Part shown: positions 1-64,000 of the stretch, piece by piece | Numbering within the stretch: position 1 is the stretch's first letter | Layout: each line of letters starts with the position of its first letter | Assembly: GCF_011045215.1 (NCBI RefSeq) | Contig: NZ_CP049201.1 | Source of the DNA: Escherichia coli | GTDB lineage: Bacteria > Pseudomonadota > Gammaproteobacteria > Enterobacterales > Enterobacteriaceae | DNA length: 64,000 bases | Reading direction: 5' to 3' (one strand) | The notes under the pieces: model-generated | The model's input: the letters and a program-made list of their open reading frames with translations, nothing else | The model's database searches: none | What the model was told of the DNA's origin: nothing | Translations under genes and position numbers: made by a program

Positions 1-196
1 TGGAACGGAAAATGTTCACAATCGCAGAAACGGTACGATACAGCTTCGCGTTAGCAATAATTTGCCCCGGACGCGTGACATAAAGCAGGACGCCAACCGG
101 CAGACCAATCACAAACCCAAAAAATCCGGATACGAAGGTCATTGCCAGCGTTTCCCATACGCCACGAACCAGCAGCCACATCATCGGCTCAGACAT
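1..196 (-). CDS. metI: Methionine ABC transporter permease MetI, 5' part only (gene runs off the window start)
   Basis: Reverse-strand translation from the ATG at 194-196 gives [21 protein letters not shown]..., matching the MetI N-terminus; sits immediately downstream of metN on the minus strand as in the metNIQ operon. Confidence 0.85.
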
Positions 197-1220
197 AACC
201 CAGTACCTCTACTTTTACATGGTGTTCCTGCAGCCAGGCAATGGCGGCTTGCGTATCTTGTTGTGTGCCGTGCATTTCAGTCAGCATGATGCCGAATTTA
301 ACGCCACCAGCGTAGTCCATCTGCGCGCTAATAATGTTGTTGTTGACGTTGAAACGACGCGCGGTTTCAGAAAGCAGTGGGGCATCGACCGATTGACCGG
401 TAAACTCCAGACGCAGCATCGGCACGCAGTCAGTGAATGGCTCCGCTTGCAGACGTTCCTGGTAATCTTCCGGGATATCCAGATGCAGGGTTGACTGAAT
501 AAACTTCTGCGCCAGCGGCGTTTTCGGATGTGAGAACACTTCACTTACCGTGTCCTGCTCGATTAGTTCGCCATTGCTGATGACCGCCACGCAATCACAA
601 ATACGCTTCACAACGTCCATTTCGTGGGTGATCAACAGAATCGTCAAACCCAGACGGCGGTTGATGTCTTTCAGCAGTTCGAGAATAGAACGTGTCGTTG
701 CCGGGTCCAGCGCGCTGGTGGCTTCATCACACAGCAATACTTTGGGATTGCTGGCTAATGCACGGGCAATCGCCACACGTTGTTTCTGCCCACCGGAAAG
801 ATTCGACGGGTAGCTATCATGCTTATCGCCAAGACCAACCAATGACAGCAATTCCGTCACGCGACGTTTGATCTCGTCTTTCGGTGTATTGTCCAGCTCC
901 AGCGGCAGAGCCACGTTGCCAAAAACAGTACGCGAAGAGAGCAGGTTAAAATGCTGGAAAATCATACCAATCTGGCGACGAGCTTTGGTCAACTCGGATT
1001 CTGACAGCGTGGTCAGTTCCTGGCCATCGACCAGCACGCTACCCTCGGTTGGGCGCTCCAGCAGGTTTACACAACGTATAAGCGTACTCTTACCCGCGCC
1101 TGAGGCACCGATAACGCCATAAATTTGTCCAGCTGGCACATGCAGGCTGACGTTGTTCAACGCCTGGATGATGCGGGTGCCCTGGTGGAACACTTTGGTG
1201 ATATTCGAAAGTTTTATCAT
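189..1220 (-). CDS. metN: Methionine ABC transporter ATP-binding protein MetN
   Basis: 343-aa ORF with Walker A (GASGAGKST), ABC signature (LSGGQKQR) and a C-terminal NIL-type regulatory domain; conserved position upstream of metI. Confidence 0.92.
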
Positions 1221-1407
1221 TGATTATTTATTATCGTCATTAAGTTAGTCGTGGCATCTCGAATGCCTGAAACGGGCAACGCCGTCAATGAAATGGATGT
1301 TAAGGCATCCAGACGTCTAAATCAATCAGGTTTATGCGAAGAGCACTTTCTTGCAGGTCGAAACATGCGATACTAGCGTCACATGCCTTATTAAGGAGCT
1401 ATAAAAG

Positions 1408-1983
1408 GTGGCGAAGAGCGTACCCGCAATTTTTCTTGACCGTGACGGCACTATTAATGTCGATCACGGCTATGTCCATGAGATCGACAACTTTGAATTT
1501 ATCGACGGTGTTATTGACGCCATGCGCGAGCTAAAAAAAATGGGCTTTGCGCTGGTGGTAGTAACCAACCAGTCTGGCATTGCTCGCGGTAAATTTACCG
1601 AAGCACAGTTTGAAACGCTGACCGAGTGGATGGACTGGTCGCTGGCGGACCGAGATGTCGATCTGGATGGTATATATTATTGCCCGCATCATCCGCAGGG
1701 TAGTGTTGAAGAGTTTCGCCAGGTCTGCGATTGCCGCAAACCACATCCGGGGATGCTTTTGTCAGCACGCGATTATTTGCATATTGATATGGCCGCTTCT
1801 TATATGGTGGGCGATAAATTAGAAGATATGCAGGCAGCGGTTGCGGCGAACGTGGGAACAAAAGTGCTGGTGCGTACGGGTAAACCTATTACACCTGAAG
1901 CAGAAAACGCGGCAGATTGGGTGTTAAATAGCCTGGCAGACCTGCCGCAAGCGATAAAAAAGCAGCAAAAACCGGCGCAATGA
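1408..1983 (+). CDS. gmhB: D-glycero-beta-D-manno-heptose-1,7-bisphosphate 7-phosphatase (HAD family)
   Basis: 191-aa ORF with HAD motif FLDRDGTIN; conserved position between metN and the rrnH operon. Confidence 0.9.
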
Positions 1984-2019
1984 TTAAAAGATGAGCGATT
2001 GAAATAAAAATGCATTTTT

Positions 2020-2165
2020 CCGCTTGTCTTCCTGAGCCGACTCCCTATAATGCGCCTCCATCGACACGGCGGATGTGAATCACTTCACACAAACAGCCGG
2101 TTCGGTTGAAGAGAAAAATCCTGAAATTCAGGGTTGACTCTGAAAGAGGAAAGCGTAATATACGC
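2020..2165 (+). promoter_or_regulatory. rrn tandem promoters P1 and P2 with AT-rich upstream region
   Basis: TTGTCT (2025-2030) with TATAAT (2046-2051), and TTGACT (2134-2139) with TAATAT (2156-2161, 16-bp spacer), both upstream of the 16S gene; AT-rich tract upstream of P1. Confidence 0.6.
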
Positions 2166-2201
2166 CACCTCGCGACAGTGAGCTGAAAGCCGCGTCGCAA
2201 C

Positions 2202-2214
2202 TGCTCTTTAACAA
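2202..2214 (+). promoter_or_regulatory. boxA antitermination element in the rrn leader
   Basis: TGCTCTTTAACAA matches the rrn boxA consensus in the leader upstream of the 16S gene. Confidence 0.7.
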
Positions 2215-2345
2215 TTTATCAGACAATCTGTGTGGGCACTCGAAGATACGGATTCTTAACGTCGCAAGACGAAAAATGAATACCAAGTCTCAAGAGTGAA
2301 CACGTAATTCATTACGAAGTTTAATTCTTTGAGCATCAAACTTTT

Positions 2346-3887
<1,542 letters not shown>

Positions 3888-3955
3888 CCTTAAAGAAGCG
3901 TTCTTTGTAGTGCTCACACAGATTGTCTGATGAAAATGAGCAGTAAAACCTCTAC

Positions 3956-4032
<77 letters not shown>

Positions 4033-4074
4033 AATTTGCACGGCAAATTTGAAGAGGTTTTAACTACATGTTAT

Positions 4075-4150
4075 GGGGCTATAGCTCAGCTGGGAGAGCG
4101 CCTGCTTTGCACGCAGGAGGTCTGCGGTTCGATCCCGCATAGCTCCACCA
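4075..4150 (+). tRNA. alaV: tRNA-Ala (TGC anticodon) in the 16S-23S spacer
   Basis: GGGGCTATAGCTCAGCTGGGAGAGCGCCTGCTTTGCACGCAGGAGGTCTGCGGTTCGATCCCGCATAGCTCCACCA, 76 nt. Confidence 0.95.
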
Positions 4151-4334
4151 TCTCTGTAGTGATTAAATAAAAAATACTTCAGAGTGTACCTGCAAAGGTT
4201 CACTGCGAAGTTTTGCTCTTTAAAAATCTGGATCAAGCTGAAAATTGAAACACTGAACAACGAAAGTTGTTCGTGAGTCTCTCAAATTTTCGCAACACGA
4301 TGATGAATCGCAAGAAACATCTTCGGGTTGTGAG

Positions 4335-7236
<2,902 letters not shown>

Positions 7237-7329
7237 ACAACGCCGAAGCTGTTTTGGCGGATTGAGAGAAGATTTTCAGCCTGATACAGATTAAATCAGA
7301 ACGCAGAAGCGGTCTGATAAAACAGAATT

Positions 7330-7449
7330 TGCCTGGCGGCCGTAGCGCGGTGGTCCCACCTGACCCCATGCCGAACTCAGAAGTGAAACGCCGTAGCGCC
7401 GATGGTAGTGTGGGGTCTCCCCATGCGAGAGTAGGGAACTGCCAGGCAT
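7330..7449 (+). rRNA. rrfH: 5S ribosomal RNA
   Basis: TGCCTGGCGGCCGTAGCGCGGTGG...GGAACTGCCAGGCAT, 120 nt. Confidence 0.96.
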
Positions 7450-7501
7450 CAAATTAAGCAGTAAGCCGGTCATAAAACCGGTGGTTGTAAAAGAATTCGG
7501 T

Positions 7502-7578
7502 GGAGCGGTAGTTCAGTCGGTTAGAATACCTGCCTGTCACGCAGGGGGTCGCGGGTTCGAGTCCCGTCCGTTCCGCCA
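7502..7578 (+). tRNA. aspU: tRNA-Asp (GTC anticodon) distal to the rrn operon
   Basis: GGAGCGGTAGTTCAGTCGGTTAGAATACCTGCCTGTCACGCAGGGGGTCGCGGGTTCGAGTCCCGTCCGTTCCGCCA, 77 nt. Confidence 0.95.
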
Positions 7579-7588
7579 CTTATTAAGA

Positions 7589-7618
7589 AGCCTCGAGTTA
7601 TCGCTCGAGGTTTTTTTT
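7589..7618 (+). terminator. Rho-independent terminator of the rrn operon
   Basis: Inverted repeat CCTCGAG-N-CTCGAGG followed by a run of T residues directly after the tRNA-Asp. Confidence 0.7.
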
Positions 7619-7740
7619 CGTCTACATTTCTATTATTGCTAAAATCGCAAAAATCCTCTGCATTTTACGCTCTTTTTCCGCAACAGTCTGAAGCCCATAA
7701 TCACCTCAGTTAACGAAAATAGCATTAAAAGAGGCATATT

Positions 7741-8544
7741 ATGGCTATCCCTGCATTTGGTTTAGGTACTTTCCGTCTGAAAGACGACGTTGTTATTTCA
7801 TCTGTGAAAACGGCGCTTGAACTTGGTTATCGCGCAATTGATACCGCACAAATCTATGATAACGAAGCCGCAGTAGGTCAGGCGATTGCAGAAAGTGGCG
7901 TGCCACGTCATGAACTCTACATCACCACTAAAATCTGGATTGAAAATCTCAGCAAAGACAAATTGATCCCAAGTCTGAAAGAGAGCCTGCAAAAATTGCG
8001 TACTGATTATGTTGATCTGACGCTAATCCACTGGCCGTCACCAAACGATGAAGTCTCTGTTGAAGAGTTTATGCAGGCGCTGCTGGAAGCCAAAAAACAA
8101 GGGCTGACGCGTGAGATCGGTATTTCCAACTTCACGATCCCATTGATGGAAAAGGCGATTGCTGCTGTTGGCGCTGAAAACATCGCTACTAACCAGATTG
8201 AACTCTCTCCTTATCTGCAAAACCGTAAAGTGGTTGCCTGGGCTAAACAGCACGGCATCCATATTACTTCCTATATGACGCTGGCGTATGGTAAGGCCCT
8301 GAAAGATGAGGTTATTGCTCGTATCGCAGCTAAACACAATGCGACTCCGGCACAAGTGATTCTGGCGTGGGCTATGGGGGAAGGTTACTCAGTAATTCCT
8401 TCTTCTACTAAACGTAAAAACCTGGAAAGTAATCTTAAGGCACAAAATTTACAGCTTGATGCCGAAGATAAAAAAGCGATCGCCGCACTGGATTGCAACG
8501 ACCGCCTGGTTAGCCCGGAAGGTCTGGCTCCTGAATGGGATTAA
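7741..8544 (+). CDS. dkgB: 2,5-diketo-D-gluconate reductase B (aldo-keto reductase)
   Basis: 267-aa ORF with aldo-keto reductase character ([15 protein letters not shown]); conserved position after rrnH. Confidence 0.9.
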
Positions 8545-9455
8545 GCCTCTCTGACAGCTCCTCCGGGAGCTGTTTTTACATGCTCGCTAAGGAAATCGAT
8601 AAAAGCCCGGATGCGCGTACTTACCGCACGGTCGCTGTAATAGACTGCACTGAATGGCATTTCCACTGGCAACACTTTATCTGCCATTAACTCCACCAAT
8701 TCTCCGCGAGCGATTTCTCTGTCGATCATATAGTCGGACAAACACGCAATCCCGTTGCCACTCAGGCAAAGCTGTTTCAGTGTTTCCCCACTATTGGATG
8801 ACAAACCGTACTTCACCTCATGTAATTGTCCATCGCTACAGGCTATCGGCCAGGTATTGAGGGAAGCGGGTTCAGTGAATCCCAGGCAAACATGTTGCTT
8901 TAAATCGTCGATCGTTTCTGGCTTCCCGTAGCGGGAAATATAATCGGGGGAGGCGATAATTTTTCGATAACTGTTAAATAACGGCCTGGCACGTAAGCTG
9001 GAATCCGTTAACGTACCAGCGCGTATCGCGACATCCACTTTTCTTTCGATCAAATTAATAATCGTTTCGGAGGAGACTAGCGACAAAGTGACTTCCGGAT
9101 AGCGTTCACGGAAAGGCTTAATTAACGGCATCAGAAAGTGCAGCACCACTGGAGTTGCGGCATCGATCCGTAACAGTCCACGCGGTGTATTACGCGTCTC
9201 CATAATTTCTGATTCTGCCGCTGCCATCTCCTGCAAAATTGACTGTACGCGACGGAAATAACGCTCGCCTTCTTCCGTCAGGCTAAGTTGTCGCGTGGTC
9301 CGATTAAGCAGGCTAACGCCAAGTTTCATCTCCAGCTTTTTCACCGCCCGGCTTACCGCTGAGTTTGCTTGCCCTAATTGTTCCGCTGCCCGGCTAAAGC
9401 TGCCGCTTTCTACGACCGAAACAAAAATGGCGAGTTCTTCCGAAGTGGCTTTCAT
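8541..9455 (-). CDS. yafC: LysR-family transcriptional regulator
   Basis: 304-aa ORF with N-terminal LysR-type HTH ([36 protein letters not shown]) and a LysR substrate-binding domain; divergent or convergent neighbours as in K-12. Confidence 0.88.
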
Positions 9456-9644
9456 TTTTGCTCCTGTTGCAAAATAGAAGAGATATTTTGAATTTATTTG
9501 TCATTAAACCATCAGGATGCGTGATATGTCATCCGATTTAATGTTCTCAATAATGAGCAAAATTCTGACCGGTGTAAGCACTTGCTTACATAACAATATA
9601 CAATTGCTCGTTGAAAGAGTGAGCTAAAATCCCTATAACAGTAG

Positions 9645-10496
<852 letters not shown>

Positions 10497-10573
10497 GGTA
10501 TGTCAGGTCTGCCACAGGGCAGACCAACGTTTGGCGCTGCCCTTTTATACTCAAATAACAAAAGGACAGCGCA

Positions 10574-11344
10574 ATGACAATACAATCCCACCATGACCAT
10601 GTAGAAAAGCAGTTTAGCTCTCAAGCCAGCGAATATCTGACCAGTACCGTACATGCATCCGGACGAGATTTACAGCGCCTGGCGGTGTGTCTGGCTGATT
10701 ATCCTGATGCAAGTGTACTTGATATGGGCTGCGGAGCAGGGCATGCCAGCTTTGTCGCTGCGCAAAACGTGAGCACGGTGGTGGCGTATGACTTATCTGC
10801 CCAAATGCTGGATGTCGTGGCACAAGCTGCCGAAGTCCGGCAACTGAAAAATATCACCACCCGCCAGGGTTATGCCGAAAGTCAGCCATTTGCCGATAAC
10901 GCATTTGATATTGTTATCAGCCGTTATTCTGCCCATCACTGGCATGATGTTGGTGCAGCACTGCGTGAAGTGAACCGGATATTGAAACCTGGCGGTAGGC
11001 TGATTGTGATGGACGTAATGTCTCCGGGCCACCCAGTGCGCGACATCTGGTTACAGACGGTAGAAGCATTACGCGATACCTCTCACGTACGAAACTACGC
11101 CAGCGGTGAGTGGTTGAGGTTAATCAATGAAGCCAATCTGATAGTTGATAATTTAATTACAGATAAGTTACCGCTGGAATTTTCTTCATGGGTCGCGAGA
11201 ATGCGTACGCCAGAAGCGTTAGTAGACGCTATTCGCATTTACCAACAGAGCGCATCGACAGAGGTGAGAACGTATTTTGCCTTGCAGAATGATGGCTCTT
11301 TCACCAGTGATATCATCATGGTAGATGCACATAAAGCGGCATAA
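10574..11344 (+). CDS. yafE: SAM-dependent methyltransferase
   Basis: 256-aa ORF with methyltransferase motif I (VLDMGCGAGH); conserved position. Confidence 0.85.
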   Translation: MTIQSHHDHVEKQFSSQASEYLTSTVHASGRDLQRLAVCLADYPDASVLDMGCGAGHASFVAAQNVSTVVAYDLSAQMLDVVAQAAEVRQLKNITTRQGYAESQPFADNAFDIVISRYSAHHWHDVGAALREVNRILKPGGRLIVMDVMSPGHPVRDIWLQTVEALRDTSHVRNYASGEWLRLINEANLIVDNLITDKLPLEFSSWVARMRTPEALVDAIRIYQQSASTEVRTYFALQNDGSFTSDIIMVDAHKAA

Positions 11345-11352
11345 ATAAAAAA

Positions 11353-11380
11353 GGCACCGGGGGAATCGGTGCCTTTTTAT
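11353..11380. terminator. Bidirectional rho-independent terminator between yafE and mltD
   Basis: GGCACCGGGGGAATCGGTGCC hairpin flanked by an A-run upstream and a T-run downstream, between convergent genes. Confidence 0.7.
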
Positions 11381-11391
11381 TATCTGGTTTG

Positions 11392-12750
11392 TCAGGAATC
11401 TGGCATGTTGTTGTTTTTCACAAACAACGTCAGCTTATCGCCTGGTTGCAGATTCGCAGTGTCGCTGTTCCAGCGCATCACATCTTTGATGTTCACGCCG
11501 TGGCGTTTAGCAATGCTTGAAAGCGAATCGCCTTTGCGCACACGATACGTAATGCTATCGCTGTTGTTTGCCAGTCGCTGTGCGCTACTGCCTGCACCAA
11601 TCGTCAAACTTTGGCCTGGCTTCAGCTTAGATCCGCGCAGTTTGTTCCACTGCTGCAAATCTTTGGTGCTTACGCCGAGACGTGAAGCGATGCTTGAAAG
11701 CGTGTCGCCAGAGCGTACGGTGTAAACACGGCTGTTAAGCGGCGTATTGTCGACAACCAGCGTCGACTGTACAGCAGCAATCTCGCCTGAAGCGAGAGAT
11801 TCACGCAGTTGATCTGCATGCTTCTTTGGCACCATCACGTACTGCGGACCACTTGCGCCCAGCGTGGAGCCTTTCACGCCAGCGTTGAATGTCTTCAGCT
11901 TGCTGACGGAAATCCCCGCCATATCTGCAACCTTCGCCATTTCAACCGGGCTGCTCAGGTGCACACGCGCCAGAGCACGGCTTTCATCGGTCGTTGGCAG
12001 ACGTACGCCATAACGCTTGCTGTTTTTGAGAATATCACTCAATGCCAGCATTTTAGGCACGTACTGCTTCGTTTCCTGCGGCAACGGTAACGACCAGAAG
12101 TCCGTGGATTTCCCACGCGCTTTGTTCGTTTTAATTGCCTTCATGACCCGACCTTCGCCGCTGTTATAAGCCGCTACGGTCAGAAGCCAGTCGCCGTCAA
12201 ACATTTTGTTCAGACGCTGCATCATGTTCAGCGCGGCAGTTGTTGAAGCAACAACATCGCGACGCGCGTCATAATTGCGGGTCTGTTTCAAACCATAATT
12301 GCGCCCCGTGCTCGGAATGATCTGCCAGATGCCTGCGGCATTGGCGCCAGACGTTGCGTGAGGATCAAAAGCGCTCTCCACTATGGGTAGTAGTACCAGT
12401 TCCATAGGCATGTTACGTTTTTTAACTTGCCCGGCTATCCAGTACATATACGGCTCTGCCCGTAAAGTTACATCGTGGAGATAGCTCTTATTGCGTAAAT
12501 ATTTCTGTTTCTGTTCGCGAATCCGGTCATTTTCCGGAATTCCCATCTTTAGCTCGTCGCCAATGAAAGCCCACAAGTCACCATCTGGCGCGATAGACGT
12601 CCCATCGTCCATCCATCGTGCCTGACTTGTAAACTTTGCTGCTTCCCCTTGACCAGCTGCAGAAAGGCTCTGTGCGTGCTGTTGTACGTTGCCGGTACTC
12701 TGGCAACCCACGAGCAGGACAGAGGCGAGTAATATCGCTTTTGCCTTCAT
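11392..12750 (-). CDS. mltD: Membrane-bound lytic murein transglycosylase D (lipoprotein with LysM repeats)
   Basis: 452-aa ORF with signal peptide and lipobox (LVGCQS), a transglycosylase core and two C-terminal LysM repeats (YTVRSGDTLSSIA..., YRVRKGDSLSSIA...). Confidence 0.9.
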   Translation of the reverse strand: MKAKAILLASVLLVGCQSTGNVQQHAQSLSAAGQGEAAKFTSQARWMDDGTSIAPDGDLWAFIGDELKMGIPENDRIREQKQKYLRNKSYLHDVTLRAEPYMYWIAGQVKKRNMPMELVLLPIVESAFDPHATSGANAAGIWQIIPSTGRNYGLKQTRNYDARRDVVASTTAALNMMQRLNKMFDGDWLLTVAAYNSGEGRVMKAIKTNKARGKSTDFWSLPLPQETKQYVPKMLALSDILKNSKRYGVRLPTTDESRALARVHLSSPVEMAKVADMAGISVSKLKTFNAGVKGSTLGASGPQYVMVPKKHADQLRESLASGEIAAVQSTLVVDNTPLNSRVYTVRSGDTLSSIASRLGVSTKDLQQWNKLRGSKLKPGQSLTIGAGSSAQRLANNSDSITYRVRKGDSLSSIAKRHGVNIKDVMRWNSDTANLQPGDKLTLFVKNNNMPDS

Positions 12751-12821
12751 GTGTGTGTCAATAGTTGCTTAAAAGACGACCGATCATAACGGCGAACGGA
12801 GCCGATGACAAGAAAGTTTTA

Positions 12822-13580
<759 letters not shown>

Positions 13581-13592
13581 TTACCTCTCAGT

Positions 13593-14333
13593 GTGAAACG
13601 GAAGGTTGTGATGAAACCGGCAAGAGTCCCTCAAACTGTCGTGGCTCCTGATTGCTGGGGCGATTTGCCCTGGGGAGAGCTTTATCGCAAGGCGCTGGAG
13701 CGCCAGCTCAACCCGTGGTTCACTAAAATGTATGGTTTTCATCTGCTTAAGATTGGCAATTTAAGCGCAGAAATCAATTGCGAAGCGTGCGCGGTTTCTC
13801 ATCAAGTGAATGTTTCTGCGCAAGGAATGCCCGTCCAGGTGCAGGCGGACCCACTTCATCTTCCTTTTGCCGATAAATCCGTTGATGTTTGTCTACTGGC
13901 ACATACATTGCCGTGGTGCACAGATCCGCATCGTTTATTGCGTGAAGCCGATCGGGTATTGATTGATGATGGCTGGCTGGTCATTAGTGGCTTCAATCCC
14001 ATCAGTTTAATGGGATTACGCAAACTTGTGCCGGTATTGCGAAAAAACTCGCCCTATAACAGCCGGATGTTTACTCTGATGCGGCAGCTGGACTGGCTCT
14101 CTTTGTTGAATTTTGAAGTGCTACACGCCAGCCGTTTCCACGTTCTCCCGTGGAACAAACACGGAGGAAAACTATTGAATGCGCATATTCCTGCGCTTGG
14201 TTGCTTACAACTTATTGTTGCCCGGAAACGGACTATTCCTTTAACGCTAAATCCGATGAAACAGAGTAAAAACAAGCCACGAATTCGCCAGGCGGTTGGT
14301 GCCACCCGGCAATGCCGTAAACCACAGGCTTAA
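13593..14333 (+). CDS. yafS: Methyltransferase-like protein
   Basis: 246-aa ORF in the conserved position between gloB and rnhA; the true start may be the internal Met (MKPARV...). Confidence 0.8.
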
Positions 14334-14797
14334 GCTTCGACTTGATAGCCCGTATCTTCCAGTGTGGGATTCATCGCTGCGGCACGAGCCAGTTCATCGC
14401 AACGTTCGTTTTCCGGGTGTCCTGCATGGCCTTTAACCCATTCCCATTTGATTTGATGCTGCCCCAATGCAGCATCAAGACGTTGCCAGAGATCGACATT
14501 TTTTACTGGTTTTTTGTCTGCGGTTTTCCAGCCACGTTTTTTCCAGTTATGGATCCACTGGGTGATACCCTGGCGGACATACTGGCTGTCGGTACTCAAA
14601 ATGACTTCGCAATGTTCTTTTAACGCCTCCAGCGCGACAATAGCGGCCATCAACTCCATGCGGTTGTTGGTGGTGCGGGTGTAGCCAGCGCTAAAAGTTT
14701 TCTCGCGTCCGCGATAGCGTAAAATAGCGCCGTAGCCCCCAGGTCCAGGATTACCCAGACACGAACCATCGGTGAAAATTTCTACCTGTTTAAGCAT
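14330..14797 (-). CDS. rnhA: Ribonuclease HI
   Basis: The ORF 14330..14908 contains [26 protein letters not shown]... beginning at an internal Met; trimmed to the 155-aa RNase HI length. Confidence 0.92.
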
Positions 14798-14861
14798 CTC
14801 TGGTAGACTTCCTGTAATTGAATCGAACTGTAAAACGACAAGTCTGACATAAATGACCGCT

Positions 14862-15593
14862 ATGAGCACTGCAATTACACGCCAGATCGTTCTCGATACC
14901 GAAACCACCGGTATGAACCAGATTGGTGCGCACTATGAAGGCCACAAGATCATTGAGATTGGTGCCGTTGAAGTGGTGAACCGTCGCCTGACGGGCAATA
15001 ACTTCCATGTTTATCTCAAACCCGATCGGCTGGTGGATCCGGAAGCCTTTGGCGTACATGGTATTGCCGATGAATTTTTGCTCGATAAGCCCACGTTTGC
15101 CGAAGTAGCCGATGAGTTCATGGACTATATTCGCGGCGCGGAGTTGGTGATCCATAACGCAGCGTTCGATATCGGCTTTATGGACTACGAGTTTTCGTTG
15201 CTTAAGCGCGATATTCCGAAGACCAACACCTTCTGTAAGGTCACCGATAGCCTTGCGGTGGCGAGGAAAATGTTTCCCGGTAAGCGCAACAGCCTCGATG
15301 CGTTATGTGCCCGCTACGAAATAGATAACAGTAAACGAACGCTGCACGGGGCATTACTCGATGCCCAGATCCTTGCGGAAGTTTATCTGGCGATGACTGG
15401 TGGTCAAACGTCGATGGCTTTTGCGATGGAAGGAGAGACACAACAGCAACAAGGTGAAGCGACAATTCAGCGCATTGTGCGTCAGGCAAGTAAGTTACGC
15501 ATTGTTTTTGCGACAGATGAAGAGCTTGCAGCACATGAGGCCCGTCTTGATCTGGTGCAGAAGAAGGGCGGAAGCTGCCTCTGGCGGGCATAA
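14862..15593 (+). CDS. dnaQ: DNA polymerase III epsilon subunit (3'-5' proofreading exonuclease)
   Basis: [19 protein letters not shown]... with Exo motifs; divergent from rnhA as in E. coli; start placed at the internal Met of the ORF. Confidence 0.92.
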
Positions 15594-15725
15594 TTACCTG
15601 TAAAAGGCGCTAAAAATAGCGAGTTGGGCGATTTTTGCAGCAAACGATTCAAAAGATGAGAAAAACCGTTGACGAAGGCCGAGTCAATTCGTAATATTCG
15701 CCTCGTTCCCAACGGAACACAACGC

Positions 15726-15802
15726 GGAGCGGTAGTTCAGTCGGTTAGAATACCTGCCTGTCACGCAGGGGGTCGCGGGTTCGAGTCCCGTCCGTTCCGC
15801 CA
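15726..15802 (+). tRNA. aspV: tRNA-Asp (GTC anticodon); island integration hotspot
   Basis: Sequence identical to the aspU copy at 7502..7578; followed by a terminator hairpin; foreign DNA begins immediately downstream. Confidence 0.95.
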
Positions 15803-15810
15803 CTATTCGA

Positions 15811-15842
15811 GGCCATGCTATTGATTAGCATGGCCTTTTTTA
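15811..15842 (+). terminator. Rho-independent terminator after aspV
   Basis: GGCCATGCTAAT-CAATAGCATGGCC hairpin followed by TTTTTTAT. Confidence 0.7.
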
Positions 15843-15934
15843 TGCTTGTTTTTTTCGGTATGCCATCCAGTATGCCATTGCCGTCTGGCTTGCACTGGCT
15901 CACCTGAGATAGCTTCGGACAACTCACTCACCTC

Positions 15935-16803
15935 TCATCTCGCTGGCAGTGCTCCCGGATAGTGTCGGGCGATGATGTTGTTCAGCTTATCAATCAACTC
16001 AGGTCGCTTGAATACGATGTGTGCAGTTCCCTTCTGAAAATACTTAATCACAAACATCTCATCCTCGTAACGGTTACTGTGCCTGTTCTCATGGATATGA
16101 TCGCTGAGACGACGGGTAACGTCAGCGCGGTTGTAGGGAACCGGTTTGCCATCAAGAAGCATCAGCATACGCTCAAGGTCAGCTAACCGGTCACGCTGCC
16201 AGCCCCAGTTAAGCCCAAATCCCCACCGATCGAACTTGACTAGTCCGGTAACGATAATTTTCGCCCCAAACTTGCAGGGGAATTTGTCTTAAAATTCCAG
16301 CTTAAACCTTTGAACACATTTATCACTCCGCGCTCAAACACCTCGCCCTTGTTCAGATGCAGTTGCTCAAACGTGCTGAGAATATTCTCTTCGCTGACGG
16401 CAGGAATGTCATCCTTTTCCAGACTGTTGTACCACTGGTCACGAGCCTGAGCATCCATGAGCGAAATCATGCCCGACTTCTTCATCAGGTCTCGCCATAT
16501 GCTGCGATCGAGATTACGGGTAATAGCTTTCATCGCCGCTTCTGGTTTCTCCATCAACCAGCAGCCGCAACGGAAATCCTGCTTCATAGCCCAGTCCAGC
16601 GCGGTTTTTCCCCCGATACTGCGGGTCAGCATCGAAACATCGTCCAGTTGTTGCATGAGCACTTCAATCTGCGCCAGCGCGGCATTACGTCCCGTGACAA
16701 TACGCTCAATGCTGGTGGAGCAAATCACGTCGGTGTGGCCGGTTAATACTTCGGGTTTGGTGAGAGTAAGCTCTGACATTATTTCGTTCCTTATATAAAG
16801 CAA
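15935..16803 (-). pseudogene. Island gene split into two ORFs (187 aa and 77 aa), probably one disrupted CP4-type hypothetical protein
   Basis: Two same-strand ORFs (16240..16803 and 15935..16168) separated by a short gap at the end of a CP4-like gene block; family not recognised with certainty. Confidence 0.4.
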
Positions 16804-16859
16804 AGCGCCAGCCGGTGAGGGCTGGCGATTATGAGTAAGTGATGAGTACTGTTCGGTGG

Positions 16860-17063
16860 TTAATCTGTACTGGTCTGTCGCAGAAGTTGAAGATGACGGA
16901 GATCGCGAACGTCCTGACGCGCACGTTCAATCCAGGGCAACAGCACTGCTGAATCGATGTTGTCTTCGTCGTTGTCGAAAATAATCATGTTCCCACAATC
17001 GATGTTGTCCTGCAGCCAGTCAATCAGAACGTTGAGAGCCACTTCGGTGGTTAATTTCTCCAT
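16860..17063 (-). CDS. Hypothetical small acidic protein (67 aa)
   Basis: ORF in operon-like array downstream of the toxin gene; no recognised motif. Confidence 0.4.
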   Translation of the reverse strand: MEKLTTEVALNVLIDWLQDNIDCGNMIIFDNDEDNIDSAVLLPWIERARQDVRDLRHLQLLRQTSTD

Positions 17064-17094
17064 GAGAATATCCTGTGCTTATTGGTGAGAAGAT

Positions 17095-17586
17095 TTACCA
17101 GTCGAAAATGTCAAATCCCGGCAGCACTTCGCCAAAGGCATCCAGATGAACAATGCCAACGGCGTAGCGACGGATAAGCGTCACTACTAACCGACGGCAG
17201 GCTTTCGACAGACCGAGACGTTTGAGGCGTAAGACCGGAAATGACCAGGCACCCAGGTGGAGCAGATAACCCGACCCGGTGTAACTAATCCATTCCGACT
17301 CACCAAAGTCTTCATTCTGGTGTGAAAGAGTAAACAGCAGAGCGTTGTCTTTCTCCGTAATATGCGCGGTACTGCACTGGATGCCATTAACGCGGGCGAC
17401 GGGTGGAAGCGGATCTTCAACGACCAGCTTTCCGGGGGAGTCAGCAACGCGAAGGGAATAACCGTTATCACAGACCACATCGATCAGCGCAGCCAGTTCA
17501 ATGCCGTCAATATCCACAGCGATCCGGCCCGCATTCAGGGCCAGAACGTTGATGGCGTCGGCTTCTACCGTCAGGGATAACTTCAT
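17095..17586 (-). CDS. Hypothetical protein (163 aa) encoded immediately downstream of the CbtA-like toxin
   Basis: ORF whose start overlaps the toxin gene stop by 4 nt (ATGA); no recognised motif. Confidence 0.45.
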
Positions 17587-17960
17587 CGATGCCCCCCACG
17601 GTATTTACCGGTGGTGATGTCGGTCACCGTTCTGTAATCGTTGCGAGCCATCAACCCGGTGGCTTTGCGGGCGCGGAGAATATCGATACTGGTGAGACGC
17701 GGCAACTGTGTTTCTGTACTGAAACCGTGACGATCGATGCGCACCAGATCGTACTTCTCCACAATAAAATTCACGGCGTCGCACAGTGATATACCGGCGT
17801 CGATATGCTCCTGAATCACACCGTCGTTGCCAAACGGCGTGTCGTTAAGCGTCAGACCGTAGTGACGATCCAACAGGTGGCTCAGAAGCCGTTGCCAGAT
17901 CTCCACCGGTGACGGGCGTGATGTAGCCTCCTGCGTTGAGGATAGTGGTTGGGTTTGCAT
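17583..17960 (-). CDS. CbtA/YkfI/YpjF/YeeV-family toxin (type IV toxin-antitoxin toxin targeting cytoskeletal proteins)
   Basis: 125-aa protein with [30 protein letters not shown]...[12 protein letters not shown]...[12 protein letters not shown], closely resembling K-12 CbtA-family toxins. Confidence 0.85.
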
Positions 17961-18010
17961 AGTGGGATCTCTTTGTTGATGGGTAAAACGAGGGTAAGTA
18001 GTAAGAAGCT

Positions 18011-18370
18011 TTACGCGGTTGCCGCTGGTGTCGGATAAATCGCCAGGTATACGTAACCATGCGAGCCGAGGGAGTCGGCCTCGCAGGTCAGCCCTTTTGC
18101 ATAGAGCGTGACACAGTGCTGATGGCGGGGAGTGAGTTCACCGCTGGTGAGCATCAGTTCAAGCTGTTTGAGCAGCAGTGGAAATGCCTGGTCGAGATGC
18201 CGTAAATCCCCGTCGCTGAACTGTCCGGTGATGCTGGCCCGGTCAGCGAGATAATGCAGACAGTTGCCCGACTGCACCAGCCGTGCGCCAAAACAGGGCG
18301 TGATACTGCGTTTAAGCCCCCACCAGGGTTCAGTGATATCGTGGTTTACTGTCGGTATTTTATTCGACAA
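18011..18370 (-). CDS. CbeA/YafW/YfjZ/YeeU-family antitoxin
   Basis: 119-aa protein with PWWGL...[22 protein letters not shown]...[21 protein letters not shown]...[15 protein letters not shown]...[10 protein letters not shown], a near-match to the K-12 YeeU family; located directly upstream of the toxin gene. Confidence 0.88.
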
Positions 18371-18393
18371 TTTTAGCCTTCCTTAAACGTGTG

Positions 18394-18615
18394 TTAATTC
18401 AGCGTGACGCTGCGTAATACGACATAGGGGCCGTTGCGGTTCTGACGGCGTTCAGCGAAGACCGCGAGCACACCGCTGATATCCTGAACCTCCTGCCCAG
18501 CGTAGTGGCAGATGCTGCCAGACCATTTGTATTTACCCGTGCAGAAGGGAAACAACCGGGACTGCGGATGTTGGCGGTATATCGCCATAGCCTGACGTTT
18601 ACTGATAATTTTCAT
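18394..18615 (-). CDS. YeeT/YkfH-like small protein (DUF987-type)
   Basis: 73-aa ORF in the conserved position between the RadC-like gene and the antitoxin gene in CP4-type islands. Confidence 0.6.
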   Translation of the reverse strand: MKIISKRQAMAIYRQHPQSRLFPFCTGKYKWSGSICHYAGQEVQDISGVLAVFAERRQNRNGPYVVLRSVTLN

Positions 18616-18635
18616 TGGGTTATTCTCCTGTTGTG

Positions 18636-19115
18636 CTACAGCCAGCCACGATCTGCAAACGAGGTGATCTCCATGCCGCCGACCACCAGGTGGTCCAGCA
18701 AGCGGATATCAACCAGGTCCAGAGCCTGCTGAATACGCGTAGTGACCTGACGGTCTGCCTTGCTGGGTTCAGCCTCCCCGGAGGGATGGCTATGGGCGAC
18801 AATGACAGCGGCGCAGTTATGCTTCAGACCTGCCTTCACCACTTCGCGGGGATGGACCTGCGTATGGTTGATGGTGCCGGTAAATAGCGTTTCGTGGGCT
18901 ATCAGGCGATGCTGGTTATCGAGAAAGAGCGCGGTAAACTCTTCCCGCTCCAGTGACGCGAGCTGCAGGCGCAGCCAGTCGCGGACGGCATGGCTGGAAG
19001 TAAATGACGCGCCGGTTTCACGTAGCTGGCACTCCAGCAGAGATAAGGCTTTCCTGACTGTCTGCTGGTCGGCAGGGGCTAATTCACGGGCAAACAACGG
19101 TAACTGTTGCTCCAT
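18636..19115 (-). CDS. RadC-like JAB/MPN-domain protein (YeeS/YkfG family)
   Basis: Contains [16 protein letters not shown] (JAMM-like HxHPSG motif); start placed at the internal Met (MEQQLPLF...) of the 193-aa ORF. Confidence 0.75.
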
Positions 19116-19126
19116 AGCGGCTGACC

Positions 19127-19597
19127 TCAGTCGATGATGTGCATGATGGCGTTGCATTCCGCGTGGTTGAGCGCGTAGTCCCGCAGGCGGTAGTAGTGCT
19201 CCGTCATGGCGTCGCATTCGGTACGGCAGGCATGGTGGCTGAAAGCCATCAGACAGACCGCAATCCCTGCAGCTTCGGCACTCATGTCACCGCCGTTGCC
19301 GTTCATCGTGTTAAACAGCGACCAGAGTTCATCGTTCTCCACTTCCGGGGCCATAAACGCGCCGCCGTTGCTCAGCGTGTAAAAATTCCAGATGCCGCCG
19401 CTGTAGTCCGTGCAGAAGCGGTCCATCCACGCGAAGATGGTCGGCTCAAGGATTATCCACTGCGGAATGCTGCCAAAGTGCTGCGGCCAGAAGCTGATGC
19501 GGTTCTCATCGGTTACCGGTATAGCGATAATCTGATGCTGAGCCGCAGCAGGAGCATCTGCTGCGGGTGTGAACAGTGGCAGAGTGTTATCGGTCAT
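19127..19597 (-). CDS. Antirestriction protein (KlcA/ArdB-like; YfjX/YafX family)
   Basis: 156-aa ORF with family-typical residues ([50 protein letters not shown]) in the conserved CP4 gene order. Confidence 0.75.
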
Positions 19598-19864
19598 GTT
19601 GTTTTTCCTCTTTCATTCATTGTGTTGGGGATACCGGTTCAATCGGAGTGACGGACAGGACTGCGCATAGCCGTCTTCATCACAGTGTGAGGGCCAGTGG
19701 CCGTCAGCGAGACTTAACCGGCAGAAACTGAGTTCACCGGGACGATAAAGAAGGTGTGAGCACAGGCGCACAGGTCGTCATCGGAGATGGGGCGGCTGCC
19801 GGGGTTGTTCTCCAGGGGGCAGGATTAATGGCGGCCGGGTGGGCGTTATCAGGCAGTGGTGGCA

Positions 19865-20683
19865 TCAGCTCAGCGCCTGCTGCAGTTTTTCCGCCATCAC
19901 CCAGAGTGCCCGGTTGAGCTTAACGTCGCCGTCGATGCCTTTCACCGCGCGGGTATGGCTGCGTTTGCCTTTGGCAGTACGTCCTGGCAGCCCCCCTTTG
20001 AGCAGGTTCTCCTGGCACCGATTAAAAACTGACCACAGGTCATCCTGACGGTCTTCATAGCGGCGGGGTGTCAGTATCTGCGCTTCCGTCACCGGCTGTT
20101 GCTCTTCCCCGAAGCGGTACGTCAGCGCGGCTCTGGCAAAAGCCTGTTGTGCCGGTGGCGGGAGTAAAAGCGACTGCATCGCATCACGCTTCTCTTCCAC
20201 CCGGTCGAACACACCGAGGACTTCGTAAGCGCCTTCAATCACTTTCTCCACGACATTTCCCCGGTGTGGCACTCGCACCTCGCCAAATGACTGCCCGCAG
20301 ACGAGACCGTTGGTACAGATGGCACGGAAATACCCCGGCAACATCTGGTAACTGGACGAACCGTCATGCGAATTGAGCAGGATAATTTCCGGCACCTGCT
20401 GACCGGTTATCTGCCCGGAGCGACGCAGGCGCAGCATATGTTTCGTATGCTCACGGCGGCTCTGGTCCCTGACGCGGGTCTGGCAGGCAAAGAACGGCTG
20501 GAATCCTTCACGCTGCAGGTTCTCCAGCAGGGTAATGGTCGGTATGTAGCTGTAATGGTCTGAACGGGACACGTGCTTACCTTCCCCGAAGACGCTGGGA
20601 ACAACCTGCATTAATTCTTCATGGGTTAAGGGACGGTCGCGGCGGATCTGATTGATACGGCCAAAGCGGCTGGCGAGTCGCAT
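19865..20683 (-). CDS. DUF932-family protein (YfjQ/YafZ-like)
   Basis: 272-aa ORF with the length and sequence character of CP4-island DUF932 proteins; conserved position upstream of the antirestriction gene. Confidence 0.65.
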   Translation of the reverse strand: MRLASRFGRINQIRRDRPLTHEELMQVVPSVFGEGKHVSRSDHYSYIPTITLLENLQREGFQPFFACQTRVRDQSRREHTKHMLRLRRSGQITGQQVPEIILLNSHDGSSSYQMLPGYFRAICTNGLVCGQSFGEVRVPHRGNVVEKVIEGAYEVLGVFDRVEEKRDAMQSLLLPPPAQQAFARAALTYRFGEEQQPVTEAQILTPRRYEDRQDDLWSVFNRCQENLLKGGLPGRTAKGKRSHTRAVKGIDGDVKLNRALWVMAEKLQQALS

Positions 20684-20802
20684 GGATAACTCCTTATTCT
20701 CTCGATAAAAATACGAAAGGCCACACTTCCCGAAGGAGGTGTGGCCTAGCTCTGTTTATAACATCGTTGCGGGTGGTATGCTGAAGGTAACGGTAGTATG
20801 TA

Positions 20803-21171
20803 TTACGTTGTGGCTCTGCGAATGCCATCGCTGGTGAGATAGCGGTTCAGCCAGTAACCCGCCTCCGGCTCAAAGTTCCTGGCCCGCCAGTGCATCCTGC
20901 CGTCGGTATCTCGGACCACCAGGCGAAAATGTGTGTTCTGGTCATCCTCTGTAGCAACGTTGGTGTATTGTGACGCCACAGCCGCTGACTGCTGGCGGGT
21001 AAACGGACCATCAGGCAGTACAGTAAGTTCTGGCATACAGATTGTTTCCTTAATAACAAAAAGCCCCTGTTGCATAAGCGACAGGGGCTGGAACAGCCGG
21101 ATAATGATGGCATCAGGATGCCTTACCCCCGGCAACCGACACCGGTAGTGGACGATAATACTGCGGGTCAA
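20803..21171 (-). CDS. Hypothetical protein (122 aa)
   Basis: ORF in the CP4-like block; no recognised motif. Confidence 0.4.
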
Positions 21172-21565
21172 ACACGGACAGCGGCAGGTCAGTCTGATAA
21201 CCCTCAGAGGCTTCCGTCGCCTTCATGATTTCGACGGAACTGACGTTTTCCACACATTCATGTTCCAGTGAGGCATCCTGAGTTCGGGAGGCATCGCTGT
21301 CGCCAAACGGCTCAACGCCCATCTCCCCCACAGCCAGTGTATTACCCTGTTTGTCTTTCAGGCGCAGGGAAAGGGTCAGTGGCCCGAAGCCTTCCCCGCT
21401 GCCGCCGTTGTCAAGGCGGAACCGGTAAACACAGATATTACCAGGCACCCACACAGTGTCCGTATTGCGGATACTGATATAACGTTGCTCTTCTGCATGA
21501 GCGGGTGTCAGCAGACACAGACTCAGGGTCGCAGCGGAAATAACACTTTTCAGCATGTTGTTCAT
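21113..21565 (-). CDS. Putative lipoprotein/secreted protein (150 aa)
   Basis: N-terminal signal peptide ([24 protein letters not shown]); resembles CP4-island small lipoproteins (YfjS/YafY-like). Confidence 0.5.
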
Positions 21566-21624
21566 TGATATTGTTCCTTGATTTAACTTGCCTGCTCATC
21601 CGGGCCGGACAGCGCTGATGCCGG

Positions 21625-22134
21625 TTATCCTGCGCCCAGGACTGTCACTGTCAGCGTGACCAGCCAGACCCAGAAGTAAGCCGGTTTCTGTCCGAGGGCT
21701 TTTGCCCGACGCCACAGATAAAACGGAACCAGCCAGGCCAGCCAGCCAAAGGCGGCGGTATCAACGCCGGATTTACGGAGCCGTCGTTCATCCAGATACC
21801 CCAGCGCAATATTCAGTATCAGTGTGATAAACCAGTATTGCCCCTCCGTCACGGCGGCATACGCCTCTTCAAATTCCATTCCGCTCAGCCCGGCCGTCCA
21901 CATCTCCAAGGCATACCCAATCAGGGGCGCAAAGGCCAGCGTCCAGACCACGCTTCCGGGGATACGATTGCCGGGCAGCGCGGGGGGAACCGCACATTGT
22001 TTCAGGACATCTGCCAGCAGCGTGGCTGACAGCGGCTGCCATTCCGTTAGCGGACGTTGAAGGAGCATACCGGAGTACAACAAACAATGGTTAGTGAAGC
22101 CATTGCTATTCAGAATTACTTTATACTCATGCAT
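21625..22134 (-). CDS. Integral membrane protein (169 aa)
   Basis: Several hydrophobic helices (WTLAFAPLIGYALEMW, WFITLILNIALGYL, FGWLAWLVPFYLW, FWVWLVTLTVTVLGAG). Confidence 0.5.
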   Translation of the reverse strand: MHEYKVILNSNGFTNHCLLYSGMLLQRPLTEWQPLSATLLADVLKQCAVPPALPGNRIPGSVVWTLAFAPLIGYALEMWTAGLSGMEFEEAYAAVTEGQYWFITLILNIALGYLDERRLRKSGVDTAAFGWLAWLVPFYLWRRAKALGQKPAYFWVWLVTLTVTVLGAG

Positions 22135-22700
22135 TTTTCCCTGAACATTTGGCCCATCAGCGAACCGGCACTCCGGAGTTCGTTGATCTCATTATTGAAA
22201 TCAAAGCCGCCTTCCGATGGGTGGGCCCGGCGTTCGACAGGAACCTTACTGGTACGCATCCCCGTAACCACAATATGCTGCAGCGTTACTTTTTCCAGTA
22301 CCTGTGCTTCATCAGGCAGAAGATAAGGGAGTAAACCAAACACTTTATGTTCCAGCTCTATTTGTTCTTCTTCTATTTTTTCATCAGAAACCCGCTTTGC
22401 AGGCATTTCCCCTCCATAATTTAGATCAGCTAGAGTCACTGTGTTGGGGTACCCCCTGTCAGCACGGAAAACAATCTCAGTTGCAAGAGAAGCACTTTGC
22501 TCAAGCTTCGTACAGTGCAACTCAGTCGCACGCCGTCTGGCATCTGCAAGTCGATTGTCCTCAGTTTCCTGCTTTTTTACGTCAAGCATGAAGAATGCAG
22601 ACAAAACGTTACCTAGCCCAGTAGCTATAGTTATCAATAAGGTAAATATTACTCCCTGAAGAAGCTTTTTCTTCGAAAATTCCTCAGTCATATTATGCAT
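22116..22700 (-). CDS. Membrane-anchored protein (194 aa) with one N-terminal transmembrane helix
   Basis: TM segment LLQGVIFTLLITIATGLGNVLSAFFML followed by a charged soluble domain; its 3' end overlaps the downstream membrane-protein gene by 19 nt. Confidence 0.45.
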   Translation of the reverse strand: MHNMTEEFSKKKLLQGVIFTLLITIATGLGNVLSAFFMLDVKKQETEDNRLADARRRATELHCTKLEQSASLATEIVFRADRGYPNTVTLADLNYGGEMPAKRVSDEKIEEEQIELEHKVFGLLPYLLPDEAQVLEKVTLQHIVVTGMRTSKVPVERRAHPSEGGFDFNNEINELRSAGSLMGQMFREKCMSIK

Positions 22701-23017
22701 TCCTTTATCTGATTTGATTTATCAACTAAACCGCACGCTTCTCGCTCACAGCGGACCTTTAGCTCGTTCGCTTCGTGCCAGAAACCTTGGCAAAGCCATG
22801 GCTGATGTTATTCAGCTCCAGAAATTGGCTGCGTATAACAGCCCGCTTGCCGTTTGGCTTTTCAGGGCGATTTCAGTAATTGTAACTGCTGCGATGTTCC
22901 CCGAACACGTGGCAGAGTGTGACCACAGGATACTGCGCTTTGAGTTTCCCGATTAATGAGAATTGTTCGGGGAGTCTGGCATCAGGATCGTGGCAGCCTT
23001 CCTGAGAAACTCCCGGT

Positions 23018-24376
23018 TCAAACACATAATTTAGGATCCTGCTGGAGAGAGTAACCCAGTGATTTTGCTCTTCGCTTAAGCCCATCGAGTACGCGACTAC
23101 GGTAGCGTTCTTCATAATAATCTGCGCCAGGATCGGCATATTTTTGACCATACTTCAGGGCATTGTAGAACAGTATTGCCAGTTTTCTTGCTGTTGCAGT
23201 GACTGCTTATGCTTTCCCGATACGTGATGATAATCGACGATAAAAAGCACCCAACGCGGTATCGCTCCGGCCAATTGTTGTAGCTGCCAGCCTGAGTGCC
23301 GCAGCAATTCGACTGGATGAACGCCGTGTTTTCGAGGACAGCACTTTTCCACCGGAGATCTTATTTCCCGGGGACAAACATAGCCACGAGGTAAAATGGC
23401 TCGCATCCGGCCAGCGGTTCATGTCAGTACCGCATTCTGCAATGAATTTTAGTGCCATATAAGGTCCGAACCCATGTATCTGTGTCAGATCTGCCCCCGT
23501 AATTTTCCAGAGTAATGGTCTGACATCAAAGGAAAGCTGATTGGGTTGCTTTGTACGATGTCTGGCGGAGGGCAATACCCCTTCCGGCTCTTCAATTCCG
23601 GTACTGAGCTGCAATAATGAGGTTTCGATTTGAGCATCACATTCGCGGATCTTTTCCTGGTAAAAATCGAAAAATGCAACCGACTGTTCAAGTGCAAAAA
23701 GATGCTCAGGCTGCCAGTTTCCTGTCAGTGCCTGCCGAAGTACTTCTGGCGTCTTTTTACATCTCACATCACGATACTGGATCAACATTGAAGGATCGCG
23801 CTCACCACTGACGATAGCTCTGACGATTGAAAGACCGGTAACGCCAGTGATATCCGATACTGCATGATGTAGTTGCACATTCATCTGCATCAGCGCCTTC
23901 TGCATATGTTGAATATGCGCAGCCCGGTATTCAGTCAGGCGTTCCCGTTGCCTCAGATAAGACCTGAGTACAGAAATATCGTGTTCAGGTCTGAAACTGG
24001 CACGGAGAAGACCAAATGAATGCAACTTCTGCAACCACTGGGCATCGTTGACATCGGTCTTGTGACCGGGAATATTTTTTGCGTCTCTTGCATTAACTAG
24101 GATCACCTTGAAACCAGCTGCTTCAAGGATTTCAAAAGCAGGCAACCAGTAAACGCCGGTAGACTCCATGGCAATGGTCGTAATGTGACAGGTTTTGAGC
24201 CAGTCAGACATCCGCTGAAGATCGCCAGTAAAACTTTGAAAAGTCCTGACAGGCCCGGTGTCAGCATCAGGCGGTACGGCGACAACGTGGAACTCAGCGC
24301 CAATATCAACGCCCGCAGCATGAGGATGGACAATAGACATTCGGGAGGATTTTTTCATGGAAATTTCCTTGCTCAT
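23018..24376 (-). mobile_element. IS110-family transposase gene (about 452 codons) interrupted by an in-frame TAA at 23207..23209; the uninterrupted ORF is 23207..24376
   Basis: Translation shows IS110-type features: VDIGAEFHVVAV near the N-terminus and ...HFTSWLCLSPGNKISGGKVLSSKTRRSSSRIAAALRLAATTIGRSDTALGAFYRRLSSRIGKA, then a stop, then in the same frame AVTATARKLAILFYNALKYGQKY... continuing to 23018. Element boundaries not determined. Confidence 0.7.
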
Positions 24377-25242
24377 TTTCGATGAACGAAGGAGGGGACG
24401 ACGGAGAAATTACCTTCCTGAACGGGATCAAAGTCACCACTGTCGGATCCGCCACAGTCCCTGAACCATGTTTTTTTACGGGGTCATACCACCAAAAGGC
24501 CGACGGCTGCTTCCTTCGCTAAATTATCCTGCCAACTTTTCCGGGGAGTTTCTGAGATTCAGGACGGGGTTTCATCCATGGACAGTTTTTTAATATTTCT
24601 ATTTCAATATGTTGTGGTTTTTTCTTAAGCTCGCGTATTTCGAACTGTTCCGGGTTATGGGGGAGACTTTTGGCATTTTTCCTGTCGTTCATTTCGCAAC
24701 TGCTTTACCCATCGCGTCATGGTAGAAAGACCAACATCCATAGCACTGACCGCAGCCGCAACGGTGTATAGTTCTGGTCAATGACCAGTTGAGCGGATTC
24801 GCGTTTAAACTCTAAGCTGAAATTTCTTCTTTTCATTGAGACATCTGTATCGTTCTGAGGTGAGCATATCACTTCTATGCAGTTGGCCAAATTCAGTGTA
24901 CCACCGCAGATTAATTGATTGTTTTTAAAGTTTTTTAAGGGAAATGCATCCTTTATTCAGTAATGAATTGCTGATTCAGAACAAAGTGAGCATTTTATAA
25001 GTAAGTGATAACTTGACATCATAGTCAGTTAACAAATCGATTTAACCTAAGGCAAACCTGTCAGTAGTTATTGTTCTGTTTCGATTTTTATTAAATTTAC
25101 GATCAGGAAATAACCAAGAGGCTAAAAGTAATAATATCAATACTATCCAACCGATACTTTTTCCTGATTGTATGTCCATTTAGAATACAACTTCGCAATA
25201 TAATGCTAATAGCTTTTCTGCCATGGATGATTGGCCAGATAG

Positions 25243-26790
25243 CTAACATTTAGAATTGTTTAGCATTTCGTTTTTTACAGCAGTTTCAGCAAGCCAGACC
25301 ATAAAATCAATCGCACTCATCGGTTTTGCATAAAGATACCCCTGAATAAATCCAACATCCTTACCAAGAATATATCGAAGCTGCTGTTGGGTACTGACAC
25401 CTTCGGCGATAACATCCAAACCAAGTTTCTGGCATAGTGAGATAATCGTATCCAGAATAGGTACATTGATACCGCTGGTGTCAATCGTATCAACAAAGGT
25501 ACGGTCAATCTTTAAATAATTAGCTGGCAACTGTTGTAGATAAGCAAGTGAACAATAACCAGTACCGAAATCGTCTATTGCTATTAATACACCTTTTTCG
25601 CGCAAAATGGTGAGTTTCTCAGCCACTAGCTCTGGCTGGGTAATCAAGATGCGTTCCGTAACTTCCAACATAAGCTGAATAGTACCGATAGCTGCCATCA
25701 GTGCTTCTACATCCGAAATAAAGTCGTCATGAATCAAATGCTGAGGTGAAATATTAACGCTGATGTAAAAACTTTTGGGCAGTTGCCACTGCTTTACATC
25801 TTGGGCAATAAGTTGAAACAGATGACGTGAGAGCGGAACGATCATACCCTCACTTTCTGCCGCAGTGATGAAAATATCAGGTGTAATAAAGTTTCCTTCA
25901 GGTTGAGGCCAGCGCATTAAAGCCTCAACGCCACCACAACATTTGTGATTGACATTCAATACTGGTTGGTAATGAACAATAAATTGATCGTTTTTCATTC
26001 CTTTTGTTATTTCTCGCGCTAAAGAAAATCTTATCCGGTACCATCGCCGATAAAGCATGATTGTCAGAAAAGATAAACAGATGGATAACGGGATAAAAAA
26101 AAGTAAATTCTGCATCCATCGTGATGTTAACGTTGTGATCGGCGTTGCAACGGCTAGAGAGATTTGCTGATTCGGCAAAGAGTAGTGCTGAGTCATAAAT
26201 ATTCTGGCACCTTCTTTAGGTTGGCTTACAAGTAAATCACCAGTACCAAATCGCAGAGTGAATTTTGCTGATCTTTCTGTAGCCAAGACGTCCATCAGTT
26301 CTTGGATGTACCTTGAGTCAACAATGACAAATGCAGTTTTATTGCCTGTTATCTTTTCTGCGTAGATCACGACTGGTCTTTCGGGACCGCCTGACATACG
26401 AATAAAAGAAGAGACCCATTTCTCAGATAATGGTGTGGGGATTGTTTTGCCTTCAGGCAAAGGAAAAAGCAGTTTCTTCGCACCCGTGACAAAAGAGCAA
26501 GTAATATAACCATTTTCCAACAGTCCAATATCACGAATATAGGGAGTGAAGGCTCGAGTGTGGTTGAGTTCCGCCAGCATACTAGGGCAAGTGACACTGT
26601 CAAGTTGCTTTGCTTTTGAAGTTACGCGCCATGAAGCAACAGACAAATCTTCGCCATAACGAAGCAGGGTATTGGCACTAAAATTAATATCCTGTTTTAG
26701 TTGCATAACACTGGCAAGCAGCGCCAAGAGAGTCATAGCAACCAACGGAATGAATATGGAACCAAGTACAAAAGACCGCTTTACTTTCAT
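25243..26790 (-). CDS. Membrane-anchored cyclic-di-GMP phosphodiesterase (periplasmic sensor domain plus EAL domain)
   Basis: 515-aa ORF with an N-terminal TM helix, a periplasmic domain with cysteines (CSS-motif-like), a second TM helix, and an EAL domain (QPVLNVN...GVEALMRWPQPEG ... IDDFGTGYCSLAYL). Confidence 0.8.
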   Translation of the reverse strand: MKVKRSFVLGSIFIPLVAMTLLALLASVMQLKQDINFSANTLLRYGEDLSVASWRVTSKAKQLDSVTCPSMLAELNHTRAFTPYIRDIGLLENGYITCSFVTGAKKLLFPLPEGKTIPTPLSEKWVSSFIRMSGGPERPVVIYAEKITGNKTAFVIVDSRYIQELMDVLATERSAKFTLRFGTGDLLVSQPKEGARIFMTQHYSLPNQQISLAVATPITTLTSRWMQNLLFFIPLSICLSFLTIMLYRRWYRIRFSLAREITKGMKNDQFIVHYQPVLNVNHKCCGGVEALMRWPQPEGNFITPDIFITAAESEGMIVPLSRHLFQLIAQDVKQWQLPKSFYISVNISPQHLIHDDFISDVEALMAAIGTIQLMLEVTERILITQPELVAEKLTILREKGVLIAIDDFGTGYCSLAYLQQLPANYLKIDRTFVDTIDTSGINVPILDTIISLCQKLGLDVIAEGVSTQQQLRYILGKDVGFIQGYLYAKPMSAIDFMVWLAETAVKNEMLNNSKC

Positions 26791-27344
26791 TATATTAGGC
26801 TCATTATCAATGCAGCTAATCGCTTAATATATATTGGTATCATCATAACAACATTTTTCTTCCATCGGACAGGTAGAATTATATAACCGTCCCTTAAGAG
26901 AAAACAGGTTAGCATACAGCCTCCGGCTTCCCTACCTTAAAAGAGTTACAGTCGAAACTGAAATCTTCGGTTTTTCTTACATCCACAGAGAGGCGCATCA
27001 CCGTAAAAAGAACAATTATATAGAAGTACAGATCGCTATGCATGCAGACAAGCATCCCTGAGCTAATTATTACAGTCGGAAGAAGCATTATACCTGTCTG
27101 GGTATAACAGAATTGTGGGGTCAGCCCAACTATAGGGTAGGATCGTCTACCGTGGTGGGGTCAGTCTAATTGACGACTCGATGCAAGGCTCATTGAGTCG
27201 CATGAAAAACAAGGCGGGGCACAAAAAGTCGCATTTTTAAAGATAATAAAGGGAAATATGTATATTTATCAATGGATATATGGGTTTGTTTCTCCGCATT
27301 TAATACGCGGCGACGTCACTAATCAAACGCCCCTTGCATGACAG

Positions 27345-30300
27345 TCAAAAAGTCACCCTTATCCCCAGCACGGCAGCTGTATCACTGTAGCCCTTATCAC
27401 CAACCTGCTGACCGATGGTACCCCACAGGGAGACATACTTCGACAGTTGGCCTTCAACGCCCGCTTTCAGCTCGCCCACATCGCGGGTGCCCGCCAGATT
27501 GATGTTGTCACCGTTCATCGATACGCCAAACTCTTTACTGTTGTGAAGCCAGTTCGCTTCGATGAACGGTTGGAAGGTACGAGCCATACCCTCGTCAAGC
27601 TGGCTATGCCCCTTGCCAAACAGACGCACGCCGATGCGGGTCTGCACGTTGCCATCACCCTGGCCTTTCACGCGGGTACCATTCGCTTCCTGATGATCGT
27701 CGGCTCTGACGCCCATCCACGTTATTTGCGCTTGCGGTTGGATGTACAGCGCATTACGCTCGCCGGTCCGCGCCAGTTTCCAGGTGTAGCCGGATTCCAG
27801 TGATGCAGTGAAGCCCTTTGATTCATACGCCTCCACGCCAACGCCACGACCGGAAACGGTGTTGTCAAACCAGTTGTACTGCGCCCAGGTATCGACGTAG
27901 GCGCCTTCTGGCGTTTGCAGCCAGGTGCCGTACAGGCCAATGCTGTAACCACTGATGCGGCTGTCGGCGCGGTAGCCGTTAAGCTGGTTTTCGGCCCGAG
28001 TTTTCTGGTTGGCATAGCCTGCCATCAGACCGAGACGGAAACGATCTGCGCTGTCAGATGACCACTCAAAAATGTCGCCGCCGAGCTGCGTCACATTACG
28101 GTTAGCCTGCATTCCCAACAGGCCGCTGCTGTCTTGCTGATGGGTGTGACCGCCAGCATTACGCAGCCAAAGGCTGGTGATGGCTTCCTTGCCCGTCAGC
28201 GTGTCGATATAGTGTGTTTCGCCCTGGCGATCGCGTAAGCGAGTCACAAACAGCGTGTTTGCCGCCGCAAGGTTTGCGATGTAGCTTCCCGCTTCCGGAC
28301 GCAGATCGTCATGCCTGTCTGGAGTAGGGGCCGGGTCTGGATTAGTCTTACCACTGGTCAGATACCAGTTGCCGCTGTTCTCCCCCTGACCGCGGCCAAG
28401 GCTGTAATCGTAAGCGCCTGCCACAATACGGCCAGCCTGGATAAATTCGCCGTCAGAGTGCCCATCAACATGGATCACTTCAATGCCGTTCAGCGTTTGC
28501 GCACCTGTGCCGCCCGCATTGACTACGCTCACAGTGGTTTCACCATGGGTATCCCCTTTTACCACCAGTTCATCGGTAACGGAATGGTCATCACCCAGTG
28601 CGGTATTTATCGTGAGATACCCCTTTCTGCCGGTATAATTACCATTAATAACCAGTTGGTTACCGGCCTGATGACCTTTGAACCCGGTGGCCAGCAAACC
28701 GCTGTTGATAAGGTCTCCGCCCACCGTAAACCGATGATTCTCCTCATGGTGGGCACCCACCTGTAGCGTCCCGGCATTATTGATATTGCCAGCTACACCG
28801 CCAATACCGGCGAGCATTCCCGGCTGAGCGATATCCACCTGCGAGCTGGCAAGCGTCGCCGGTGACGCGTTGTTACCCAGCAACAGGCCACCTTGCTTGA
28901 TGTCCGTCTGGCCCGTCCAGGCGGCGTTGTCGCCCAGCGCGATCGTCCCGGTCCCCAGCTTGATTACGCGACCGGAACCATAAACGGTATTATCCAGTCG
29001 CCAGTTGTTGTCGCCGTTCAGCACCAGAGATCCGCTGTTATGAACTTCCGCCGCGCCGAGGCTGTCAGCCGTTAACGCCGTCATTTGTGAACCCGTATTA
29101 ACGGTGAACTGCCCCGAGAATGCCCGATTAGTCCCTGCCAGCACGACATCGCTGTCGATTAACTCAACCTGTCCGGCATCGCTAAGGCTATTGTAGAGAC
29201 GGCCTGCGGCATATCTGACGGACAGCGTTCCCGCGGCCACGATATTGCCTGTACCCGCCCCCAGTGTATGATCCAGTACTACCTTCGCGCCCTGCATTAT
29301 CGCGGTCGTTGCTTGCAGCTCGGGATTGTTACCAGAGATAGATAAGGTTCCGCCCGCAACGTTGAGCTGCCCGTTACCCGCCAGTACGCCTGATGCCTTA
29401 CCGCCGTTGGTCAACGTGAGTTGGCCGCCATTCAAATGGGTTAGAGAGCCGTTTTCTGCCGTGAGCGTGGCGATGGTTTGCGAATGGCCGCGCATATCAA
29501 ACCCGGTGTCGCCAGCCAGCTTCAGCTCGCGGGTATTCCCGAGCACGTTATCGTTCAGCATCGCCAGATTACCGCTGCGCACGTTGGTGACGCCGCGATA
29601 GTCATTATTCAGATTCGACAGCGTTACCGTCTGGCCTTTCTGGCTGTCAATCGCCAGATCGCCGTCGCCGGTGAGTGTTGCGCTGAGATCGGCCGCATTA
29701 CCGCCTTTTCCGTTCGCATTGAGGATAAGCGCATCAGCTTCTTTGTCCATCAAATCGACATTGGTCAGAGCATAGTTGACGTACAGTCCGTCATCACGGT
29801 CACCGCGGGTAAGACGATAGTCGTAAGTTGCATTCGCAACCACGGCGCCATGCTGGGTAATGTCGGCTTCAGCTGTATCACTGATCACATGGGCGTTCTG
29901 GTCAGTTAACGTTAAGTTACCACCGTGACCGATAACGCCGCCGTCACTGGATACCAGTCGCACAAGAATATTACTCTCATCCTGTTCCAGTAAGGGGATA
30001 AGGGTATCAGGCATTGGCCTGTCATTACTGAAGGTGGTTCCTCTCGTTACCTGTACGGTTCCCTGACCCGAAATATCCAGCTGGCCGGTGGTATGTACCG
30101 TAGCAGGGGAGGTTTTTTGACCCGGGTTAACTTCACCAACAAGCAATGTTCCCCCCTCAAACGTGAGCCCGCCCAGGGTTTGCCGACCCTCGCCAACCTT
30201 CACCAAACTTCCCGATCCCATTTTCATCGACAGGTCTTTTAACGCTGCCGCATTCGTTTCGGCCAGCGAAAACGCCGTATCCTGAAGCGCCACCGTTCCC

Positions 30301-31556
30301 CGGAAGTTATCGGTCAAACGAGATGAGTCAAAAACAAAATCGTTGCCGTTTGTGTTAACGGAAAGCACGCCGTCTCCGGTTAATTTGTTCAGAAAACGCC
30401 AGCGCTGAGATGTCTCTATGGACAGCGTGCCGCCGTTAAGCAATACCGTGTTGGCGCCAATATTTTTTGGGTCCGTTATTAAGAGGCGGGCCGGAGAGTC
30501 GATAGAAAAATAGCCATGAAAATTCGAGTTATCACCGGCAAGCGCGGATAGGCCGTTCAACATATTGACGCGGCCCTTGCCACTCAAATTCGCCGACAGA
30601 GAAAATAAAGCGCTGGCATGATTAAATGTCAGAACGCCTTCCCTGAAGCCGAAAATAATCTCTTTGGTATTAATATTTCCGGCGGCGACAGCCTGCTCGC
30701 CGGCCCTTGCTCCAACGGCAAGCTCTCCTTTCCTGCCTCCTTTGGAAATGATAATTTCTCTGGCGCTTAGCAGGCCATTATCGGAGGCGATCGCTGTGGC
30801 TGTTCCATCCCAACCTACAATAAGCGTCGCGTCCGTCGAGATGACAGAGCCGGCCCCGGCTACCTGAAGCAGATTATCATAGCCGGCAGTTTCCAGCTGA
30901 TTCCCGACCTGAATATTCGCGTCAGCATGCGTCTTACCGCCATTAGTGGTTATCAGCGTGCCTGACCCATAGGTCCCGACTATAATTCTGCTTGCGGTTG
31001 CTAACTCACTTCCCGGACCATCAACATAGATACGTCCTGAGGTCGTAGATGACGGCGTTCTTCGGCTACCTATCCATATCCCGCTCCAGGTATTGTCCGA
31101 GCCGTGATGAAATAACTTTCCTCCCTGAGTAATATTTACCACGCCGCTTCCGTTTCCCATACCAACCTGTAAAGAACGATTTTTTTTGTCAATCGTAACT
31201 ATACTTCCTGGTCCGCTAATATTCAGTACCCCATAGCCATCAGGATTTTTTGAATCTGACTTACCGCCAACCAGTAAAGGATCGGTGTAAGTAGATTTGA
31301 TAATGTTCAGTCTGCCACCATCCGTTATATTGACGGTGCCTGTGGAGCCGTGTATCCCTATTTGAAAAAGCTCAGCTTGAACATAACCACCATTAGAAAT
31401 ATTAAGGGTGCCGTCAGTCTCATCACCAATAAAAATCCACGGTTCTTCCCATAATGAATCTATCTTTAACGCTTGGTTATCATTAATGGTTGCAGCTGGT
31501 GCACCGGTTGCACACATTGATGTGATAATAGCGATGAATAATTTACTTACTTTCAT
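27345..31556 (-). CDS. Type Va autotransporter (AIDA-I-like adhesin family, 1403 aa)
   Basis: N-terminal signal peptide, long Gly/Thr/Asn-rich beta-helical repeat passenger (repeated ...GG.L...G... units), C-terminal beta-barrel translocator ending ...VLGIRVTF with a terminal aromatic residue. Confidence 0.85.
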   Translation of the reverse strand: MKVSKLFIAIITSMCATGAPAATINDNQALKIDSLWEEPWIFIGDETDGTLNISNGGYVQAELFQIGIHGSTGTVNITDGGRLNIIKSTYTDPLLVGGKSDSKNPDGYGVLNISGPGSIVTIDKKNRSLQVGMGNGSGVVNITQGGKLFHHGSDNTWSGIWIGSRRTPSSTTSGRIYVDGPGSELATASRIIVGTYGSGTLITTNGGKTHADANIQVGNQLETAGYDNLLQVAGAGSVISTDATLIVGWDGTATAIASDNGLLSAREIIISKGGRKGELAVGARAGEQAVAAGNINTKEIIFGFREGVLTFNHASALFSLSANLSGKGRVNMLNGLSALAGDNSNFHGYFSIDSPARLLITDPKNIGANTVLLNGGTLSIETSQRWRFLNKLTGDGVLSVNTNGNDFVFDSSRLTDNFRGTVALQDTAFSLAETNAAALKDLSMKMGSGSLVKVGEGRQTLGGLTFEGGTLLVGEVNPGQKTSPATVHTTGQLDISGQGTVQVTRGTTFSNDRPMPDTLIPLLEQDESNILVRLVSSDGGVIGHGGNLTLTDQNAHVISDTAEADITQHGAVVANATYDYRLTRGDRDDGLYVNYALTNVDLMDKEADALILNANGKGGNAADLSATLTGDGDLAIDSQKGQTVTLSNLNNDYRGVTNVRSGNLAMLNDNVLGNTRELKLAGDTGFDMRGHSQTIATLTAENGSLTHLNGGQLTLTNGGKASGVLAGNGQLNVAGGTLSISGNNPELQATTAIMQGAKVVLDHTLGAGTGNIVAAGTLSVRYAAGRLYNSLSDAGQVELIDSDVVLAGTNRAFSGQFTVNTGSQMTALTADSLGAAEVHNSGSLVLNGDNNWRLDNTVYGSGRVIKLGTGTIALGDNAAWTGQTDIKQGGLLLGNNASPATLASSQVDIAQPGMLAGIGGVAGNINNAGTLQVGAHHEENHRFTVGGDLINSGLLATGFKGHQAGNQLVINGNYTGRKGYLTINTALGDDHSVTDELVVKGDTHGETTVSVVNAGGTGAQTLNGIEVIHVDGHSDGEFIQAGRIVAGAYDYSLGRGQGENSGNWYLTSGKTNPDPAPTPDRHDDLRPEAGSYIANLAAANTLFVTRLRDRQGETHYIDTLTGKEAITSLWLRNAGGHTHQQDSSGLLGMQANRNVTQLGGDIFEWSSDSADRFRLGLMAGYANQKTRAENQLNGYRADSRISGYSIGLYGTWLQTPEGAYVDTWAQYNWFDNTVSGRGVGVEAYESKGFTASLESGYTWKLARTGERNALYIQPQAQITWMGVRADDHQEANGTRVKGQGDGNVQTRIGVRLFGKGHSQLDEGMARTFQPFIEANWLHNSKEFGVSMNGDNINLAGTRDVGELKAGVEGQLSKYVSLWGTIGQQVGDKGYSDTAAVLGIRVTF

Positions 31557-31963
31557 AAAAAGCTCGGCGAATAATATGGATTGCCCCGTTGAGGAAAATT
31601 GACAGACGAGTCAGACCTGACAATGCTGCCGGTTCTGTGTGCTTTGAGCTGAAATCCTTATCTGGCAACGTATTAACAAGGTCTTTGTGCTAAGGAAAAG
31701 TTTATGGAAAAAGATCTGAAAAGTGCTTACTGCAAACTGAATAAATCTTACTTTTTTCTTACTTGTTTGACTTCTTTTTAGACTGAACGTAGGGTGCATT
31801 TGAATGAGAGGATAGTGCTGTTTGATTGATCAATAATAAAAATTCAGTACAGTGACGGAATATCTTATTTTATTATTGTCATACACTTCAGCGCGCCGGG
31901 CCGATCATTAGCAGAGAGAGATTATTCATAGAGATAACGAAGAAACCCTATCGTTAAAGTAGA

Positions 31964-32719
31964 GTGATAATGAATGCTACCAAATTTTTGTTAGACGGCA
32001 GAGTGCTATTTGATAGCGCCAGAATGACATTAAGTCGACAAGAGAAAATAGTCAGGCTCTCCGAGTCAGAGTGCCATTTACTGCTGGCTTTTTGGCTTGG
32101 ATTGTATAAAAAAGAAGAGATAATCAATTATGTCTGGAAAAATCGCAGCGGATGCGTTTCTGAATCGAGCTATTACAAACTTATCAATCAACTGCGAAAT
32201 AACTTCAATCGGGTGGGGCTTCACGCATCAGATATTGTTACACATCCCCGGGTGGGAATATCGTTATCGATAACGCTGACTTCCGCTGATGAAATGTGCG
32301 ACCTTCAGCAACAAAACGATGATGGGGCGCAGAAAATAAAATTCCGTGCCCTTTTGTCGCACCGGTTTATGGTTAAATGTAAAAACATGCGAGTACTTTG
32401 TTGCACCAGCGGTGTGGTATTGCTGATAGGTATTATCCTCATTTTTAGTTTTCCCAGCGATACAACATGGAATAAATCTGATAAGGAGTTCACCTCGCTT
32501 GGCGAGTTTGATGGTTATATTTTCTTTAAAATGAAGACGGATAAATTGACATTCAAGCAAGTCATCGCCGCATATACATCGATGACATTAAAACCTGACC
32601 CGCAAAATGGTCATTATCTTTATTACATCAGGGAGCCTGATATCAATCTTTTATTTCAGTGTTTAAATCCGATTGAAAACGTGGTGCCAAAATGTTTAAC
32701 CATAAAAGAACAGTACTGA
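31964..32719 (+). CDS. ToxR/CadC-like membrane-bound transcriptional regulator (N-terminal winged helix, one TM helix, periplasmic domain)
   Basis: N-terminal region FLLDGRVLFDSARMTL...ESECHLLLAFWL...EEIINYVWKNR..VSESSYYKLINQLRNNF...THPRVGISL follows the OmpR/ToxR winged-helix pattern; TM segment VLCCTSGVVLLIGIILIFSF; AT-rich gene. Confidence 0.7.
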   Translation: MIMNATKFLLDGRVLFDSARMTLSRQEKIVRLSESECHLLLAFWLGLYKKEEIINYVWKNRSGCVSESSYYKLINQLRNNFNRVGLHASDIVTHPRVGISLSITLTSADEMCDLQQQNDDGAQKIKFRALLSHRFMVKCKNMRVLCCTSGVVLLIGIILIFSFPSDTTWNKSDKEFTSLGEFDGYIFFKMKTDKLTFKQVIAAYTSMTLKPDPQNGHYLYYIREPDINLLFQCLNPIENVVPKCLTIKEQY

Positions 32720-33198
32720 TTACGATGACGGTCATTGCGCTGGTGCTGATCGTGATATTTGGCAGAAACGGGTGGAGTGTTCAGCGAAATGTTATGAATG
32801 TGGATAATTTTATTTGTACATCTAAATCAATAGTTTATATTGAACCTATGAAGATGAAACTGCGTGGTACGTTTGTGCTGGATCTTGAGTCAGACCGAAT
32901 CGCCATTCATTATGAAGTTGAACAGGCGGATCATAAGGAAAAACTTTTTTTCCAGGATGTTCATATCAGTAAATTACTCCGAACAGGTATCAGAACGTTC
33001 ACATTTAAAGTCAGCTCAGTAAATAAATTTTCTGCTGATTCAACCGGAGATATGTTTTCCTGGTTACGTCTCCTTCAACCCGGTACGGTGAATGAGTTGA
33101 ATATTGTCCAGATCGGTCAAAATGCATATCTGTATTCGTTGAACAGGCATTTATATAATATTTGTACGACAAGCACCAACGCGGTGAATACGCACTAA
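32692..33198 (+). CDS. ToxS/TcpH-like bitopic partner protein of the upstream regulator
   Basis: 168-aa ORF overlapping the upstream gene by 28 nt; N-terminal TM helix (VLITMTVIALVLIVIF) followed by a soluble, presumably periplasmic, domain. Confidence 0.55.
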   Translation: MFNHKRTVLITMTVIALVLIVIFGRNGWSVQRNVMNVDNFICTSKSIVYIEPMKMKLRGTFVLDLESDRIAIHYEVEQADHKEKLFFQDVHISKLLRTGIRTFTFKVSSVNKFSADSTGDMFSWLRLLQPGTVNELNIVQIGQNAYLYSLNRHLYNICTTSTNAVNTH

Positions 33199-33396
33199 TA
33201 GCTGTGTAATGGCCGGTCTATATGGGCATTGTGGCGGGTGTTGATAACGGAAGGGACTATTACATGTCCAATTTCGTCTGGAGCTGGCCTGTGTTAATAT
33301 GAACGCTGAAGGTTCCGTAAGGCTCTTAACTCAGTGCCTGGCAAGGCTGTACAACGGCAGAATCGGATACTCAATGAATAAATTGCAGAAGAAACC

Positions 33397-34137
33397 ATGA
33401 GCGAGCAAAAGTATCTTATCGACAATCGCGTGATATTTGATTCTGAGCGTATGTCATTGACTCACTCAGACAAAACGGTGAGCATTTCAGAATCCGAAAC
33501 GAATTTGCTGCTTGCTTTCTATAAGGGGTTATTCAAAAAGGATGATTTAATCGGCTGGGTCTGGGGGCGTAAGGGAGTCGTAGTTTCTGATGCCAGCTAT
33601 TATAAGCTCATCAATCAGTTACGTAATACTTTCGACAAAATAGGTCTACCGCCCTCATCTGTGGTGACGCGGCCCAAAGTCGGCGTTGAGCTGGTTTTAT
33701 CCATCACGCTCATTAAGCCTGCGACTCCCCGACAACCTGCTGCTGAACCGGTAGAACACTCAGCCGAATCCTTCAGCGAAACCCCGACAATACATGAACA
33801 CAATAAAACCGCTGTAGCAGGCCAGAGAGACTGGCTTTTTCTGGTATTGGCCGCGCTGTTGATGATCGCAGGATTTGGCGCCAGTCTGTGGGAGAGCCAT
33901 CCCTACTTTTCAGTGCCCGTTACCCATGACGGTTACTATTTTTATAAAGTAAGTAACGATAAAACGTCCTTCGAGGATGTGGCTGCGGCCTATGCAGAAT
34001 TGACAATTCCGGTGATTAAGCAGAATGGACGTCATATTTACTATATCAGAGTGCCGGATACCCATATTTTCGTCCAGTGCCTCAACCCACTCACCGTAGC
34101 GGAGCCAAAATGTATTACCCTAAAAGAACGTTATTAA
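33397..34137 (+). CDS. ToxR/CadC-like membrane-bound transcriptional regulator, paralogue of 31964..32719
   Basis: YLIDNRVIFDSERMSL...ESETNLLLAFYKGLFKKDDLIGWVWG...VSDASYYKLINQLRNTF...TRPKVGVEL is a clear paralogue of the first regulator; TM segment LFLVLAALLMIAGFGASLW. Confidence 0.7.
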   Translation: MSEQKYLIDNRVIFDSERMSLTHSDKTVSISESETNLLLAFYKGLFKKDDLIGWVWGRKGVVVSDASYYKLINQLRNTFDKIGLPPSSVVTRPKVGVELVLSITLIKPATPRQPAAEPVEHSAESFSETPTIHEHNKTAVAGQRDWLFLVLAALLMIAGFGASLWESHPYFSVPVTHDGYYFYKVSNDKTSFEDVAAAYAELTIPVIKQNGRHIYYIRVPDTHIFVQCLNPLTVAEPKCITLKERY

Positions 34138-34598
34138 GAATATTCACCGTGTTCTTTATTCTCGTCTCCGTGATGTTATGGGTACAGGTAATAAAGAAGC
34201 ACGCGGTCAGTCACCCCTCCGCGGGCAATTTTTTCTGTGCCACCAAAACGATAAGCAACATACAGGCGAAGGGGATAACCGTTGCGGGGGATATTGTCAT
34301 CGACTTCAAAACGCAACGTATTACGTTACAGCATGATGTGAAACAGCATAATAATGCGCATAGCCTGTTATATCGGGATGTTTACATGAAAAATCTGCGG
34401 CGCGTCACTGACGATCTTTTTACGTTTGAGATTGATTCTGTAAAGATATTTCCTGATGACAATGTCGGGAATTTTTTCTCCTATTTTCGCCTGCTCCATC
34501 CGGGGGGCCGCAACGAATTGCGAATTCAACGCATTGGCGAGAAAACCTATCTTTTTTCGCTTAATCGTCAGATTTATAACGTCTGTACAGCAAGTTGA
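34110..34598 (+). CDS. ToxS/TcpH-like bitopic partner protein, paralogue of 32692..33198
   Basis: Start placed at the internal Met (MYYPKRTLLRIFTVFFILVSVMLW) so that it overlaps the upstream gene by 28 nt exactly as in the first pair; C-terminal region paralogous (..YLFSLNRQIYNVCTAS versus ..YLYSLNRHLYNICTTS). Confidence 0.55.
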   Translation: MYYPKRTLLRIFTVFFILVSVMLWVQVIKKHAVSHPSAGNFFCATKTISNIQAKGITVAGDIVIDFKTQRITLQHDVKQHNNAHSLLYRDVYMKNLRRVTDDLFTFEIDSVKIFPDDNVGNFFSYFRLLHPGGRNELRIQRIGEKTYLFSLNRQIYNVCTAS

Positions 34599-34878
34599 AC
34601 TGCACAGGAATGCCCCGAGAGATTCTCTGAGGCCGTATGATAAGAGAGCGGTAAGCGGTAAGGTAACTGAAAGCTCATTACTTATTTAAATACATGGGTT
34701 TATATCAATCGTTCTGATTCTGTTCAACAGTGACAGAGTGAGATTATGATTTTTGTAAGATCTTCTTCCAGACTTTATCTGCCCTGATTAGCTATATTTT
34801 CGCCGCTGTAAACGGACATCAGAATACGTTTAAGTAGTCGTAATTAATGCTTTTTTCAATAAGATAAAGAGGGAGTAT

Positions 34879-35424
34879 TTGTCCATGTCTACGCGACTTC
34901 GTGGCGCTGCAATAATTTGTTTTTGTCTGCTAGCCTCATCTCAGAGTATGGCTAGTGGCACACATACGGTATCAATGGGGTATGCTCAAACACATCTGAG
35001 CGCATTAAAAAGCTCGAACAGCAAAGATCTTCATGGCTTTAATATAAAATATCGCTACGAGTTTGACGAACGCTGGGGCTTTATTGGTGCGTTAACGGCG
35101 ACTCGCCACGAAGTTGAGCATTATAGCTGGCAATCAGCAAAATTAAAAAAAGAGGGTACCGATACCATTGATTATAGTTCGGTAATGTTTGGCCCAACTT
35201 ATCGCTTTAATGATTACATCAGCCTGTATGGCAATGCAGGTATGGCGAGAATGAAAATGAAAAATACTCACTCAAACGAATCAACGGATGATTCGTTTGC
35301 ATACGGGGCCGGGGTAATATTTAACCCGTTAACCAACCTATCGCTTGATCTTTCCTGGGAAGCGTCAAAATTCTATTCTGTCGATGCCAATACGTTTGGC
35401 GTAAGCGTTGGCTATCGCTTTTAA
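34879..35424 (+). CDS. Ail/Lom/OmpX/PagC-family eight-stranded outer membrane beta-barrel protein
   Basis: Signal peptide, alternating amphipathic beta-strands, C-terminal ...FGVSVGYRF ending in Phe; family pattern GYAQT...FNIKYRYEF. Confidence 0.75.
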   Translation: MSMSTRLRGAAIICFCLLASSQSMASGTHTVSMGYAQTHLSALKSSNSKDLHGFNIKYRYEFDERWGFIGALTATRHEVEHYSWQSAKLKKEGTDTIDYSSVMFGPTYRFNDYISLYGNAGMARMKMKNTHSNESTDDSFAYGAGVIFNPLTNLSLDLSWEASKFYSVDANTFGVSVGYRF

Positions 35425-35485
35425 AAATTGTACTCCCAGGGAGTGGGGATAAGTAAAATCATATTAAAGAAATTAAGGTTTATCC

Positions 35486-35842
35486 ATGAAATATATATTA
35501 CCAGCTCTTTTTACGGTGTTTTTAACCGCCTGTAGCGCTAACTCATTACATTCGGGGGCGGAACGGGTTCGTGTGACTCATAACGAGCCTGGAAAAGAGT
35601 GTTCGTGGTTAGGCGACATCACTGGCAGCCAGGGCAACTTTTTTACCGGAGGTTGGACCTCGAACAGTAACCTCGAAACAGGCGCGCGGAATGATATGAA
35701 AAATCAGGCCTGGAAAATGGGTGGAAATGTTGTTGTGCTGCTAACGCAACGCGCAGGGCAAACAGGCAGTTCGTACAATGGCAGTGGTTCAAGTCAGCAA
35801 ACTAACGTGACGCTAAGCGGATCGGTCTACCGTTGCCCATAG
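35486..35842 (+). CDS. Small lipoprotein (118 aa)
   Basis: Signal peptide with lipobox (FLTACSAN), Gly/Ser-rich mature part. Confidence 0.6.
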   Translation: MKYILPALFTVFLTACSANSLHSGAERVRVTHNEPGKECSWLGDITGSQGNFFTGGWTSNSNLETGARNDMKNQAWKMGGNVVVLLTQRAGQTGSSYNGSGSSQQTNVTLSGSVYRCP

Positions 35843-36018
35843 TCTACTATATTTCATTGATGAACAGAGAGCAGATATCAACATTGACGATTGCGGTCTG
35901 CTCTGATTCATAAATGTCATAAAGGAATGATATTTCATTTTTTTGAAGGTTATTATGATAATTTCTTTTATGCCGGAAAATATATCTTATATTACTTGTG
36001 GGTATGTTGTTGTAAGGT

Positions 36019-36594
36019 ATGGATATACATTTTAAAGCACAATCTCCTGAGGCAGTAACGCTCGCCGTGTGGCCAGATAATAATCCTCTGTTCACTGACT
36101 CTCTTGCCCATTTGATCACCGAAATAAACGTAATAAATCGCGTAGAAGATTTTCTTTTCGTCAATTTTTGCATCGATAACTTTATATACTTTATTCATGA
36201 TGAGTGGCTTGAAAAGTTGAACAAGTCAGGCCTGAGGGGGGTGCTGGTTATTGACCGTTTTATGCATTCGCTGGCGAATTATTGGCGTGAAAAACAACAG
36301 GATATTATCTTGTTATCGGTTGGCGATCGGGACCTGACGTCATTTGTATCGGCCCTGAATAGCCTGTCTTATGGACAAAGCAGGGTGCTAGAAGATGTCA
36401 TGCCGATAACAGAAAAAGAAATTTTTGTGTTACGTAAACGCCTCTCCGGTATGTCCGTAAGAAATATCGCACTCACCCTTAATTGCTCGGTTAAAAGTAT
36501 TTATTATTGCCAGTATTCTTTATTAAAAAAATTGAGGCGTTCGTCACGAATAGGCGAGATTTATATCCATCACTCTCACGTGCATGAGACTTAG
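36019..36594 (+). CDS. LuxR/FixJ-type HTH transcriptional regulator (191 aa)
   Basis: C-terminal HTH EKEIFVLRKRLSGMSVRNIALTLNCSVKSIYYCQYSLLKKL fits the LuxR-type pattern; no receiver-domain motifs recognised in the N-terminal part. Confidence 0.6.
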   Translation: MDIHFKAQSPEAVTLAVWPDNNPLFTDSLAHLITEINVINRVEDFLFVNFCIDNFIYFIHDEWLEKLNKSGLRGVLVIDRFMHSLANYWREKQQDIILLSVGDRDLTSFVSALNSLSYGQSRVLEDVMPITEKEIFVLRKRLSGMSVRNIALTLNCSVKSIYYCQYSLLKKLRRSSRIGEIYIHHSHVHET

Positions 36595-36798
36595 TCGTTA
36601 GCCTGTTTTTTCTGGCGGAATGACGGCATAACCCGGAAGGGATATGCCGCCTGCTTCAGCCTATCACGCCATCAACGCAAAAACTCCCCAGCCAAAATAC
36701 TCCCGGCTGTAGGTAACATTACGCATCGGCGCCGCGCTTAACTCTGCCCGAACCTCAAGCGCGAAACCTGATCCTACCCACGTAATATGGACACAGGC

Positions 36799-37665
36799 CT
36801 AAGCGAGGTTCTGGTTTTCAAATTGTTCCGGACTGAGGCCGCCACACCAACTGTGCCGCCGCCACCGATTGTAATCACATTCGATATAATTAAACACCGT
36901 TGCCCGCATTATTTCCCGGCTGATAAAGTGTTCTCCATGGATACATTCCACTTTCAGCGAATGAAAGAAGCTTTCCACGCAGGCATTATCGTAGCAGCAA
37001 CCTTTTGCGCTCATACTTCCACGCAGATTATGCCGCTTCAGTTGCGCCTGATAATCTGCTGAACAGTACTGGCCTCCACGGTCCGTGTGAACGATAACGT
37101 TCCGGGGCCTCTTACGCCGCCACAGCGCCATCTGCAGGGCATCGCAGGCCAGTTGCGCCGTCATGCGTGGCGACATTGACCAGCCAATAACGGCACGTGA
37201 CCACAGGTCAATGACCACTGCCAGATACAGCCAGCCTTCATCTGTACGTAAGTACGTGATGTCTCCTGCCCACTTCTGGTTCGGGCCACTGGCGTAAAAA
37301 TCCTGCTCCAACAGATTTTCTGACACAGGCAGGCCGTGTGCGCGGTAGCTGACCGGGCTGAACTTCCGGGAGGCCTTTGCCCTCAGTCCCTGACGGCGCA
37401 GGCTTGCCGCCACGGTTTTTACGTTAAAGGGGTAACCCTGAGCACGCAGTTCATCCGTCAGGCGTGGGGCACCGTAACGCTGTTTTGACCGGGTAAAAGC
37501 CGCGAGGACAACGCTGTCGCAGTGTTGGCGGAACTGCTGACGCGTGCTTATCCTTGTCCGCCGCTGACACCACGTATACCAGCCGCTGCGGGCCACCCGG
37601 AGCACGCGGCACATTGCTTTGATGCTGAACTCAGCCTGATGTTTTTCAATAAAGACATACTTCAT
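36799..37665 (-). CDS. insF: IS3 transposase OrfB (DDE integrase-type catalytic domain)
   Basis: 288-aa ORF with DDE-domain residues (...WAGDITYL..., ...[10 protein letters not shown]...) inside the IS3 element. Confidence 0.9.
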
Positions 37666-37970
37666 TTCAGGCGCTTCGCGAAGTATGTCGCGGCCTTTTG
37701 GAGGATAGCCAGCTCTTCATCCCGTTCTGCCAGCTGGCGTTTGAGACGTGCAATCTCGGTAGACATCTCCAGTTCACGTTCAGAAGACGTCTGCTGATTT
37801 TGCTGTTTACTGCGCCAGTTGTAGAGCTGTGATTCATACAGGCTGAGTTCACGGGCTGCGGCAGTAACACCGATGCGTTCAGCAAGCTTCAGGGCTTCAC
37901 TGCGAAATTCAGGCGAATGCTGTTTACGGGGTTTTTTACTGGTTGATACTGTTTTTGTCATGTGAGTCAC
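37662..37970 (-). CDS. insE: IS3 transposase OrfA (HTH protein)
   Basis: 102-aa [55 protein letters not shown]... inside the IS3 element. Confidence 0.9.
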
Positions 37971-38042
37971 CTCTGACTGAGAGTTTACTCACTTAGCCGC
38001 GTGTCCACTATTGCTGGGTAAGATCACATCGCTATTAATATT

Positions 38043-38150
38043 TTGACGAATGATAAGGTATTCAAGGCAGGGTTAAGACGTAAGATGCGAAAAGCAGCCA
38101 TGGACAGAAACTATCTCGCGTCAGTACTTGCGGGGAACTGGCTTTCGTAA
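38043..38150 (+). pseudogene. 3'-terminal fragment of an ISAs1-family (H-repeat-associated) transposase gene
   Basis: Translates to [35 protein letters not shown], matching the conserved C-terminus of ISAs1/H-repeat transposases; truncated right next to the IS3 end. Confidence 0.75.
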
Positions 38151-38337
38151 TCTTGCCCTGATCCCGATAGCGGTCTAATTATTTATAGCACAAGTGGTTT
38201 TTCAATGAATGGGGAAGATCAAGTGAAAAATAATATTCATTAAAAATTGAATAAAATTGAGAGAAGTATATCTCTTTTTAAAAAAGATCCTATTACTTGA
38301 TAGAAGTAATGGTAATTTATGATATGTTCTTATTACA

Positions 38338-38589
38338 TTGAAGAGTATAACTCTTTCCAAAACAGAATTAACATCATCCGTTCTTAAGCAATATCGATTG
38401 GAACTTCTGAAGTATCATGTTGAACTTGTTGAGTTATTTAATAAATATTATATTGTGAATTATAATCCTCAAAGACCCTATCGTATGCATATGTTTCCTC
38501 CTGTGGATGCGGTAGATGGACTTGTGTTTGGTGAAGTGGACCTGAGTAGAATTAGAGATAATATGAATCAGATCTCAAGGAGAATATAA
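38338..38589 (+). CDS. Hypothetical small protein (83 aa), AT-rich, upstream of the PAAR gene
   Basis: ORF only; no recognised motif. Confidence 0.3.
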   Translation: MKSITLSKTELTSSVLKQYRLELLKYHVELVELFNKYYIVNYNPQRPYRMHMFPPVDAVDGLVFGEVDLSRIRDNMNQISRRI

Positions 38590-38906
38590 GAATTGGAAAG
38601 GAGCTTTCCTTTCAGGCTGCTTTAACTTCGGTAAAATACGTTCTTGAAGCACCAGATAATAAAGTCGGTAATATTGCCACTATTGAGTTTTTCATCAAGG
38701 TTAATTACGAGAATAACCCTTCTGATAAAGCTGAAGTTGAGAAGGTGCTTAATGAATCAGAACTGAAGAATGCTCTTAAGTCCAGAATTCTTGATGATAC
38801 TGTCAGGCAACACAGATGATTAAATCATCTGGATGTATTTAATGCATAAACATTTCTGAATGATACATAAAAATTGTATTTAATGTTTCCCTCCTGGAGA
38901 ATCTCT

Positions 38907-39191
38907 ATGCCCACAGCAGCCAGACTCAGCGATAAAGGCACCCAGCATGACGGTTATTATGAGACCACCATTATTGCAGGCTCCTCCACCGTCTTTATTG
39001 ATGGTATGCCCGCCGCCCGTCAGGGCGATCCGCTGACACCGCATTCCAAACCTGACCATCCCCCTCACCCCCGTAAAATCGCAGGCGGCTCTGCCACTGT
39101 CTTTATTGACGGTAAACCTGCCGCCAGAACCGGCGATGCCATTGACTGTGGCGGCGTGGTTATCGGTGGCGGCACGGTAAATATAGGCTGA
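38907..39191 (+). CDS. PAAR-domain protein (T6SS spike tip)
   Basis: 94-aa protein with PAAR repeats (DGMPAARQGDP, DGKPAARTGDAIDCGG); start placed at the internal Met preceded by GGAGA; immediately upstream of vgrG. Confidence 0.85.
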   Translation: MPTAARLSDKGTQHDGYYETTIIAGSSTVFIDGMPAARQGDPLTPHSKPDHPPHPRKIAGGSATVFIDGKPAARTGDAIDCGGVVIGGGTVNIG

Positions 39192-39211
39192 TTAATTATC
39201 AGGGAGGCTGT

Positions 39212-41611
39212 ATGCCCTCAGAAGGATTACGTTTCACGCTGTCGGTGGACGGTATCGTGGAGATGGCGACGGCGGTGGTGAGCTTCCGTCTGTACCAGCA
39301 CCACTGCACGCCGTTCATCCTGGATGTGGATATCGCCAGCGGGCTGTCTGACCTGACGGCGGAGGATTTTCTGGAGAAGAGCGCGGTGCTGACGGTCTGG
39401 CAGGGTGATATCCCGCAGCGTTACGTCAGCGGTATCGTGACGGAGGTGCAACTGGGGGAGAACAACGACTGGCAGATGCGTTATTCCCTGAGCATCAGCC
39501 CGCCGCTGTGGCGGGCAGGGTTACGGCAGAACTTCCGTATCTTCCAGCAGCAGGACATCCAGACGATATCAGCACAGCTTCTGAGAGAGAACGGAGTGAC
39601 GGCATGGATGCCGCTGTTTTATGAAGACCATCCGGCGCGGGAGTTCTGTGTGCAGTACGGGGAAAGCGACCTGGCGTTTCTGGCGCGGCTGTGGGCGGAG
39701 GAGGGGATTTTCTTCTTTGAGCGGTTTGCGGCGGACAGTCCGGAGCAGAAGCTGACGCTGTGCGACGATGTGGCGGGGCTGTCACAGGCGGGAGAGCTTC
39801 CGTTTAACCCGGACACATCGGCAGGAGCGGAGACGGAGTGTCTCAGTACGTTCCGTTATGAGGCGCATGTCCGCCCGTCGTCGGTGCAGAGTCAGGATTA
39901 CACGTTTAAGGTGCCGGACTGGCCGGGGATGTATGAGCAGCAGGGTGAGAACCTGAACGGACAGCTGGCGCAGTACGAGATATTTGATTATCCGGGAAGG
40001 TTCAAGGATGAGCAGCACGGCAAGGATTTCACGCTGTACCAGATGGACAGCCTGCGCAGTGATGCGGAAAAGGCCACAGGGCAGAGTAATTCACCGAAGC
40101 TGTGGCCGGGAACGCGGTTTACGCTGACGGGGCATCCGCAGAAGATGCTGAACCGTGAATGGCAGGTGGTACAGAGCATACTGTCAGGAAGCCAGCCGCA
40201 GGCGCTGCACGGCAGCCAGGGGAGGGGAACCACGCTGGGAAATCAGTTAGAGGTGATACCGGCAGACCGGACGTGGCGTCCACGGCTGCAAAGCAAACCG
40301 AAGGTGGACGGGCCGCAGAGTGCCATTGTGACCGGGCCGAAGGGTGAGGAGATATTCTGCGACGAACATGGCCGGGTACGGGTGAAGTTCCACTGGGACC
40401 GTTATCACGGGATGACGGAGGCGAGTTCATGCTGGGTGCGGGTATCGCAGGCGTGGGCGGGGCCGGGGTTCGGTAACCTGGCGATACCGCGGGTGGGCCA
40501 GGAGGTGATTGTTGACTTCCTGAACGGCGACCCGGACCAGCCCATCGTCACGGGACGGACCTACCATGAAGATAACCGCTCCCCGGGCGACCTGCCGGGA
40601 ACGAAGACGCAGATGACGATACGGTCGAAGACCTATAAAGAAAGCGGATTTAACGAGTTGCGGTTTGAAGACGCCACCAGTAATGAGCAGGTGTATATCC
40701 ACGCGCAGAAGAACATGGATACGGAGGTGCTCAACGACCGGACAACGGATGTGAAGCATGACCATACGGAGACCATTGGTAACGACCAGAAGATAACGGT
40801 GGTGAAGGGGCAGACGGTTGAGGTCGGGACCAGAAAAGAAGGAGGCCACGACCAGAGTATCACGGTGGCGAACGACCGGAGCATAACGGTACGTAACGAC
40901 CAGACGCTGAAGGTGACAAATGACCGGACGGTGAGCGTGAGTCACGATGACGGTCTGTACGTCAGAAATGACCGTAGGGTGACGGTGAAAGGGAAGCAGG
41001 AGCATAAGACGACGGGTAACCACATCAGCCTGGTGGAGGGGAAGCACAGCCTGGAGGTGAAGGGGGACCTGGCGGAGAAGGTGAGTGGCGCGCTGGGGAT
41101 AGAAGTGGACGGGGATATCGTGCTGGAGAGCAGCAGCCGGATAAGCCTGAAGGTGGGTGGCTCGTTTATCGTCATTCAGCCGGGCGGAGTGGATATTGCC
41201 GGGCCGAAGATAAACCTGAACGGTGGGGGCAGTGCGGGGACACCGGTGGGGACGATGCAGCCGGCGGTGCTGGAGGCTCCGGAGGATGAGAGCAGTGATG
41301 ATGGCAGTGATGACTCCGGAGAGGATAGTGGCAATCCCGCAGGGAGTGACGGAGGAGGTGATGGCGGTGACGATGAAGATGATCCTGAAAAATATACCCT
41401 CCAGTTCCATTTTACGGACGATGACGGGATACCGTATTCAGAGACGCAGTATATTGCCTTTTTTGAGGATGGCACACAGACGCGTGGTGAAACAGACAGA
41501 GAGGGATATACAGAAATATTTTATACAGATACAGCACAGGAAATTAAAGTCCAATTGTTATTTTCGGATGCTTTTTATATTGAGCCGGAGGGGCATTATG
41601 GCAGGGAATAA
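39212..41611 (+). CDS. vgrG: Type VI secretion spike protein VgrG (799 aa) with an acidic linker and a small C-terminal extension domain
   Basis: Gp27-like N-terminal region, gp5-like OB-fold and beta-helix (WAGPGFGNLAIPRVGQEVIVDFLNGDPDQPIVTGRTYHEDNR; repeated ...NDRT/ITV... units), then an Asp/Glu/Gly/Ser-rich linker and a roughly 70-aa C-terminal domain. Confidence 0.92.
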   Translation: MPSEGLRFTLSVDGIVEMATAVVSFRLYQHHCTPFILDVDIASGLSDLTAEDFLEKSAVLTVWQGDIPQRYVSGIVTEVQLGENNDWQMRYSLSISPPLWRAGLRQNFRIFQQQDIQTISAQLLRENGVTAWMPLFYEDHPAREFCVQYGESDLAFLARLWAEEGIFFFERFAADSPEQKLTLCDDVAGLSQAGELPFNPDTSAGAETECLSTFRYEAHVRPSSVQSQDYTFKVPDWPGMYEQQGENLNGQLAQYEIFDYPGRFKDEQHGKDFTLYQMDSLRSDAEKATGQSNSPKLWPGTRFTLTGHPQKMLNREWQVVQSILSGSQPQALHGSQGRGTTLGNQLEVIPADRTWRPRLQSKPKVDGPQSAIVTGPKGEEIFCDEHGRVRVKFHWDRYHGMTEASSCWVRVSQAWAGPGFGNLAIPRVGQEVIVDFLNGDPDQPIVTGRTYHEDNRSPGDLPGTKTQMTIRSKTYKESGFNELRFEDATSNEQVYIHAQKNMDTEVLNDRTTDVKHDHTETIGNDQKITVVKGQTVEVGTRKEGGHDQSITVANDRSITVRNDQTLKVTNDRTVSVSHDDGLYVRNDRRVTVKGKQEHKTTGNHISLVEGKHSLEVKGDLAEKVSGALGIEVDGDIVLESSSRISLKVGGSFIVIQPGGVDIAGPKINLNGGGSAGTPVGTMQPAVLEAPEDESSDDGSDDSGEDSGNPAGSDGGGDGGDDEDDPEKYTLQFHFTDDDGIPYSETQYIAFFEDGTQTRGETDREGYTEIFYTDTAQEIKVQLLFSDAFYIEPEGHYGRE

Positions 41612-42401
41612 TAATACTAGTGGGACTTCACAACCCGAGTCGCAAGTATGTGTAGTACCGCAAAAAATTACAAATAAATTTAAAATAATGATGAGTAAGG
41701 CTTGTAAAGCACAGAAAATGGTTTTATTGAAAAGAGCAGATGATATTATGTCATGGGAGGGGGAACAACAACGAGATTTTATTAAAGTTTTTGGCCTTAA
41801 AGGCGAGGACATTATAAAAATCAGAAAGGTTGGGGAAGATACTGGGAAACGAATGCAAGCGAGACTATTCATAATGGATGGCATCAGACAAATAATGACG
41901 ATTGCAAATGGTTTGACGATCGAAAGCTATAAAGATTATACGAACTGCAATGAATTTGCTGCTTTTATTAGTCCACATCTTGATCCTCCTTACATTGTAA
42001 ATATCGGAGCGCATTTTGAATACAGACATGGTATAAAACAGTCGGTTACAGGTAGAGACTCTCATGTAAGTACACTTTGCCATGAAATGTCCCATATATT
42101 TTGGTATTGGGGTGACAATCAAAAAGGTGGTATGTGGACTCAGGATTATACGGGTATTAATAAGTTCGCAACAAGTAATAAGGATGAAGTTAGCTATGAG
42201 AAACATGTTTCAGTGGCTAATGATCTGGTTACATTGCGTAAAGATCAGTTATTTGAGAATGCATATAATGTTGAAAGATATTTTTATATAAAATTAAATG
42301 ATGAAGATATTGAAGCTCAAGATGAGAATATGTTAGCAAAAAAAGTAGAGGATAAAATAAAAGAGATAGAAAAATGTTTTGATGAGTTGATGGGGAAATA
42401 A
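41598..42401 (+). CDS. Putative T6SS effector: uncharacterised protein with an HExxH zinc-metallopeptidase-like motif (267 aa)
   Basis: Start ATG lies within the last 14 nt of vgrG (translational coupling); contains CHEMSHIFWYWGDNQKGGMWTQDYTG (HExxH followed by conserved Asp residues); abrupt drop in GC content relative to vgrG; followed by a secreted-protein gene. Confidence 0.6.
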   Translation: MAGNNNTSGTSQPESQVCVVPQKITNKFKIMMSKACKAQKMVLLKRADDIMSWEGEQQRDFIKVFGLKGEDIIKIRKVGEDTGKRMQARLFIMDGIRQIMTIANGLTIESYKDYTNCNEFAAFISPHLDPPYIVNIGAHFEYRHGIKQSVTGRDSHVSTLCHEMSHIFWYWGDNQKGGMWTQDYTGINKFATSNKDEVSYEKHVSVANDLVTLRKDQLFENAYNVERYFYIKLNDEDIEAQDENMLAKKVEDKIKEIEKCFDELMGK

Positions 42402-42402
42402 G

Positions 42403-43242
42403 ATGAAGAGGTTGGCTTTCTATAATCTAAATTATGTTGTACTGATGGTTTTTTTTCTTTGTTTTTTGCCATTATCTATTGCAATTGCAATAGATAATGA
42501 GAATCTTTTTGTAAAAAAATACAGATTCGGTTTTGAACGAAGAAATGACAATGGGAAACCAATTATTTATCTTAGCCATAATTTAGCGCCAGAGGAAAAT
42601 ATAAGTAATGAATTAACAAATGATGTTGTTGTTAAATTGGTGGTTAAGCCACATGCTGAAAATATTTTAGCTACTATAACTTTTTATAACAGTAGTACTA
42701 AATCGTATTTTCTCCCCAGAATATATTATCCAAAGAACTTCCAAAAAGGAAATGGAGATGTATTTGATGCTTTGTGTGATGACGAATTCTTGATTACATC
42801 AGGAAATATTAGCTTAGACTATCTAGGAGGCTTTTGTCCCTTTGAGCTTGATTTGAATTTGAGCCGATGGGTGGAAATTACGGCAGGTAAAAAAATATCT
42901 TTTGATGTAAAATTGAATGATATGCATTCATTTCTCCCCAGTTTAAATAATTATCATATAAAAACATTAAACTACAAACTTGTTAGGAGAAAATGGTTTG
43001 TATTAAAATCAATTAATGAAACATTCCTCTCTATTTTGATGAAAAGATACTCATGTAATGAATATGATTTTAGAGCTATATCATTTAGTGGAGAGGGATG
43101 TGATAATTATGAATTTGATAAAAATACGTTTTTTTTTGTTAATCAAATATTAGATAAAGATGATGAGCAACATTCTGTTCATATTAGGTCTAATGAATTT
43201 TCCATCAATATCGATGGAAGCTTGGTAAAGCAACCTTATTGA
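42403..43242 (+). CDS. Putative cognate immunity protein (279 aa, N-terminal signal peptide or membrane anchor)
   Basis: Begins 1 nt after the effector stop; hydrophobic N-terminus (VVLMVFFLCFLPLSIAIAI) suggests periplasmic localisation; AT-rich like the effector gene. Confidence 0.5.
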   Translation: MKRLAFYNLNYVVLMVFFLCFLPLSIAIAIDNENLFVKKYRFGFERRNDNGKPIIYLSHNLAPEENISNELTNDVVVKLVVKPHAENILATITFYNSSTKSYFLPRIYYPKNFQKGNGDVFDALCDDEFLITSGNISLDYLGGFCPFELDLNLSRWVEITAGKKISFDVKLNDMHSFLPSLNNYHIKTLNYKLVRRKWFVLKSINETFLSILMKRYSCNEYDFRAISFSGEGCDNYEFDKNTFFFVNQILDKDDEQHSVHIRSNEFSINIDGSLVKQPY

Positions 43243-43304
43243 TTAAAATGTATCGCAGGTTTTATTTTCTGTAATGCTGGTGCATGTGCGTAAATATTTC
43301 TTAA

Positions 43305-43730
43305 GAGCCGGAAACACCTCTTCCGCCTTTATCGACGATAAACCTACCGCCAGAACCGGTGATGCCATTGACTGCGGTGGCGTGGTTAAAGGTGGAGGGC
43401 GATGTGGTGCTGGAGAGCAGCAGCCGGATAAGCCTGAAGGTGGGCGGCTCGTTTGTGGTCATCCATTCAGGGGGCGTGGACATCGTCGGGCCGAAAATCA
43501 ATCTCAATAGCGGCGGTAGTCCGGGAACGCCGGTGCCGACGCTGCAACCGGCGGTTCTGAAAGCGCTGGCAGATGATAAAAGTTTAGCGGCTGAGCAAAA
43601 TGATAGTAATGCATCGTCCGATCAGAATGATAACAACGATGAGGGTGAGGAAGCGCCAGAAAAATCGGTGTGTAAGGAGTGCCTGAAAAGGGCGCAAGAA
43701 GCCGCCGCCGTTTTTGCGCCTCGTGGATAA
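43305..43730 (+). pseudogene. PAAR-vgrG deletion-fusion remnant (3' end of a PAAR gene joined to the 3' end of a second vgrG)
   Basis: 43309..43392 closely matches the PAAR 3' end at 39092..39175 (...FIDDKPTARTGDAIDCGGVV...); from about 43393 the sequence matches vgrG at about 41110..41245 (VLESSSRISLKVGGSF.V.....GGVDI.GPKINLN.GG) and then continues into a different C-terminal tail. Confidence 0.8.
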
Positions 43731-43736
43731 GGGAGA

Positions 43737-44506
43737 ATGACAATGATAACAGTATCGCCACACGCTACCGATCAAGACAAATATATTATCTGGCTGAAGC
43801 AAGCTGAATCATTCTGTTCTGCCGCTGGTTTGGATTACATAGATGTGCTTGTTGACCAGGCTGGAACCGACCAACCTTTGCAAAATGATATGCTTCATCT
43901 GTCGCCAGCCATTCACTGGTATGCCCTGTTTGAAGGAACGCCTGAAGCTGAGACGATGGAGTATTCCCCTGTAGTGTTACGCCTGTACTTTGCGCTCAGT
44001 AGCCATCGCAAATTTCTGGCACAACTGATGGCGTCATTTGCTGATACGCCGCGTCTTACTTTGTTGATATCCCCTCTTACATTCGACCTGCTGGGCGGCA
44101 TCTTCAGGTATTGTCACAGGTTCAGTGGGAAGAACAGACCGGATTGCTGCGTTACTATGATAATCGGGTGTTCCCTTTACTGTTCACACATGTTTTGACT
44201 AACGAGCAGCAGGCGACATTTACTGATATTGCGTTGTTCTGGAGCTGGTTAGACCGTGATGGTGAGATTAACTGGAAATCAGGAAGTTTTTCACCAGAAC
44301 GCAGGCTTACTGACAACCCGGAGATGAATCGGGTGGATGATGTACAGGTGGGATTGATGGGCTGTATCTGCGACGCTGAAGTCCTGATGAAGGAGAAAGC
44401 AGTCAGTGAACTCAGTCAGGAAAGCTATTTTGCCCACTGTCTTGATATTGCTTTCAGGGCCAATGACGCGAAATATTTCGGAGCTTTGCGGGACTTCGAA
44501 GGATAA
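43737..44506 (+). pseudogene. T6SS adaptor/chaperone-like gene (DUF4123-type, Tap/Tec family), split across two overlapping reading frames
   Basis: Two overlapping ORFs (43737..44198 and 44111..44506) together span about 256 codons, in the adaptor position between a vgrG 3' end and a DUF2235 effector gene; family assignment is by position and recalled sequence character. Confidence 0.5.
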
Positions 44507-44819
44507 TATTGTGGTGATGTACGGGGAGATTTATCTGTTTAAAAGTCCGTAGCTGTTAATATCAAGAGATAATCGTGAAATAAACGGAAAATCAAGCTCG
44601 ACATGTAATGGTAGTATCCATCATGTTGCATTTGTGTTCGATCGTAATGTCAGTTCACTTGGCTGCAATATATTTTGCGTAATATCATCAATGCTCTGTC
44701 GATATTCCAATGTGTGACAATCGAAAGATATGCATTTTATTTGCTTCTATGTCAAAACTTTATTGTCGTAGAAACAATACCCATCAATTAAAATCTCTCA
44801 AAGTAAAAGAACCAGCAAC

Positions 44820-45362
44820 ATGTCCAGCAAAATAAGAAATGGAATGAATATAACAAAAGTAGTTAAAGGCTGTCTGGTATTAATTTTGATGGTGATTTCT
44901 GGTTGCTCAGCAGATAATTACGACGATTATACTGCAGGTGATCTCCGGGCAATAAATCATATTAAAGGTATCAGTATTAATTGGTTCACCGTAAATGGTT
45001 ATCGGGTCCATGGTTTGGGCGGTGGATATTGCTGCATAATGTTACCAAAGAAGTGGCATTCTGGATTAAAAGCCCGGATCGAGTGGGAAGTAGACCCGAC
45101 CCCCCTTGAACCTATTGCAATGAAAAAAGAAGGTTTTGGCTATGAAGAAGATGCTTATGCTAAACATGCTGCAAATTATCAAAAATATAAAGTAATTGTT
45201 GACATCCCGGAATACGGCGCTGAACGTTGTGGCCTGACCGTTCATTTTCTGCCGTGTAATCAGATTAAAGTGACAACCGTCTGCGAGGGCTATGGCACAC
45301 CGAATTATCCTATCAAAGAACCCCGCGAGATGAAGGAACCTGCAACATGTCCAGCAAAATAA
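44820..45362 (+). CDS. Lipoprotein (180 aa), candidate Tle1-associated immunity or accessory protein (DUF3304-like)
   Basis: Signal peptide with lipobox (LILMVISGCSADN); directly upstream of and overlapping the Tle1-like gene. Confidence 0.55.
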   Translation: MSSKIRNGMNITKVVKGCLVLILMVISGCSADNYDDYTAGDLRAINHIKGISINWFTVNGYRVHGLGGGYCCIMLPKKWHSGLKARIEWEVDPTPLEPIAMKKEGFGYEEDAYAKHAANYQKYKVIVDIPEYGAERCGLTVHFLPCNQIKVTTVCEGYGTPNYPIKEPREMKEPATCPAK

Positions 45363-47440
45363 GTGGTCTGGCTTTTCCGTGTTATGCCCCCCCGGTGTTC
45401 CCTGAAGATGGGCGATTAATATTATCTGAAGCGCAGGTAAACGCGAACTACCTAAAACAAATCAATAAAACAGAAGAGCACAAAACCAACTGTAGTAAAC
45501 AGGCTGGATTTAGAATTGGCTTTACGTGTAATCAAAGTATGCATATTAGTCTGTTTTTTGATGGTACAAATAATAATGAATATAATGACACTCCTGGACA
45601 CCCAACCAATATTGCCAAACTGTTTCATACGACCTATCAGAACGCAGAAGAACAGGGATATTTTAACTACTATATACCGGGTGTAGGCACACCATTTCCC
45701 AAGATAGGTGAAATGGATTACAGCAACAGCGGGCTGGAGTTCGCTACTGGTGGTGAAGATCGAATTAATTGGGCATTATTACGCCTCGTGGATGCCCTGA
45801 GCTATTCCATTGACCCTTCCCATAAGCGACTGGATGATAATGTGGCAAAAGAGCACATTCCTCTTATGCGCGCTCCCTGGCCTATGACTGGTGAAGTGAA
45901 TCGTCGCAATGTGATTAACCCCTACCTGGAAAAATTACAGGGACTGTTAGAGCAAGCCAGTCCGCGCCTGCTAAACGTAAAGCTGTTTATCTACGGATTT
46001 TCCCGTGGCGCAGCGGAAGCACGAACTTTTGTTAACTGGTTGACTCAGTTAGCTTGCCCGCAGGAGCAACAGGTGATGCTGGCCGGGTTAGCTGTCAGTA
46101 TTGAGTTTTTGGGGCTGCTGGATACCGTAGCTTCTGTGGGGGCGGCGCATGTTTTACCGGGCGCTGCCGGTCATATGGGATGGGCCGATAGTACTCAGCA
46201 ACTCCCTGATGAGAGGCAGTTTCCCGGCCTGATTAAATGCTGCCGCCACTTCGTTGCCGCGCATGAGCAGCGGCTGTGCTTTCCGCTGGATTCAATCCGT
46301 CGTCCAGACGGAAATTATCCTTTAAATGCAGAGGAAATTATCTATCCGGGGATGCACTCTGATGTCGGTGGTGGCTATCCCGTTCGCGATCAGGGGAAGT
46401 CCTGTGGTGACTCAGGCGAAATTCTTTCTCAGATAGCACTGCATGATATGTATCTTGCTGCATTTGATTCAGGAGCACCACTTGCTGTTTATTCTAAATT
46501 TGTTACTCCATTAATAAAAGGTGTGTCGCCTCTGCGAATTATGAGTCCTTCTAGCGTAAAGGAATTTACGATTGCTAATTCATTAACAAAACGCTTCAAC
46601 ATCTGGCGACAAACGCTGCTGAACACCACCTTGCAGGGTACAGAAGAAATGATTGATACGAGGGAAGGTTATCACTCCTATCAACTTGCCCAGGTTCTTG
46701 AAAGCGCAATTAGCGATCAGATCGGCTGGATCACCGCCTGGCGTATCGGTCGCTATGCGAATAACAGCCTTCTTGTGCAACCTTTTTATATTAAGGCGCC
46801 ACAGCTGGATAAAGATGGACTTGATAAAGAGGCTAAAGCGCGTAAAGAACAAATGGAAAATATTGAAAAAGAGCGGGCGAACAAGCAGAAAGGGAATGGC
46901 ACACTTGATGAAAGTAATCAGGGCATTCCTATCCTTGACCCAACCAATGCTCAGTATCAGTTGCGAGAGGCAGCCCGAGAATTTCAGAGCGATTATAAAG
47001 GATGGACGCGCGATATTAACGGCAGCGTCATGGAGAAAGCCATTCAGATTCTTGTGGATGTCATTCCTAAATATCCGGTGTATCTGATTAATGGCGATGA
47101 TGAAGCAAAAGAATATCAGCAAATTAAGGCTATGGGAGACGGACTCTATCCACAATTTTTTATTGATTCACTGGGAACGGGAACGCGTACTCAGCCATGC
47201 GCTGAATTACTGGCCCTCTATGATGACCAGGTTCACGACTCCCGCGCCTGGTTTATGCAAAGTTCGCTGGGTGGACGTGAACCCTGGGGCGGTTATTTTC
47301 GCTACCGCATGATTTACTTCGGTGATGAGGCTAATAAAGAGCTGAAGCTAATCTCTGCAGATGGCAAAGTTGTTGGCGATCAGCCCACATCCAACCGGGT
47401 CATTTATTGGATGGAATCGAAAACGGTGAGCCGAGGTTAA
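45347..47440 (+). CDS. Tle1-family T6SS phospholipase effector (DUF2235 alpha/beta-hydrolase, 697 aa)
   Basis: DUF2235 hallmark ISLFFDGTNNNEYND...; nucleophile elbow GxSxG (IYGFSRGAAEAR); vgrG-adaptor-effector gene order. Confidence 0.75.
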   Translation: MSSKISGLAFPCYAPPVFPEDGRLILSEAQVNANYLKQINKTEEHKTNCSKQAGFRIGFTCNQSMHISLFFDGTNNNEYNDTPGHPTNIAKLFHTTYQNAEEQGYFNYYIPGVGTPFPKIGEMDYSNSGLEFATGGEDRINWALLRLVDALSYSIDPSHKRLDDNVAKEHIPLMRAPWPMTGEVNRRNVINPYLEKLQGLLEQASPRLLNVKLFIYGFSRGAAEARTFVNWLTQLACPQEQQVMLAGLAVSIEFLGLLDTVASVGAAHVLPGAAGHMGWADSTQQLPDERQFPGLIKCCRHFVAAHEQRLCFPLDSIRRPDGNYPLNAEEIIYPGMHSDVGGGYPVRDQGKSCGDSGEILSQIALHDMYLAAFDSGAPLAVYSKFVTPLIKGVSPLRIMSPSSVKEFTIANSLTKRFNIWRQTLLNTTLQGTEEMIDTREGYHSYQLAQVLESAISDQIGWITAWRIGRYANNSLLVQPFYIKAPQLDKDGLDKEAKARKEQMENIEKERANKQKGNGTLDESNQGIPILDPTNAQYQLREAAREFQSDYKGWTRDINGSVMEKAIQILVDVIPKYPVYLINGDDEAKEYQQIKAMGDGLYPQFFIDSLGTGTRTQPCAELLALYDDQVHDSRAWFMQSSLGGREPWGGYFRYRMIYFGDEANKELKLISADGKVVGDQPTSNRVIYWMESKTVSRG

Positions 47441-47697
47441 GTTCATAAGATTGAGGGGTTGGTGACCGGGAAAATGTAGACATGTAGTGCCTATTCACCC
47501 CAGTTCAAACCCATCCGCATCCCGCCATGCCGGAAACTTCACACTGTACTCCCAGGGAAAAATCACGTAATGCTGTTTTTTTTGTACTAAATAATTCGCA
47601 TTTTATGTTCAATAATTGAGGTGTTCCTTATTACCTAAAGCTGTTTTTCATTGCTTATACATGATCAAATACTCATTGCATAATTAAGGGGGACAAA

Positions 47698-50480
<2,783 letters not shown>

Positions 50481-50648
50481 CTTACTCTGCAAGGGATGAT
50501 GAAAAGTGCAACTTTATTCCACGCAGCTATTTAGACAGCGTACAGTAAACAAACGAAAGTTGTTATTTCAATGGTCAGGGCAAGAGCATAAAGTGTTTAC
50601 TACACACTATGCTCTTGTCCTGGAGTCAGGTCTTGTTTGGAGGGATAA

Positions 50649-51152
50649 ATGGTAGATATTGTCGAGGCCGATAAAACGGATATTTATTTCATTCAGGAGA
50701 GTGTTTATGGCAAAATCGGGTTGCCAGCTTTTGGTAATACAATAGGACCATCCGCACAGCAGGTTGTTAAAAAGGTATTCGCTGTCGTTAAAGAACGAGA
50801 TAAAACACATGCAAAACAGAGATTATTGTTGGAATATAATGGTAACAAACTCTGGATGAATGCTATTGATGGCAGTGAAGCTATCCTACCAATAGAATTT
50901 TCTAAGCGATACGAACTTTCATTATTCAATACTACTAATTTTGGAGAAGATCCTTTTCCTGATGTTAATTTATATAATAATATGAAATCAAGTTTTTTTG
51001 TAAGGTTTGGTGGAACATCCCATCCCGAGGCTTGGGCTATTTATAATGCAAGTACGAAAGAGGTTAAATATATAGAAACTGCAAGAGAAATTGATAAAAT
51101 ATTCAGTGATTTTAACTTGAGTGGTGCATTGCCAATTCACATTGGTCAATGA
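50649..51152 (+). CDS. Hypothetical protein (167 aa), AT-rich
   Basis: ORF only; no recognised motif. Confidence 0.35.
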   Translation: MVDIVEADKTDIYFIQESVYGKIGLPAFGNTIGPSAQQVVKKVFAVVKERDKTHAKQRLLLEYNGNKLWMNAIDGSEAILPIEFSKRYELSLFNTTNFGEDPFPDVNLYNNMKSSFFVRFGGTSHPEAWAIYNASTKEVKYIETAREIDKIFSDFNLSGALPIHIGQ

Positions 51153-51218
51153 TTTTTTAAATTGTGTGATTAAATAATTGAACATTAATGATGATTTATA
51201 GCATCATTATTCTATAAC

Positions 51219-51731
51219 ATGAATAAACGGATTGAATGTGTTATGTTAAAAATGAGTTTATACGTAATAATATTGTTATTTTCCTTTCAGATTAGTGCAG
51301 CCATTACTAGCAAGGAAAGTGAGGTTGTTTCACCATTATTAATGGATGTTAATTCTTCACTAACAATGGAAAATATTTCTGAATTATCCACATCATCGGA
51401 ACCATCGCAACAGGGGGTATTTCCTGTAATATGTACTCGACTTCATCCTGGTTCCGTAATGAAACGCCAGTTATTAACCGGCTGGGGGCCTGTTTTTATA
51501 ATTGGTGATGATCCTTTTTCTCTGCGCTGGATGAGTGAACATCTGGAGATCCTTAAATCGCTAAATGCCCTTGGTTTGGTTGTTAATGTTGAATCAGTAG
51601 AACGAATGGAGGTATTACAGCAGCGGGCTGATGGGTTATTGTTATTGCCAGTTATCTGCGATAATTTCGTGCAAACTCTGCAATTAAATGCTTATCCGGT
51701 ATTAATCACAGAGATGGAAATATCACAATGA
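51219..51731 (+). CDS. Hypothetical protein (170 aa) with a probable N-terminal signal peptide, AT-rich
   Basis: Hydrophobic N-terminus (LKMSLYVIILLFSFQISAA); no recognised motif. Confidence 0.35.
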   Translation: MNKRIECVMLKMSLYVIILLFSFQISAAITSKESEVVSPLLMDVNSSLTMENISELSTSSEPSQQGVFPVICTRLHPGSVMKRQLLTGWGPVFIIGDDPFSLRWMSEHLEILKSLNALGLVVNVESVERMEVLQQRADGLLLLPVICDNFVQTLQLNAYPVLITEMEISQ

Positions 51732-51754
51732 TTAATAACATAATTACTGCAAAT

Positions 51755-51945
51755 AATATTGTAATTTTGAAAATGGTAATCCTGTTCACGACACCATAAT
51801 TAGAGTTATGTCTTGTATCCGTTCAGTATAATTTCACGAGTGCTTTATTAACTGGATGCGTGACTGCCATTCATCAAATGACAAAGACGTCATCGCGATT
51901 GATGGAAAAGCACTTCCACACTCCTATGATAAAAGTGGTCGCAGG
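51755..51945 (+). pseudogene. Internal fragment of an ISAs1-family (H-repeat) transposase gene (yafF-like remnant)
   Basis: Translates to FENGNPVHDTIIRVMSCI...[39 protein letters not shown], matching ISAs1 transposase codons about 55-118; lies next to yafV, where K-12 carries an H-repeat pseudogene. Confidence 0.7.
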
Positions 51946-52004
51946 AGAGCGGGCTTTCGTAGTCTTCCCCGACTCTCCCCAGCCCTAAACACAACCCCCA
52001 CTCA

Positions 52005-52781
52005 CTACAACCTAAACTCATCCGCATCCCGCCATGCCGGAAACTTATCGCGATATTCCCTTAACACCGCCATCGACAGCTCCGCATCAATGCGCGTTGC
52101 CTGATGCGCGTCGGCAGTAGCGATAATCTCGCCTTGCGGATTAATCACCCGGCTGTCACCGCGATAATGGCAGCCGTTGCCATCGCTGCCGACGCGATTG
52201 CATCCCGCCACATACGCCTGATTCTCAATCGCGCGGGCCGTCAGCAATGCCTGCCAGTGCAGAGAGCGCGGAGCAGGCCAGTTGGCGACGTACAGGGCGA
52301 GGTCATAATCGTTGAGATTGCGCGACCACACAGGAAAACGTAAGTCGTAGCACACCAGCGGCAAAATACGCCAGCCGCGCCATTCCACAATCACTCGCGC
52401 ATTGCCCGATTTATAATGTAGATGCTCATCTGCCATGCGGAACAGATGACGCTTATCATAAAAATGTACCGTGCCGCCCGGCTCAACCAGCAAAAAGCGG
52501 TTAACCGAACCAGACTCCGTTTGTAATGCAACACTGCCTGCAATCAGCGCATTGCACTGCTGCGCTTTAGCTGTCATCCAGTTCACTACGTCATTTTGTG
52601 CTAGCGACGAAGCTGCCGCTTCCATGGCAAAGCCGCTGGTAAACATCTCCGGTAGAACGATCACATCGCGCCCGGTAATACCTTCCAGTTGACGATCAAA
52701 ATGACGCAGGTTGGCAGGACCATCCATCCACACCAGTGGTTGCTGCAAAAGCGTAATCTTCAAACCAGGCACGGTGTACAA
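52005..52781 (-). CDS. yafV: Carbon-nitrogen hydrolase family protein (omega-amidase)
   Basis: 258-aa ORF with nitrilase-superfamily features (..VIVLPEMF.., ..LVCYDLRFP..) in the conserved position upstream of ivy. Confidence 0.88.
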
Positions 52782-52925
52782 CTCCTTTATGCGAAGGGTT
52801 TTATAACTTTAACACCTTATCAGGCAGTTGCCTTAGCGCAGAATAAATTGATAACAAATGCTGATATTGGAAATATCTGATTTGCAAATTATCGTGTTAT
52901 CGCCAGGCTTTAGGAGGTTAATAAC

Positions 52926-53399
52926 ATGGGCAGGATAAGCTCGGGAGGAATGATGTTTAAGGCAATAACGACAGTCGCCGCACTGGTCATCGCCACCAGT
53001 GCAATGGCGCAGGATGATTTAACCATTAGCAGCCTTGCAAAGGGCGAAACCACCAAAGCTGCATTTAATCAGATGGTGCAAGGGCATAAGCTGCCTGCCT
53101 GGGTGATGAAAGGCGGTACTTATACCCCTGCACAAACCGTAACGTTGGGAGATGAGACGTATCAGGTGATGAGCGCGTGCAAACCGCATGACTGTGGCTC
53201 GCAACGTATCGCTGTGATGTGGTCCGAGAAATCTAATCAGATGACGGGGCTGTTCTCGACTATTGATGAGAAAACGTCGCAAGAGAAACTCACCTGGTTG
53301 AATGTGAACGATGCGCTTTCGATTGATGGTAAAACGGTGCTGTTCGCGGCGTTGACCGGCAGCCTGGAAAACCATCCGGATGGCTTTAATTTTAAATAA
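52926..53399 (+). CDS. ivy: Inhibitor of vertebrate lysozyme (periplasmic)
   Basis: 157-aa ORF with signal peptide and the CKPHDC loop motif characteristic of Ivy. Confidence 0.9.
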   Translation: MGRISSGGMMFKAITTVAALVIATSAMAQDDLTISSLAKGETTKAAFNQMVQGHKLPAWVMKGGTYTPAQTVTLGDETYQVMSACKPHDCGSQRIAVMWSEKSNQMTGLFSTIDEKTSQEKLTWLNVNDALSIDGKTVLFAALTGSLENHPDGFNFK

Positions 53400-53441
53400 T
53401 TAGCGGATAAAGAAACGGAGCCTTTCGGCTCCGTTATTCAA

Positions 53442-55886
53442 TTACGCGGCTTCAACTTTCCGCACTTTCTCCGGCAACTTTACCGGCTTCGTCGCCAGCT
53501 CTTCCGGATCAAAGTCATCAACGTTAATACTGCGCAGACGGCTTTCTTCCGCTTTCACCAGAATAGCGGCTTCATCTTTATCAATCAGCCCCTTCGCCAG
53601 CGCGTTGTGCGCCAGTTCATCCAGACGGGTAAATGGCAGATTTTTACCCAGCTCTTTACAGATCCGCTGATGAATCGGGTCGGCGGCAATCACATCCACC
53701 AGCGCCTCTTCCAGTAAACCAACCGGGTTATGCTCGCTCGGCGTCAGGTACTGACCGCGACCAATACGTGAACGAGTGGCGTTCGGCACTTGTAAAATCT
53801 TCGCCACTTTATGATCCAGCTTGTCAGACGGTGCCAGATAATGACGTCCGGTCGGGAAGATCACCACATTCAGCAGCCCGGCAACCACGCGGTTCGGGAA
53901 GTTTTGCAGTAAATCGTCCATCGCCTGTTCTGCCTGATACAGCGCATCCTGTACGCCCCAGTGCACCAGCGGCAGATCGGCTTCATTACGGCCTTCGTCG
54001 TCATAACGCTTCAGAACGGCAGAGGCGAGGTAAAGCTGGCTTAAAATATCCCCCAGACGTGCCGAGATACGCTCACGACGTTTCAGGCTGCCGCCCAGCA
54101 CCGCCATCGAGACATCAGAAAGCAGGGCGAGGTTGGCGCTCAGGCGGTTCAGGTGTTGATAGTAGCGTTTAGTGGCATCGCCGGTTGGCGTGCTGCTGGT
54201 TAAACCGCGCGTCAGGCCCAGCCAGAAGCTGCGAACTTTGTTGCTACCGACGTGACCGATATGTTTGAACAACAGTTTATCGAACGCGTTAACGTCATTG
54301 TTCTTCGCTGCTTCCATCTCTTCCAGCACGTACGGATGGCAACGAATCGCCCCCTGGCCGAAGATCATCATGCTGCGGGTCAGAATGTTAGCCCCTTCAA
54401 CGGTGATGGCAATCGGTGCGCCCTGGTAAGCACGCGCCAGGAAGTTGCTTTGCCCGAGCATAATGCCTTTGCCACCAGTGATATCCATCGCATCAATAAT
54501 CGACTGCTGCCCGCGGTGGGTACAGTGATACTTAACGATAGCCGACAGCACGGCAGGTTTTTCGCCGAGCATAATGCCGTAGGTAATCAGCGATGCCGCA
54601 GCATCCATTACATAAGCGTTCCCGGCAATACGCGCCAGCGGCTCTTCAATCCCTTCCATCTTACCAATAGAAATTTTGAACTGACGACGAATGTGCGCAT
54701 ACGCACCCGTTGCCAGCGCTACTGATTTCACGCCGCCGGTTGAGTTGGAAGGCAGGGTGATGCCGCGGCCTACCGAGAGGCACTCCACCAGCATCCGCCA
54801 GCCTTGCCCGGCCATTTTCGGCCCACCGATGATGTAATCGATCGGTACGAAGACATCTTTACCGCGCGTCGGTCCGTTCTGGAACGGTACGTTCAGCGGG
54901 AAGTGGCGACGACCAATTTCCACGCCCGGCGTGGTGGTCGGGATCAGCGCACAGGTAATACCTAAATCTTCTGTGCCACCCAGCAGCTTTTCCGGGTCGG
55001 AGAGTTTAAACGCCAGCCCAAGCACGGTCGCAATCGGTGCCAGCGTAATGTAGCGTTTGTTCCAGGTCAGTCGCATGCCCAGCACCTGCTGGCCCTGCCA
55101 TTCACCCATGCAGACAATCCCGGTATCCGGAATCGCGCCCGCATCGGAACCCGCTTCCGGGCTGGTTAGTGCAAAGCAAGGGATTTCCTGACCACGCGCC
55201 AGACGCGGCAGATAGTGATCTTTCTGCTCGTCAGTGCCGTAATGTTGCAGCAGCTCGCCCGGGCCTAATGAGTTCGGCACGCCGACGGTAATCGCCAGGA
55301 TCCCGCTCACGCCGGAGAGTTTTTGCAGCACGCGAGACTGGGCATAAGCCGAGAACTCCAGCCCGCCGTACTCTTTTTTGATAATCATCGCGAAGAAACG
55401 ATGCTCTTTAAGGTACGCCCACAACTCCGGCGGCAAATCAGCCAGCTCATGGGTGATCTGGAAATCATTCGCCATCCGGCAGGCTTCTTCTACCGGACCG
55501 TCGAGAAACGCTTGCTCTTCTGCGGTCAGGCGCGGCTGCGGATAGTTATGCAGCTTTTTCCAGTCCGGCTTGCCCTGGAACAAGTCGCCCTCCCACCAGG
55601 TGGTGCCCGCATCAATCGCTTCTTTCTCAGTGCGCGACATCGGCGGCATCACCTTACGGAAACCGCGAAATACCGGCGCGGAAATCATCGACTTACGCAT
55701 AGGCGCAAAGTTAAATGGCACGAGGATAATGGCCAGAGGCACCAGTACCCACGCCGACCACAGACCAGCAACGCCGAGGGCGGCTGTCCAGGCGAGCAAA
55801 ATCAGACTGCTGATAAATAAGCTCACGCGGTGATAGAACAACGCGCCGAGCAGGAGAACCGTAGCGAGAATACTCAAAATCATCAT
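53442..55886 (-). CDS. fadE: Acyl-CoA dehydrogenase FadE
   Basis: The 840-aa ORF contains the FadE sequence from the internal Met ([21 protein letters not shown]...); trimmed to 814 aa. Confidence 0.9.
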
Positions 55887-56125
55887 AACGAAAAGCCCCT
55901 TACTTGTAGGAGGTCTGACCACTTGTGATGATATGGTTGTAGTGGATGTAAAAACATTTAGCAATGTGTTTACAATATAATTACAACAAAGCTCACATTG
56001 TTGCTGTTTTTATCCGCACTTCAGGTCAAAAAGTCCTGGTCATAGCACCTGCCCGTACTTCTCGCTTTTGGCGGTATCCGGTACACTGCATTTTGTCTAT
56101 TACATTTATGCTGAAGGATATCCTC

Positions 56126-56704
56126 ATGTACCAGGATCTTATTCGTAACGAACTGAACGAAGCGGCGGAAACGCTGGCTAACTTTTTAAAAGATGACGCC
56201 AATATTCACGCCATTCAGCGCGCGGCGGTCCTGTTAGCAGACAGCTTTAAAGCCGGTGGCAAAGTGCTTTCCTGCGGCAACGGCGGTTCCCATTGCGACG
56301 CCATGCACTTTGCCGAAGAGTTGACCGGTCGCTACCGTGAAAACCGTCCGGGCTACCCGGCGATTGCCATTTCTGACGTTAGTCATATTTCCTGCGTCGG
56401 TAATGATTTCGGTTTCAATGATATTTTCTCCCGCTACGTTGAAGCGGTAGGCCGCGAAGGCGATGTACTGCTGGGGATCTCCACATCTGGTAACTCTGCA
56501 AACGTGATCAAAGCGATCGCAGCGGCGCGTGAGAAGGGGATGAAAGTGATCACCCTGACCGGTAAAGACGGCGGCAAAATGGCTGGCACGGCGGATATCG
56601 AAATTCGCGTTCCGCACTTTGGTTATGCCGACCGCATTCAGGAGATTCACATTAAAGTGATCCATATCCTGATCCAGTTGATTGAAAAAGAGATGGTTAA
56701 GTAA
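56126..56704 (+). CDS. gmhA: Phosphoheptose isomerase (sedoheptulose-7-phosphate isomerase)
   Basis: [21 protein letters not shown]... with SIS-domain motifs; start taken at the internal Met of ORF 55964..56704 (192 aa). Confidence 0.92.
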
Positions 56705-56709
56705 GTCTG

Positions 56710-56850
56710 GCGTAGGCCGGATAAGACGTTTACGCCGCATCCGGCATTTGTGCGCTGATGCCTGATGCGACGCTGACGCGTCTTATCATGCCTACAAATC
56801 TGTACGCGAACCGTAGGCCGAATAATGCGTTCACGCCGCATCCGACCTGA
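56710..56850. repeat. REP/BIME palindromic repeats (intergenic)
   Basis: Repeated GCCGGATGCGGCGTAAACG..CTTATCCGGCCTAC-type imperfect palindromes. Confidence 0.8.
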
Positions 56851-56909
56851 AAATTCTTAAATCAATCTTCGCCGGGGGCCATGCGCTCCCGCTGTTGTGG
56901 AGGTTACCC

Positions 56910-57677
56910 ATGTGCGAATTGCTCGGGATGAGCGCCAACGTCCCTACCGATATCTGCTTTAGTTTCACCGGTCTGGTGCAGCGTGGTGGTGGAACCGGGC
57001 CACATAAAGATGGCTGGGGCATTACCTTTTACGAAGGTAAAGGCTGTCGCACATTTAAAGATCCGCAACCCAGCTTTAACTCACCTATCGCCAAACTGGT
57101 CCAGGACTACCCGATAAAATCCTGTTCGGTGGTGGCTCATATTCGCCAGGCTAATCGGGGCGAGGTGGCGCTGGAAAATACTCACCCGTTTACCCGCGAG
57201 TTATGGGGGCGTAACTGGACTTATGCCCATAACGGGCAACTGACGGGCTACAAATCACTGGAAACCGGCAACTTCCGCCCGGTAGGCGAAACCGACAGCG
57301 AAAAAGCCTTCTGCTGGCTCCTGCATAAATTAACGCAGCGTTACCCGCGCACACCGGGCAACATGGCGGCGGTATTTAAATATATCGCCTCACTGGCGGA
57401 TGAACTGCGGCTGAAGGGCGTTTTCAACATGCTGCTTTCTGACGGGCGCTATGTGATGGCATATTGCTCGACTAATTTACACTGGATCACCCGCCGCGCG
57501 CCGTTTGGCGTGGCAACGTTGCTGGATCAGGATGTGGAAATCGACTTCAGCTCGCAGACCACACCGAATGATGTGGTCACGGTGATTGCAACACAGCCGC
57601 TGACGGGCAATGAAACCTGGCAAAAGATTATGCCAGGCGAATGGCGCTTATTTTGCCTCGGGGAGCGTGTAGTTTGA
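56910..57677 (+). CDS. yafJ: Class II glutamine amidotransferase-like protein
   Basis: [10 protein letters not shown]... with N-terminal Cys nucleophile after the initiator Met; 255 aa; conserved position. Confidence 0.88.
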
Positions 57678-58388
57678 TGCCAGCTGTGGTTGCACAACTT
57701 CGTGGCTTAACGGCTTGCTGACCACGTAACGACCATTGACCACAGAAACGGTCGGTGGCTTACGGGTTTGCTCAAAGTAGTCGTAACCCGGCTTCAGTTG
57801 CTCCCAGAAGTCCTTAAAGTCGGAATATTTATGGCGCTTCATATTAGCGTCGGTCATGCGGAACGGGTAAATACTCACTTGCACGCTCGGCTGACCAAAC
57901 ACCAGCGCACCAGTAACGAACTGGAAGATCTCATCAATACCCTGATTGGTCATCGCGTAGCAGCCGATGGAAACACAATCGCCGTGGATCATCAGGTATT
58001 TCCCTTCATAACCATGCGCACGGTCATAGGCATTGGGGAAACCAATATTAATCGCTTTGTAGTAACGGCTGTCTGGTTTTAACTGATTACGCTGGACGCT
58101 ATAAAACCCTTCCGGGCTTTTGAAATCGCCCTGACGCTGTTTTGGCCCTAAGCCGCCGGAATATTTACAGATTTTATAACTGTCGAGCAGCTGATATTGC
58201 TCGCCCATTTTGACGTAGAGATCGAGCGTACGTTCTTCCTTGAAGATCTGGATGTAGACAGGGGATCCCATCAACTGCTGCTTATACTCTTTGCTCACTG
58301 GCGTGGTCGAGCTACTGCTGCCCAGCAAACCGGCAAACGAAACGCACGGGATCAACAACATCGCAAGAATTAATGCGATTTTACGCAT
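57648..58388 (-). CDS. yafK: L,D-transpeptidase-like periplasmic protein
   Basis: 246-aa ORF with signal peptide and YkuD-type catalytic motif ([12 protein letters not shown]). Confidence 0.88.
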
Positions 58389-58543
58389 ACTGCTTATTCC
58401 TTGATAAAACGGTTACACACGCCAGGACGGCAAAATGGATCCCAAATCGGAATAGTCTGGATTTGGAAGGCTCACATTATCACCAAAAGAGTTTTACGCA
58501 AGCCTGTCGGCGCAGGGTTTACAAATTTCATCGGAAGCGGGCT

Positions 58544-58822
58544 TTACCCAAAGAGCGCCGCGTGAGTTCCAGTTCTCTCAAATCGTAAAAGTTTATCGGT
58601 AAGTTTGTAAATCAGGATCCAGTCCGGTTCGACATGAGCATCGCGATAACCTTTCCATGAACCTTGCAGCGGGTGGTCTTTATAAACAGCTGGAAGCGGT
58701 AAAGTATTATTGATAAGAAGCGTCATAAGATATTTCAATTTATTCATATCCATATGACGCTTTTGTGCAAGTTTTACATCCTTTGAAAATTGTCCCGAGT
58801 ATTCAATATCCCTTTGAAACAT
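58544..58822 (-). CDS. yafQ: YafQ toxin (RelE/ParE-fold mRNA interferase)
   Basis: 92-aa ORF immediately downstream of dinJ in the conserved dinJ-yafQ operon. Confidence 0.9.
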   Translation of the reverse strand: MFQRDIEYSGQFSKDVKLAQKRHMDMNKLKYLMTLLINNTLPLPAVYKDHPLQGSWKGYRDAHVEPDWILIYKLTDKLLRFERTGTHAALFG

Positions 58823-58824
58823 AT

Positions 58825-59085
58825 TTAAATTCCTAATTTATCAAATAAATCATCGGCGTCTTTGGCCTTATGAACATCAACGCCAGCTTCGCTGTTTTTG
58901 ATTGATTGAATAGTTAATTGATTAGGCTCGCGTAAATCAAACGGCAATGCCTTTTCACGCGCGACCTTTGTGAGGGTTATGCGAACCAGGTCAGAGATGG
59001 TCAGCCCCATCCCGGCCAGTACGTCCGCCGCCTGATTCTTCAGATCTTCATCGATTCGTGCGCGAACAAACGCGTTAGCAGCCAT
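58825..59085 (-). CDS. dinJ: DinJ antitoxin
   Basis: 86-aa ORF MAANAFVRARIDEDLKNQAADVLAGMGLTISDLVRITLTKVAREKALPFDL...; LexA box upstream. Confidence 0.9.
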   Translation of the reverse strand: MAANAFVRARIDEDLKNQAADVLAGMGLTISDLVRITLTKVAREKALPFDLREPNQLTIQSIKNSEAGVDVHKAKDADDLFDKLGI

Positions 59086-59101
59086 TGGGGTATCTCCTGT
59101 G

Positions 59102-59117
59102 CTGTATATTTATTCAG
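59102..59117. promoter_or_regulatory. LexA box (SOS operator) in the dinJ promoter region
   Basis: CTGTATATTTATTCAG fits the CTGT-N8-ACAG-type LexA consensus. Confidence 0.7.
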
Positions 59118-59294
59118 CTTGAATTGTAGCTCAAATGAGCAACAGCGGCAATTCATGAGCAATTCAATAAACTGATGTATTTACATAATTCACTGAAATA
59201 TATATGTTAATTTTATAATAATGGTTTATTAAGTTTGTTCAGAAACGATCCGGGATACACTGCAACATTAAAGCATGACCAGCCATTATTGAGT

Positions 59295-60044
59295 ATGTCC
59301 TTGCCGTCGATTCCATCCTTTGTATTGTCGGGATTACTGTTGATTTGTTTGCCGTTTTCTTCATTTGCCAGCGCCACCACATCACATATCTCTTTCAGCT
59401 ACGCCGCCCGCCAGCGGATGCAAAACCGTGCGCGTTTATTAAAACAGTACCAAACCCATCTGAAAAAACAGGCCAGCTATATTGTGGAAGGCAATGCCGA
59501 AAGCAGAAGGGCGCTACGCCAGCACAACCGGGAGCAGATAAAACAGCATCCAGAATGGTTTCCTGCACCGCTCAAGGCGAGTGACAGACGCTGGCAGGCG
59601 CTGGCGGAAAACAACCACTTTCTAAGCAGTGACCATCTGCATAACATCACCGAAGTGGCGATTCACCGCCTGGAACAGCAACTTGGCAAGCCTTACGTCT
59701 GGGGCGGCACGCGGCCCGATAAAGGCTTCGACTGTAGCGGGTTGGTTTTTTATGCCTACAACAAGATCCTTGAGGCTAAGCTCCCGCGCACAGCCAATGA
59801 GATGTATCACTACCATCGGGCAACGATTGTGGCGAACAACGACCTGCGCCGGGGAGATTTGCTGTTTTTCCATATTCACAGTCGTGAGATTGCCGACCAT
59901 ATGGGGGTGTATCTGGGCGACGGTCAGTTTATTGAGTCAACGCGCACCGGGGAAACCATTCGGGTATGTCGGTTAGCTGAACCTTTCTGGCAGGATCATT
60001 TTTTAGGCGCGCGGCGGATTTTGACGGAGGAGACGATTTTGTAG
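59295..60044 (+). CDS. yafL: NlpC/P60-family peptidase lipoprotein
   Basis: Start taken at the internal Met (MSLPSIPSFVLSGLLLICL...); NlpC/P60 catalytic Cys context (GFDCSGLVFYAY) and His (HMGVYLG). Confidence 0.85.
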   Translation: MSLPSIPSFVLSGLLLICLPFSSFASATTSHISFSYAARQRMQNRARLLKQYQTHLKKQASYIVEGNAESRRALRQHNREQIKQHPEWFPAPLKASDRRWQALAENNHFLSSDHLHNITEVAIHRLEQQLGKPYVWGGTRPDKGFDCSGLVFYAYNKILEAKLPRTANEMYHYHRATIVANNDLRRGDLLFFHIHSREIADHMGVYLGDGQFIESTRTGETIRVCRLAEPFWQDHFLGARRILTEETIL

Positions 60045-60125
60045 GACGGATAAGGCGTTTACGCCGCATCCGGCAATTGTGCGCGGATGCCTGATGCGAC
60101 GCTGACGCGTCTTATCAGTATCTAC
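60045..60125. repeat. REP palindromic repeats upstream of rayT
   Basis: GGCGTTTACGCCGCATCCGGCA..TGCCTGATGCGACGCTGACGCGTCTTATC REP-type units. Confidence 0.8.
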
Positions 60126-60220
60126 AAATTTGTGCGTTTTTGCGAGCTGCTTTCCCGTTATTCCATCACCTCATTGTCGACCTTTCCTTTTCCTCTTACC
60201 GTTGAGAAAAAGGAGTCGCT

Positions 60221-60718
60221 ATGTCGGAATATCGTCGTTATTACATCAAGGGGGGAACATGGTTTTTCACGGTAAATTTACGGAATCGTCGAAGCCATCT
60301 TCTGACCACCCAGTTCCAGACGCTCCGTAACGCCATTATTAACGTTAGGCGAGACAGACCTTTTGAAATTAACGCCTGGGTCGTTTTGCCGGAGCATATG
60401 CATTGCATATGGACATTACCCGAAAGCGATGATGATTTTTCCTCTCGCTGGCGGGAGATTAAAAAGCAATTCACCCATGCTTGTGGATTGAAAAATATCT
60501 GGCAACCGCGTTTTTGGGAGCATGCCATTCGTAATACAAAAGACTATCGCCATCATGTTGATTATATTTATATAAATCCAGTGAAACATGGTTGGGTAAA
60601 GCAGGTGAGTGATTGGCCATTCTCAACGTTCCATCGCGATGTAGCGCGAGGGTTATATCCCATCAATTGGGCGGGAGACGTTACGGATTTGAGTGCCGGG
60701 GAGCGTATTATTTTATAA
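60221..60718 (+). CDS. rayT: REP-associated tyrosine transposase (RAYT, HUH superfamily)
   Basis: 165-aa ORF with the HUH motif (PEHMHCIW) and conserved Tyr region; flanked by REP arrays on both sides. Confidence 0.88.
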   Translation: MSEYRRYYIKGGTWFFTVNLRNRRSHLLTTQFQTLRNAIINVRRDRPFEINAWVVLPEHMHCIWTLPESDDDFSSRWREIKKQFTHACGLKNIWQPRFWEHAIRNTKDYRHHVDYIYINPVKHGWVKQVSDWPFSTFHRDVARGLYPINWAGDVTDLSAGERIIL

Positions 60719-60721
60719 TTG

Positions 60722-61135
<414 letters not shown>

Positions 61136-61137
61136 TC

Positions 61138-62865
61138 TTACATCAACGCCCCCATAATCTTCAACTCCAGCTCGTCCGGCACTTCATTATACGACAGCAC
61201 ATGCAGTCCCGGCGCAAACAATCTCGCATAGCGCGCCAGCAAAGGGCGAAGCTGCGGCGGCACCAGCAGCACCGGGTCTTTCCCCGCCGCTTTCATCTGC
61301 TCTTTTACCTGCGGCATCGTGTTCTGGAACTGGTTGAGCATATTCGGGTCGACCGGCACGCTGTCGAGCATCACTTTCCCGCCCTGTTGCGCCTGATTCA
61401 CCACGTTGGTCAGCAGATTTTCCAGCTCATTATTCAGCGTATACACCGTCAGCTCCTGCTTGCGAACAAACGGATGGGTAATGCTGCGCCGCAGCGCCAG
61501 GCGCACATCGGCTGCCAGCAGAATATGATCTTTGGTCACCGCGCTACTGGCGACCAGCACGGTGGCGATGGTGACGATATCGCGCAGGGAAACGCCTTCA
61601 GTCAGCAGCGCCCGGTACACTTTCAGCAACTGGCTGTAATTGAGCGCCGCGCTTAAATCCTCCGCCAGGCGCGGTGCCATCGACGACAAACGATTATGCA
61701 ACTGCGTAATATCATCATAGTTAAACAAATCAGGAATATAGCTACGCACAATCTTATTCACATGGGTGGCAATCACGCTGGCGCTGTCGATCACCTGATA
61801 CCCCATATTCAGCGCCTTCGCTTTCTGCGCGGGCTGGATCCAGGTCACCGGCATCCCATACGCCGGGTCGTTCCCCAGCACGCCGTCTATCTCGCCGTAG
61901 GTTTCGCTGGAGGGCAGGGCCATCAGTTTATCCGCCGGAATATCCGCTTCATCAGCCTTTATGCCGTTGATGAAAATGGCGTACTGGCTGGGCTTAAGGC
62001 GGAAGTTTTCCCGAATGCGGATCTCCGGCAGCAGCACGCCGTTGCCGTCGGATATCACCTGCCGCACGCCGCGAATCCGCTGGGTGAGCGGGTTGCCCTG
62101 TGCTTTATCGACCAGCGCCACCAGCTTGTAACCGAGGCTTAAACTGATAGGCTCAATCAGCGGTATCGTTTCCCAACTGACCTGCTGCTCGCTGGTTTCG
62201 GTGATGGTGCGGGTCAGCGTTTCGAGGCTTTTCTCTTCCGCCTCCGCCGCCTGCGGGCGTTTGCTCATCCGCCAGCCGGTAAAGCCAAGCAGGGCGCTGA
62301 ACAGCAAAAATGGCAGGTGCGGCATTCCCGGCACCACCGCCAGCACGAACATAATTCCGGTGGCGGTGTAGAGCACCGACGGGCTCGCCAGCAACTGGTG
62401 GCGCACGTCATGGGCGATATCGCCGTTGTCGCTGACGCGGGTAACGATAATCGCCGCCGCGGTGGAAAGCAGCAGGGAAGGGATCTGCGCCACCAGCCCG
62501 TCGCCGATGGTCATCAGCACATACTGCTGGAAGGCGGCATCGGCGCTCAGGTTGTATTTAAATATCCCGATACAGACGCCGCCGATCAGGTTGATGGCCA
62601 GAATCATCATCCCGGCGATGGCATCCCCGCGCACAAACTTCGATGCCCCGTCCATCGCGCCGTAGAAATCGGCCTCGCTGGCGACATCTTTACGCCGGGT
62701 TTGCGCCTGCGCCTGGTTGATCAACCCGGCGTTAAGATCGGCGTCAATCGCCATCTGCTTGCCGGGCATCGCGTCCAGGGTGAAGCGGGCAGAAACCTCG
62801 GAAATACGCTCGGCCCCTTTGGTGACGACGATAAAGTTGATTGTAAACAGCGTCAGTAAATCCGA
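61138..62865 (-). pseudogene. lfhA: lfhA: N-terminally truncated FlhA-family (lateral flagellar export apparatus) gene, Flag-2 remnant
   Basis: Reverse-strand translation matches FlhA from about residue 95 (NFIVVTKGAERISEVSARFTLDAMPGKQMAIDADLNAGLI...FVRGDAIAG...) to the C-terminus; no N-terminal membrane region; the ORF continues upstream as antisense lafU. Confidence 0.8.
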
Positions 62866-63607
62866 GCGTGAAAGCATTATCGCCGCGCTGCACGGGCAGT
62901 CGATTTTCAACGGTGGCGGGCTGTCGCCGTTAAATAAAATCAGTCCGACGCATCCGCCGAAACCTGCCACCGTGGCGGTGCCGGAAGAGACGGAGAAAAA
63001 AGTGCGCGACGTCAACGAGAAAACGGCGCTGCTGAAGAAGAAATCCGCCACCGAGCTTGGCGAGCTGGCAACCAGTATCAACACCATCGCCCGTGATGCG
63101 CATATGGAAGCGAATCTGGAGATGGAGATTGTCCCGCAGGGATTACGCGTGCTGATTAAAGACGACCAGAACCGCAATATGTTTGAACGCGGCAGCGCGA
63201 AGATTATGCCGTTCTTTAAAACGCTGCTGGTGGAGTTAGCGCCAGTGTTCGACTCGCTCGATAACAAAATTATTATTACCGGGCATACCGATGCGATGGC
63301 CTACAAAAACAATATCTACAACAACTGGAACCTTTCGGGTGACCGCGCGCTTTCGGCTCGTCGGGTGCTGGAAGAGGCCGGAATGCCGGAAGATAAAGTG
63401 ATGCAGGTAAGCGCAATGGCGGATCAGATGCTGCTGGACGCCAAAAATCCGCAAAGCGCGGGCAACCGGCGCATTGAGATTATGGTGCTGACTAAAAGCG
63501 CGTCCGATACGCTGTATCAATACTTTGGTCAGCATGGAGATAAAGTGGTGCAGCCGCTGGTGCAAAAGCTGGATAAGCAGCAGGTGCTTTCACAACGAAC
63601 GCGCTAA
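62866..63607 (+). pseudogene. lafU: lafU: truncated MotB-like (lateral flagellar stator) gene retaining the OmpA-like C-terminal domain, Flag-2 remnant
   Basis: ORF 62717..63607 carries a MotB/OmpA-like peptidoglycan-binding domain (ITGHTDAMAY...NWNLSGDRALSARRVL...NRRIEIMV), but its first 50 or so codons are antisense lfhA sequence, so there is no genuine N-terminus. Confidence 0.75.
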
Positions 63608-63645
63608 ATGCTGAATCTTTACGCATTTCTCAAACCCTGAAATCA

Positions 63646-63661
63646 CTGTATACTTTACCAG
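63646..63661. promoter_or_regulatory. LexA box (SOS operator) of dinB
   Basis: CTGTATACTTTACCAG located about 17 nt upstream of the dinB start codon. Confidence 0.8.
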
Positions 63662-63677
63662 TGTTGAGAGGTGAGCA

Positions 63678-64000
63678 ATGCGTAAAATCATTCATGTGGA
63701 TATGGACTGCTTTTTCGCAGCGGTGGAGATGCGCGACAATCCCGCCCTGCGCGATATCCCTATTGCTATTGGCGGCAGCCGCGAACGTCGGGGGGTGATC
63801 AGCACCGCCAATTATCCCGCGCGTAAATTTGGCGTACGTAGCGCTATGCCGACAGGGATGGCGCTCAAATTATGCCCGCATCTCACCTTGCTTCCGGGGC
63901 GCTTTGACGCCTACAAAGAAGCCTCAAATCATATCCGTGAAATCTTCTCGCGCTACACCTCGCGCATTGAACCGTTGTCACTGGATGAAGCTTATCTCGA
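63678..64000 (+). CDS. dinB: DNA polymerase IV (Y-family), 5' part only (gene runs off the window end)
   Basis: [34 protein letters not shown]... (Y-family polymerase N-terminus with the DMDCFFA motif). Confidence 0.92.

Follow-up and report, generated by a model that had tools for sequence, protein, structure and literature searches.

The DNA described here is a window of 64,000 nucleotides, the whole stretch that was analysed, from the chromosome of Escherichia coli. The window includes rrnH, aspV (15726-15802) and the yafV/ivy/fadE side. Within it, a segment rich in AT lies immediately upstream of an intact PAAR-VgrG module; the GC content of positions 38171-38880 is 31.5%. An open reading frame of 83 codons with a TTG start (38338..38589, plus strand) is present in the program-made ORF list, and a second frame, on the same strand and offset by one base, stays open from 38563 up to the TGA at 38817-38819. 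An earlier, sequence-only reading of the window had pointed to this 83-aa ORF and to further coding-like sequence in a very AT-rich stretch, and both are indeed present, at a GC content of 31-32%. The features within the span that it outlined are real, although its left edge was drawn too narrowly, as the relic described below begins at 38223 and is preceded by the remnant of another gene that reaches back to 38161. The features of this part of the window are listed below.

36769..38026, minus strand: IS3, with InsE/InsF-type ORFs at 37662-37970 and 36799-37665 and 99.4-99.9% identity to annotated IS3 copies; its ends are approximate, as judged from the point at which the IS3 and ISEc1 matches meet and from the known length of the element
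38027..38160, plus strand: 3'-terminal 134 bp of an ISEc1/H-repeat element (ISAs1 family), with 94-96% identity to the ends of thousands of annotated ISEc1 copies
38161..38188, plus strand: 3' relic of a putative effector gene, comprising the last ~9 codons (...DPDSGLKYI* in intact genes); its DNA aligns with the effector ORFs of loci L005 and L007 at their 3' ends
38189..38222, plus strand: native spacer between the putative effector and immunity genes, with a Shine-Dalgarno-like GGGGAAG at 38211-38217; aligns with L005 1102-1138
38223..38819, plus strand: pseudogene of a ~200-aa putative T6SS immunity protein, found by phmmer with the fused frames and by DNA alignment to intact genes
38820..38906, plus strand: intergenic region between the immunity relic and the PAAR gene, 87 bp, 27.6% GC, with the PAAR ribosome-binding site CTGGAGAA; conserved with loci L005 and L016
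38907..39191, plus strand: PAAR gene, 94 aa, the first of the intact module; the same CDS is called by PGAP in E. coli ET350, and the product has 88% identity to the PAAR protein of the related genome L004 (tblastn)
39212..41611, plus strand: VgrG, 799 aa
41598-42401: M35 peptidase effector, after VgrG
42466-43242: putative immunity gene of the M35 effector

The identities of the VgrG, M35 and immunity products to annotated L004 proteins range from 92 to 99%.

A single pseudogene in two frames

The length of the open frames is of limited help in deciding whether this DNA was ever coding. In 5000 dinucleotide-preserving shuffles, an open run of at least 88 codons arises in 10%, and two runs on the same strand that total at least 170 codons arise in 1.7%. 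ORF length alone is thus weak evidence for coding, and homology is decisive. Neither the two fragments nor their fusion matched a Pfam or NCBIfam family, and a peptide-pattern scan of species-representative genomes gave no confirmed relative. A word-indexed protein search with the fusion returned only a near-identical Logan fragment and was set aside; the protein family surfaced only by an exhaustive phmmer search against 1.84 billion representatives, in which the query was a conceptual fusion of the two frames. A homology search of the small ORFs had been proposed by the sequence-only reading, and it proved productive, with seven full-length, intact homologues (199-270 aa) that are each matched by one continuous alignment across both halves of the query (residues 2-157), as follows.

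P0002: E=1.6e-48, 60% identity; the best intact relative, 199 aa
P0004: E=2.4e-37, 51% identity
P0005: E=2.1e-30, 45% identity
P0006: E=1.1e-29, 44% identity
P0007: E=1.3e-21, 38% identity
P0008: E=9.2e-20, 37% identity
P0009: E=2.8e-17, 37% identity

Because intact homologues align to the fused frames in one stretch, there is one gene here rather than two, and positions 38223-38819 are a single pseudogene of a conserved protein family. What had been taken for several small ORFs are pieces of this pseudogene of ~200 codons, which starts 115 bp upstream of 38338: the 83-aa ORF (38338-38589) is its middle fragment and the stretch at 38600-38820 its C-terminal fragment. The homologues are longer than the 83-aa ORF by ~40 N-terminal residues, the counterparts of which can be made out in the window ahead of 38338, split between two frames.

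To place the lesions, the window DNA was aligned with the intact genes found in L005 (Escherichia sp. E4385, WP_138184035.1) and L007.

38223, plus strand: start codon GTG, ATG in homologues
38241-38243, plus strand: TAA nonsense codon
38295, plus strand: +1 insertion (A)
38320-38322, plus strand: TGA nonsense codon, CGA in L005
between 38559 and 38560, plus strand: 16-nt deletion
38817-38819, plus strand: present position of the stop codon, shifted by three codons

The switch of frame is placed at 38559/38562 by tblastn. When A38295 is removed and the 16 missing nucleotides are padded, a single frame of 204 codons results, the translation of which aligns end to end with P0002 at 116 of 199 positions (58%) and has 62% identity to P0012. 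No intact ORF for an immunity component is present in the window copy, which is broken by the two nonsense codons, the +1 insertion and the 16-nt deletion.

It is very improbable that the 83-aa ORF and the frame downstream of it are independent functional small genes, for instance regulators or a small toxin-antitoxin pair. The 83-aa ORF is predicted by gene callers in metagenome assemblies (P0003, P0028), but the two frames are collinear fragments of one family member; the TTG of the first has no Shine-Dalgarno sequence and corresponds to family residue ~41, the second lacks a start codon near its 5' end, no domain was found, and no gene is annotated by PGAP at the relic locus in ET350. The suggestion that these ORFs regulate the PAAR-vgrG operon is likewise unsupported, as no DNA-binding or other domain was found in them and two frameshifts and two stop codons break the frames.

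The dead allele is not confined to the window. Four metagenome contigs (L019, L020, L021 and L024) match the 884-bp segment 38027-38910 at 100% identity over its whole length, and the Logan contigs L022 and L023 match it at 100% identity over the 824-853 bp that are covered in them; in the finished genome of E. coli ET350 the identity is 99.7%. All four inactivating lesions are identical in 8 independent sequences. In a distant-mode blastn search with 38171-38880, ET350 was the one match among 5426 complete E. coli genomes, and plasmids gave neither a blastn match to this segment nor a tblastn match to P0002. The lesions are not sequencing errors, because they are identical across independent assemblies and in the finished ET350 genome.

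The notion that the gene is really intact, with its frameshifts and stops due to errors of sequencing or assembly or else bypassed by programmed recoding, can for practical purposes be dismissed. One Logan contig, L002 (SRR12299016), does read through the junction at 38560-38590 by means of an extra C. However, this contig is rich in homopolymer deletions, the extra C (window position 38574) falls at a GATC site, and a new frameshift follows 200 nt further on, whereas all four lesions are identical in six other independent assemblies and the finished genome; nor is it plausible that recoding would overcome two in-frame stops as well as shifts of +1 and -16. L002 was accordingly discounted as an example of an uninterrupted junction, on account of its homopolymer deletions throughout and the extra C in GATC. 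As a separate observation, this contig is a case in which an error-prone assembly restored the frame across a 16-nt deletion by chance, and pseudogenes can thus look intact.

The neighbours and nature of the protein family

The intact homologues have a characteristic neighbourhood. In seven distinct loci (L005/L006, L007, L008, L009, L012/L013, L014/L015 and L016) the intact gene lies directly 3' of, and in the same orientation as, a conserved region of ~256 aa from a VgrG C-terminus, as found by tblastn; these loci come from Escherichia sp., Cronobacter, Lelliottia and gut metagenomes. This region has 53-65% identity between loci (tblastn) and is separated from the ~200-aa gene by 27-70 nt. 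It consists of an Ig/BIG2-like domain followed by ~170 aa with the conserved motifs PDCGW, WEW and EQKHE, the first and last of which are invariant. In L005, L007 and L016 the region follows the VgrG C-terminus (...VLESSSRISLKVGGSF...INLNGGGSPG) and a linker rich in Gly, Asn and Asp. In Cronobacter turicensis (L012 8100-9954) it is attached to a VgrG of another kind, the DUF2345 type, in a stretch without called genes, and in Lelliottia amnigena (L014 8630-9936) it is a stand-alone ORF of 294 aa flanked by VgrG fragments. These two loci show modular shuffling and partial decay of the effector. The loci of the homologues are T6SS clusters with genes for TssB/C/E/F/G/K/L, Hcp, ClpV, PAAR and VgrG, and the window itself has PAAR, VgrG, M35 and Tle1 modules downstream of the relic. 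On the 3' side, L005 and L016 have the same junction as the window, with the intergenic region and a PAAR gene; the gene that follows is not a PAAR gene in L007, L012 and L014.

A toxin-like domain fused to VgrG and followed by a small gene in the same orientation is the standard effector-immunity architecture of specialised VgrG proteins. Because the pair travels on different VgrG bodies in this layout, we infer that the ~200-aa family comprises putative immunity proteins and that the VgrG C-terminal domain is their candidate toxin. The proposal of the sequence-only reading that the small ORFs could be remnants of another effector/immunity cassette is borne out to this extent: the intact homologues follow a toxin-like VgrG C-terminal domain, and the window still contains the final ~9 effector codons. 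The body of the effector is gone. By tblastn its domain is absent from the 64-kb window and from the ET350 locus, and by blastn it has no match in the 5426 complete E. coli genomes, none of which contains an intact copy of the immunity gene either. The relic is thus an orphan in the window and at the ET350 locus.

An alternative that we regard as unlikely is that the family is an accessory factor, such as a chaperone, adaptor or tip-assembly protein, for the evolved VgrG or for PAAR, so that the window copy would be an adaptor pseudogene. The gene does stand between VgrG and PAAR in three loci (the window, L005 and L016), and small all-helical proteins can be chaperones, with a fold search being uninformative. 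However, the association tracks the C-terminal toxin-like domain, in 7 of the 7 loci that have it, and not PAAR. The domain and the gene occur as a pair on two unrelated VgrG bodies, in the manner of polymorphic toxin/immunity modules, and there is no Pfam match to the adaptor families DUF4123, DUF1795 and DUF2169. Nor would a loading adaptor be needed, as the effector domain is covalently part of VgrG and specialised VgrGs with such a fused domain are not known to require one.

The family of putative immunity proteins is small. In a profile search of 5.8 billion clusters it grew to ~15 sequences, all of them annotated as hypothetical; they belong to Escherichia sp. E4385, Cronobacter turicensis, Lelliottia amnigena and metagenomes of gut or environmental origin. 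For the window fragments, the seven homologues and the effector domain, nothing in Pfam or NCBIfam came at or near a curated threshold; no sequence relatives of the immunity family or the effector domain were found in the PDB, and a literature search by protein accession found nothing. An AF2 model of the family has a pLDDT of 92 and eight helices, and such a confidently predicted fold is as expected for a real protein.

Most members begin at a conserved MN(D/N)... N-terminus without a signal peptide. The start called for P0005 falls within the effector gene upstream, and the hydrophobic N-terminus of this protein is probably an artefact of the start call; the extension of P0013 is near-identical to that of P0005. 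P0006 has an internal Met at the usual start of the family, and the signal of P0008 is ambiguous. A periplasmic location was considered and set aside, given the usual start without a signal peptide and the origin of the longer P0005 N-terminus in a start inside the upstream gene. The N-termini suggest that the family is cytoplasmic and hence that the toxin would have a cytoplasmic target.

One member is an exception in its setting. P0006 (242 aa) is encoded in L010 (metagenome scaffold ERZ28571953, 8172-10729), far from any T6SS gene, and ends a run of four small unannotated ORFs of 131, 170, 143 and 168 aa. This run might be an array of orphan immunity genes in another organism.

It seems somewhat more probable than its opposite that the relic exposes an undescribed and extremely rare polymorphic T6SS toxin/immunity family of the Enterobacteriaceae, in which a VgrG-borne Ig/BIG2-like domain and a putative toxin of ~170 aa, without a recognisable fold, would be paired with an eight-helix immunity protein of ~200 aa. 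The family appears undescribed in the sources searched, which are an incomplete sample. If it is indeed undescribed, the toxin could have a new enzymatic activity. A rare unannotated pair of candidate VgrG-toxin and putative immunity protein is thereby flagged in Escherichia sp. E4385, Cronobacter turicensis and Lelliottia amnigena.

The boundaries of the relic

On the left, the DNA shared with intact loci stops just within the effector gene. When the effector and immunity DNA of L005 is compared with ET350 by blastn, the match begins 31 nt before the effector stop codon. Between the effector relic and the pseudogene lies the native spacer, in which L005 has GAGGGGGAG ahead of its annotated start codon. 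The DNA to the left of the effector relic belongs to ISEc1. It encodes the C-terminus of the transposase, with its stop at 38148-38150, followed by the right inverted repeat TCTTGCCCTG at 38151-38160, of which the left inverted repeat, CAGGGAAAGA, is the reverse complement. The position of the right end is fixed by three independent copies, the likeness of which ends right after ...TCTTGCCCTG. Members of the ISAs1 family have a transposase and inverted repeats of the form CAGGG(A/C)AAGA; the window has only the right end, 134 bp, and so holds a fragment rather than a member element.

In ET350 and in L019-L021 and L024 the ISEc1 element is complete, and its left flank there is a VgrG with a Pyocin_S/colicin-DNase C-terminal domain, together with a colicin-type immunity gene and a terminator hairpin. 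Inspection by eye of the ISEc1 flanks in ET350 and L019 revealed no target duplication. Because the left flank is a different cassette and no target duplication was seen, the body of the effector gene appears to have been removed by an IS-associated deletion or recombination and not by a simple insertion.

In the window, ISEc1 has itself been truncated to 134 bp by IS3, an element with a length of 1258 bp, which forms the link between the T6SS accessory island and an unrelated one that encodes an autotransporter, an EAL protein and wHTH and LuxR regulators. The left IS3 junction, with a methyltransferase fragment and the island of the LuxR-type regulator, is shared with E. coli PapRG-06-5, a strain in which fimbrial genes come next instead. 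The right IS3 junction has no match in other complete genomes. This arrangement suggests an IS3-mediated deletion or inversion in the strain of the window.

On the right, the pseudogene is followed by the short intergenic region and the PAAR gene, the start codon of which is the ATG at 38907 and not the TTG at 38874 chosen by the ORF lister. Other E. coli PAAR modules are preceded by unrelated DNA. Comparison of the loci indicates that the junction between the immunity gene and the PAAR module is ancestral, because L005 and L016 share it with an intact immunity gene. Identity to these two loci is 70-72% in the pseudogene, 72-82% in the intergenic region and 88-91% in the PAAR gene, and no special constraint on the intergenic DNA is evident from these figures.

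The DNA upstream of the PAAR gene is clearly ex-coding, and is not promoter DNA only, as the sequence-only reading had allowed that it might prove to be. A related idea, which may coexist with the pseudogene, is that the formerly coding, AT-rich DNA now serves mainly as a promoter or regulatory region, bound for example by H-NS, for a PAAR-vgrG-M35 operon that has been cut off by ISEc1 and IS3. We regard this as a possibility, albeit one with the balance well against it. A segment of 28-32% GC (32.3% in the pseudogene) lies directly upstream of an operon of 57% GC, the PAAR and vgrG genes being at 57-58%; the DNA further upstream is made up of IS elements, and all three loci with this junction have conserved the 87-bp intergenic region. 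Against it, the number of promoter-like sites in a consensus scan did not exceed that of shuffled sequence, with no such site in the 400 bp immediately before the PAAR gene, and the intergenic region is no better kept than the decaying gene and less well kept than the PAAR gene. Nor did Rfam give a hit above the gathering score of a family.

Two candidate elements in this DNA were considered. A match of 32 nt at the PAAR ribosome-binding site to the shuA thermoregulator of Rfam scored 24.6 bits against a gathering score of 58 (E=0.75), and was judged to be due to chance. A scan flags as terminator-like a hairpin at 38813-38831 (CAGATGAT-TAA-ATCATCTG), which overlaps the shifted stop codon at the end of the pseudogene. 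Its left arm differs in L016 and is split by a 6-nt insertion in L005, and the hairpin is probably not functional.

Other T6SS modules in the window are degraded too. The interval between aspV and yafV carries the PAAR-VgrG-M35 module and modules for DUF4123, DUF3304 and Tle1. Between the M35 and DUF4123/Tle1 cassettes lies a further collapsed PAAR-VgrG module (43283-43676), in which a PAAR 3' remnant at 43283-43414 runs straight into a VgrG C-terminal remnant at 43386-43676; the annotation of the related genome L004 lists it as an incomplete VgrG. The gene for a DUF4123 adaptor, a Tla1/Tap-type chaperone for Tle1, occupies 43737-44503. Because the 256-aa L004 protein matches it in two frames, with residues 1-120 at 43737-44096 and residues 120-256 at 44093-44503, this gene is frameshifted near 44093-44096. 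A tblastn search with TssC, K, L, G, E, A, Hcp and ClpV found no T6SS core genes in the 64-kb window, and its effector modules appear to be stranded from their secretion apparatus, unless a T6SS is encoded elsewhere in the genome.

Proposed cassette turnover and comparison with known systems

The explanation that we consider likely is that positions 38223-38819 are a dead, orphaned immunity gene from the toxin/immunity cassette of an evolved VgrG. The ancestral locus would have encoded a VgrG spike with a C-terminal extension of ~256 aa, made up of an Ig/BIG2-like linker and a toxin-like domain of ~170 aa. The next gene would have encoded an all-helical, cytoplasmic protein of ~200 aa that binds the toxin and protects the producer, and it would have been followed by a short intergenic region and the next PAAR-VgrG module. 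The effector gene would then have been lost in an event that involved the ISAs1-family element ISEc1, with only its last ~9 codons left beside the right end of the IS. The immunity gene, left without a toxin, would subsequently have acquired the two nonsense codons, the +1 insertion and the 16-nt deletion and become non-functional DNA. This order, with loss of the effector before decay of the immunity gene, is the one we infer; decay of an immunity gene is to be expected where there is no toxin to neutralise.

On this explanation, the locus would provide a base-resolved case in E. coli of the turnover of a T6SS cassette, in which an effector was lost at an IS boundary and the stranded immunity gene decayed. 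The decayed allele would then have spread unchanged together with the neighbouring PAAR-vgrG module. For the annotation of the window, the small ORFs are best recorded neither as genes nor as regulators, and are replaced by one pseudogene and the 3' remnant of an effector gene.

The cassette resembles those of the specialised VgrG effectors, such as the VgrG with a Pyocin_S/colicin-DNase domain in L019 and ET350, in that a toxin-like domain stands after a linker rich in Gly, Asp and Asn and is followed by a small gene. It differs in that neither its C-terminal domain nor its immunity protein has a match among the families of Pfam, NCBIfam or the PDB, and in that the window keeps nothing of the VgrG-toxin body.

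In the Rhs/vgrG islands of E. coli, H-repeat elements (ISEc1, of the ISAs1 family) separate AT-rich cassettes of toxin tips and immunity genes. The window shares with these islands an AT-rich cassette beside a GC-rich core, an ISEc1 element at the edge of the cassette and multiple degraded remnants of modules. It differs in that the core is PAAR-VgrG and not Rhs, and in that ISEc1 is itself cut by IS3.

In Vibrio cholerae, T6SS effectors have been displaced and their immunity genes retained as orphans (Kirchberger et al. 2017, PMC5361080). Like these orphans, the relic in the window is homologous to putative immunity genes of effector-immunity pairs in other strains and species, and it is found at a boundary of successive T6SS modules without an effector, with a short effector 3' remnant kept. 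In contrast to them, the window copy has not been maintained, and with its four inactivating lesions it cannot protect. Further differences are that the displacement involved an ISAs1-family element and was no simple homologous replacement, that the host is E. coli and that the family is uncharacterised.

The rAID arrays of gut Bacteroidales consist of orphan immunity genes that are intact, protective, associated with a recombinase and under positive selection (PMC12247911). They have in common with the window an immunity gene without a cognate effector in gut bacteria, whereas the window holds a single decayed gene with no recombinase association. An orphaned immunity gene is thus a known phenomenon; in this instance it is dead, it lies at a breakpoint marked by an ISAs1-family element, and it belongs to an unannotated family.

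What the first reader, a model, noticed from the sequence alone, without database searches (positions are those of the whole stretch)
38907..47440. Orphan PAAR-VgrG effector island with no T6SS structural genes in 64 kb
The window has a PAAR gene, a full-length vgrG, two effector cassettes and a vgrG remnant, but no tssA-M, hcp or clpV genes. The spike/effector module must therefore be served by a T6SS core encoded elsewhere in the genome, or be silent cargo. The locus is bracketed by IS3, ISAs1 and IS21-family elements, consistent with mobile acquisition.
Basis: partly seen in the sequence, partly recalled or inferred. Interest (0 to 1): 0.5.

Follow-up and report, generated by a model that had tools for sequence, protein, structure and literature searches.

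The report
Leftover tail of a deleted T6SS-1 cluster
This is the spike-and-toxin end of the ordinary E. coli type VI secretion cluster, left in its normal chromosomal place after an IS3-linked rearrangement removed the firing machinery; this kind of decay is common and already documented.

Summary
Window 38907-47440 holds an intact PAAR gene, a full-length vgrG (799 aa), an M35-like toxin with a putative immunity gene, a vgrG remnant, and a Tla1/Tli1a/Tle1 phospholipase cassette. No T6SS core gene lies anywhere in the 64 kb.

The 'mobile acquisition' reading is not supported. The window is the E. coli aspV-yafV interval, the usual T6SS-1 site. From PAAR to yafV it is colinear with, and mostly 99-100% identical to, the 3' tail of complete T6SS-1 clusters in other strains. 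The ISAs1 pseudogenes belong to that tail.

The left edge is an IS3 copy with no target-site duplication, abutting a truncated ISAs1. This marks a deletion or recombination junction. IS100 is a recent simple insertion with a 5-bp duplication; the empty site survives in a near-identical isolate.

The Tle1 arm is further degraded. Its own PAAR-vgrG is reduced to a fused stub, and its adaptor gene tla1 has a 1-nt frameshift.

Another strain (2018-05-2CC) shows a parallel insertion-sequence-linked core loss, and such losses are published for ST410 and ST131.

Whether a T6SS core elsewhere still uses this spike cannot be tested from 64 kb. The case is ordinary and of low interest.

The parts
15726..15802 (+). 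tRNA-Asp (aspV), the left anchor of the variable aspV-yafV interval
   Evidence: ARAGORN; Rfam tRNA; synteny with L002, where dnaQ precedes aspV
15803..36768 (.). Unrelated genomic island: CP4-like CbtA/YeeU module, IS110, an EAL-domain protein, a 1403-aa autotransporter, winged-helix regulators, an OmpX/Ail-like protein and a LuxR/EcpR-like regulator. It contains no T6SS genes.
   Evidence: 99.8% identical over its full length to E. coli PapRG-06-5; NCBIfam
36769..38026 (-). IS3 (1258 bp; orfA 37662-37970, orfB 36799-37665) forming the rearrangement junction. The flanking triplets are ACC and CAT, so there is no target-site duplication.
   Evidence: The left flank is identical to IS3#1 of PapRG-06-5; the right flank lies inside an ISAs1 copy.
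38027..38160 (+). The last ~135 bp of an ISAs1 element, truncated by the IS3 junction
   Evidence: aligned to the frameshifted, near-full-length ISAs1 upstream of PAAR in ET350, L003
38161..38906 (+). AT-rich spacer that regularly separates ISAs1 from PAAR in PAAR-vgrG modules
   Evidence: 99-100% identical to the ET350 module at yncG-pptA. The promoter scan was no better than shuffled sequence.
38907..39191 (+). PAAR spike-tip gene, intact (94 aa)
   Evidence: NCBIfam NF033420, 161 bits. The exact protein occurs in many E. coli PAAR-vgrG modules.
39212..41611 (+). Full-length T6SS-1-class VgrG (799 aa) with a C-terminal extension that precedes the M35-like gene. It is mosaic: the 5' ~300 nt match the ET350 orphan module at 100%, and the rest matches T6SS-1 cluster vgrG.
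   Evidence: Identity to a T6SS-2 VgrG is only 32%.
41598..42401 (+). M35-like metallopeptidase effector candidate (267 aa, HEMSH motif)
   Evidence: 99.3% identical to proteins that RefSeq names 'peptidase M35'. The Pfam Aspzincin_M35 match is marginal. There is no NCBIfam or PDB sequence match.
42403..43242 (+). Putative cognate immunity protein (279 aa, N-terminal signal-like hydrophobic segment). The gene carries two poly-T tracts whose length varies between strains.
   Evidence: Function is inferred from position and from the M35PAR-immunity pair in PMC10673891.
43323..43730 (+). Fused remnant of a second spike set. A PAAR 3' fragment (43323-43398) is joined at a short GGTGG-type microhomology to the last ~115 codons of a VgrG (43384-43730). 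This VgrG tail is the docking tail of the Tle1-dedicated spike.
   Evidence: The tail is 96% identical to the C-terminus of the 743-aa VgrG that precedes tla1 in strain A32.
43737..44506 (+). tla1 (DUF4123 adaptor/chaperone for Tle1), a pseudogene. One G is lost from a GGGG run at about 44093.
   Evidence: NCBIfam Tla1 matches both halves; alignment; split hits in tblastn
44820..45362 (+). tli1a-family (DUF3304) lipoprotein immunity gene, intact. The 3' end of a lost upstream paralogue is visible at 44806-44836.
   Evidence: NCBIfam Tli1a_fam, 199 bits; repeat D5; A32 carries three copies
45347..47440 (+). tle1 phospholipase effector, intact (697 aa, GFSRG motif)
   Evidence: Pfam Tle1 catalytic and C-terminal domains. 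The closest solved structure is P. aeruginosa Tle1, 4O5P, E = 2e-117.
47700..50421 (+). ISAs1 pseudogene that ends the T6SS-1 tail in all compared strains. Here it is split by IS100 (48276-50229, istB/istA on the minus strand) with the 5-bp duplication GCCAC.
   Evidence: The empty site is present in L017.
50649..52004 (+). Conserved right end of the interval: a hypothetical gene (50649-51152), a PFL_4695-family integrating-conjugative-element (ICE) protein gene (51243-51731) and an ISAs1 fragment (51756-51951), directly followed by yafV (52005-52781, minus strand)

Best explanation
The locus is the in-place 3' stump of the chromosomal E. coli T6SS-1 gene cluster that normally fills the aspV-yafV interval.

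In intact strains the order is tssA...tssB, then hcp, then one or more [PAAR]-vgrG-effector-immunity modules. The last module is vgrG-tla1-tli1a(n)-tle1. It is followed by an ISAs1 pseudogene, two small genes, an ISAs1 fragment and yafV.

In this strain's lineage three things happened.
- Ancient, and shared with strains that still have the core: a PAAR-vgrG(M35)-M35-immunity module came to lie upstream of the Tle1 module. The Tle1 module's own PAAR-vgrG was then deleted down to a fused stub.
- An IS3-associated event joined an unrelated aspV island to a point inside the ISAs1 copy upstream of PAAR. The event was either an adjacent deletion or recombination between IS3 copies, possibly through imported DNA. 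It removed all core genes, hcp and any upstream vgrG modules.
- Later changes: a 1-nt slippage broke tla1, and IS100 inserted into the dead ISAs1.

Shown: the synteny, the junction anatomy, the absence of core genes in the window and the tla1 frameshift.

Inferred: without a compatible T6SS-1 core the spike and toxins cannot be fired. The Tle1 arm would be crippled even if a core were present, because it has no docking VgrG tail and no adaptor. The only parts that could still be useful are the two intact immunity genes, which would protect against relatives that fire the same M35-like and Tle1 toxins.
For: - Position. aspV is at 15726-15802. yafV, ivy and fadE lie directly to the right.
- Colinearity. 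The window from 38906 to yafV aligns with complete T6SS-1 clusters in GPT24-02, A32 and ECNB21-M121. Sliding identity is 99-100% over most of 40.7-47.4 kb.
- ISAs1 is native to the cluster. ISAs1 pseudogenes occupy the same places inside those complete clusters.
- IS3 junction. IS3 has no target duplication (ACC versus CAT). Its left flank equals that in PapRG-06-5, where different DNA follows.
- The junctions are rare. None of 5,426 complete genomes has the LuxR-IS3-ISAs1'-PAAR junction or the IS100 insertion.
- IS100 is a simple insertion. It has the 5-bp duplication GCCAC, and the empty site survives in a 99.95-100% identical isolate.
- No core genes. No T6SS-1 or T6SS-2 core homologue is in the window.
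- Parallel case. In strain 2018-05-2CC an IS3-family element abuts a 156-nt tssB stub, followed by hcp, a truncated vgrG, IS600, M35 and a frameshifted tle1.
- Decay of the Tle1 arm. tla1 is frameshifted and the dedicated spike is reduced to a stub.
- Published precedent. T6SS core loss by deletion or insertion sequences is described in E. coli ST410 and ST131 (PMC10711316). The last 20 residues of the VgrG tail, together with Tla1, are needed to dock Tle1 in P. aeruginosa (PMC13133936).
Against: - PAAR, VgrG, the M35-like gene, tle1 and both immunity genes are still intact reading frames. This fits either very recent loss or continued use.
- The rest of the genome was not available, so a second T6SS-1-type core cannot be excluded. 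In some E. coli such a core sits on another island or on a plasmid (PMC10711316 mentions a plasmid-borne T6SS-2 region and additionally acquired chromosomal-type T6SS-1 regions).
- The ISAs1-spacer-PAAR-vgrG 5' segment is about 100% identical to a true orphan module at yncG-pptA in strain ET350. Part of the locus was therefore exchanged by recombination with such modules.
- I cannot distinguish an in-lineage deletion from replacement by imported DNA.
- Too few substitutions separate the window from its relatives to test for relaxed selection.
Confidence: 0.75

Rival explanations
1. Working auxiliary module. The PAAR-VgrG-M35 set, and possibly Tle1, is still loaded onto a T6SS-1-type apparatus encoded elsewhere in this genome, on another island or a plasmid. 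In effect the stump would function as an orphan vgrG island.
For: - PAAR, VgrG, the M35-like gene, its immunity gene, tli1a and tle1 are all intact.
- Orphan PAAR-vgrG islands with nearly identical spike genes exist at yncG-pptA and near sucD in other E. coli.
- Draft assemblies of near-identical isolates break inside vgrG. This suggests other vgrG copies in those genomes.
- Orphan islands are generally thought to depend on a distant core (PMC13098142).
Against: - The usual T6SS-1 site in this genome is empty of core genes.
- This VgrG is only 32% identical to a T6SS-2 VgrG, so service by a T6SS-2 core is doubtful (inference).
- The Tle1 arm lacks both its adaptor and its docking tail.
- No hcp is linked.
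Confidence: 0.2
2. Mobile acquisition. The block was brought in as cargo of IS3, ISAs1 or IS21-family elements.
For: - Insertion sequences of three families lie at or near both ends.
- IS3 and ISAs1 are statistically enriched next to chromosomal orphan islands (PMC13098142).
Against: - The two bracketing elements belong to different families, so they cannot act as a composite transposon.
- IS3 has no target duplication.
- IS100 is a later simple insertion into a pre-existing ISAs1 pseudogene; it is absent from a near-identical isolate.
- The ISAs1 copies are degenerate and occupy the same positions in complete T6SS-1 clusters.
- The right-hand boundary with yafV is ancestral.
Confidence: 0.04
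3. Retained as a defensive immunity island. The stump persists because the two immunity genes protect against T6SS-1-armed relatives. The toxin and spike genes are passengers that have not yet decayed.
For: - Both immunity genes are intact while the adaptor is broken.
- Strains firing the same M35-like and Tle1 toxins are present among complete E. coli genomes (724 of 5,426 match part of the region).
- This is an add-on to the best explanation rather than a strict alternative.
Against: - There is no expression or competition data.
- The immunity gene's poly-T tracts vary between strains and could switch it off.
- The number of substitutions is too small to show purifying selection.
Confidence: 0.3

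Closest known systems
E. coli chromosomal T6SS-1 cluster at aspV-yafV (e.g. strains GPT24-02, A32, ECNB21-M121; the ST131 locus described in PMC10711316)
   Same: Same chromosomal site and same gene order from PAAR to yafV. Identity is 99-100% over most of the tail. The ISAs1 pseudogenes sit at the same positions. The architecture is the same: multiple vgrG modules ending in DUF4123 plus a Tle1-like (DUF2235) gene.
   Different: All core genes (tssA-M), hcp and the upstream vgrG modules are missing. An unrelated island is joined on through IS3. tla1 is frameshifted and IS100 is inserted.
Documented T6SS loss in E. coli ST410 (21-kb and 19.8-kb deletions) and ST131 clade C (ISEc12 in tssM), PMC10711316; also strain 2018-05-2CC seen here
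   Same: Lineage-specific loss of essential T6SS genes through deletion or insertion-sequence activity. Spike, effector and other remnant genes are left in place.
   Different: A different junction (IS3 / truncated ISAs1) and a larger loss. Only the cargo tail remains. The junction was not seen in 5,426 complete genomes.
P. aeruginosa PAO1 vgrG4a-tla1-tli1-tle1 locus (PMC13133936; Tle1 structure 4O5P)
   Same: Same gene order: VgrG tail, DUF4123 adaptor, DUF3304 lipoprotein immunity gene, Tle1. Tle1 matches 4O5P at E = 2e-117. NCBIfam Tla1 and Tli1a models match.
   Different: The dedicated VgrG is reduced to a 115-codon stub fused to a PAAR fragment, and the adaptor is a pseudogene. The module also sits in a T6SS-1 E. 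coli context rather than H2-T6SS.
M35-type metallopeptidase T6SS toxins: VgrG2b C-terminal domain with PA0261, and E. coli PAR VgrG / DUF2345 / M35PAR / immunity (PMC10673891)
   Same: A small HExxH protein encoded directly after a vgrG that has a DUF2345-like extension, followed by a secreted putative immunity protein. RefSeq names it peptidase M35.
   Different: Sequence support for M35 membership is weak (Pfam i-E 0.0014, no PDB sequence match). I did not compare it directly with the PAR protein. In the window the DUF2345-like part is fused to VgrG, not split off.
True orphan / auxiliary PAAR-vgrG islands of E. coli (yncG-pptA and sucD-side arrays bounded by ISAs1; the general class is described in PMC13098142)
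   Same: The same ISAs1-spacer-PAAR-vgrG 5' unit, 99-100% identical. Same modular layout of spike, effector and immunity genes. Same association with ISAs1 and IS3.
   Different: Those islands lie away from the main cluster site. This one lies at the main site and continues into the cluster's native right end.

Membership tests
E. coli T6SS-1 gene cluster (complete system) | All 13 core genes tssA-tssM present | tested here: not met
   tblastn with T6SS-1 proteins from L001 and T6SS-2 proteins from L004 found only vgrG, PAAR and cargo genes in the 64 kb.
E. coli T6SS-1 gene cluster (complete system) | Chromosomal position and right-end synteny: ...Tle1, ISAs1 pseudogene, hypothetical gene, ICE gene, ISAs1 fragment, yafV | tested here: met
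E. coli T6SS-1 gene cluster (complete system) | vgrG modules followed by effectors, including a DUF4123 plus DUF2235/Tle1 pair | tested here: met
   described for ST131 T6SS-1 in PMC10711316
Orphan / auxiliary vgrG island | hcp, vgrG or PAAR with adjacent effector-immunity genes | tested here: met
Orphan / auxiliary vgrG island | [quoted passage not shown] | tested here: not met
   It occupies the canonical site and is colinear with the 3' tail of the cluster.
Orphan / auxiliary vgrG island | A complete, compatible T6SS encoded elsewhere in the same genome | not testable with these tools
   The source chromosome (5,409,430 bp; proteins QIF15453-56) is not in the searchable collections.
VgrG-Tla1-Tli1a-Tle1 delivery module | Tle1 phospholipase with catalytic and C-terminal domains and a GxSxG motif | tested here: met
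   Pfam PF09994 plus PF22137; 4O5P at E = 2e-117; GFSRG in the translation
VgrG-Tla1-Tli1a-Tle1 delivery module | Intact DUF4123 adaptor Tla1 | tested here: not met
   1-nt deletion in a G run at about 44093. The two halves match Tla1 model positions 1-101 and 103-232 in different frames.
VgrG-Tla1-Tli1a-Tle1 delivery module | A dedicated VgrG whose C-terminal tail docks Tle1 and Tla1 | tested here: not met
   Only a 115-codon stub fused to a PAAR fragment remains. The full-length VgrG has a different C-terminus. The role of the tail comes from PMC13133936.
VgrG-Tla1-Tli1a-Tle1 delivery module | Tli1a-family lipoprotein immunity gene | tested here: met
   NF053804 scores 199 bits against a cutoff of 110; lipobox-like ISGC in the translation
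M35 (aspzincin) metallopeptidase T6SS effector | Significant match to the M35 profile and an HExxH zinc site | tested here: inconclusive
   HEMSH is present. Pfam Aspzincin_M35 gives only i-E 0.0014 over 74 residues. There is no NCBIfam or PDB sequence match. The RefSeq name is 'peptidase M35'.
M35 (aspzincin) metallopeptidase T6SS effector | Toxicity that is neutralised by the downstream gene | not testable with these tools
   Shown for M35PAR in PMC10673891, not for this protein.
Composite transposon / IS-mobilised island | Matching insertion-sequence copies at both ends and a target-site duplication around the unit | tested here: not met
   IS3 on the left and IS100 on the right belong to different families. 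IS3 has no duplication. IS100 carries its own 5-bp duplication.

The most novel reading that the evidence does not exclude
The 115-codon VgrG tail stub (ORF 43359-43730) may not be junk. It is kept at 99-100% identity in strains that still have a complete T6SS-1 and intact tla1, tli1a and tle1 (GPT24-02, ECNB21-M121). If translated, it could act as a free-standing docking adaptor. It would present the Tle1/Tla1-binding tail on a heterologous VgrG, much as the separately encoded DUF2345 of E. coli PAR bridges VgrG and M35PAR. In this window the idea is moot, because tla1 is broken and the core is gone.
Probability: 0.07. Interest if true: 0.5.

Novelty: already known. Interest (0 to 1): 0.15.

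Why it matters
It matters little beyond annotation. The locus should be recorded as a degraded T6SS-1 locus, not as an acquired orphan island. It adds one more independent example of insertion-sequence-linked T6SS loss in E. coli. It also shows how spike-effector cassettes stack up and displace one another, leaving a PAAR'-'vgrG stub. If the strain is used in competition or colonisation work, expect it to be T6SS-1-negative but possibly still immune to the M35-like and Tle1 toxins of its relatives.

Tried and rejected
- **Source genome.** I tried to identify it in order to search for a core elsewhere. No complete RefSeq E. coli genome contains the junctions. The exact VgrG is not on record. 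The exact M35, immunity, Tli1a and Tle1 proteins map to QIF15453-56 on a 5.41-Mb chromosome that the tools cannot read. Only short Logan contigs and draft contigs that break inside vgrG were retrievable.
- **Promoter and terminator scan** of the ISAs1-PAAR spacer. It gave 3 promoter-like sites against 3.4 expected, so it is uninformative.
- **Selection test** on window-specific substitutions. There were only 0-1 changes per gene, too few to say anything.
- **Rfam scan** of 15-64 kb. Nothing turned up in or near the locus.
- **The 83-aa ORF in the spacer** (38338-38589). It has no family match and is not called in relatives, so I treat it as non-coding.
- **Composite-transposon model.** Rejected on insertion-sequence family mismatch and target-duplication evidence.
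- **T6SS-1 versus T6SS-2 naming.** I considered that the names might be swapped and checked against PMC10711316. Clusters with DUF4123/DUF2235 cargo are T6SS-1, and clusters with rhs are T6SS-2.
Full report
**What is there.**
- PAAR, 38907-39191 (NF033420, 161 bits).
- A full-length VgrG, 39212-41611 (799 aa; TIGR03361, 597 bits; Phage_GPD, Phage_base_V and Gp5_trimer_C).
- A 267-aa HExxH protein that RefSeq calls peptidase M35, 41598-42401. Its Pfam Aspzincin_M35 match is only marginal (i-E 0.0014).
- A 279-aa protein with a signal-like N-terminus, 42403-43242.
- A vgrG remnant.
- A DUF4123/Tla1 gene, 43737-44506.
- A DUF3304/Tli1a lipoprotein gene, 44820-45362.
- A 697-aa Tle1 phospholipase gene, 45347-47440 (both Tle1 Pfam domains). 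Its closest solved structure is P. aeruginosa Tle1, 4O5P, at E = 2e-117.

- The remnant is a fusion. The last ~75 nt of a PAAR gene (43323-43398, 88% identical to 39101-39172) are joined at a short GGTGG-type microhomology to the last ~115 codons of a vgrG.
- tla1 is a pseudogene. One G is missing from a GGGG run at about 44093, so the two halves match the Tla1 model in different frames.

**No core genes.**
tblastn with the T6SS-1 proteins of a complete cluster returned only the vgrG, PAAR and cargo genes. The query set covered part of TssA, VasI, TssH, TssL, TssK, TssJ, TagH, TssG, TssF, TssE, TssC, TssB and Hcp. A set of 20 T6SS-2 proteins, including TssM and TssA, added only an OmpA-like domain in lafU. 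The rest of the window is accounted for by synteny and family searches. It runs metN, gmhB, rrnH, dkgB...dnaQ, aspV, then a 21-kb island of unrelated genes, and on the right yafV, ivy, fadE...lafU.

**Where it sits.**
The window is the E. coli aspV-yafV interval. In strains GPT24-02, A32 and ECNB21-M121 this interval holds a complete T6SS-1 cluster. The segment from PAAR or vgrG to yafV in those strains has the same gene order as the window. That order includes the ISAs1 pseudogene after tle1, a 167-aa hypothetical gene, a PFL_4695-family integrating-conjugative-element (ICE) protein gene and a further ISAs1 fragment next to yafV. Sliding-window identity to these clusters is 99-100% over most of 40.7-47.4 kb. 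The T6SS-1 naming follows PMC10711316, which classes the ST131 cluster with DUF4123/DUF2235 cargo as T6SS-1 and rhs-bearing clusters as T6SS-2. The locus is therefore the native tail of the main cluster, not a separate orphan island.

**The left junction.**
IS3 occupies 36769-38026 (1258 bp). Its flanking triplets are ACC and CAT, so there is no 3-bp target duplication. The 21 kb from aspV to IS3, including the left IS3 flank, is 99.8% identical to strain PapRG-06-5. In that strain the same IS3 copy is followed by fimbrial genes and then a T6SS-2-type cluster. In the window IS3 is instead followed by the last 135 bp of an ISAs1 element, a 750-bp spacer and PAAR.

An IS3 copy with one conserved and one novel flank and no duplication is what an adjacent deletion would leave. 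Recombination between two IS3 copies, possibly during import of foreign DNA, would leave the same pattern. I cannot tell these apart. Either way the event separated the cargo tail from whatever core lay upstream. No complete genome among 5,426 has this junction, so the event is lineage-specific.

**The right-side insertion sequence.**
IS100 (48276-50229) carries a 5-bp duplication, GCCAC. It interrupts the ISAs1 pseudogene that is already part of the cluster tail. The uninterrupted site is present in a draft genome that is 99.95-100% identical to the window (GCA_910665095.1). It is a late, simple insertion and has nothing to do with how the locus arrived.

**A parallel case.**
Strain 2018-05-2CC has the same CP4-like island next to aspV. 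It is followed by an IS3-family element, a 156-nt tssB stub, hcp, an N-terminally truncated vgrG, IS600, M35, immunity, the same stub, DUF4123 and a frameshifted tle1. Published work describes the same kind of loss in ST410 (two deletions) and in ST131 clade C (ISEc12 in tssM) (PMC10711316). A recent survey reports thousands of chromosomal vgrG/PAAR/hcp mini-loci and finds IS3 and ISAs1 enriched beside them (PMC13098142).

**History of the cargo.**
In A32 the last module is PAAR, a 743-aa VgrG, tla1, three tli1a copies and tle1. The stub in the window is 96% identical to the C-terminus of that VgrG. So the M35 module (PAAR-VgrG-M35-immunity) came to lie in front of the Tle1 module, and the Tle1 module's own PAAR-vgrG was then deleted. 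This state is shared with core-positive strains and is older than the core loss.

The window's ISAs1'-spacer-PAAR-vgrG 5' segment (38028 to about 39500) is about 100% identical to a true orphan module at yncG-pptA in strain ET350. It diverges from that module further into vgrG. The exact PAAR protein recurs in arrays of ISAs1-bounded PAAR-vgrG modules in many genomes. Recombination among such modules has therefore shaped the 5' end.

**Likely function now.**
Shown: the reading frames of PAAR, VgrG, the M35-like gene, its neighbour, tli1a and tle1 are intact, and tla1 is not.

Inferred from P. aeruginosa: there, Tle1 and Tla1 dock on the last 20 residues of the VgrG4a tail (PMC13133936). In the window that tail survives only in the stub, and the adaptor is broken. 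The Tle1 arm would therefore be disabled even with a core present.

The VgrG is of the T6SS-1 class: 75-92% identical to cluster VgrGs and 32% identical to a T6SS-2 VgrG. A T6SS-2 core, if the genome has one, is an unlikely host. My best estimate is that the weapon function is lost. The two immunity genes may still protect against relatives that carry these toxins. I could not test this, because the source chromosome (5.41 Mb, proteins QIF15453-56) is not readable with the tools. The few substitutions available say nothing about selection.

**Verdict.**
The 'core elsewhere or silent' dichotomy is fair but untestable here. 'Mobile acquisition' is not supported. The locus is an ordinary, already understood kind of thing: a decayed T6SS-1 cluster tail at its native site.

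Noticed in passing
window 38027-39500; L003 (ET350) 18992-22891; L008-L015: A recurring unit of ISAs1, a ~750-bp AT-rich spacer, PAAR and vgrG occurs in tandem arrays at yncG-pptA and next to sucD in other E. coli. The window's copy is ~100% identical to one of them up to ~300 nt into vgrG and then diverges. This suggests cassette exchange by recombination within ISAs1 and vgrG.
   Followed up: partly
window 42403-43242 (poly-T tracts at ~42449-42456 and ~43129-43137): The putative M35 immunity gene carries two T8/T9 homopolymer tracts whose length differs between strains. The result is 279-aa, 258-aa or 249-aa products (cluster members). This could be slippage-driven on/off or C-terminal variation.
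   Followed up: partly
window 44806-44836 and 45333-45363: A 31-nt repeat marks the overlap 'end of a DUF3304 gene / ATG of the next gene'. The upstream copy has no gene before it, so it is the scar of a lost tli1a paralogue. Strain A32 has three copies. The surviving copy is only 59% identical in protein to the one in GPT24-02.
   Followed up: partly
L002 (PapRG-06-5) 36927-38184 and 47434-48701: Neither of the two IS3 copies in PapRG-06-5 has a matching target duplication (ACC/ACT and ACT/CTT). The right flank of the first copy equals the left flank of the second (ACT). This hints at an earlier IS3-mediated rearrangement in that strain too.
   Followed up: no
window 27345-31556 (- strand): A 1403-aa AIDA-I/ECSE_1600-like autotransporter lies in the aspV island. 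Next to it are an EAL-domain c-di-GMP phosphodiesterase-like gene (25243-26790) and an IS110-family transposase gene (23207-24376). This island segment was found in only one complete genome, PapRG-06-5.
   Followed up: partly
window 31964-33198 and 33397-34598: Two paralogous gene pairs, each a winged-helix (CadC/ToxR-like) membrane regulator followed by an overlapping ~170-aa partner with no family match. They are followed by an OmpX/Ail-like gene, a DUF4156 lipoprotein gene and an EcpR-like LuxR regulator gene.
   Followed up: no
window 16240-20683 (- strand): A CP4-like cryptic-prophage block lies directly next to aspV: DUF4942, DUF5983, CbtA toxin/YeeU antitoxin, RadC, an antirestriction protein and DUF932. 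The same block sits upstream of the decayed T6SS-1 locus in strain 2018-05-2CC.
   Followed up: partly
window 56715-56792, 60044-60121, 60781-61060: Five copies of the naRNA4 (REP-derived) element reach the Rfam gathering score. Three of them are in tandem downstream of the rayT-like ORF (60221-60718).
   Followed up: no
window 61138-63607: A remnant of the lateral flagella (Flag-2) locus: an N-terminally truncated flhA-like gene on the minus strand overlapping lafU. Many E. coli carry the same remnant.
   Followed up: no

Follow-up and report, generated by a model that had tools for sequence, protein, structure and literature searches.

Directly behind a vgrG gene in the E. coli window (the whole 64-kb stretch of DNA that was analysed) lie two genes, here called gene 1 and gene 2. 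They raise the question of whether they encode an effector and an immunity protein of a type VI secretion system (T6SS), and whether such a pair would be new, both of which had been proposed in a first-pass annotation of this DNA. The genes concerned are located as follows.

38874..39191, plus strand: PAAR gene for the spike-tip protein (105-aa ORF), directly 5' of vgrG.
39212..41611, plus strand: vgrG (799 aa), a gp27/gp5-like spike with a beta-helical extension, identified by NCBIfam and Pfam matches.
41598..42401, plus strand: gene 1 (267 aa), predicted M35/aspzincin-type zinc metallopeptidase and predicted cargo effector.
42403..43242, plus strand: gene 2 (279 aa), predicted periplasmic immunity protein, from its homology to AKO63_2956.

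The PAAR gene matched NCBIfam NF033420 (T6SS_PAAR_dom) with an E-value of 8.8e-48, above the curated cut-off. The vgrG product matched TIGR03361 (E 2.4e-179) and TIGR01646 (E 4.6e-127), and contained the Pfam domains Phage_GPD, Phage_base_V, and two copies of Gp5_trimer_C, with a weak match to DUF2345 (E 0.094). The ATG of gene 1 at 41598 lies 14 nt before the vgrG stop (vgrG ends at 41611), behind a Shine-Dalgarno-like run, GGAGGGG; the gene ends with TAA at 42399-42401, and the ATG of gene 2 follows 1 nt further, at 42403. The GC content over 41500-43250 was 0.27-0.38 versus 0.55-0.62 in vgrG. The overlap with vgrG, the 1-nt spacing, and the AT-rich composition described in the first-pass annotation were all confirmed. 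The order of the vgrG 3' end, a gene 1 relative, and a gene 2 relative was kept in nine further cassettes at seven other distinct loci, in which the relatives had 25-65% amino-acid identity, and other E. coli strains had the order PAAR-vgrG-effector-partner at yncG. Both cassette ORFs are real genes. As had been noted, there was no DUF4123-type adaptor gene inside the window cassette, nor was there an adaptor gene in any cassette examined; a DUF4123 gene further downstream, at 43737-44506, is part of the Tle1 module.

Three elements of the gene 1 protein bear on its catalytic identity.

42081..42095, plus strand: HExxH (His162-Glu163-Met-Ser-His166) on the active-site helix, from the family alignment and the alignment with GfMEP.
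42144..42146, plus strand: Asp183, predicted third zinc ligand, the same in all 28 family members.
42258..42284, plus strand: NAYNVERYF (residues 221-229), C-terminal signature of the family; its GfMEP counterpart is NADNHE.

The stretch CHEMSHIFWYWGDNQKGGMWTQDYTG, residues 161-186 of gene 1, had been read as HExxH followed by conserved Asp residues. The first part of this reading held, with C161, H162, E163, S165, and H166 invariant in all 28 aligned sequences; of the Asp residues, Asp183 was invariant but the others in the stretch were not conserved. H162-E163-x-x-H166 aligned with H117-E118-x-x-H121 of GfMEP and was located on helix 156-165 of the structure model. Asp183 belongs to a motif that reads GGMGTxD in the family and GGMWTQD in the window, and in the profile alignment it fell on Asp130 in the GTKD motif of GfMEP. 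The aspzincin motif GTxDxxYG was kept in part (WTQDYTG in the window), and its YG half was not conserved in the family. Within the C-terminal signature, Y223, N224, E226, Y228, and F229 were invariant across the family alignment; GfMEP reads N152-A-D154-N-H-E157 here, and by inspection Glu226 corresponds to Glu157 while Tyr223 stands in place of Asp154. In GfMEP these residues serve in lysine recognition. The motifs invariant in the 28 sequences were TGxDS..TLCHExSH, GGMGTxD, and NAYNxExYF.

The family profile matched AsaP1 (E 2.2e-7) and GfMEP (E 2.2e-5). At E<=0.1, Pfam Aspzincin_M35 (PF14521) matched 18 of the 28 members, 4 of which reached E<=0.001 (best 3.5e-9), and the window protein alone gave an E-value of 0.0014, which is below Pfam significance. 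The gene 1 product had the fold common to solved structures of MEROPS M35. In line with an effector role, its structure model also matched VgrG proteins in AlphaFold DB (828 and 969 aa), the matches being given for each protein as a whole. These sequence comparisons suggested that gene 1 encodes an M35 (aspzincin)-fold zinc endopeptidase of about 30 kDa with predicted activity, in which His162, His166, and Asp183 are the predicted zinc ligands and Glu163 the predicted catalytic base. There was neither a signal peptide nor a hydrophobic N-terminus in gene 1 (best 12-residue Kyte-Doolittle (KD) value, 0.44); its first 17-24 residues were predicted to be disordered and were followed directly by the catalytic domain, with no propeptide. 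Characterised M35 members are typically secreted zymogens with a signal peptide and an inhibitory propeptide. Both elements are typical of the M35 family, not defining. An M35-like fold is also present in Candida Pra1, a zinc scavenger, and gene 1 might by the same token be a non-proteolytic zinc-binding protein with gene 2 as its periplasmic receptor or partner; we regard this as highly improbable.

The partner of the predicted peptidase begins with an export signal.

42403..42489, plus strand: export signal of gene 2, a signal peptide or signal anchor spanning roughly residues 1-29 (...PLSIAIA/ID).

The hydrophobic N-terminus attributed to gene 2 in the first-pass annotation was found again, with a best 12-residue KD value of 2.96 at residue 11. 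All 10 gene 2 family members examined kept such a core (12-residue KD 2.2-3.0), in most of them followed by a small-x-small site, and none of the 10 had a lipobox or a second membrane-spanning segment. Cys125 and Cys145 were nearly invariant in the family, a pair consistent with a periplasmic disulfide. No relatives of gene 2 were found in Pfam, NCBIfam, PADLOC, or the PDB; a relative was located directly 3' of every gene 1 relative examined, with two tandem copies at one locus (L012). The gene 2 product is predicted to be a Sec-type exported, periplasmic immunity protein.

The closest tested relative of gene 1 was the M35-peptidase of module 5 in E. coli BCE049 (FQU84_RS13640, WP_000342575.1), with 57% identity over 261 residues (E 5e-120). 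Module 5 has the same PAAR-vgrG-effector-partner order as the window; the BCE049 pair is located at the yncG locus and the window pair near fadE, and the BCE049 partner, 41% identical to gene 2, is split into two ORFs. According to PMC7904677 (2021), the BCE049 M35-peptidase was toxic with a PelB leader but not in the cytoplasm; the accessible text contains no immunity test for the pair. The second tested pair is from E. coli PAR.

L010:6016-6804 and L010:6889-7815: the E. coli PAR pair, M35-PAR and AKO63_2956, respectively.

Gene 1 was homologous to M35-PAR (27% identity, E 4e-28), and gene 2 showed 31% identity over 213 aa with AKO63_2956 (E 3e-30) and 41% identity with the partner at the PAR yncG locus (E 2e-50). 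M35-PAR was toxic in E. coli when expressed from pET22b and was neutralised by the downstream AKO63_2956, as described in PMC10673891 (2023). As in the window, the PAR effector gene starts before the vgrG reading frame upstream of it has ended, and the PAR VgrG carries a TTR-like C-terminal domain. M35-PAR ends at RYFEID and has no equivalent of the window protein's helical tail (about 35 residues), and the PAR vgrG is a frameshifted pseudogene in RefSeq whereas the window vgrG is intact. Because of this frameshift, the separate "VgrG" and "DUF2345" genes of PMC10673891 are halves of one gene. For the M35 family, the accessible texts of PMC7904677 and PMC10673891 report no catalytic-site mutant, substrate, T6SS-dependent secretion, or competition.

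The homology to tested proteins and the conserved gene order supported the earlier reading of a vgrG-coupled effector with a periplasm-directed immunity protein. We consider it likely that the region is a T6SS PAAR-VgrG-effector-immunity module, in which gene 1 is the M35 effector and gene 2 the periplasmic immunity protein. Gene 1 could instead be mainly a host-directed virulence protease like Aeromonas AsaP1, with gene 2 as an accessory factor; this seems quite unlikely, since relatives were toxic in the E. coli periplasm and neutralised by the downstream gene, an exported partner was present in every cassette, which fits self-protection, and deletion of the BCE049 effector locus holding the gene 1 relative did not reduce mouse virulence (PMC7904677).

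How an effector of the proposed T6SS module would be loaded was suggested by the end of VgrG.

41393..41611, plus strand: TTR-like (transthyretin-like fold) domain at the C-terminus of VgrG (roughly residues 728-799), where the effector is proposed to dock.

An acidic Gly/Asp/Ser-rich linker precedes this domain, which had no Pfam match and was kept in all eight VgrGs preceding a gene 1 relative (alignment A6). The A6 profile matched the C-terminal region 781-830 of EAEC VgrG1 (6sjl, E 6.4e-5) and, in the VgrG2b construct 6h56, residues 9-63 (E 5.5e-3). A TTR fold in the C-terminal region of EAEC VgrG1 and its role in Tle1 delivery are cited in PMC6899460, and PMC10673891 reports that M35-PAR binds a C-terminal 235-aa VgrG fragment and not the N-terminal part alone. 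This binding report, the conserved TTR-like domain, and the lack of an adaptor gene in the cassettes examined lent support to the idea that loading depends on the VgrG C-terminal extension; by analogy, the window effector probably binds the TTR-like domain of its own VgrG.

Under the proposed mechanism, translation of gene 1 would begin at the ATG that lies within the final 14 nt of vgrG, and the gene 1 product would bind non-covalently to the C-terminal part of its own VgrG, ending in the TTR-like domain. Together with the spike, the effector would then enter the periplasm of an adjacent Gram-negative cell, where it would cut one or more envelope proteins and so stop growth. The gene 2 protein would be exported by the Sec route, stay in the periplasm of the producer, and neutralise effector arriving from sister cells, most likely by direct binding. 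Periplasm-confined toxicity, neutralisation, and binding to the VgrG C-terminus have been shown by others in relatives only. We infer that toxicity arises from zinc-dependent proteolysis, that immunity works through binding, and that a T6SS delivers the effector. A more specific and rather doubtful joint reading concerns the cut site and the form of immunity. Glu226 corresponds to one lysine-binding residue of GfMEP, and these endopeptidases might prefer a basic residue at the cut site. Cell death might then come from cleavage of an envelope link that depends on lysine or of a set of lipoproteins, perhaps close to the Lpp-peptidoglycan tether. The gene 2 protein, large and with a putative disulfide, might put a side chain into the S1' pocket, where the residue following the cut sits, and so take the place of the missing M35 propeptide. 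If true, both the toxin mechanism and the immunity fold would be ones so far undescribed for the T6SS.

Whether the proteins act in the window strain is a separate matter. The module could be intact but disused: an orphan with IS elements on its flanks, left over from the T6SS-1 locus near aspV after loss of the core genes, so that neither protein acts in this strain. Of the ORFs of 180 aa or more in the 64-kb window, none was a T6SS core gene, the large neighbours being an autotransporter, an EAL-domain phosphodiesterase, IS110, IS21, FadE, and a flagellar FlhA-like protein. In strain A30 the same vgrG-M35-partner-Tle1 island comes after tssB to tssK and hcp, whereas the window has IS3 upstream, and the window junction had no record at >=80% coverage among complete E. 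coli genomes. The adjacent DUF4123/Tla1 (Tle1 chaperone) gene is frameshifted by a 1-nt deletion, and a PAAR'-'vgrG remnant lies downstream of the cassette. However, the PAAR gene, vgrG, and both cassette genes are full-length, with 99.5-99.8% identity to the copies in 12 other genomes, orphan PAAR-vgrG islands of like design lie far from the annotated core clusters in BCE049, and a second T6SS may exist elsewhere in E. coli strains, as two do in BCE049 (PMC7904677). We consider disuse improbable, but the IS3 and IS21 flanks and the frameshifted Tle1 chaperone gene make deployment in the window strain uncertain.

The proposal that the T6SS pair constitutes a new effector family did not stand. 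RefSeq already names gene 1 "peptidase M35", UniProt names its relatives [quoted passage not shown], "M35_like" is among the PAAR-associated toxins listed in PMC8651086, and relatives were tested in PMC7904677 and PMC10673891. The homology search, which the first-pass annotation had itself named as a refuting check, essentially placed the pair in an already characterised effector/immunity family. The window pair is a rare allele of the known M35-type T6SS toxin family, not a new family: the allele occurred in 12 of 5426 complete E. coli genomes, among which the yncG-locus type (at least 508) and the PAR type (196) were commoner. The general understanding of T6SS effectors is unchanged by the window pair. 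What it clarifies is that M35 T6SS effectors are aspzincins with an immunity family of their own and a dedicated VgrG bearing a TTR-like domain, and the family lends itself to the search for a new point of attack in the periplasm.

Compared with the canonical M35 aspzincins GfMEP (1g12), AsaP1 (2x3a), and deuterolysin (1eb6), the window protein showed 15-19% identity, had an 8-residue insert between HExxH and the Asp ligand, lacked the signal peptide and propeptide, did not keep the YG of GTxDxxYG, and carried Tyr223 for Asp154 of GfMEP. The canonical enzymes are secreted zymogens, whereas the window protein is predicted to be T6SS cargo paired with an immunity protein.

Identity of gene 1 with the DUF4157 gluzincins VgrG2b and Tpe1 was considered and rejected, as none of the 28 members matched DUF4157 at E<=0.1. 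The gene 1 family profile gave no match to 6h56, which was among the structures searched, at E<=10. The third zinc ligand of VgrG2b is Glu983, on a later helix as in gluzincins, whereas the gene 1 family has the invariant Asp183 in GTxD. M35 T6SS effectors are thus a family separate from the VgrG2b/Tpe1 gluzincins. One paper treats the M35 and VgrG2b/Tpe1 toxin domains as equivalent. The VgrG2b C-terminal domain and Tpe1-Tpi1 resemble the window pair in combining a periplasm-acting HExxH effector with a downstream-encoded, envelope-located immunity protein (PMC6899460), and the VgrG2b layout of VgrG, beta-helix, TTR-like domain, and metallopeptidase matches that of the window, where the split into two proteins falls after the TTR-like domain. 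EAEC VgrG1-Tle1 (6sjl) likewise pairs an adaptor-free cargo effector with a VgrG ending in a related TTR-like domain; its cargo is a phospholipase, whereas that of the window VgrG is a predicted peptidase.

The window DNA comes from the mltD to fadE region of Escherichia coli, and the genes of the spike and its cassette are arranged in it as follows.
38874–39191, + strand: PAAR gene upstream of vgrG (NF033420, E 8.8e-48)
39212–41611, + strand: vgrG, 799 aa (TIGR03361, E 2.4e-179)
41598–42401, + strand: gene 1, 267 aa, the predicted effector; ATG at 41598, 14 nt ahead of the vgrG stop
42403–43242, + strand: gene 2, 279 aa, the predicted immunity partner; begins 1 base past the gene 1 stop
A GGAGGGG run precedes the gene 1 ATG, residues 161–186 of gene 1 are the peptide CHEMSHIFWYWGDNQKGGMWTQDYTG, and the GC content changes from 0.55–0.62 in vgrG to 0.27–0.38 in the cassette. 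When rechecked, the coordinates, overlap, 1-nt spacing, peptide and AT-rich composition described in the first-pass annotation were all correct. A scan for promoters and terminators gave a result at chance level.

The gene 1 protein alone gave only a weak Pfam match (Aspzincin_M35, E 0.0014), and single-sequence searches against NCBIfam, PADLOC and PDB sequences returned no match beyond noise. Nine close relatives came from an indexed protein search, and an exhaustive HMMER search across 1.84 billion cluster representatives yielded just 49; therefore, the gene 1 family is small. In the alignment of 28 mostly full-length family members (A2), the motif TGxDS...TLCHExSH including H162, E163, and H166, Asp183 inside the consensus GGMGTxD, and NAYNxExYF close to the C-terminus were invariant. 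Aspzincin_M35 matched 18 of these 28 members at E<=0.1 (best 3.5e-9). The A2 profile matched the solved M35 aspzincins AsaP1 (E 2.2e-7) and GfMEP (E 2.2e-5), with Asp183 aligned on Asp130 in the GTKD of GfMEP. The AlphaFold model of gene 1 obtained with A2 had a pLDDT of 89.2 and a pTM of 0.87, and one from a 7-sequence alignment had a poor catalytic core (pLDDT 53); a usable model was obtained only once the exhaustive search had added distant relatives to the alignment. Relatives in the AlphaFold DB, from Salmonella, Shigella, Enterobacter, Citrobacter, Buttiauxella, and Phytobacter, carried the names "Peptidase M35" or [quoted passage not shown], and VgrG proteins of 828 and 969 aa in the same database also matched the model, the position of the match in them not being given. 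These results indicated that gene 1 encodes a predicted aspzincin (M35-type) peptidase. In RefSeq, its product is annotated as "peptidase M35" or "M35 family metalloendopeptidase". Residues 232–267 (window 42291–42401) form a confidently modelled C-terminal helix with many charged residues, found only in the close subfamily of the window protein and relatives at 56–65% identity; distant members, including M35-PAR of E. coli PAR, end directly past ERYFEI.

Searches of Pfam, NCBIfam, PADLOC, and PDB with gene 2 turned up no relative. One short alignment to iota-carbonic anhydrase (E 1.1e-5) narrowed to a repeated motif and was no longer seen when a wider profile was used; this candidate was rejected as a chance match. 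All 10 gene 2 family members examined had a hydrophobic N-terminal core, followed in most by a small-x-small residue site; none of the 10 had a lipobox or a later membrane-spanning segment, and Cys125 and Cys145 were nearly invariant in the family. From this combination, the gene 2 protein is predicted to be exported, as either a soluble periplasmic or an N-terminally anchored protein. The effectors of the gene 1 family have an N-terminus that is not hydrophobic. Within gene 2, a perfect 13-bp inverted repeat with a 4-nt loop (window 42470–42499, CATTATCTATTGC AATT GCAATAGATAATG) codes for the end of the signal peptide, PLSIAIAIDNE; the sequences of gene 2 relatives differ at this site.

The comparison covered three yncG-locus islands (from GCA_025641165 (L002), strain PAR, and strain BCE049), one contig of assembled reads that has the same allele (L003), two further strain PAR cassettes, and four contigs from metagenomes or read assemblies in which the relatives are distant. 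At every one of these loci a gene 1 relative overlapped or abutted the vgrG 3' end, and a gene 2 relative came next. There was no adaptor gene in the cassettes examined; the first-pass annotation had described the window cassette as adaptor-free, and this held for all comparison cassettes. One metagenome contig (L012:1203–3014) had two tandem gene 2 paralogues behind one effector gene; duplication of immunity genes is typical of effector-immunity loci. A further cell-wall effector/immunity pair may lie downstream of one distant M35-partner cassette (L016:2423–3686), where a gene for PG_binding_1 and Peptidase_M23 domains precedes a small ORF. All eight aligned VgrGs shared a C-terminal domain of about 70 residues, F.F.DDDG.PY...YIA...DGT...G.TD..G.T..F...I.V.LL, the profile of which matched residues 9–63 of the VgrG2b construct 6h56 (E 5.5e-3) and the C-terminal region 781–830 of EAEC VgrG1 (6sjl; E 6.4e-5), which has a TTR-like fold implicated in Tle1 delivery (PMC6899460).

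Two relatives of gene 1 have been tested. According to PMC7904677, the "M35-peptidase" of BCE049 module 5 inhibited growth only with a PelB leader; we located its gene as FQU84_RS13640, with 57% identity to gene 1. Its partner gene is split into two short ORFs, FQU84_RS27625 and FQU84_RS27630 (L011:31063–31834); the BCE049 immunity gene may be disrupted, or the split may be a sequencing error. According to PMC10673891, M35-PAR (AKO63_2955) was toxic in E. coli, was neutralised by AKO63_2956, and bound "DUF2345-PAR" (AKO63_2954), with no binding to "VgrG-PAR" without "DUF2345-PAR". Gene 1 showed 27% identity with M35-PAR (E 4e-28) and gene 2 31% identity with AKO63_2956 (E 3e-30).

The PAR locus was found in the genome with a 35-nt query pieced together from two published primers that overlap (PMC10673891); a 44-nt published primer had no match in the PAR genome. 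The AKO63_2955 primers match RefSeq, the start as the exact 35-nt match and the end as compared by eye. The primers for AKO63_2956 and AKO63_2954 have several base differences from the RefSeq PAR sequence, although those for AKO63_2956 encode the same C-terminal peptide as RefSeq, LYSSMQ. Because of these differences, the PAR genes were matched by position and encoded peptide. The 2955–2956 junction primers of the PMC10673891 supplement also differ from RefSeq at several bases (L010:6805–7815). AKO63_2954 corresponds to the C-terminal 235 residues of a PAR vgrG, and therefore the published binding of M35-PAR maps to the part with the TTR-like domain. RefSeq annotates the vgrG that precedes M35-PAR as a pseudogene, with a frameshift and an internal stop (L010, NZ_CP012379.1 2966615–2978649); "VgrG-PAR" and "DUF2345-PAR" therefore look like halves of one disrupted vgrG. 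A second VgrG-M35-partner cassette lies at the same locus (L010:1–3022), and strain PAR has three paralogous cassettes, counting the yncG locus (L009).

"M35_like" is also listed among PAAR-associated toxins (PMC8651086). Thus, from the RefSeq naming and the three reports, the pair falls in a family already recognised and partly tested, and the suggestion of a new family in the first-pass annotation is not supported; the cassette is a further member of the M35-type effector/immunity family. In the literature searched, no paper joined "aspzincin" with "T6SS" or "peptidase M35" with "VgrG", and the text read contained no report of catalysis dependence, substrate, or T6SS-dependent delivery for the gene 1 family. 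Toxicity, neutralisation, and VgrG binding were reported for relatives only, not for the window pair. By analogy with these relatives, the most likely mechanism would be that the effector binds to its own VgrG at the C-terminal part, is fired into the periplasm of a neighbouring cell, and cuts envelope proteins there by zinc-dependent proteolysis, and that in sister cells the effector is blocked by the gene 2 protein exported there.

There were no T6SS core genes in the 64-kb window; in E. coli strain A30, the same island lies behind tssB to tssK and hcp. The spike/effector island is bracketed by IS3 (36799–37970) upstream and IS21 (48342–50143) downstream, and an IS110, an EAL-domain phosphodiesterase, and an autotransporter lie upstream of it. 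In a collection of 5426 complete E. coli genomes, the window allele occurred in 12, the BCE049 (yncG-locus) allele type in at least 508, and the PAR-type junction sequence in 196; none shared the IS3-PAAR-vgrG junction of the window. Behind gene 2, a copy of the PAAR 3' end (88%; 43327–43398, matching 39101–39172) is joined to one of the vgrG 3' region (76%; 43369–43583, matching 41082–41296) in a reading frame within 43327–43730, which ends at 43730 with a different C-terminus, just upstream of the Tle1 module. The segment 43327–43730 is a PAAR'-'vgrG deletion remnant, which suggests that the M35 module displaced resident spike genes via recombination within vgrG. In the Tle1 module, the DUF4123/Tla1 chaperone gene (43737–44506) forms two ORFs because a G run near 44093 has lost 1 nt relative to strain A30, and Tli1a (44820–45362) and Tle1 (45347–47440) look intact.

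Compared with classical M35 enzymes, gene 1 has neither a signal peptide nor a propeptide, has 8 extra residues separating HExxH from the predicted Asp ligand, and lacks the YG half of the GTxDxxYG motif. Asp154 and Glu157 of GfMEP, which have a part in lysine recognition, correspond to Tyr223 and Glu226 in gene 1. The cassette helps to set aspzincin effectors apart from VgrG2b-type gluzincins. In PMC10673891, M35-PAR is treated as equivalent to the VgrG2b toxin domain, which is a DUF4157 gluzincin with Glu983 as the third zinc ligand (PMC6899460). DUF4157 was found in none of the 28 A2 members at E<=0.1, and the A2 profile aligns with M35 enzymes; membership of gene 1 in the VgrG2b/DUF4157 family was rejected on these grounds, and the window module and VgrG2b are assigned by sequence to different peptidase families. 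The two systems have in common the layout of VgrG, beta-helix, TTR-like domain, and metallopeptidase, which in the window, unlike in VgrG2b, is split past the TTR-like domain.

What the first reader, a model, noticed from the sequence alone, without database searches (positions are those of the whole stretch)
43305..43730. PAAR-vgrG deletion-fusion remnant marks an effector-cassette displacement
43309..43392 closely matches the 3' end of the PAAR gene (39092..39175), and is fused directly to sequence matching the vgrG region around 41110..41245 before diverging into a different C-terminal tail (..LKALADDKSLAAEQNDSNASSDQNDNNDEGEEAPEKSVCKECLKRAQEAAAVFAPRG). This looks like the scar of an older PAAR-vgrG copy, most of which was deleted, whose tail was matched to the downstream adaptor/Tle1 cassette. 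The implication is that a newer PAAR-vgrG-HExxH cassette was inserted upstream by recombination within conserved PAAR/vgrG sequence.
Basis: seen in the sequence. Interest (0 to 1): 0.6.

Follow-up and report, generated by a model that had tools for sequence, protein, structure and literature searches.

The report
Scar of a displaced T6SS spike gene
A 430-base leftover of a PAAR gene end joined to a VgrG spike gene end sits in front of an E. coli type VI secretion toxin module (Tla1-Tli1a-Tle1), marking where that module lost its own spike gene when another toxin cassette took the upstream place; it is a real but ordinary kind of evolutionary scar.

Summary
Window 43327-43398 matches the PAAR 3' end (87.5%, E=3e-20). 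Window 43384-43576 matches the upstream vgrG (78%, E=2e-41). The two pieces meet out of frame in a 15-nt imperfect microhomology.

The vgrG piece encodes residues 630-743 of a 743-aa VgrG, at 96% identity. That VgrG sits intact directly upstream of tla1-tli1a-tle1 in about 55 complete E. coli genomes. Strain N96 carries the intact form of the whole arrangement: vgrG-M35-imm-PAAR-vgrG-tla1.

The same two junctions occur in all 19 other scar-bearing loci examined, so the scar arose once.

Its historical inference is only partly supported:
- Most scar carriers have hcp, not PAAR, in front of the upstream vgrG.
- The window's own PAAR and vgrG 5' end are a later graft, 100% identical to an ISAs1-flanked orphan unit.
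- Both scar junctions are non-homologous.

The Tle1 unit that lost its VgrG shows decay: tla1 is frameshifted here and tle1 is disrupted in many relatives.

This is a known phenomenon, effector-cassette displacement. NCBI's annotation pipeline (PGAP) already marks the vgrG part as a pseudogene. Interest is low to moderate.

The parts
38026..38160 (.). ISAs1-family IS fragment. It marks the left edge of the grafted orphan PAAR-vgrG segment. An IS3 copy (36799-37970) lies just upstream, and no hcp or T6SS core genes follow aspV in this window.
   Evidence: Window 38026-40917 matches ET350 locus L006 14001-16891, and ISAs1 transposase is annotated under the match.
38907..39191 (+). Intact PAAR gene (94 aa), of the ET350 orphan-island allele.
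   Evidence: NCBIfam NF033420, 160 bits against a cutoff of 124. 100% identical to ET350.
39212..41611 (+). vgrG (799 aa) with a C-terminal extension. It is a mosaic: the 5' part to about 39550 is ET350-type (100%), and the part from about 40650 on is A30/GPT24-02-type (97-100%).
   Evidence: TIGR03361, 597 bits. Sliding-window identities.
41598..42401 (+). M35-like HExxH metallopeptidase effector (267 aa). Its start overlaps the vgrG stop by 14 nt.
   Evidence: PGAP names the homologues 'peptidase M35'. Pfam Aspzincin_M35 is only weak, E=0.0014. GC is 0.31.
42403..43242 (+). Putative cognate immunity protein (279 aa). No family match.
   Evidence: No Pfam or NCBIfam hit. 32% identical to the gene following M35' in N96. 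Homologues follow M35 in Salmonella Moero.
43243..43304 (.). AT-rich spacer (GC 0.31) belonging to the M35-imm block. Junction J1 lies at its right end.
   Evidence: No homology to any PAAR or to the N96 spacer.
43305..43398 (+). PAAR remnant, corresponding to nt 173-266 of a 285-nt PAAR gene. It lacks both the 5' 172 nt and the last 19 nt.
   Evidence: 87.5% identical to the window's PAAR over 72 nt, and 41 of 42 nt identical to the N96 PAAR.
43384..43398 (.). Junction J2, a 15-nt stretch that matches both the PAAR end and vgrG (imperfect microhomology, ..GGTTA|AAGGTGG..). The two pieces join out of frame.
   Evidence: Overlapping BLAST matches. Alignment. Short-word BLAST end points at 43388 and 43387.
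43387..43730 (+). vgrG 3' remnant, covering codons 630-743 of a 743-aa VgrG: the last beta-prism turns, an acidic linker, and the C-terminal helix/strand tail. Stop codon at 43728-43730.
   Evidence: 96% identical to FDAARGOS_144 VgrG residues 630-743. PGAP pseudogene in relatives, 'VgrG incomplete; missing N-terminus'. No family hit on its own.
43737..44506 (+). tla1 (DUF4123 adaptor/chaperone of Tle1). It is a pseudogene here because of a 1-nt deletion after 44092.
   Evidence: NCBIfam NF053803 hits are split over two ORFs. The indel was located against strain A30.
44820..45362 (+). tli1a (DUF3304 immunity lipoprotein), intact. There is one copy here against 1-3 copies in relatives.
   Evidence: NF053804, 199 bits against a cutoff of 110..
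45347..47440 (+). tle1-like phospholipase effector (697 aa), intact here.
   Evidence: PGAP product names and Pfam T6SS_Tle1-like_cat/_C in homologues. ORF check.
48276..50229 (-). IS21-family element (istA 49121-50143, istB 48342-49124) inserted into the ISAs1 pseudogene that closes the array.
   Evidence: Homology to the other loci breaks at 48275 and resumes at 50230. ORFs.

Best explanation
**What it is.** Window 43305-43730 is a non-functional scar. It is the remains of the PAAR-vgrG gene pair that once headed the last effector unit (tla1-tli1a-tle1) of a stacked cassette array. The array sits at the hcp-distal end of the E. coli T6SS-1 locus, between aspV and yafV-ivy-fadE.

**How the locus is built.** Units of the form [PAAR]-vgrG-(adaptor)-effector-immunity are stacked head to tail. 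The conserved vgrG core gives homology for recombination. Each VgrG's C-terminal tail specifies the effector unit encoded after it.

**What happened here.** A vgrG(C-terminal extension)-M35-immunity unit occupies the upstream position. The downstream PAAR-vgrG was reduced by illegitimate joins.
- J1 joins the AT-rich end of the M35-imm block to PAAR nt 173.
- J2 joins the PAAR 3' end to vgrG codon 630 at a 15-nt microhomology. It removes about 1.9 kb and leaves the pieces out of frame.

**What survives.** Only the last 114 codons of VgrG remain. They include the tail that, by analogy with P. aeruginosa VgrG4a, docks Tla1-Tle1. The native ribosome-binding region of tla1 also remains.

**Consequence.** No full-length spike carries that tail, so Tle1 has lost its carrier, and the unit is decaying in many carriers.

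**Shown:** the homologies, the junctions, the intact counterparts, the single origin, and the lesions in tla1 and tle1.

**Inferred:** the order of events, the loss of Tle1 delivery, and relaxed selection.
For: 1. The pieces are significantly homologous to PAAR and vgrG.
2. The vgrG piece equals residues 630-743 of the 743-aa VgrG at 96% identity. That VgrG lies immediately upstream of tla1 in about 55 of 5426 complete E. coli genomes: 66 genomes have at least 80% coverage, minus 11 scar carriers. Eight were inspected in detail.
3. An intact PAAR-vgrG-tla1 lies downstream of a homologous but diverged vgrG-M35'-imm' unit in N96. The M35 proteins are 24% identical, the immunity proteins 32%, and the VgrG C-terminal extension is conserved.
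4. Longer arrays with repeated PAAR-vgrG unit heads occur in MFDS1022581, GPT24-02 and Salmonella Moero.
5. Both J1 and J2 are present in all 19 other scar-bearing loci examined, from complete genomes, drafts and gut metagenomes. Four alleles differ by only 7 SNPs in 503 nt.
6. This M35-imm allele is found only together with the scar, in 12 of 12 complete genomes.
7. The M35-imm-scar-tla1 block is 99.2-99.8% identical among carriers. The flanking yafV-ivy-fadE differ by 1.6-1.8%. The block has therefore moved between lineages.
8. The frames differ, the ORF has no family hit, and PGAP calls it a pseudogene.
9. Decay of the unit:
   - The window's tla1 has a 1-nt deletion.
   - tle1 carries a 23-nt deletion in 8 loci, a 1-nt deletion near codon 16 in 5 loci, and an extra 1-nt insertion in 1 locus.
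   - IS600 and IS1 have inserted in FDAARGOS_943.
   - In all 8 inspected genomes with an intact vgrG743, tla1 and tle1 are intact.
   - A naive Fisher test gives p=3e-4. The samples are not independent, so this is only indicative.
10. The tail-adaptor logic rests on PMC13133936.
Against: - No intermediate was found: neither J1 alone with an intact vgrG, nor J2 alone with an intact PAAR 5' end. The two-step history is therefore inferred.
- The scar ORF (122-123 codons) is open in all alleles, so expression cannot be excluded from sequence alone.
- tla1-tli1a-tle1 are all intact in A30, FDAARGOS_944 and GPT24-02. In FDAARGOS_943, tla1 and tle1 remain open despite the IS600 and IS1 insertions. 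Loss of function of the unit is therefore not universal.
- The 1-nt tle1 deletion near codon 16 may still allow a downstream start. PGAP annotates a 686-aa product there.
- The decay comparison uses clonally related genomes. The control genomes represent only two haplotypes.
- Whether VgrG799 can load Tle1 was not tested.
Confidence: 0.85

Rival explanations
1. One-step homology-facilitated illegitimate recombination. Under this model there was never an intact second PAAR-vgrG in this lineage. The resident locus was hcp-vgrG743-tla1, as in FDAARGOS_144. Incoming DNA of the form (vgrG core)-C-terminal extension-M35-imm-truncated PAAR anchored by homology in the vgrG core. Its right end, inside PAAR, joined illegitimately to resident vgrG codon 630. 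The PAAR piece would then be donor DNA and the vgrG piece resident DNA.
For: - Most carriers have hcp directly before vgrG799. The first ~1.9 kb of vgrG799 is 89-99% identical per 100-nt window (mostly 92-98%) to the resident-type vgrG743.
- The scar's vgrG piece is collinear with the FDAARGOS_144-type vgrG right from the junction.
- This M35-imm allele always co-occurs with the scar, 12 of 12.
- J2 is a microhomology joint.
- This mechanism has been proposed for V. cholerae T6SS arrays (PMC5361080).
Against: - It still needs a separate event for J1, the 5' truncation of PAAR.
- N96, MFDS1022581 and GPT24-02 show that intact PAAR-vgrG heads do exist at internal positions of this array.
- No donor carrying imm-spacer-truncated PAAR was found.
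- vgrG genes at this locus are too mosaic to locate a left crossover.
Confidence: 0.25
2. The scar is kept as a silent 'tail cassette'. Under this model, RecA recombination occurs between the 193-nt direct repeats (41097-41289 and 43384-43576, 2.29 kb apart). That would delete M35-imm and rebuild a full-length vgrG carrying the Tla1-docking tail. The loaded effector would switch from M35 to Tle1, as happens with orphan Rhs or CdiA toxin modules.
For: - The repeats are in direct orientation. They share a 38-nt perfect run ending at 43444 and 41157. From my own knowledge, this is longer than the ~25-nt minimum for RecA.
- FDAARGOS_144-type vgrG genes (15 complete genomes) have 799-type sequence up to this stretch and the Tla1-type tail after it. 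Crossovers at this site have therefore occurred in the population.
- PMC5361080 cites a precedent of this kind, orphan-module activation in Salmonella (Koskiniemi et al.).
Against: - No complete genome has a tla1 region at least 99% identical to the scar haplotype but lacking M35-imm, so there is no recent revertant.
- The FDAARGOS_144-type vgrG is only 89-98% identical to vgrG799 upstream of the site.
- Frequent inactivation of tle1 and tla1 in carriers argues against selection to keep the unit usable.
- Overall repeat identity is only 78%.
Confidence: 0.1
3. The 123-codon ORF 43359-43730 is expressed as a free VgrG tail peptide. Under this model it binds Tla1-Tle1 as a decoy or stabiliser, or joins the spike in trans.
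For: - The ORF is open in all alleles checked.
- It retains the tail that docks the adaptor in the P. aeruginosa homologue.
Against: - There is no Shine-Dalgarno-like sequence before the GTG/ATG at 43359/43362.
- No promoter-like signal exceeds the shuffle expectation.
- Three of the five SNPs in the ORF are non-synonymous.
- The supposed partners are themselves often inactivated.
- The piece lacks the gp27 and gp5 parts needed to trimerise as a spike.
Confidence: 0.03

Closest known systems
Sequential displacement of T6SS effector-immunity modules in Vibrio cholerae (Kirchberger et al. 2017, PMC5361080)
   Same: - A new module takes the upstream position in the variable 3' region of a T6SS cluster.
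- The older module is pushed downstream, and 3' remnants and old immunity genes are retained.
- Homologous recombination in conserved parts combines with illegitimate joins.
   Different: - Here the displaced and truncated gene is the carrier pair (PAAR-vgrG), not the effector.
- The old adaptor, immunity gene and effector are all still present and are decaying secondarily.
- The organism and locus differ: E. coli T6SS-1 at aspV/yafV.
Recombination within vgrG that swaps the C-terminal tail together with downstream adaptor/effector genes (agrobacteria, Wu et al. 2021, PMC8546570)
   Same: - The conserved vgrG core acts as the recombination substrate.
- The VgrG tail, adaptor and effector are inherited as a linked set.
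- vgrG genes are mosaic.
   Different: That work describes clean swaps inferred from phylogeny and synteny networks. Here a physical scar with defined junctions is left in the genome.
P. aeruginosa vgrG4a-tla1-tli1a-tli1b-tle1 island (PA3294-PA3290; PMC13133936)
   Same: - The unit architecture is the same: VgrG with a short C-terminal extension, a DUF4123 adaptor, DUF3304 immunity and a Tle1 phospholipase.
- NCBIfam Tla1 and Tli1a models hit the window's genes.
   Different: - In the window the VgrG is reduced to its last 114 codons and tla1 is frameshifted.
- Interaction of the E. coli tail with Tla1 was not tested here.
Orphan 3' toxin/immunity modules of Rhs and CdiA loci
   Same: There is a string of displaced 3' ends downstream of an active gene that shares a conserved 5' part. 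Reactivation by recombination is possible in principle.
   Different: - No YD-repeat or CdiA protein is involved.
- The retained piece specifies cargo loading, not a toxin domain.
- Reactivation is not shown here.

Membership tests
VgrG/TssI spike gene | gp27-like and gp5-like domains (TIGR03361 / TIGR01646) | tested here: not met
   Scar ORF 43359-43730 has no NCBIfam hit. It aligns only to residues 630-743 of the 743-aa VgrG. It is a fragment, not a gene.
VgrG/TssI spike gene | Sequence continuity with the 3' end of bona fide vgrG genes | tested here: met
   96% protein identity to FDAARGOS_144 VgrG residues 630-743. 97-98% DNA identity to about 55 intact genes.
T6SS PAAR protein gene | Complete PAAR domain (NF033420, 94 positions) | tested here: not met
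   Only nt 173-266 of 285 are present. Both the start and the stop are missing.
Effector-cassette displacement scar (V. cholerae / Rhs type) | A truncated 3' piece of an older gene lies downstream of a newer module whose head gene shares the conserved part | tested here: met
   vgrG799-M35-imm lies upstream, and the scar shares 193 nt of the vgrG core at 78%.
Effector-cassette displacement scar (V. cholerae / Rhs type) | Junctions are not explained by homologous crossover alone (illegitimate or microhomology joins) | tested here: met
   J1 joins an AT-rich spacer to PAAR nt 173. J2 is a 15-nt imperfect microhomology.
Effector-cassette displacement scar (V. cholerae / Rhs type) | The old immunity gene is retained | tested here: met
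   tli1a is intact, 199 bits against a cutoff of 110. It is retained in nearly all carriers.
Effector-cassette displacement scar (V. cholerae / Rhs type) | The new module arrived after the old one (direction of events) | tested here: inconclusive
   - No intermediates were found.
- vgrG genes are too mosaic to order the events.
- The low GC of M35-imm (0.31 against 0.58) is typical of such cargo and does not date it.
Tla1-Tli1a-Tle1 unit (P. aeruginosa vgrG4a island type) | DUF4123 adaptor, DUF3304 immunity and a Tle1-like phospholipase encoded after a VgrG with a short C-terminal extension | tested here: met
   NF053803 and NF053804 hits. Pfam DUF4123, DUF3304 and T6SS_Tle1-like_cat/_C in identical relatives. 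Same gene order as in PMC13133936.
Tla1-Tli1a-Tle1 unit (P. aeruginosa vgrG4a island type) | The VgrG tail physically docks Tla1/Tle1 | not testable with these tools
   This is known only for P. aeruginosa. Testing it here needs a two-hybrid assay, co-purification, or a complex structure prediction.

The most novel reading that the evidence does not exclude
The scar may not be inert. It could be a stored VgrG tail cassette. Recombination between the 193-nt direct repeats, which include a 38-nt perfect run, would excise M35-imm and rebuild a full-length VgrG carrying the Tla1-docking tail. That would switch the strain's deliverable toxin from the M35 peptidase to Tle1. It would be a programmed-looking effector switch, analogous to the activation of orphan Rhs toxins.
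Probability: 0.1. Interest if true: 0.55.

Novelty: new member of a known kind. Interest (0 to 1): 0.25.

Why it matters
- It gives a clean, junction-level example in E. coli of how T6SS cargo units are stacked and how a unit loses its carrier.
- It shows that the unit of exchange is [PAAR]-vgrG-(adaptor)-effector-immunity.
- It shows that the vgrG core is the recombination substrate.
- Once the cognate VgrG tail is no longer on a full spike, the adaptor and effector tend to decay while immunity persists.
- Practically, a tle1/tla1 gene count overestimates the deliverable arsenal of such strains.
- The unannotated PAAR fragment can be added to the pseudogene annotation.
- It does not change current understanding of T6SS evolution.

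Tried and rejected
- **Chance similarity or assembly artefact.** Rejected. The E-values are 3e-20 and 2e-41, and identical junctions occur in 19 independent loci.
- **In-frame PAAR-VgrG fusion protein.** Rejected. The frames differ.
- **Recent duplication of the window's own PAAR-vgrG.** Rejected. Identity is only 78-88%, whereas other strains' genes match at 96-98%.
- **Deletion between the two internal PAAR repeats as the cause of J1.** Rejected. The sequence upstream of 43305 has no PAAR similarity.
- **Search for the cassette's native downstream context.**
  - A scan of GTDB species representatives with the immunity protein found nothing.
  - The large protein search found only 4 clusters.
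  - Salmonella Moero shows M35-imm followed after three small genes by PAAR fragments and another vgrG-M35 unit. This is supportive but not a donor.
- **Exact-match scans for J1.** Scans of metagenome and genome contigs found nothing.
- **Draft and metagenome contexts of the immunity protein.** All carry both junctions, so there are no intermediates.
- **Promoter and terminator scan of 41500-45500.** Nothing exceeded the shuffle expectation.
- **Context of the upstream island in strain PapRG-06-5.** Not informative for the scar.
Full report
**1. Checking the observation**

A blastn of 43243-43760 against the whole 64-kb window gave two significant matches besides itself.
- 43327-43398 matches 39101-39172: 87.5% over 72 nt, E=3e-20.
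- 43384-43576 matches 41097-41289: 78.2% over 193 nt, E=2e-41.
- Every other hit had E>=0.09.

The first target is the 3' end of an intact PAAR gene at 38907-39191 (NF033420, 160 bits). The second is the end of the beta-prism of a 799-aa VgrG at 39212-41611 (TIGR03361, 597 bits).

Three further points emerged.
- The two matches overlap by 15 nt (43384-43398). This stretch resembles both parents (..GGCGTGGTTA|AAGGTGGA..), which makes it a microhomology junction, J2.
- The PAAR frame and the vgrG frame differ, so there is no fusion protein.
- The PAAR piece is also cut at its 5' side. It covers nt 173-266 of a 285-nt gene and abuts a 62-nt AT-rich spacer after the preceding gene, forming junction J1.

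**2. Location and neighbours**

The window runs from rrnH, dnaQ and aspV (tRNA-Asp at 15726-15802), through an island, to yafV-ivy-fadE. This is the chromosomal site of the E. coli T6SS-1 cluster.

The gene order around the finding is as follows.
- IS3
- an ISAs1 fragment
- PAAR
- vgrG799
- an M35-like HExxH peptidase
- a 279-aa putative immunity protein
- the scar
- tla1 (DUF4123, frameshifted by a 1-nt deletion after 44092)
- tli1a (DUF3304)
- tle1 (697 aa)
- an ISAs1 pseudogene interrupted by an IS21-family element

No hcp or T6SS core genes lie in the window.

**3. Related genomes**

In about 55 of 5426 complete E. coli genomes the locus reads hcp-vgrG(743 aa)-tla1-tli1a(x2-3)-tle1. The scar's vgrG piece is 97-98% identical in DNA to the 3' end of that vgrG. 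It encodes residues 630-743 at 96% identity. It therefore derives from the VgrG that normally heads the Tle1 unit, not from the window's vgrG799 (78%).

Twelve complete genomes carry the same scar at 99.2-99.7% identity. All 19 additional scar-bearing loci examined have both J1 and J2. These loci come from complete genomes, drafts and human-gut metagenome contigs. Four alleles differ by 7 SNPs in 503 nt. The scar therefore arose once.

The window-type M35-imm allele never occurs without the scar in complete genomes, 12 of 12.

The M35-imm-scar-tla1 block is more conserved among carriers (99.2-99.8%) than the adjacent core genes yafV-ivy-fadE (98.2-98.4%). The tle1 alleles downstream range from 92.5 to 99.8%. 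The block has therefore moved between lineages by recombination.

**4. The intact counterpart exists**

Strain N96 has hcp-vgrG(770)-M35'-imm'-PAAR-vgrG(744, one internal stop)-tla1-tli1a x3-tle1. Its first unit is a diverged homologue of the window's.
- The M35 proteins are 24% identical.
- The immunity proteins are 32% identical.
- The VgrG proteins are 80% identical, with the same C-terminal extension.

Other arrays show the same head-to-tail stacking.
- MFDS1022581 carries a longer array with further PAAR-vgrG-Tae4 and PAAR-M23 units.
- GPT24-02 has hcp-vgrG652-DUF4123-effector-immunity-PAAR-vgrG799-M35-imm-scar-tla1....
- In Salmonella Moero, an M35-imm pair (65% and 52% identical) is followed by PAAR fragments, a vgrG and another M35 unit.

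The locus is therefore an array of [PAAR]-vgrG-(adaptor)-effector-immunity units. The scar occupies the position of a unit head.

**5.

*The upstream PAAR was not part of the original event.*
- Ten of the 11 complete scar carriers examined have hcp, not PAAR, directly in front of vgrG799.
- The window's PAAR and the first ~340 nt of its vgrG are 100% identical to an ISAs1-flanked orphan PAAR-vgrG in strain ET350, at the yncG-pptA island.
- The same segment is only 52-84% identical to the other carriers over that part of vgrG, and its PAAR is absent from the hcp-type carriers. From about 40650 onward the gene is A30-type.
- The window's vgrG is therefore a mosaic made by a later crossover in the conserved core. 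That event also accounts for the missing hcp and core genes.
- GPT24-02 does have a PAAR before vgrG799, but of another allele, 74-83% identical.

*The direction of events cannot be read.*
- In GPT24-02 the two vgrG genes share 92-100% identity per 100-nt window (mostly 96-100%) over the first 1.4 kb.
- The hcp-vgrG799 form and the three-unit form can therefore interconvert by homologous recombination in either direction.

*Neither junction is a homologous crossover.*
- J1 has no homology on its left side.
- J2 is a microhomology joint.

*What remains plausible.* Homologous recombination in the vgrG core is abundantly evident and plausibly anchored one end of the insertion. The scar itself needed illegitimate joining.

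Two histories fit the data.
- The first is stepwise deletion within an N96-like tandem array.
- The second is one-step homology-facilitated illegitimate recombination into an hcp-vgrG743-tla1 resident, plus a separate event for J1.

No intermediates were found.

**6. How it works now**

In P. aeruginosa, the last ~20 residues of VgrG4a dock the DUF4123 adaptor Tla1 and Tle1. The island has the same architecture: vgrG4a-tla1-tli1a-tli1b-tle1 (PMC13133936).

By inference, the E. coli tail (..EKSVCKECLKRAQEAAAVFAPRG) is the loading site for the downstream unit. In the scar it is no longer attached to a spike.

The remnant ORF is probably not expressed.
- It has no visible ribosome-binding site.
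- It has no family signal.
- No promoter or terminator signal nearby exceeds chance.
- PGAP marks it as a pseudogene.

The scar does preserve the native vgrG stop and the ribosome-binding site of tla1 (..TAAGGGAGAATGACAATG).

Decay of the unit in scar carriers is consistent with a lost carrier.
- The window's tla1 is frameshifted.
- tle1 has a 23-nt deletion in 8 loci.
- tle1 has a 1-nt deletion near codon 16 in 5 loci. This may still allow a downstream start.
- One locus has an extra 1-nt insertion in tle1.
- IS600 and IS1 have inserted in FDAARGOS_943.
- Eight inspected genomes with an intact vgrG743 all have intact tla1 and tle1.
- tli1a is retained almost everywhere.

A naive Fisher test gives p=3e-4. 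The genomes are related and the controls represent only two haplotypes, so this is suggestive only.

**7. Comparison with known systems**

Displacement of T6SS modules that leaves 3' remnants and orphan immunity genes is described for V. cholerae (PMC5361080). Swapping of the vgrG tail together with downstream genes by recombination inside vgrG is described for agrobacteria (PMC8546570).

This case belongs to that kind. Its particular feature is that the truncated gene is the carrier pair (PAAR-vgrG) rather than the effector, and both junctions are defined.

**8. The most novel reading not excluded**

The scar and vgrG799 are direct repeats, 193 nt long, with a 38-nt perfect run, 2.29 kb apart. 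Recombination between them would delete M35-imm and rebuild a VgrG with the Tla1-docking tail.

FDAARGOS_144-type vgrG genes have exactly such a crossover pattern. However, they are not recent derivatives. No recent revertant exists among complete genomes. The frequent inactivation of tle1 and tla1 also argues against maintained utility.

**Verdict**

This is a new member of a known kind, of low to moderate interest.

Noticed in passing
window 38026-41611: The window's first vgrG is a mosaic. The ISAs1 fragment, PAAR and vgrG 5' end (to about 39550) are 100% identical to an orphan PAAR-vgrG unit of strain ET350 at the yncG-pptA island. The 3' part is the T6SS-1-locus vgrG799 allele. The crossover lies in the conserved core. 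It coincides with the absence of hcp and all T6SS-1 core genes between aspV and this array, and an IS3 lies at 36799-37970.
   Followed up: yes
window 43737-44506: tla1 (the DUF4123 adaptor of Tle1) is a pseudogene in this strain because of a 1-nt deletion after 44092. tli1a and tle1 remain intact.
   Followed up: yes
L020-L027 (tle1 homologue; equivalent to window 46314) and L002, L013-L015, L017 (equivalent to about 45393): Two recurrent tle1 lesions occur among scar-bearing relatives. One is a 23-nt deletion that splits the gene into 330- and 362-aa ORFs. The other is a 1-nt deletion near codon 16. L020 and L021 also show a T6SS-1 core reduced to fragments, with a truncated tssM and a 5'-truncated vgrG.
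   Followed up: partly
window 48276-50229: A 1,954-bp IS21-family element (istA and istB on the minus strand) is inserted into the ISAs1 pseudogene that closes the cassette array. Relatives lack this insertion.
   Followed up: partly
window 41354-42401: VgrG799 carries a ~100-aa C-terminal extension (YTLQFHFTDDDGIPYSET...) that is conserved with the N96 first VgrG. It is followed, with a 14-nt overlap, by a weakly M35-like HExxH protein (Pfam E=0.0014) and an unclassifiable 279-aa partner. The effector and immunity roles are assumed from position only.
   Followed up: partly
window 44806-45363 vs L001 10522-12006, L007 11417-13025: The tli1a (DUF3304) copy number varies from 1 to 3 between strains, and one copy is often frameshifted. 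The window has a single copy.
   Followed up: no
L010 3522-3711 (Salmonella enterica serovar Moero): Fragmented PAAR pieces lie between an M35-imm unit and the next vgrG-M35 unit. This suggests that PAAR decay at internal unit heads is recurrent in such arrays.
   Followed up: no
L019 (E. coli GPT24-02) 2716-10996: Two vgrG genes, 6 kb apart in direct orientation, share 92-100% identity per 100-nt window (mostly 96-100%) over 1.4 kb. This is a ready substrate for deletion of the intervening DUF4123-effector-immunity-PAAR unit.
   Followed up: partly

What the first reader, a model, noticed from the sequence alone, without database searches (positions are those of the whole stretch)
43737..44506. 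Adaptor-like gene between the vgrG remnant and Tle1 is split across two reading frames
The adaptor position is occupied by two overlapping ORFs in different frames (43737..44198 and 44111..44506) that together have about the length of one DUF4123-type protein. Either the adaptor is pseudogenised by a frameshift, which fits the cassette having lost its dedicated vgrG, or this is an assembly error or a genuine programmed frameshift.
Basis: seen in the sequence. Interest (0 to 1): 0.4.

Follow-up and report, generated by a model that had tools for sequence, protein, structure and literature searches.

The report
Frameshifted T6SS adaptor gene tla1
The gene for the helper protein that loads the Tle1 lipase toxin onto the E. 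coli type VI secretion spike is broken here by a genuine, inherited one-base deletion, which makes it an ordinary pseudogene in a decaying toxin cassette.

Summary
ORFs 43737..44198 and 44111..44506 are the two halves of one gene, tla1, a DUF4123-type T6SS adaptor for Tle1. Aligned with intact E. coli orthologues of 765-771 bp, the window differs by a single indel: a GGGG run is GGG at 44093-44095 (codon 119/120). Putting the G back gives a 256-aa protein. That protein passes the NCBIfam Tla1 equivalog cut-off (221.5 against 200 bits). Its high-confidence model resembles only the solved T6SS adaptor Tap3. Neither half passes any cut-off.

It is not an assembly error. The same G3 allele, with an identical tla1 sequence, occurs in 12 other independent contigs (NCBI draft assemblies and assemblies of public sequencing runs). 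The window matches one of those assemblies with 4 differences over 14.1 kb.

It is not a programmed frameshift. There is no slippery heptamer, all 68 complete E. coli genomes that carry this stretch have G4, and about 120 homologues are almost all single ORFs of 245-270 aa.

The vgrG remnant also occurs next to an intact tla1 in other genomes, so the loss of vgrG came before the frameshift. In this window the T6SS core genes are also missing upstream, and an IS100 sits downstream. Verdict: an ordinary pseudogene of low interest.

The parts
43737..44506 (+). tla1 pseudogene (DUF4123-type T6SS adaptor/chaperone for Tle1). It is 770 nt, against 771 nt when intact. RefSeq annotators start the intact gene at the ATG equivalent to 43737 or to 43743.
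   Evidence: Alignment A1 with three intact orthologues. After repair, NCBIfam Tla1 scores 221.5 bits against a cut-off of 200, and Pfam DUF4123 scores 57.3 bits.
44093..44095 (+). Site of the lesion. The run is GGG where all intact orthologues have GGGG. This -1 deletion falls at codon 119/120.
   Evidence: All 68 complete E. coli genomes that match this 61-mer differ from it by exactly this one gap.
43737..44198 (+). ORF1: native Tla1 residues 1-119 followed by 34 out-of-frame residues and a TGA stop.
   Evidence: Pfam DUF4123 scores 23.5 bits (below the 25.8 cut-off) and NCBIfam Tla1 scores 89.6 bits (cut-off 200).
44111..44506 (+). ORF2: the native reading frame of Tla1 residues ~126-256. 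It has only a TTG start with a weak AGG two bases upstream. This frame is open from 44045.
   Evidence: NCBIfam Tla1 scores 117.1 bits on profile positions 109-232.
43384..43730 (+). vgrG 3' remnant: the last 114 codons of the VgrG that normally precedes tla1, including its C-terminal tail ...KECLKRAQEAAAVFAPRG.
   Evidence: 96% identity to residues 630-743 of the full-length VgrG of strain FDAARGOS_144. RefSeq annotates it as 'VgrG, incomplete, missing N-terminus' in relatives.
43327..43398 (+). 3' fragment of a PAAR gene fused to the vgrG remnant. The two homologies overlap by 15 bp (43384-43398), which marks the deletion junction.
   Evidence: 87.5% identity over 72 bp to PAAR gene positions 39101-39172. 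Pfam PAAR_motif E = 4e-4.
44820..45362 (+). tli1, a DUF3304 lipoprotein immunity gene. It is intact.
   Evidence: Pfam DUF3304 86.3 bits. NCBIfam Tli1a_fam 199.1 bits against a cut-off of 110.
45347..47440 (+). tle1 phospholipase effector. It is intact at 697 aa, with a GFSRG (GxSxG) motif at residues 217-221.
   Evidence: Pfam T6SS_Tle1-like_cat and T6SS_Tle1-like_C. Motif found. The length equals that in relatives.
39212..41611 (+). Intact mosaic VgrG of 799 aa. Its 5' end derives from an orphan PAAR-vgrG island, and its C-terminal tail differs from the one in the remnant.
41598..43242 (+). M35 metallopeptidase effector (41598..42401) and a putative immunity gene (42403..43242). This cassette displaced the original vgrG.
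   Evidence: RefSeq annotation of the collinear loci. Weak Pfam Aspzincin_M35 hit.
38907..39191 (+). Intact PAAR gene upstream of the mosaic vgrG.
   Evidence: NCBIfam T6SS_PAAR_dom 160.4 bits against a cut-off of 124. Collinear with the ET350 orphan island.
48276..50229 (-). IS100 (IS21 family; istA and istB) inserted downstream of tle1, with a 5-bp target duplication GCCAC. It is absent from every related locus examined.

Best explanation
The region is the E. coli orthologue of tla1. This gene encodes the DUF4123-family adaptor that bridges the C-terminal tail of a VgrG spike protein and the Tle1 phospholipase, so that the toxin is loaded onto the type VI secretion spike. In this strain's lineage one G was lost from a GGGG run at codon 119/120 (window 44093-44095).

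Translation from the normal start therefore gives 119 native residues plus 34 nonsense residues. The product ends inside the DUF4123 domain. The C-terminal half, which in the P. aeruginosa homologue binds Tle1, is reachable only from a poor internal TTG start. The gene is a true, vertically inherited pseudogene.

The cassette had already lost the body of its cognate vgrG, displaced by a vgrG-M35 effector-immunity module, so the adaptor probably had nothing to dock onto. Its inactivation was then neutral or nearly so.

Shown here: the lesion, its derived state, its inheritance, and the disruption of the domain. Inferred: loss of adaptor function, and relaxed selection as the cause.
For: - **The lesion.** One indel separates the window from intact orthologues of 765-771 bp: G3 against G4.
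- **Repair restores a family member.** The repaired protein passes the NCBIfam Tla1 equivalog cut-off (221.5 against 200 bits) and Pfam DUF4123 (57.3 against 25.8 bits). The halves fail both.
- **Fold.** The AlphaFold2 model of the repaired protein is confident (pLDDT 89.4, pTM 0.86). The break falls in helix 116-126, with beta-strands on both sides of it. The only significant PDB fold match is the T6SS adaptor Tap3, 9r8g_B, at E = 8e-8.
- **Derived allele.** 0 of 68 complete E. coli genomes carrying this stretch have G3.
- **Real and inherited.** The G3 29-mer is present in 12 distinct other contigs: six NCBI draft assemblies and six Logan assemblies of sequencing runs. All have an identical tla1 sequence.
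- **Assembly quality.** The window has 4 differences over 14.1 kb against GCA_910665095.1. The single indel among them is not at this site.
- **Cognate spike tail lost.** The remnant keeps only the last 114 codons of the cognate VgrG, and the intact VgrG in the window has a different tail.
- **Continuing decay.** A G3 sub-lineage carries tle1 Q103*. The window itself lacks tssB, tssC, tssE, tssF and hcp, which G3 relatives still have upstream.
- **Functional frame from the literature.** In P. aeruginosa, the N-terminal DUF4123 domain of Tla1 binds the VgrG4a C-terminal extension and its C-terminal part binds Tle1 (PMC13133936).
Against: - No reads for this particular genome were available, so the allele is supported by shared inheritance rather than by read depth here.
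- tle1 and tli1 are still intact in the window, and tla1 has gathered no further mutations in any G3 isolate. The event is therefore recent, and loss of function is inferred rather than measured.
- A tla1 next to the same vgrG remnant is intact in other genomes. This weakens the argument that the adaptor was already useless.
- Whether another vgrG with the matching tail, or another T6SS, exists elsewhere in this genome cannot be seen from the window.
Confidence: 0.93

Rival explanations
1. Sequencing or assembly error: the genome really has GGGG and an intact tla1.
For: The lesion lies in a homopolymer, although a short one. One other public assembly with a different frameshift in this gene (P0008, GCA_013422845.1) has every neighbouring T6SS gene fragmented, which is typical of an error-prone assembly. 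Such artefacts therefore do exist for this gene.
Against: The identical G3 allele is in 12 other independent contigs, including assemblies of separate public sequencing runs. The neighbouring genes in the window are all full length. The window differs from an independent assembly at 4 positions in 14.1 kb.
Confidence: 0.02
2. Programmed -1 ribosomal frameshift or transcriptional slippage restores a full-length adaptor from the two frames.
For: The two ORFs overlap by 88 nt, and the downstream frame is open from 44045. A -1 shift anywhere in 44045-44198 would therefore join them.
Against: No X_XXY_YYZ heptamer occurs anywhere in ORF1. A run of three G is far too short for transcriptional slippage. 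The split is a derived state confined to one haplotype, while 68 of 68 complete genomes and about 120 homologues from Enterobacterales and Pseudomonas encode one continuous ORF. A shift far from the deletion would replace conserved residues.
Confidence: 0.02
3. The two fragments are both made and act as a split adaptor, or ORF2 alone chaperones Tle1.
For: In P. aeruginosa Tla1 the contacts with VgrG lie mainly in the N-terminal part and the contacts with Tle1 mainly in the C-terminal part (PMC13133936). NCBI pipelines have called the 131-aa ORF as a protein, WP_350472294.1.
Against: The break is inside the DUF4123 domain, at Pfam profile position ~85-87 of 119. In the model it lies in a helix between strands of a confidently modelled fold with pTM 0.86. 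ORF2 has only a TTG start and a weak Shine-Dalgarno sequence. The cognate VgrG tail is itself on a dead remnant. A sub-lineage has gone on to lose tle1.
Confidence: 0.03
4. Phase variation: the G run switches between lengths to turn Tle1 loading on and off.
For: The indel is in a mononucleotide run.
Against: Runs of 3-4 bases are not known to give high-frequency slippage (established knowledge). The two alleles are not intermixed. G3 is confined to one haplotype with an identical tla1 sequence, and every other haplotype examined has G4.
Confidence: 0.01

Closest known systems
Tla1 of Pseudomonas aeruginosa (PA3293), the type VI lipase adaptor for Tle1 (PMC13133936; NCBIfam NF053803)
   Same: The gene order is the same: vgrG, tla1 (DUF4123), DUF3304 immunity gene(s), tle1. 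The repaired window protein passes the Tla1 equivalog cut-off, and RefSeq already names the E. coli orthologue 'toxin Tle1 chaperone Tla1' in strain 23CRST027.
   Different: As encoded here the gene is split by a 1-bp deletion and neither half reaches the cut-off. The upstream vgrG is only a 114-codon remnant. The E. coli protein shares only about 30-40% identity with its Pseudomonas homologues.
DUF4123 adaptor/chaperone family (Tap-1/TEC of Vibrio cholerae, Tap-1 of Agrobacterium tumefaciens, Tap3 of Pseudomonas putida, PDB 9r8g)
   Same: A DUF4123 domain, a position between vgrG and a cargo effector, and the same fold (Foldseek E = 8e-8 to 9r8g_B over 254 columns).
   Different: Only 9% sequence identity to Tap3. 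The cargo is Tle1 rather than Tke5, TseL or Tde1. The copy here is inactivated.
Tle1 of enteroaggregative E. coli (Sci-1 T6SS), loaded directly onto the VgrG C-terminal extension (Flaugnatti et al. 2016, cited in PMC7245790; otherwise from my own knowledge)
   Same: An E. coli Tle1-family phospholipase encoded next to vgrG and DUF3304-type immunity genes.
   Different: That system is described as binding VgrG directly without a DUF4123 adaptor. The cassette here has an adaptor gene in its intact relatives.
Decayed T6SS-1 remnant loci of E. coli at the aspV/yafT-yafV site
   Same: The chromosomal site is the same, and tla1 and tle1 are inactivated piecemeal. For example, one widespread allele is a deletion that fuses vgrG codon ~527 to tla1 codon 112, with tle1 split into 330 + 362 aa (24 or more contigs).
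   Different: The window carries a different and milder lesion, a single-base deletion, and still has tle1 and tli1 intact.

Membership tests
Tla1 (NCBIfam NF053803, equivalog) | Whole-protein score at or above the curated cut-off of 200 bits | tested here: not met
   As encoded, ORF1 scores 89.6 bits and ORF2 scores 117.1 bits. Only the in-silico repaired 256-aa protein passes, at 221.5 bits. The locus is therefore a tla1 pseudogene and does not encode a Tla1 protein.
DUF4123 T6SS adaptor family (Pfam PF13503) | A DUF4123 domain above the gathering score of 25.8 bits | tested here: not met
   ORF1 scores 23.5 bits on profile positions 4-87. ORF2 scores 17.9 bits on positions 85-117. The repaired protein scores 57.3 bits on positions 4-117.
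DUF4123 T6SS adaptor family (Pfam PF13503) | Encoded directly downstream of a vgrG and upstream of a cargo effector with its immunity gene | tested here: met
   The order is vgrG remnant 43384-43730, tla1 43737-44506, tli1 44820-45362, tle1 45347-47440. With a full-length vgrG the same order is seen in FDAARGOS_144.
DUF4123 T6SS adaptor family (Pfam PF13503) | The fold of a solved adaptor | tested here: met
The AF2 model has pLDDT 89.4. The sole significant PDB match is Tap3, 9r8g_B, with E = 8e-8 and TM-scores 0.57/0.51.
DUF4123 T6SS adaptor family (Pfam PF13503) | Binds the VgrG C-terminus and the effector, and is needed for effector delivery | not testable with these tools
   Known for homologues only (PMC13133936).
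Inherited frameshift pseudogene | A derived indel relative to intact orthologues, shared by independent isolates | tested here: met
   The allele is G3, against G4 in 68 of 68 complete genomes. G3 is present in 12 other contigs with an identical gene sequence.
Programmed -1 ribosomal frameshift | A slippery X_XXY_YYZ heptamer in the overlap, and conservation of the two-frame arrangement among homologues | tested here: not met
   No such heptamer occurs in ORF1. Homologues are single ORFs of 245-270 aa.

The most novel reading that the evidence does not exclude
Inactivation of tla1 might not be neutral decay but a selected way of disarming Tle1 once its cognate VgrG tail was lost, for example to stop unproductive or self-harmful toxin-adaptor complexes while immunity is kept. 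Alternatively, the separately translated C-terminal half might still chaperone Tle1 for adaptor-independent loading. My evidence does not formally exclude either reading, because no expression or secretion data exist for this allele.
Probability: 0.04. Interest if true: 0.35.

Novelty: already known. Interest (0 to 1): 0.1.

Why it matters
The practical value is mainly for annotation. The two ORFs should be merged and flagged as one frameshifted tla1 pseudogene, not reported as two hypothetical proteins. NCBI has already issued WP_350472294.1 for the 131-aa half. The Tle1 toxin of this strain should not be counted as a deliverable T6SS effector.

More broadly, the locus is a small, datable example of how E. 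coli T6SS-1 effector cassettes decay stepwise:
1. The spike gene was displaced.
2. The adaptor was frameshifted.
3. In some descendants the toxin was truncated. In this strain the core machinery was lost and an IS inserted.

The immunity gene survives throughout. None of this is unexpected for specialists.

Tried and rejected
- **Assembly error.** Rejected after exact-sequence look-ups found the truncated products in many independent assemblies and a 14.1-kb comparison showed no pattern of indels.
- **Programmed frameshift.** Rejected: no slippery heptamer, and a derived, rare allele.
- **A hotspot of independent frameshifts around codons 110-120.** I considered this because other truncated cluster members (P0002, P0008, P0012) break within about 30 nt of this site. 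I did not adopt it, for two reasons. Clustering at 90% identity and coverage selects for breaks at similar positions. The one case inspected (P0008) sits in an assembly where every T6SS gene is fragmented, so it is probably a sequencing artefact.
- **PDB sequence search with the repaired protein.** It found nothing, even at E <= 10. The relationship to Tap3 appeared only by fold comparison.
- **Promoter and terminator scan of 43200-45400.** Uninformative: 7 promoter-like sites against 4.0 +/- 2.3 expected, and no terminator. Whether the premature stop is polar on tli1 and tle1 stays open.
- **Liang et al. 2015 (PMC4517263).** This paper, on the requirement for DUF4123 chaperones, is not held in the library. 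That point rests on my own knowledge.
- **Scans not run.** I did not scan metagenome or GTDB contigs for the G3 allele, because the existing 12 occurrences already settle the question.

Full report
**Observation**

The window has two + strand ORFs: 43737..44198 (153 aa) and 44111..44506 (131 aa). They lie in different frames and overlap by 88 nt. Both hit Pfam DUF4123 on complementary parts of the profile. ORF1 covers positions 4-87 of 119 and ORF2 covers 85-117, and each is just under the gathering score.
- a vgrG fragment upstream;
- a DUF3304 immunity gene at 44820..45362;
- an intact 697-aa Tle1 phospholipase at 45347..47440, with its GFSRG motif at residues 217-221.

**What the gene is**

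A megablast of 43200-45400 against 5,426 complete E. coli genomes found the same cassette in E. coli chromosomes. There the equivalent of the two ORFs is one gene of 765-771 bp. It is annotated 'DUF4123 domain-containing protein' or, in strain 23CRST027, 'tla1: toxin Tle1 chaperone Tla1'.

Aligning the window with three intact orthologues shows one indel in 783 columns. The orthologues read CTGCTGGGGCGGC and the window reads CTGCTGGGCGGC. The missing base belongs to a GGGG run, which is GGG at 44093-44095 and falls at codon 119/120.

Reinserting one G gives a continuous 256-aa protein. Scores before and after repair:

| Protein | NCBIfam Tla1 NF053803 (cut-off 200 bits) | Pfam DUF4123 (cut-off 25.8 bits) |
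|---|---|---|
| Repaired, 256 aa | 221.5 | 57.3 |
| ORF1, 153 aa | 89.6 | 23.5 |
| ORF2, 131 aa | 117.1 | 17.9 |

A database search with the repaired protein returned 136 homologues from Enterobacterales and Pseudomonas. Nearly all of the 120 listed are 245-270 aa. Two separate genes are therefore not a normal arrangement.

**Structure**

An AlphaFold2 model of the repaired protein, built on a 53-sequence alignment, is confident (mean pLDDT 89.4, pTM 0.86). Its only significant match among solved structures is the Pseudomonas putida type VI adaptor Tap3 in complex with the toxin Tke5: PDB 9r8g chain B, Foldseek E = 8e-8, 254 aligned columns, 9% identity. A sequence-only PDB search found nothing.

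The frameshift falls in helix 116-126, directly after strand 107-111 and before strands 128-137 and 168-182. Neither fragment therefore contains a complete DUF4123 domain.

**Real mutation or artefact?**

None of the 68 complete E. coli genomes that match a 61-mer centred on the site is identical to it. All differ by exactly one gap, so all have G4.

Exact-sequence look-ups nevertheless found both truncated products in public collections. Retrieving their contigs gave 12 distinct loci that carry the G3 29-mer:
- NCBI assemblies GCA_009901295.1, GCA_009901285.1, GCA_910665105.1, GCA_910665095.1, GCA_053564595.1 and GCA_043872885.1;
- Logan assemblies of runs SRR11014969, SRR14062684, SRR10107306, SRR29525135, SRR8095702 and SRR31950803.

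The G4 30-mer is in the four intact comparison loci. In the ten G3 loci compared base by base (L004-L013), the tla1 sequence is identical to the window across 43731-44512.

Against GCA_910665095.1 the window has 4 differences in 14.1 kb. These include one indel, which lies in that assembly's copy of the 279-aa gene and not at this site. The window thus shows no pattern of homopolymer errors. The deletion is a genuine mutation inherited by a lineage.

For contrast, another frameshifted tla1 (P0008) sits in an assembly in which every T6SS gene is fragmented. That is what an assembly artefact looks like.

**Programmed frameshifting**

Joining the frames needs a -1 shift between 44045 and 44198. 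ORF1 contains no X_XXY_YYZ heptamer. Three G are too few for transcriptional slippage (established knowledge). The two-frame state is derived and confined to one haplotype. I reject this option.

**Context and likely history**

In the canonical E. coli T6SS-1 locus the order is tssC-tssB | hcp-vgrG-tla1-(DUF3304)n-tle1, as in FDAARGOS_144.

In the window and a minority of genomes (11 complete genomes cover at least 80% of the query) a different vgrG with an M35 metallopeptidase effector and a 279-aa partner gene sits in front. Only the last 114 codons of the original vgrG remain, at 43384-43730. They are 96% identical to residues 630-743 of the full-length protein.

That remnant is joined to a 72-bp 3' fragment of a PAAR gene (43327-43398). 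The two homologies overlap by 15 bp, which marks the junction of the deletion.

The intact 799-aa VgrG of the window has a different C-terminal tail. In P. aeruginosa, the N-terminal DUF4123 part of Tla1 binds the C-terminal extension of VgrG4a and its C-terminal part binds the catalytic domain of Tle1. The last 20 residues of VgrG4a also contact Tle1 (PMC13133936). By analogy, which is an inference, the Tle1-Tla1 pair in this arrangement had already lost its docking site unless a matching vgrG exists elsewhere in the genome.

The three genomes with this remnant arrangement that I inspected keep an intact tla1. Loss of the vgrG therefore came first, and the frameshift came later in one lineage.

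**Further decay**

- Among G3 isolates a sub-lineage (SRR8095702 and three further samples, and SRR31950803) has tle1 Q103*.
- The few other tle1 changes in the lineage are mostly non-synonymous: P11L, H85Y, S474R and T615I against one synonymous change. This is compatible with relaxed constraint, but the numbers are too small to test.
- G3 relatives GCA_053564595.1, GCA_043872885.1 and GCA_009901295.1 still have T6SS core genes directly upstream: tssF, tssE, tssC, tssB and hcp in the first two, and tssB and hcp in the shorter locus from the third.
- The window has no sequence matching those core genes. Instead an IS3 (about 36760-38026) abuts an ISAs1 fragment, an intact PAAR gene (38907-39191) and a vgrG 5' end. 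These are 96-99.8% identical to an orphan island located between yncG and pptA in strain ET350.
- An IS100 with a 5-bp GCCAC duplication is inserted at 48276-50229, downstream of tle1. It is absent from all relatives examined.
- A different and widespread E. coli allele fuses vgrG codon ~527 to tla1 codon 112 and has tle1 split in two (24 or more contigs). Degraded versions of this cassette are therefore common.

**Mechanistic conclusion**

Shown:
- a single-base deletion splits tla1 inside its DUF4123 domain;
- the allele is derived, real and inherited;
- the toxin and immunity genes remain intact in this strain.

Inferred:
- No functional adaptor is made. ORF1 lacks the part of the protein that binds Tle1 in the homologue, and ORF2 has only a TTG start with a weak ribosome-binding site.
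- Tle1 is therefore not loaded onto a spike.
- The mutation was tolerated because the cognate spike tail was already gone.

A promoter and terminator scan gave nothing above background, so possible polarity on tli1 and tle1 is unresolved.

**Comparison with known systems and novelty**

The gene belongs by descent to the Tla1 / DUF4123 (Tap/TEC) adaptor family, but as encoded it fails the family's score thresholds. It should be filed as a pseudogene of that family. Frameshifted accessory genes in decaying T6SS effector islands are routine, and the allele is already present in public assemblies. I rate it as already known and of low interest. The residual unusual readings, a selected disarming of Tle1 or a functional split adaptor, are not formally excluded, but I give them only a few per cent.

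Noticed in passing
window 43327-43730: The 'vgrG remnant' is really a scar made of two fragments. A 72-bp 3' fragment of a PAAR gene (87.5% identical to 39101-39172) is joined to the last 114 codons of vgrG. The two homologies overlap by 15 bp (43384-43398). This suggests a deletion across a short stretch of shared sequence that removed the end of PAAR and most of vgrG. RefSeq annotates only the vgrG part in relatives.
   Followed up: partly
window 36760-39600: The T6SS-1 core genes (tssF, tssE, tssC, tssB, hcp) stand upstream of vgrG in related loci but are absent from the window. Instead an IS3 abuts an ISAs1 fragment, an intact PAAR gene and a vgrG 5' end. These come from an orphan PAAR-vgrG island that lies between yncG and pptA in strain ET350. 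The 799-aa vgrG is therefore a mosaic of two loci. Whether this reflects replacement, deletion or a large inversion cannot be told from the window.
   Followed up: partly
window 48276-50229: An IS100 (IS21 family, istA and istB on the - strand) is inserted downstream of tle1 in an ISAs1-derived region, with a 5-bp target duplication GCCAC. It is absent from all related loci fetched, so it is specific to this strain or to a very close clade.
   Followed up: yes
L012 and L013 (equivalent to window 45653): Within the lineage that carries the same tla1 frameshift, a sub-lineage (at least five sequencing samples) has a C-to-T change that makes tle1 Q103*. The toxin gene is thus starting to decay after the adaptor.
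   Followed up: yes
L022-L024 (E. coli contigs, aspV/yafT-yafV locus): A widespread 434-aa product (24 or more contigs, including gut metagenomes) is a deletion fusion of VgrG residues up to ~527 with Tla1 from residue 112. It sits in a heavily decayed T6SS-1 remnant with tssM and vasL fragments and tle1 split into 330 + 362 aa. Its junction lies only ~25 nt from the frameshift site of the window. I did not test whether that proximity is more than chance or a clustering bias.
   Followed up: partly
window 44507-45362 compared with L002, L003 and L016: The number and identity of DUF3304 immunity genes between tla1 and tle1 vary among strains, from one to three copies, some of them frameshifted. 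The window keeps one copy, which corresponds to the tle1-proximal paralogue of FDAARGOS_944. Strain 23CRST027 keeps the other paralogue.
   Followed up: partly
window 22048-38026: A ~16-kb island is 99.9% identical to E. coli PapRG-06-5 from a baboon. By that strain's annotation it carries a 1403-aa autotransporter, an EAL-domain protein, several winged-helix regulators, an Ail/Lom protein and IS3 copies. It lies between the conserved rRNA / dnaQ-side region and the T6SS effector cassette, and it is absent at this position from most E. coli.
   Followed up: no
L020 (GCA_910665095.1), equivalent to window 43129: In this otherwise almost identical relative, the 279-aa gene downstream of the M35 effector (the putative immunity gene) has a 1-bp deletion and is called as 249 aa. 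GCA_043872885.1 has a 1-bp deletion at the position equivalent to window 42449, and its M35 effector gene is called in two pieces. Small indels are thus scattered through the cassette in different isolates.
   Followed up: no
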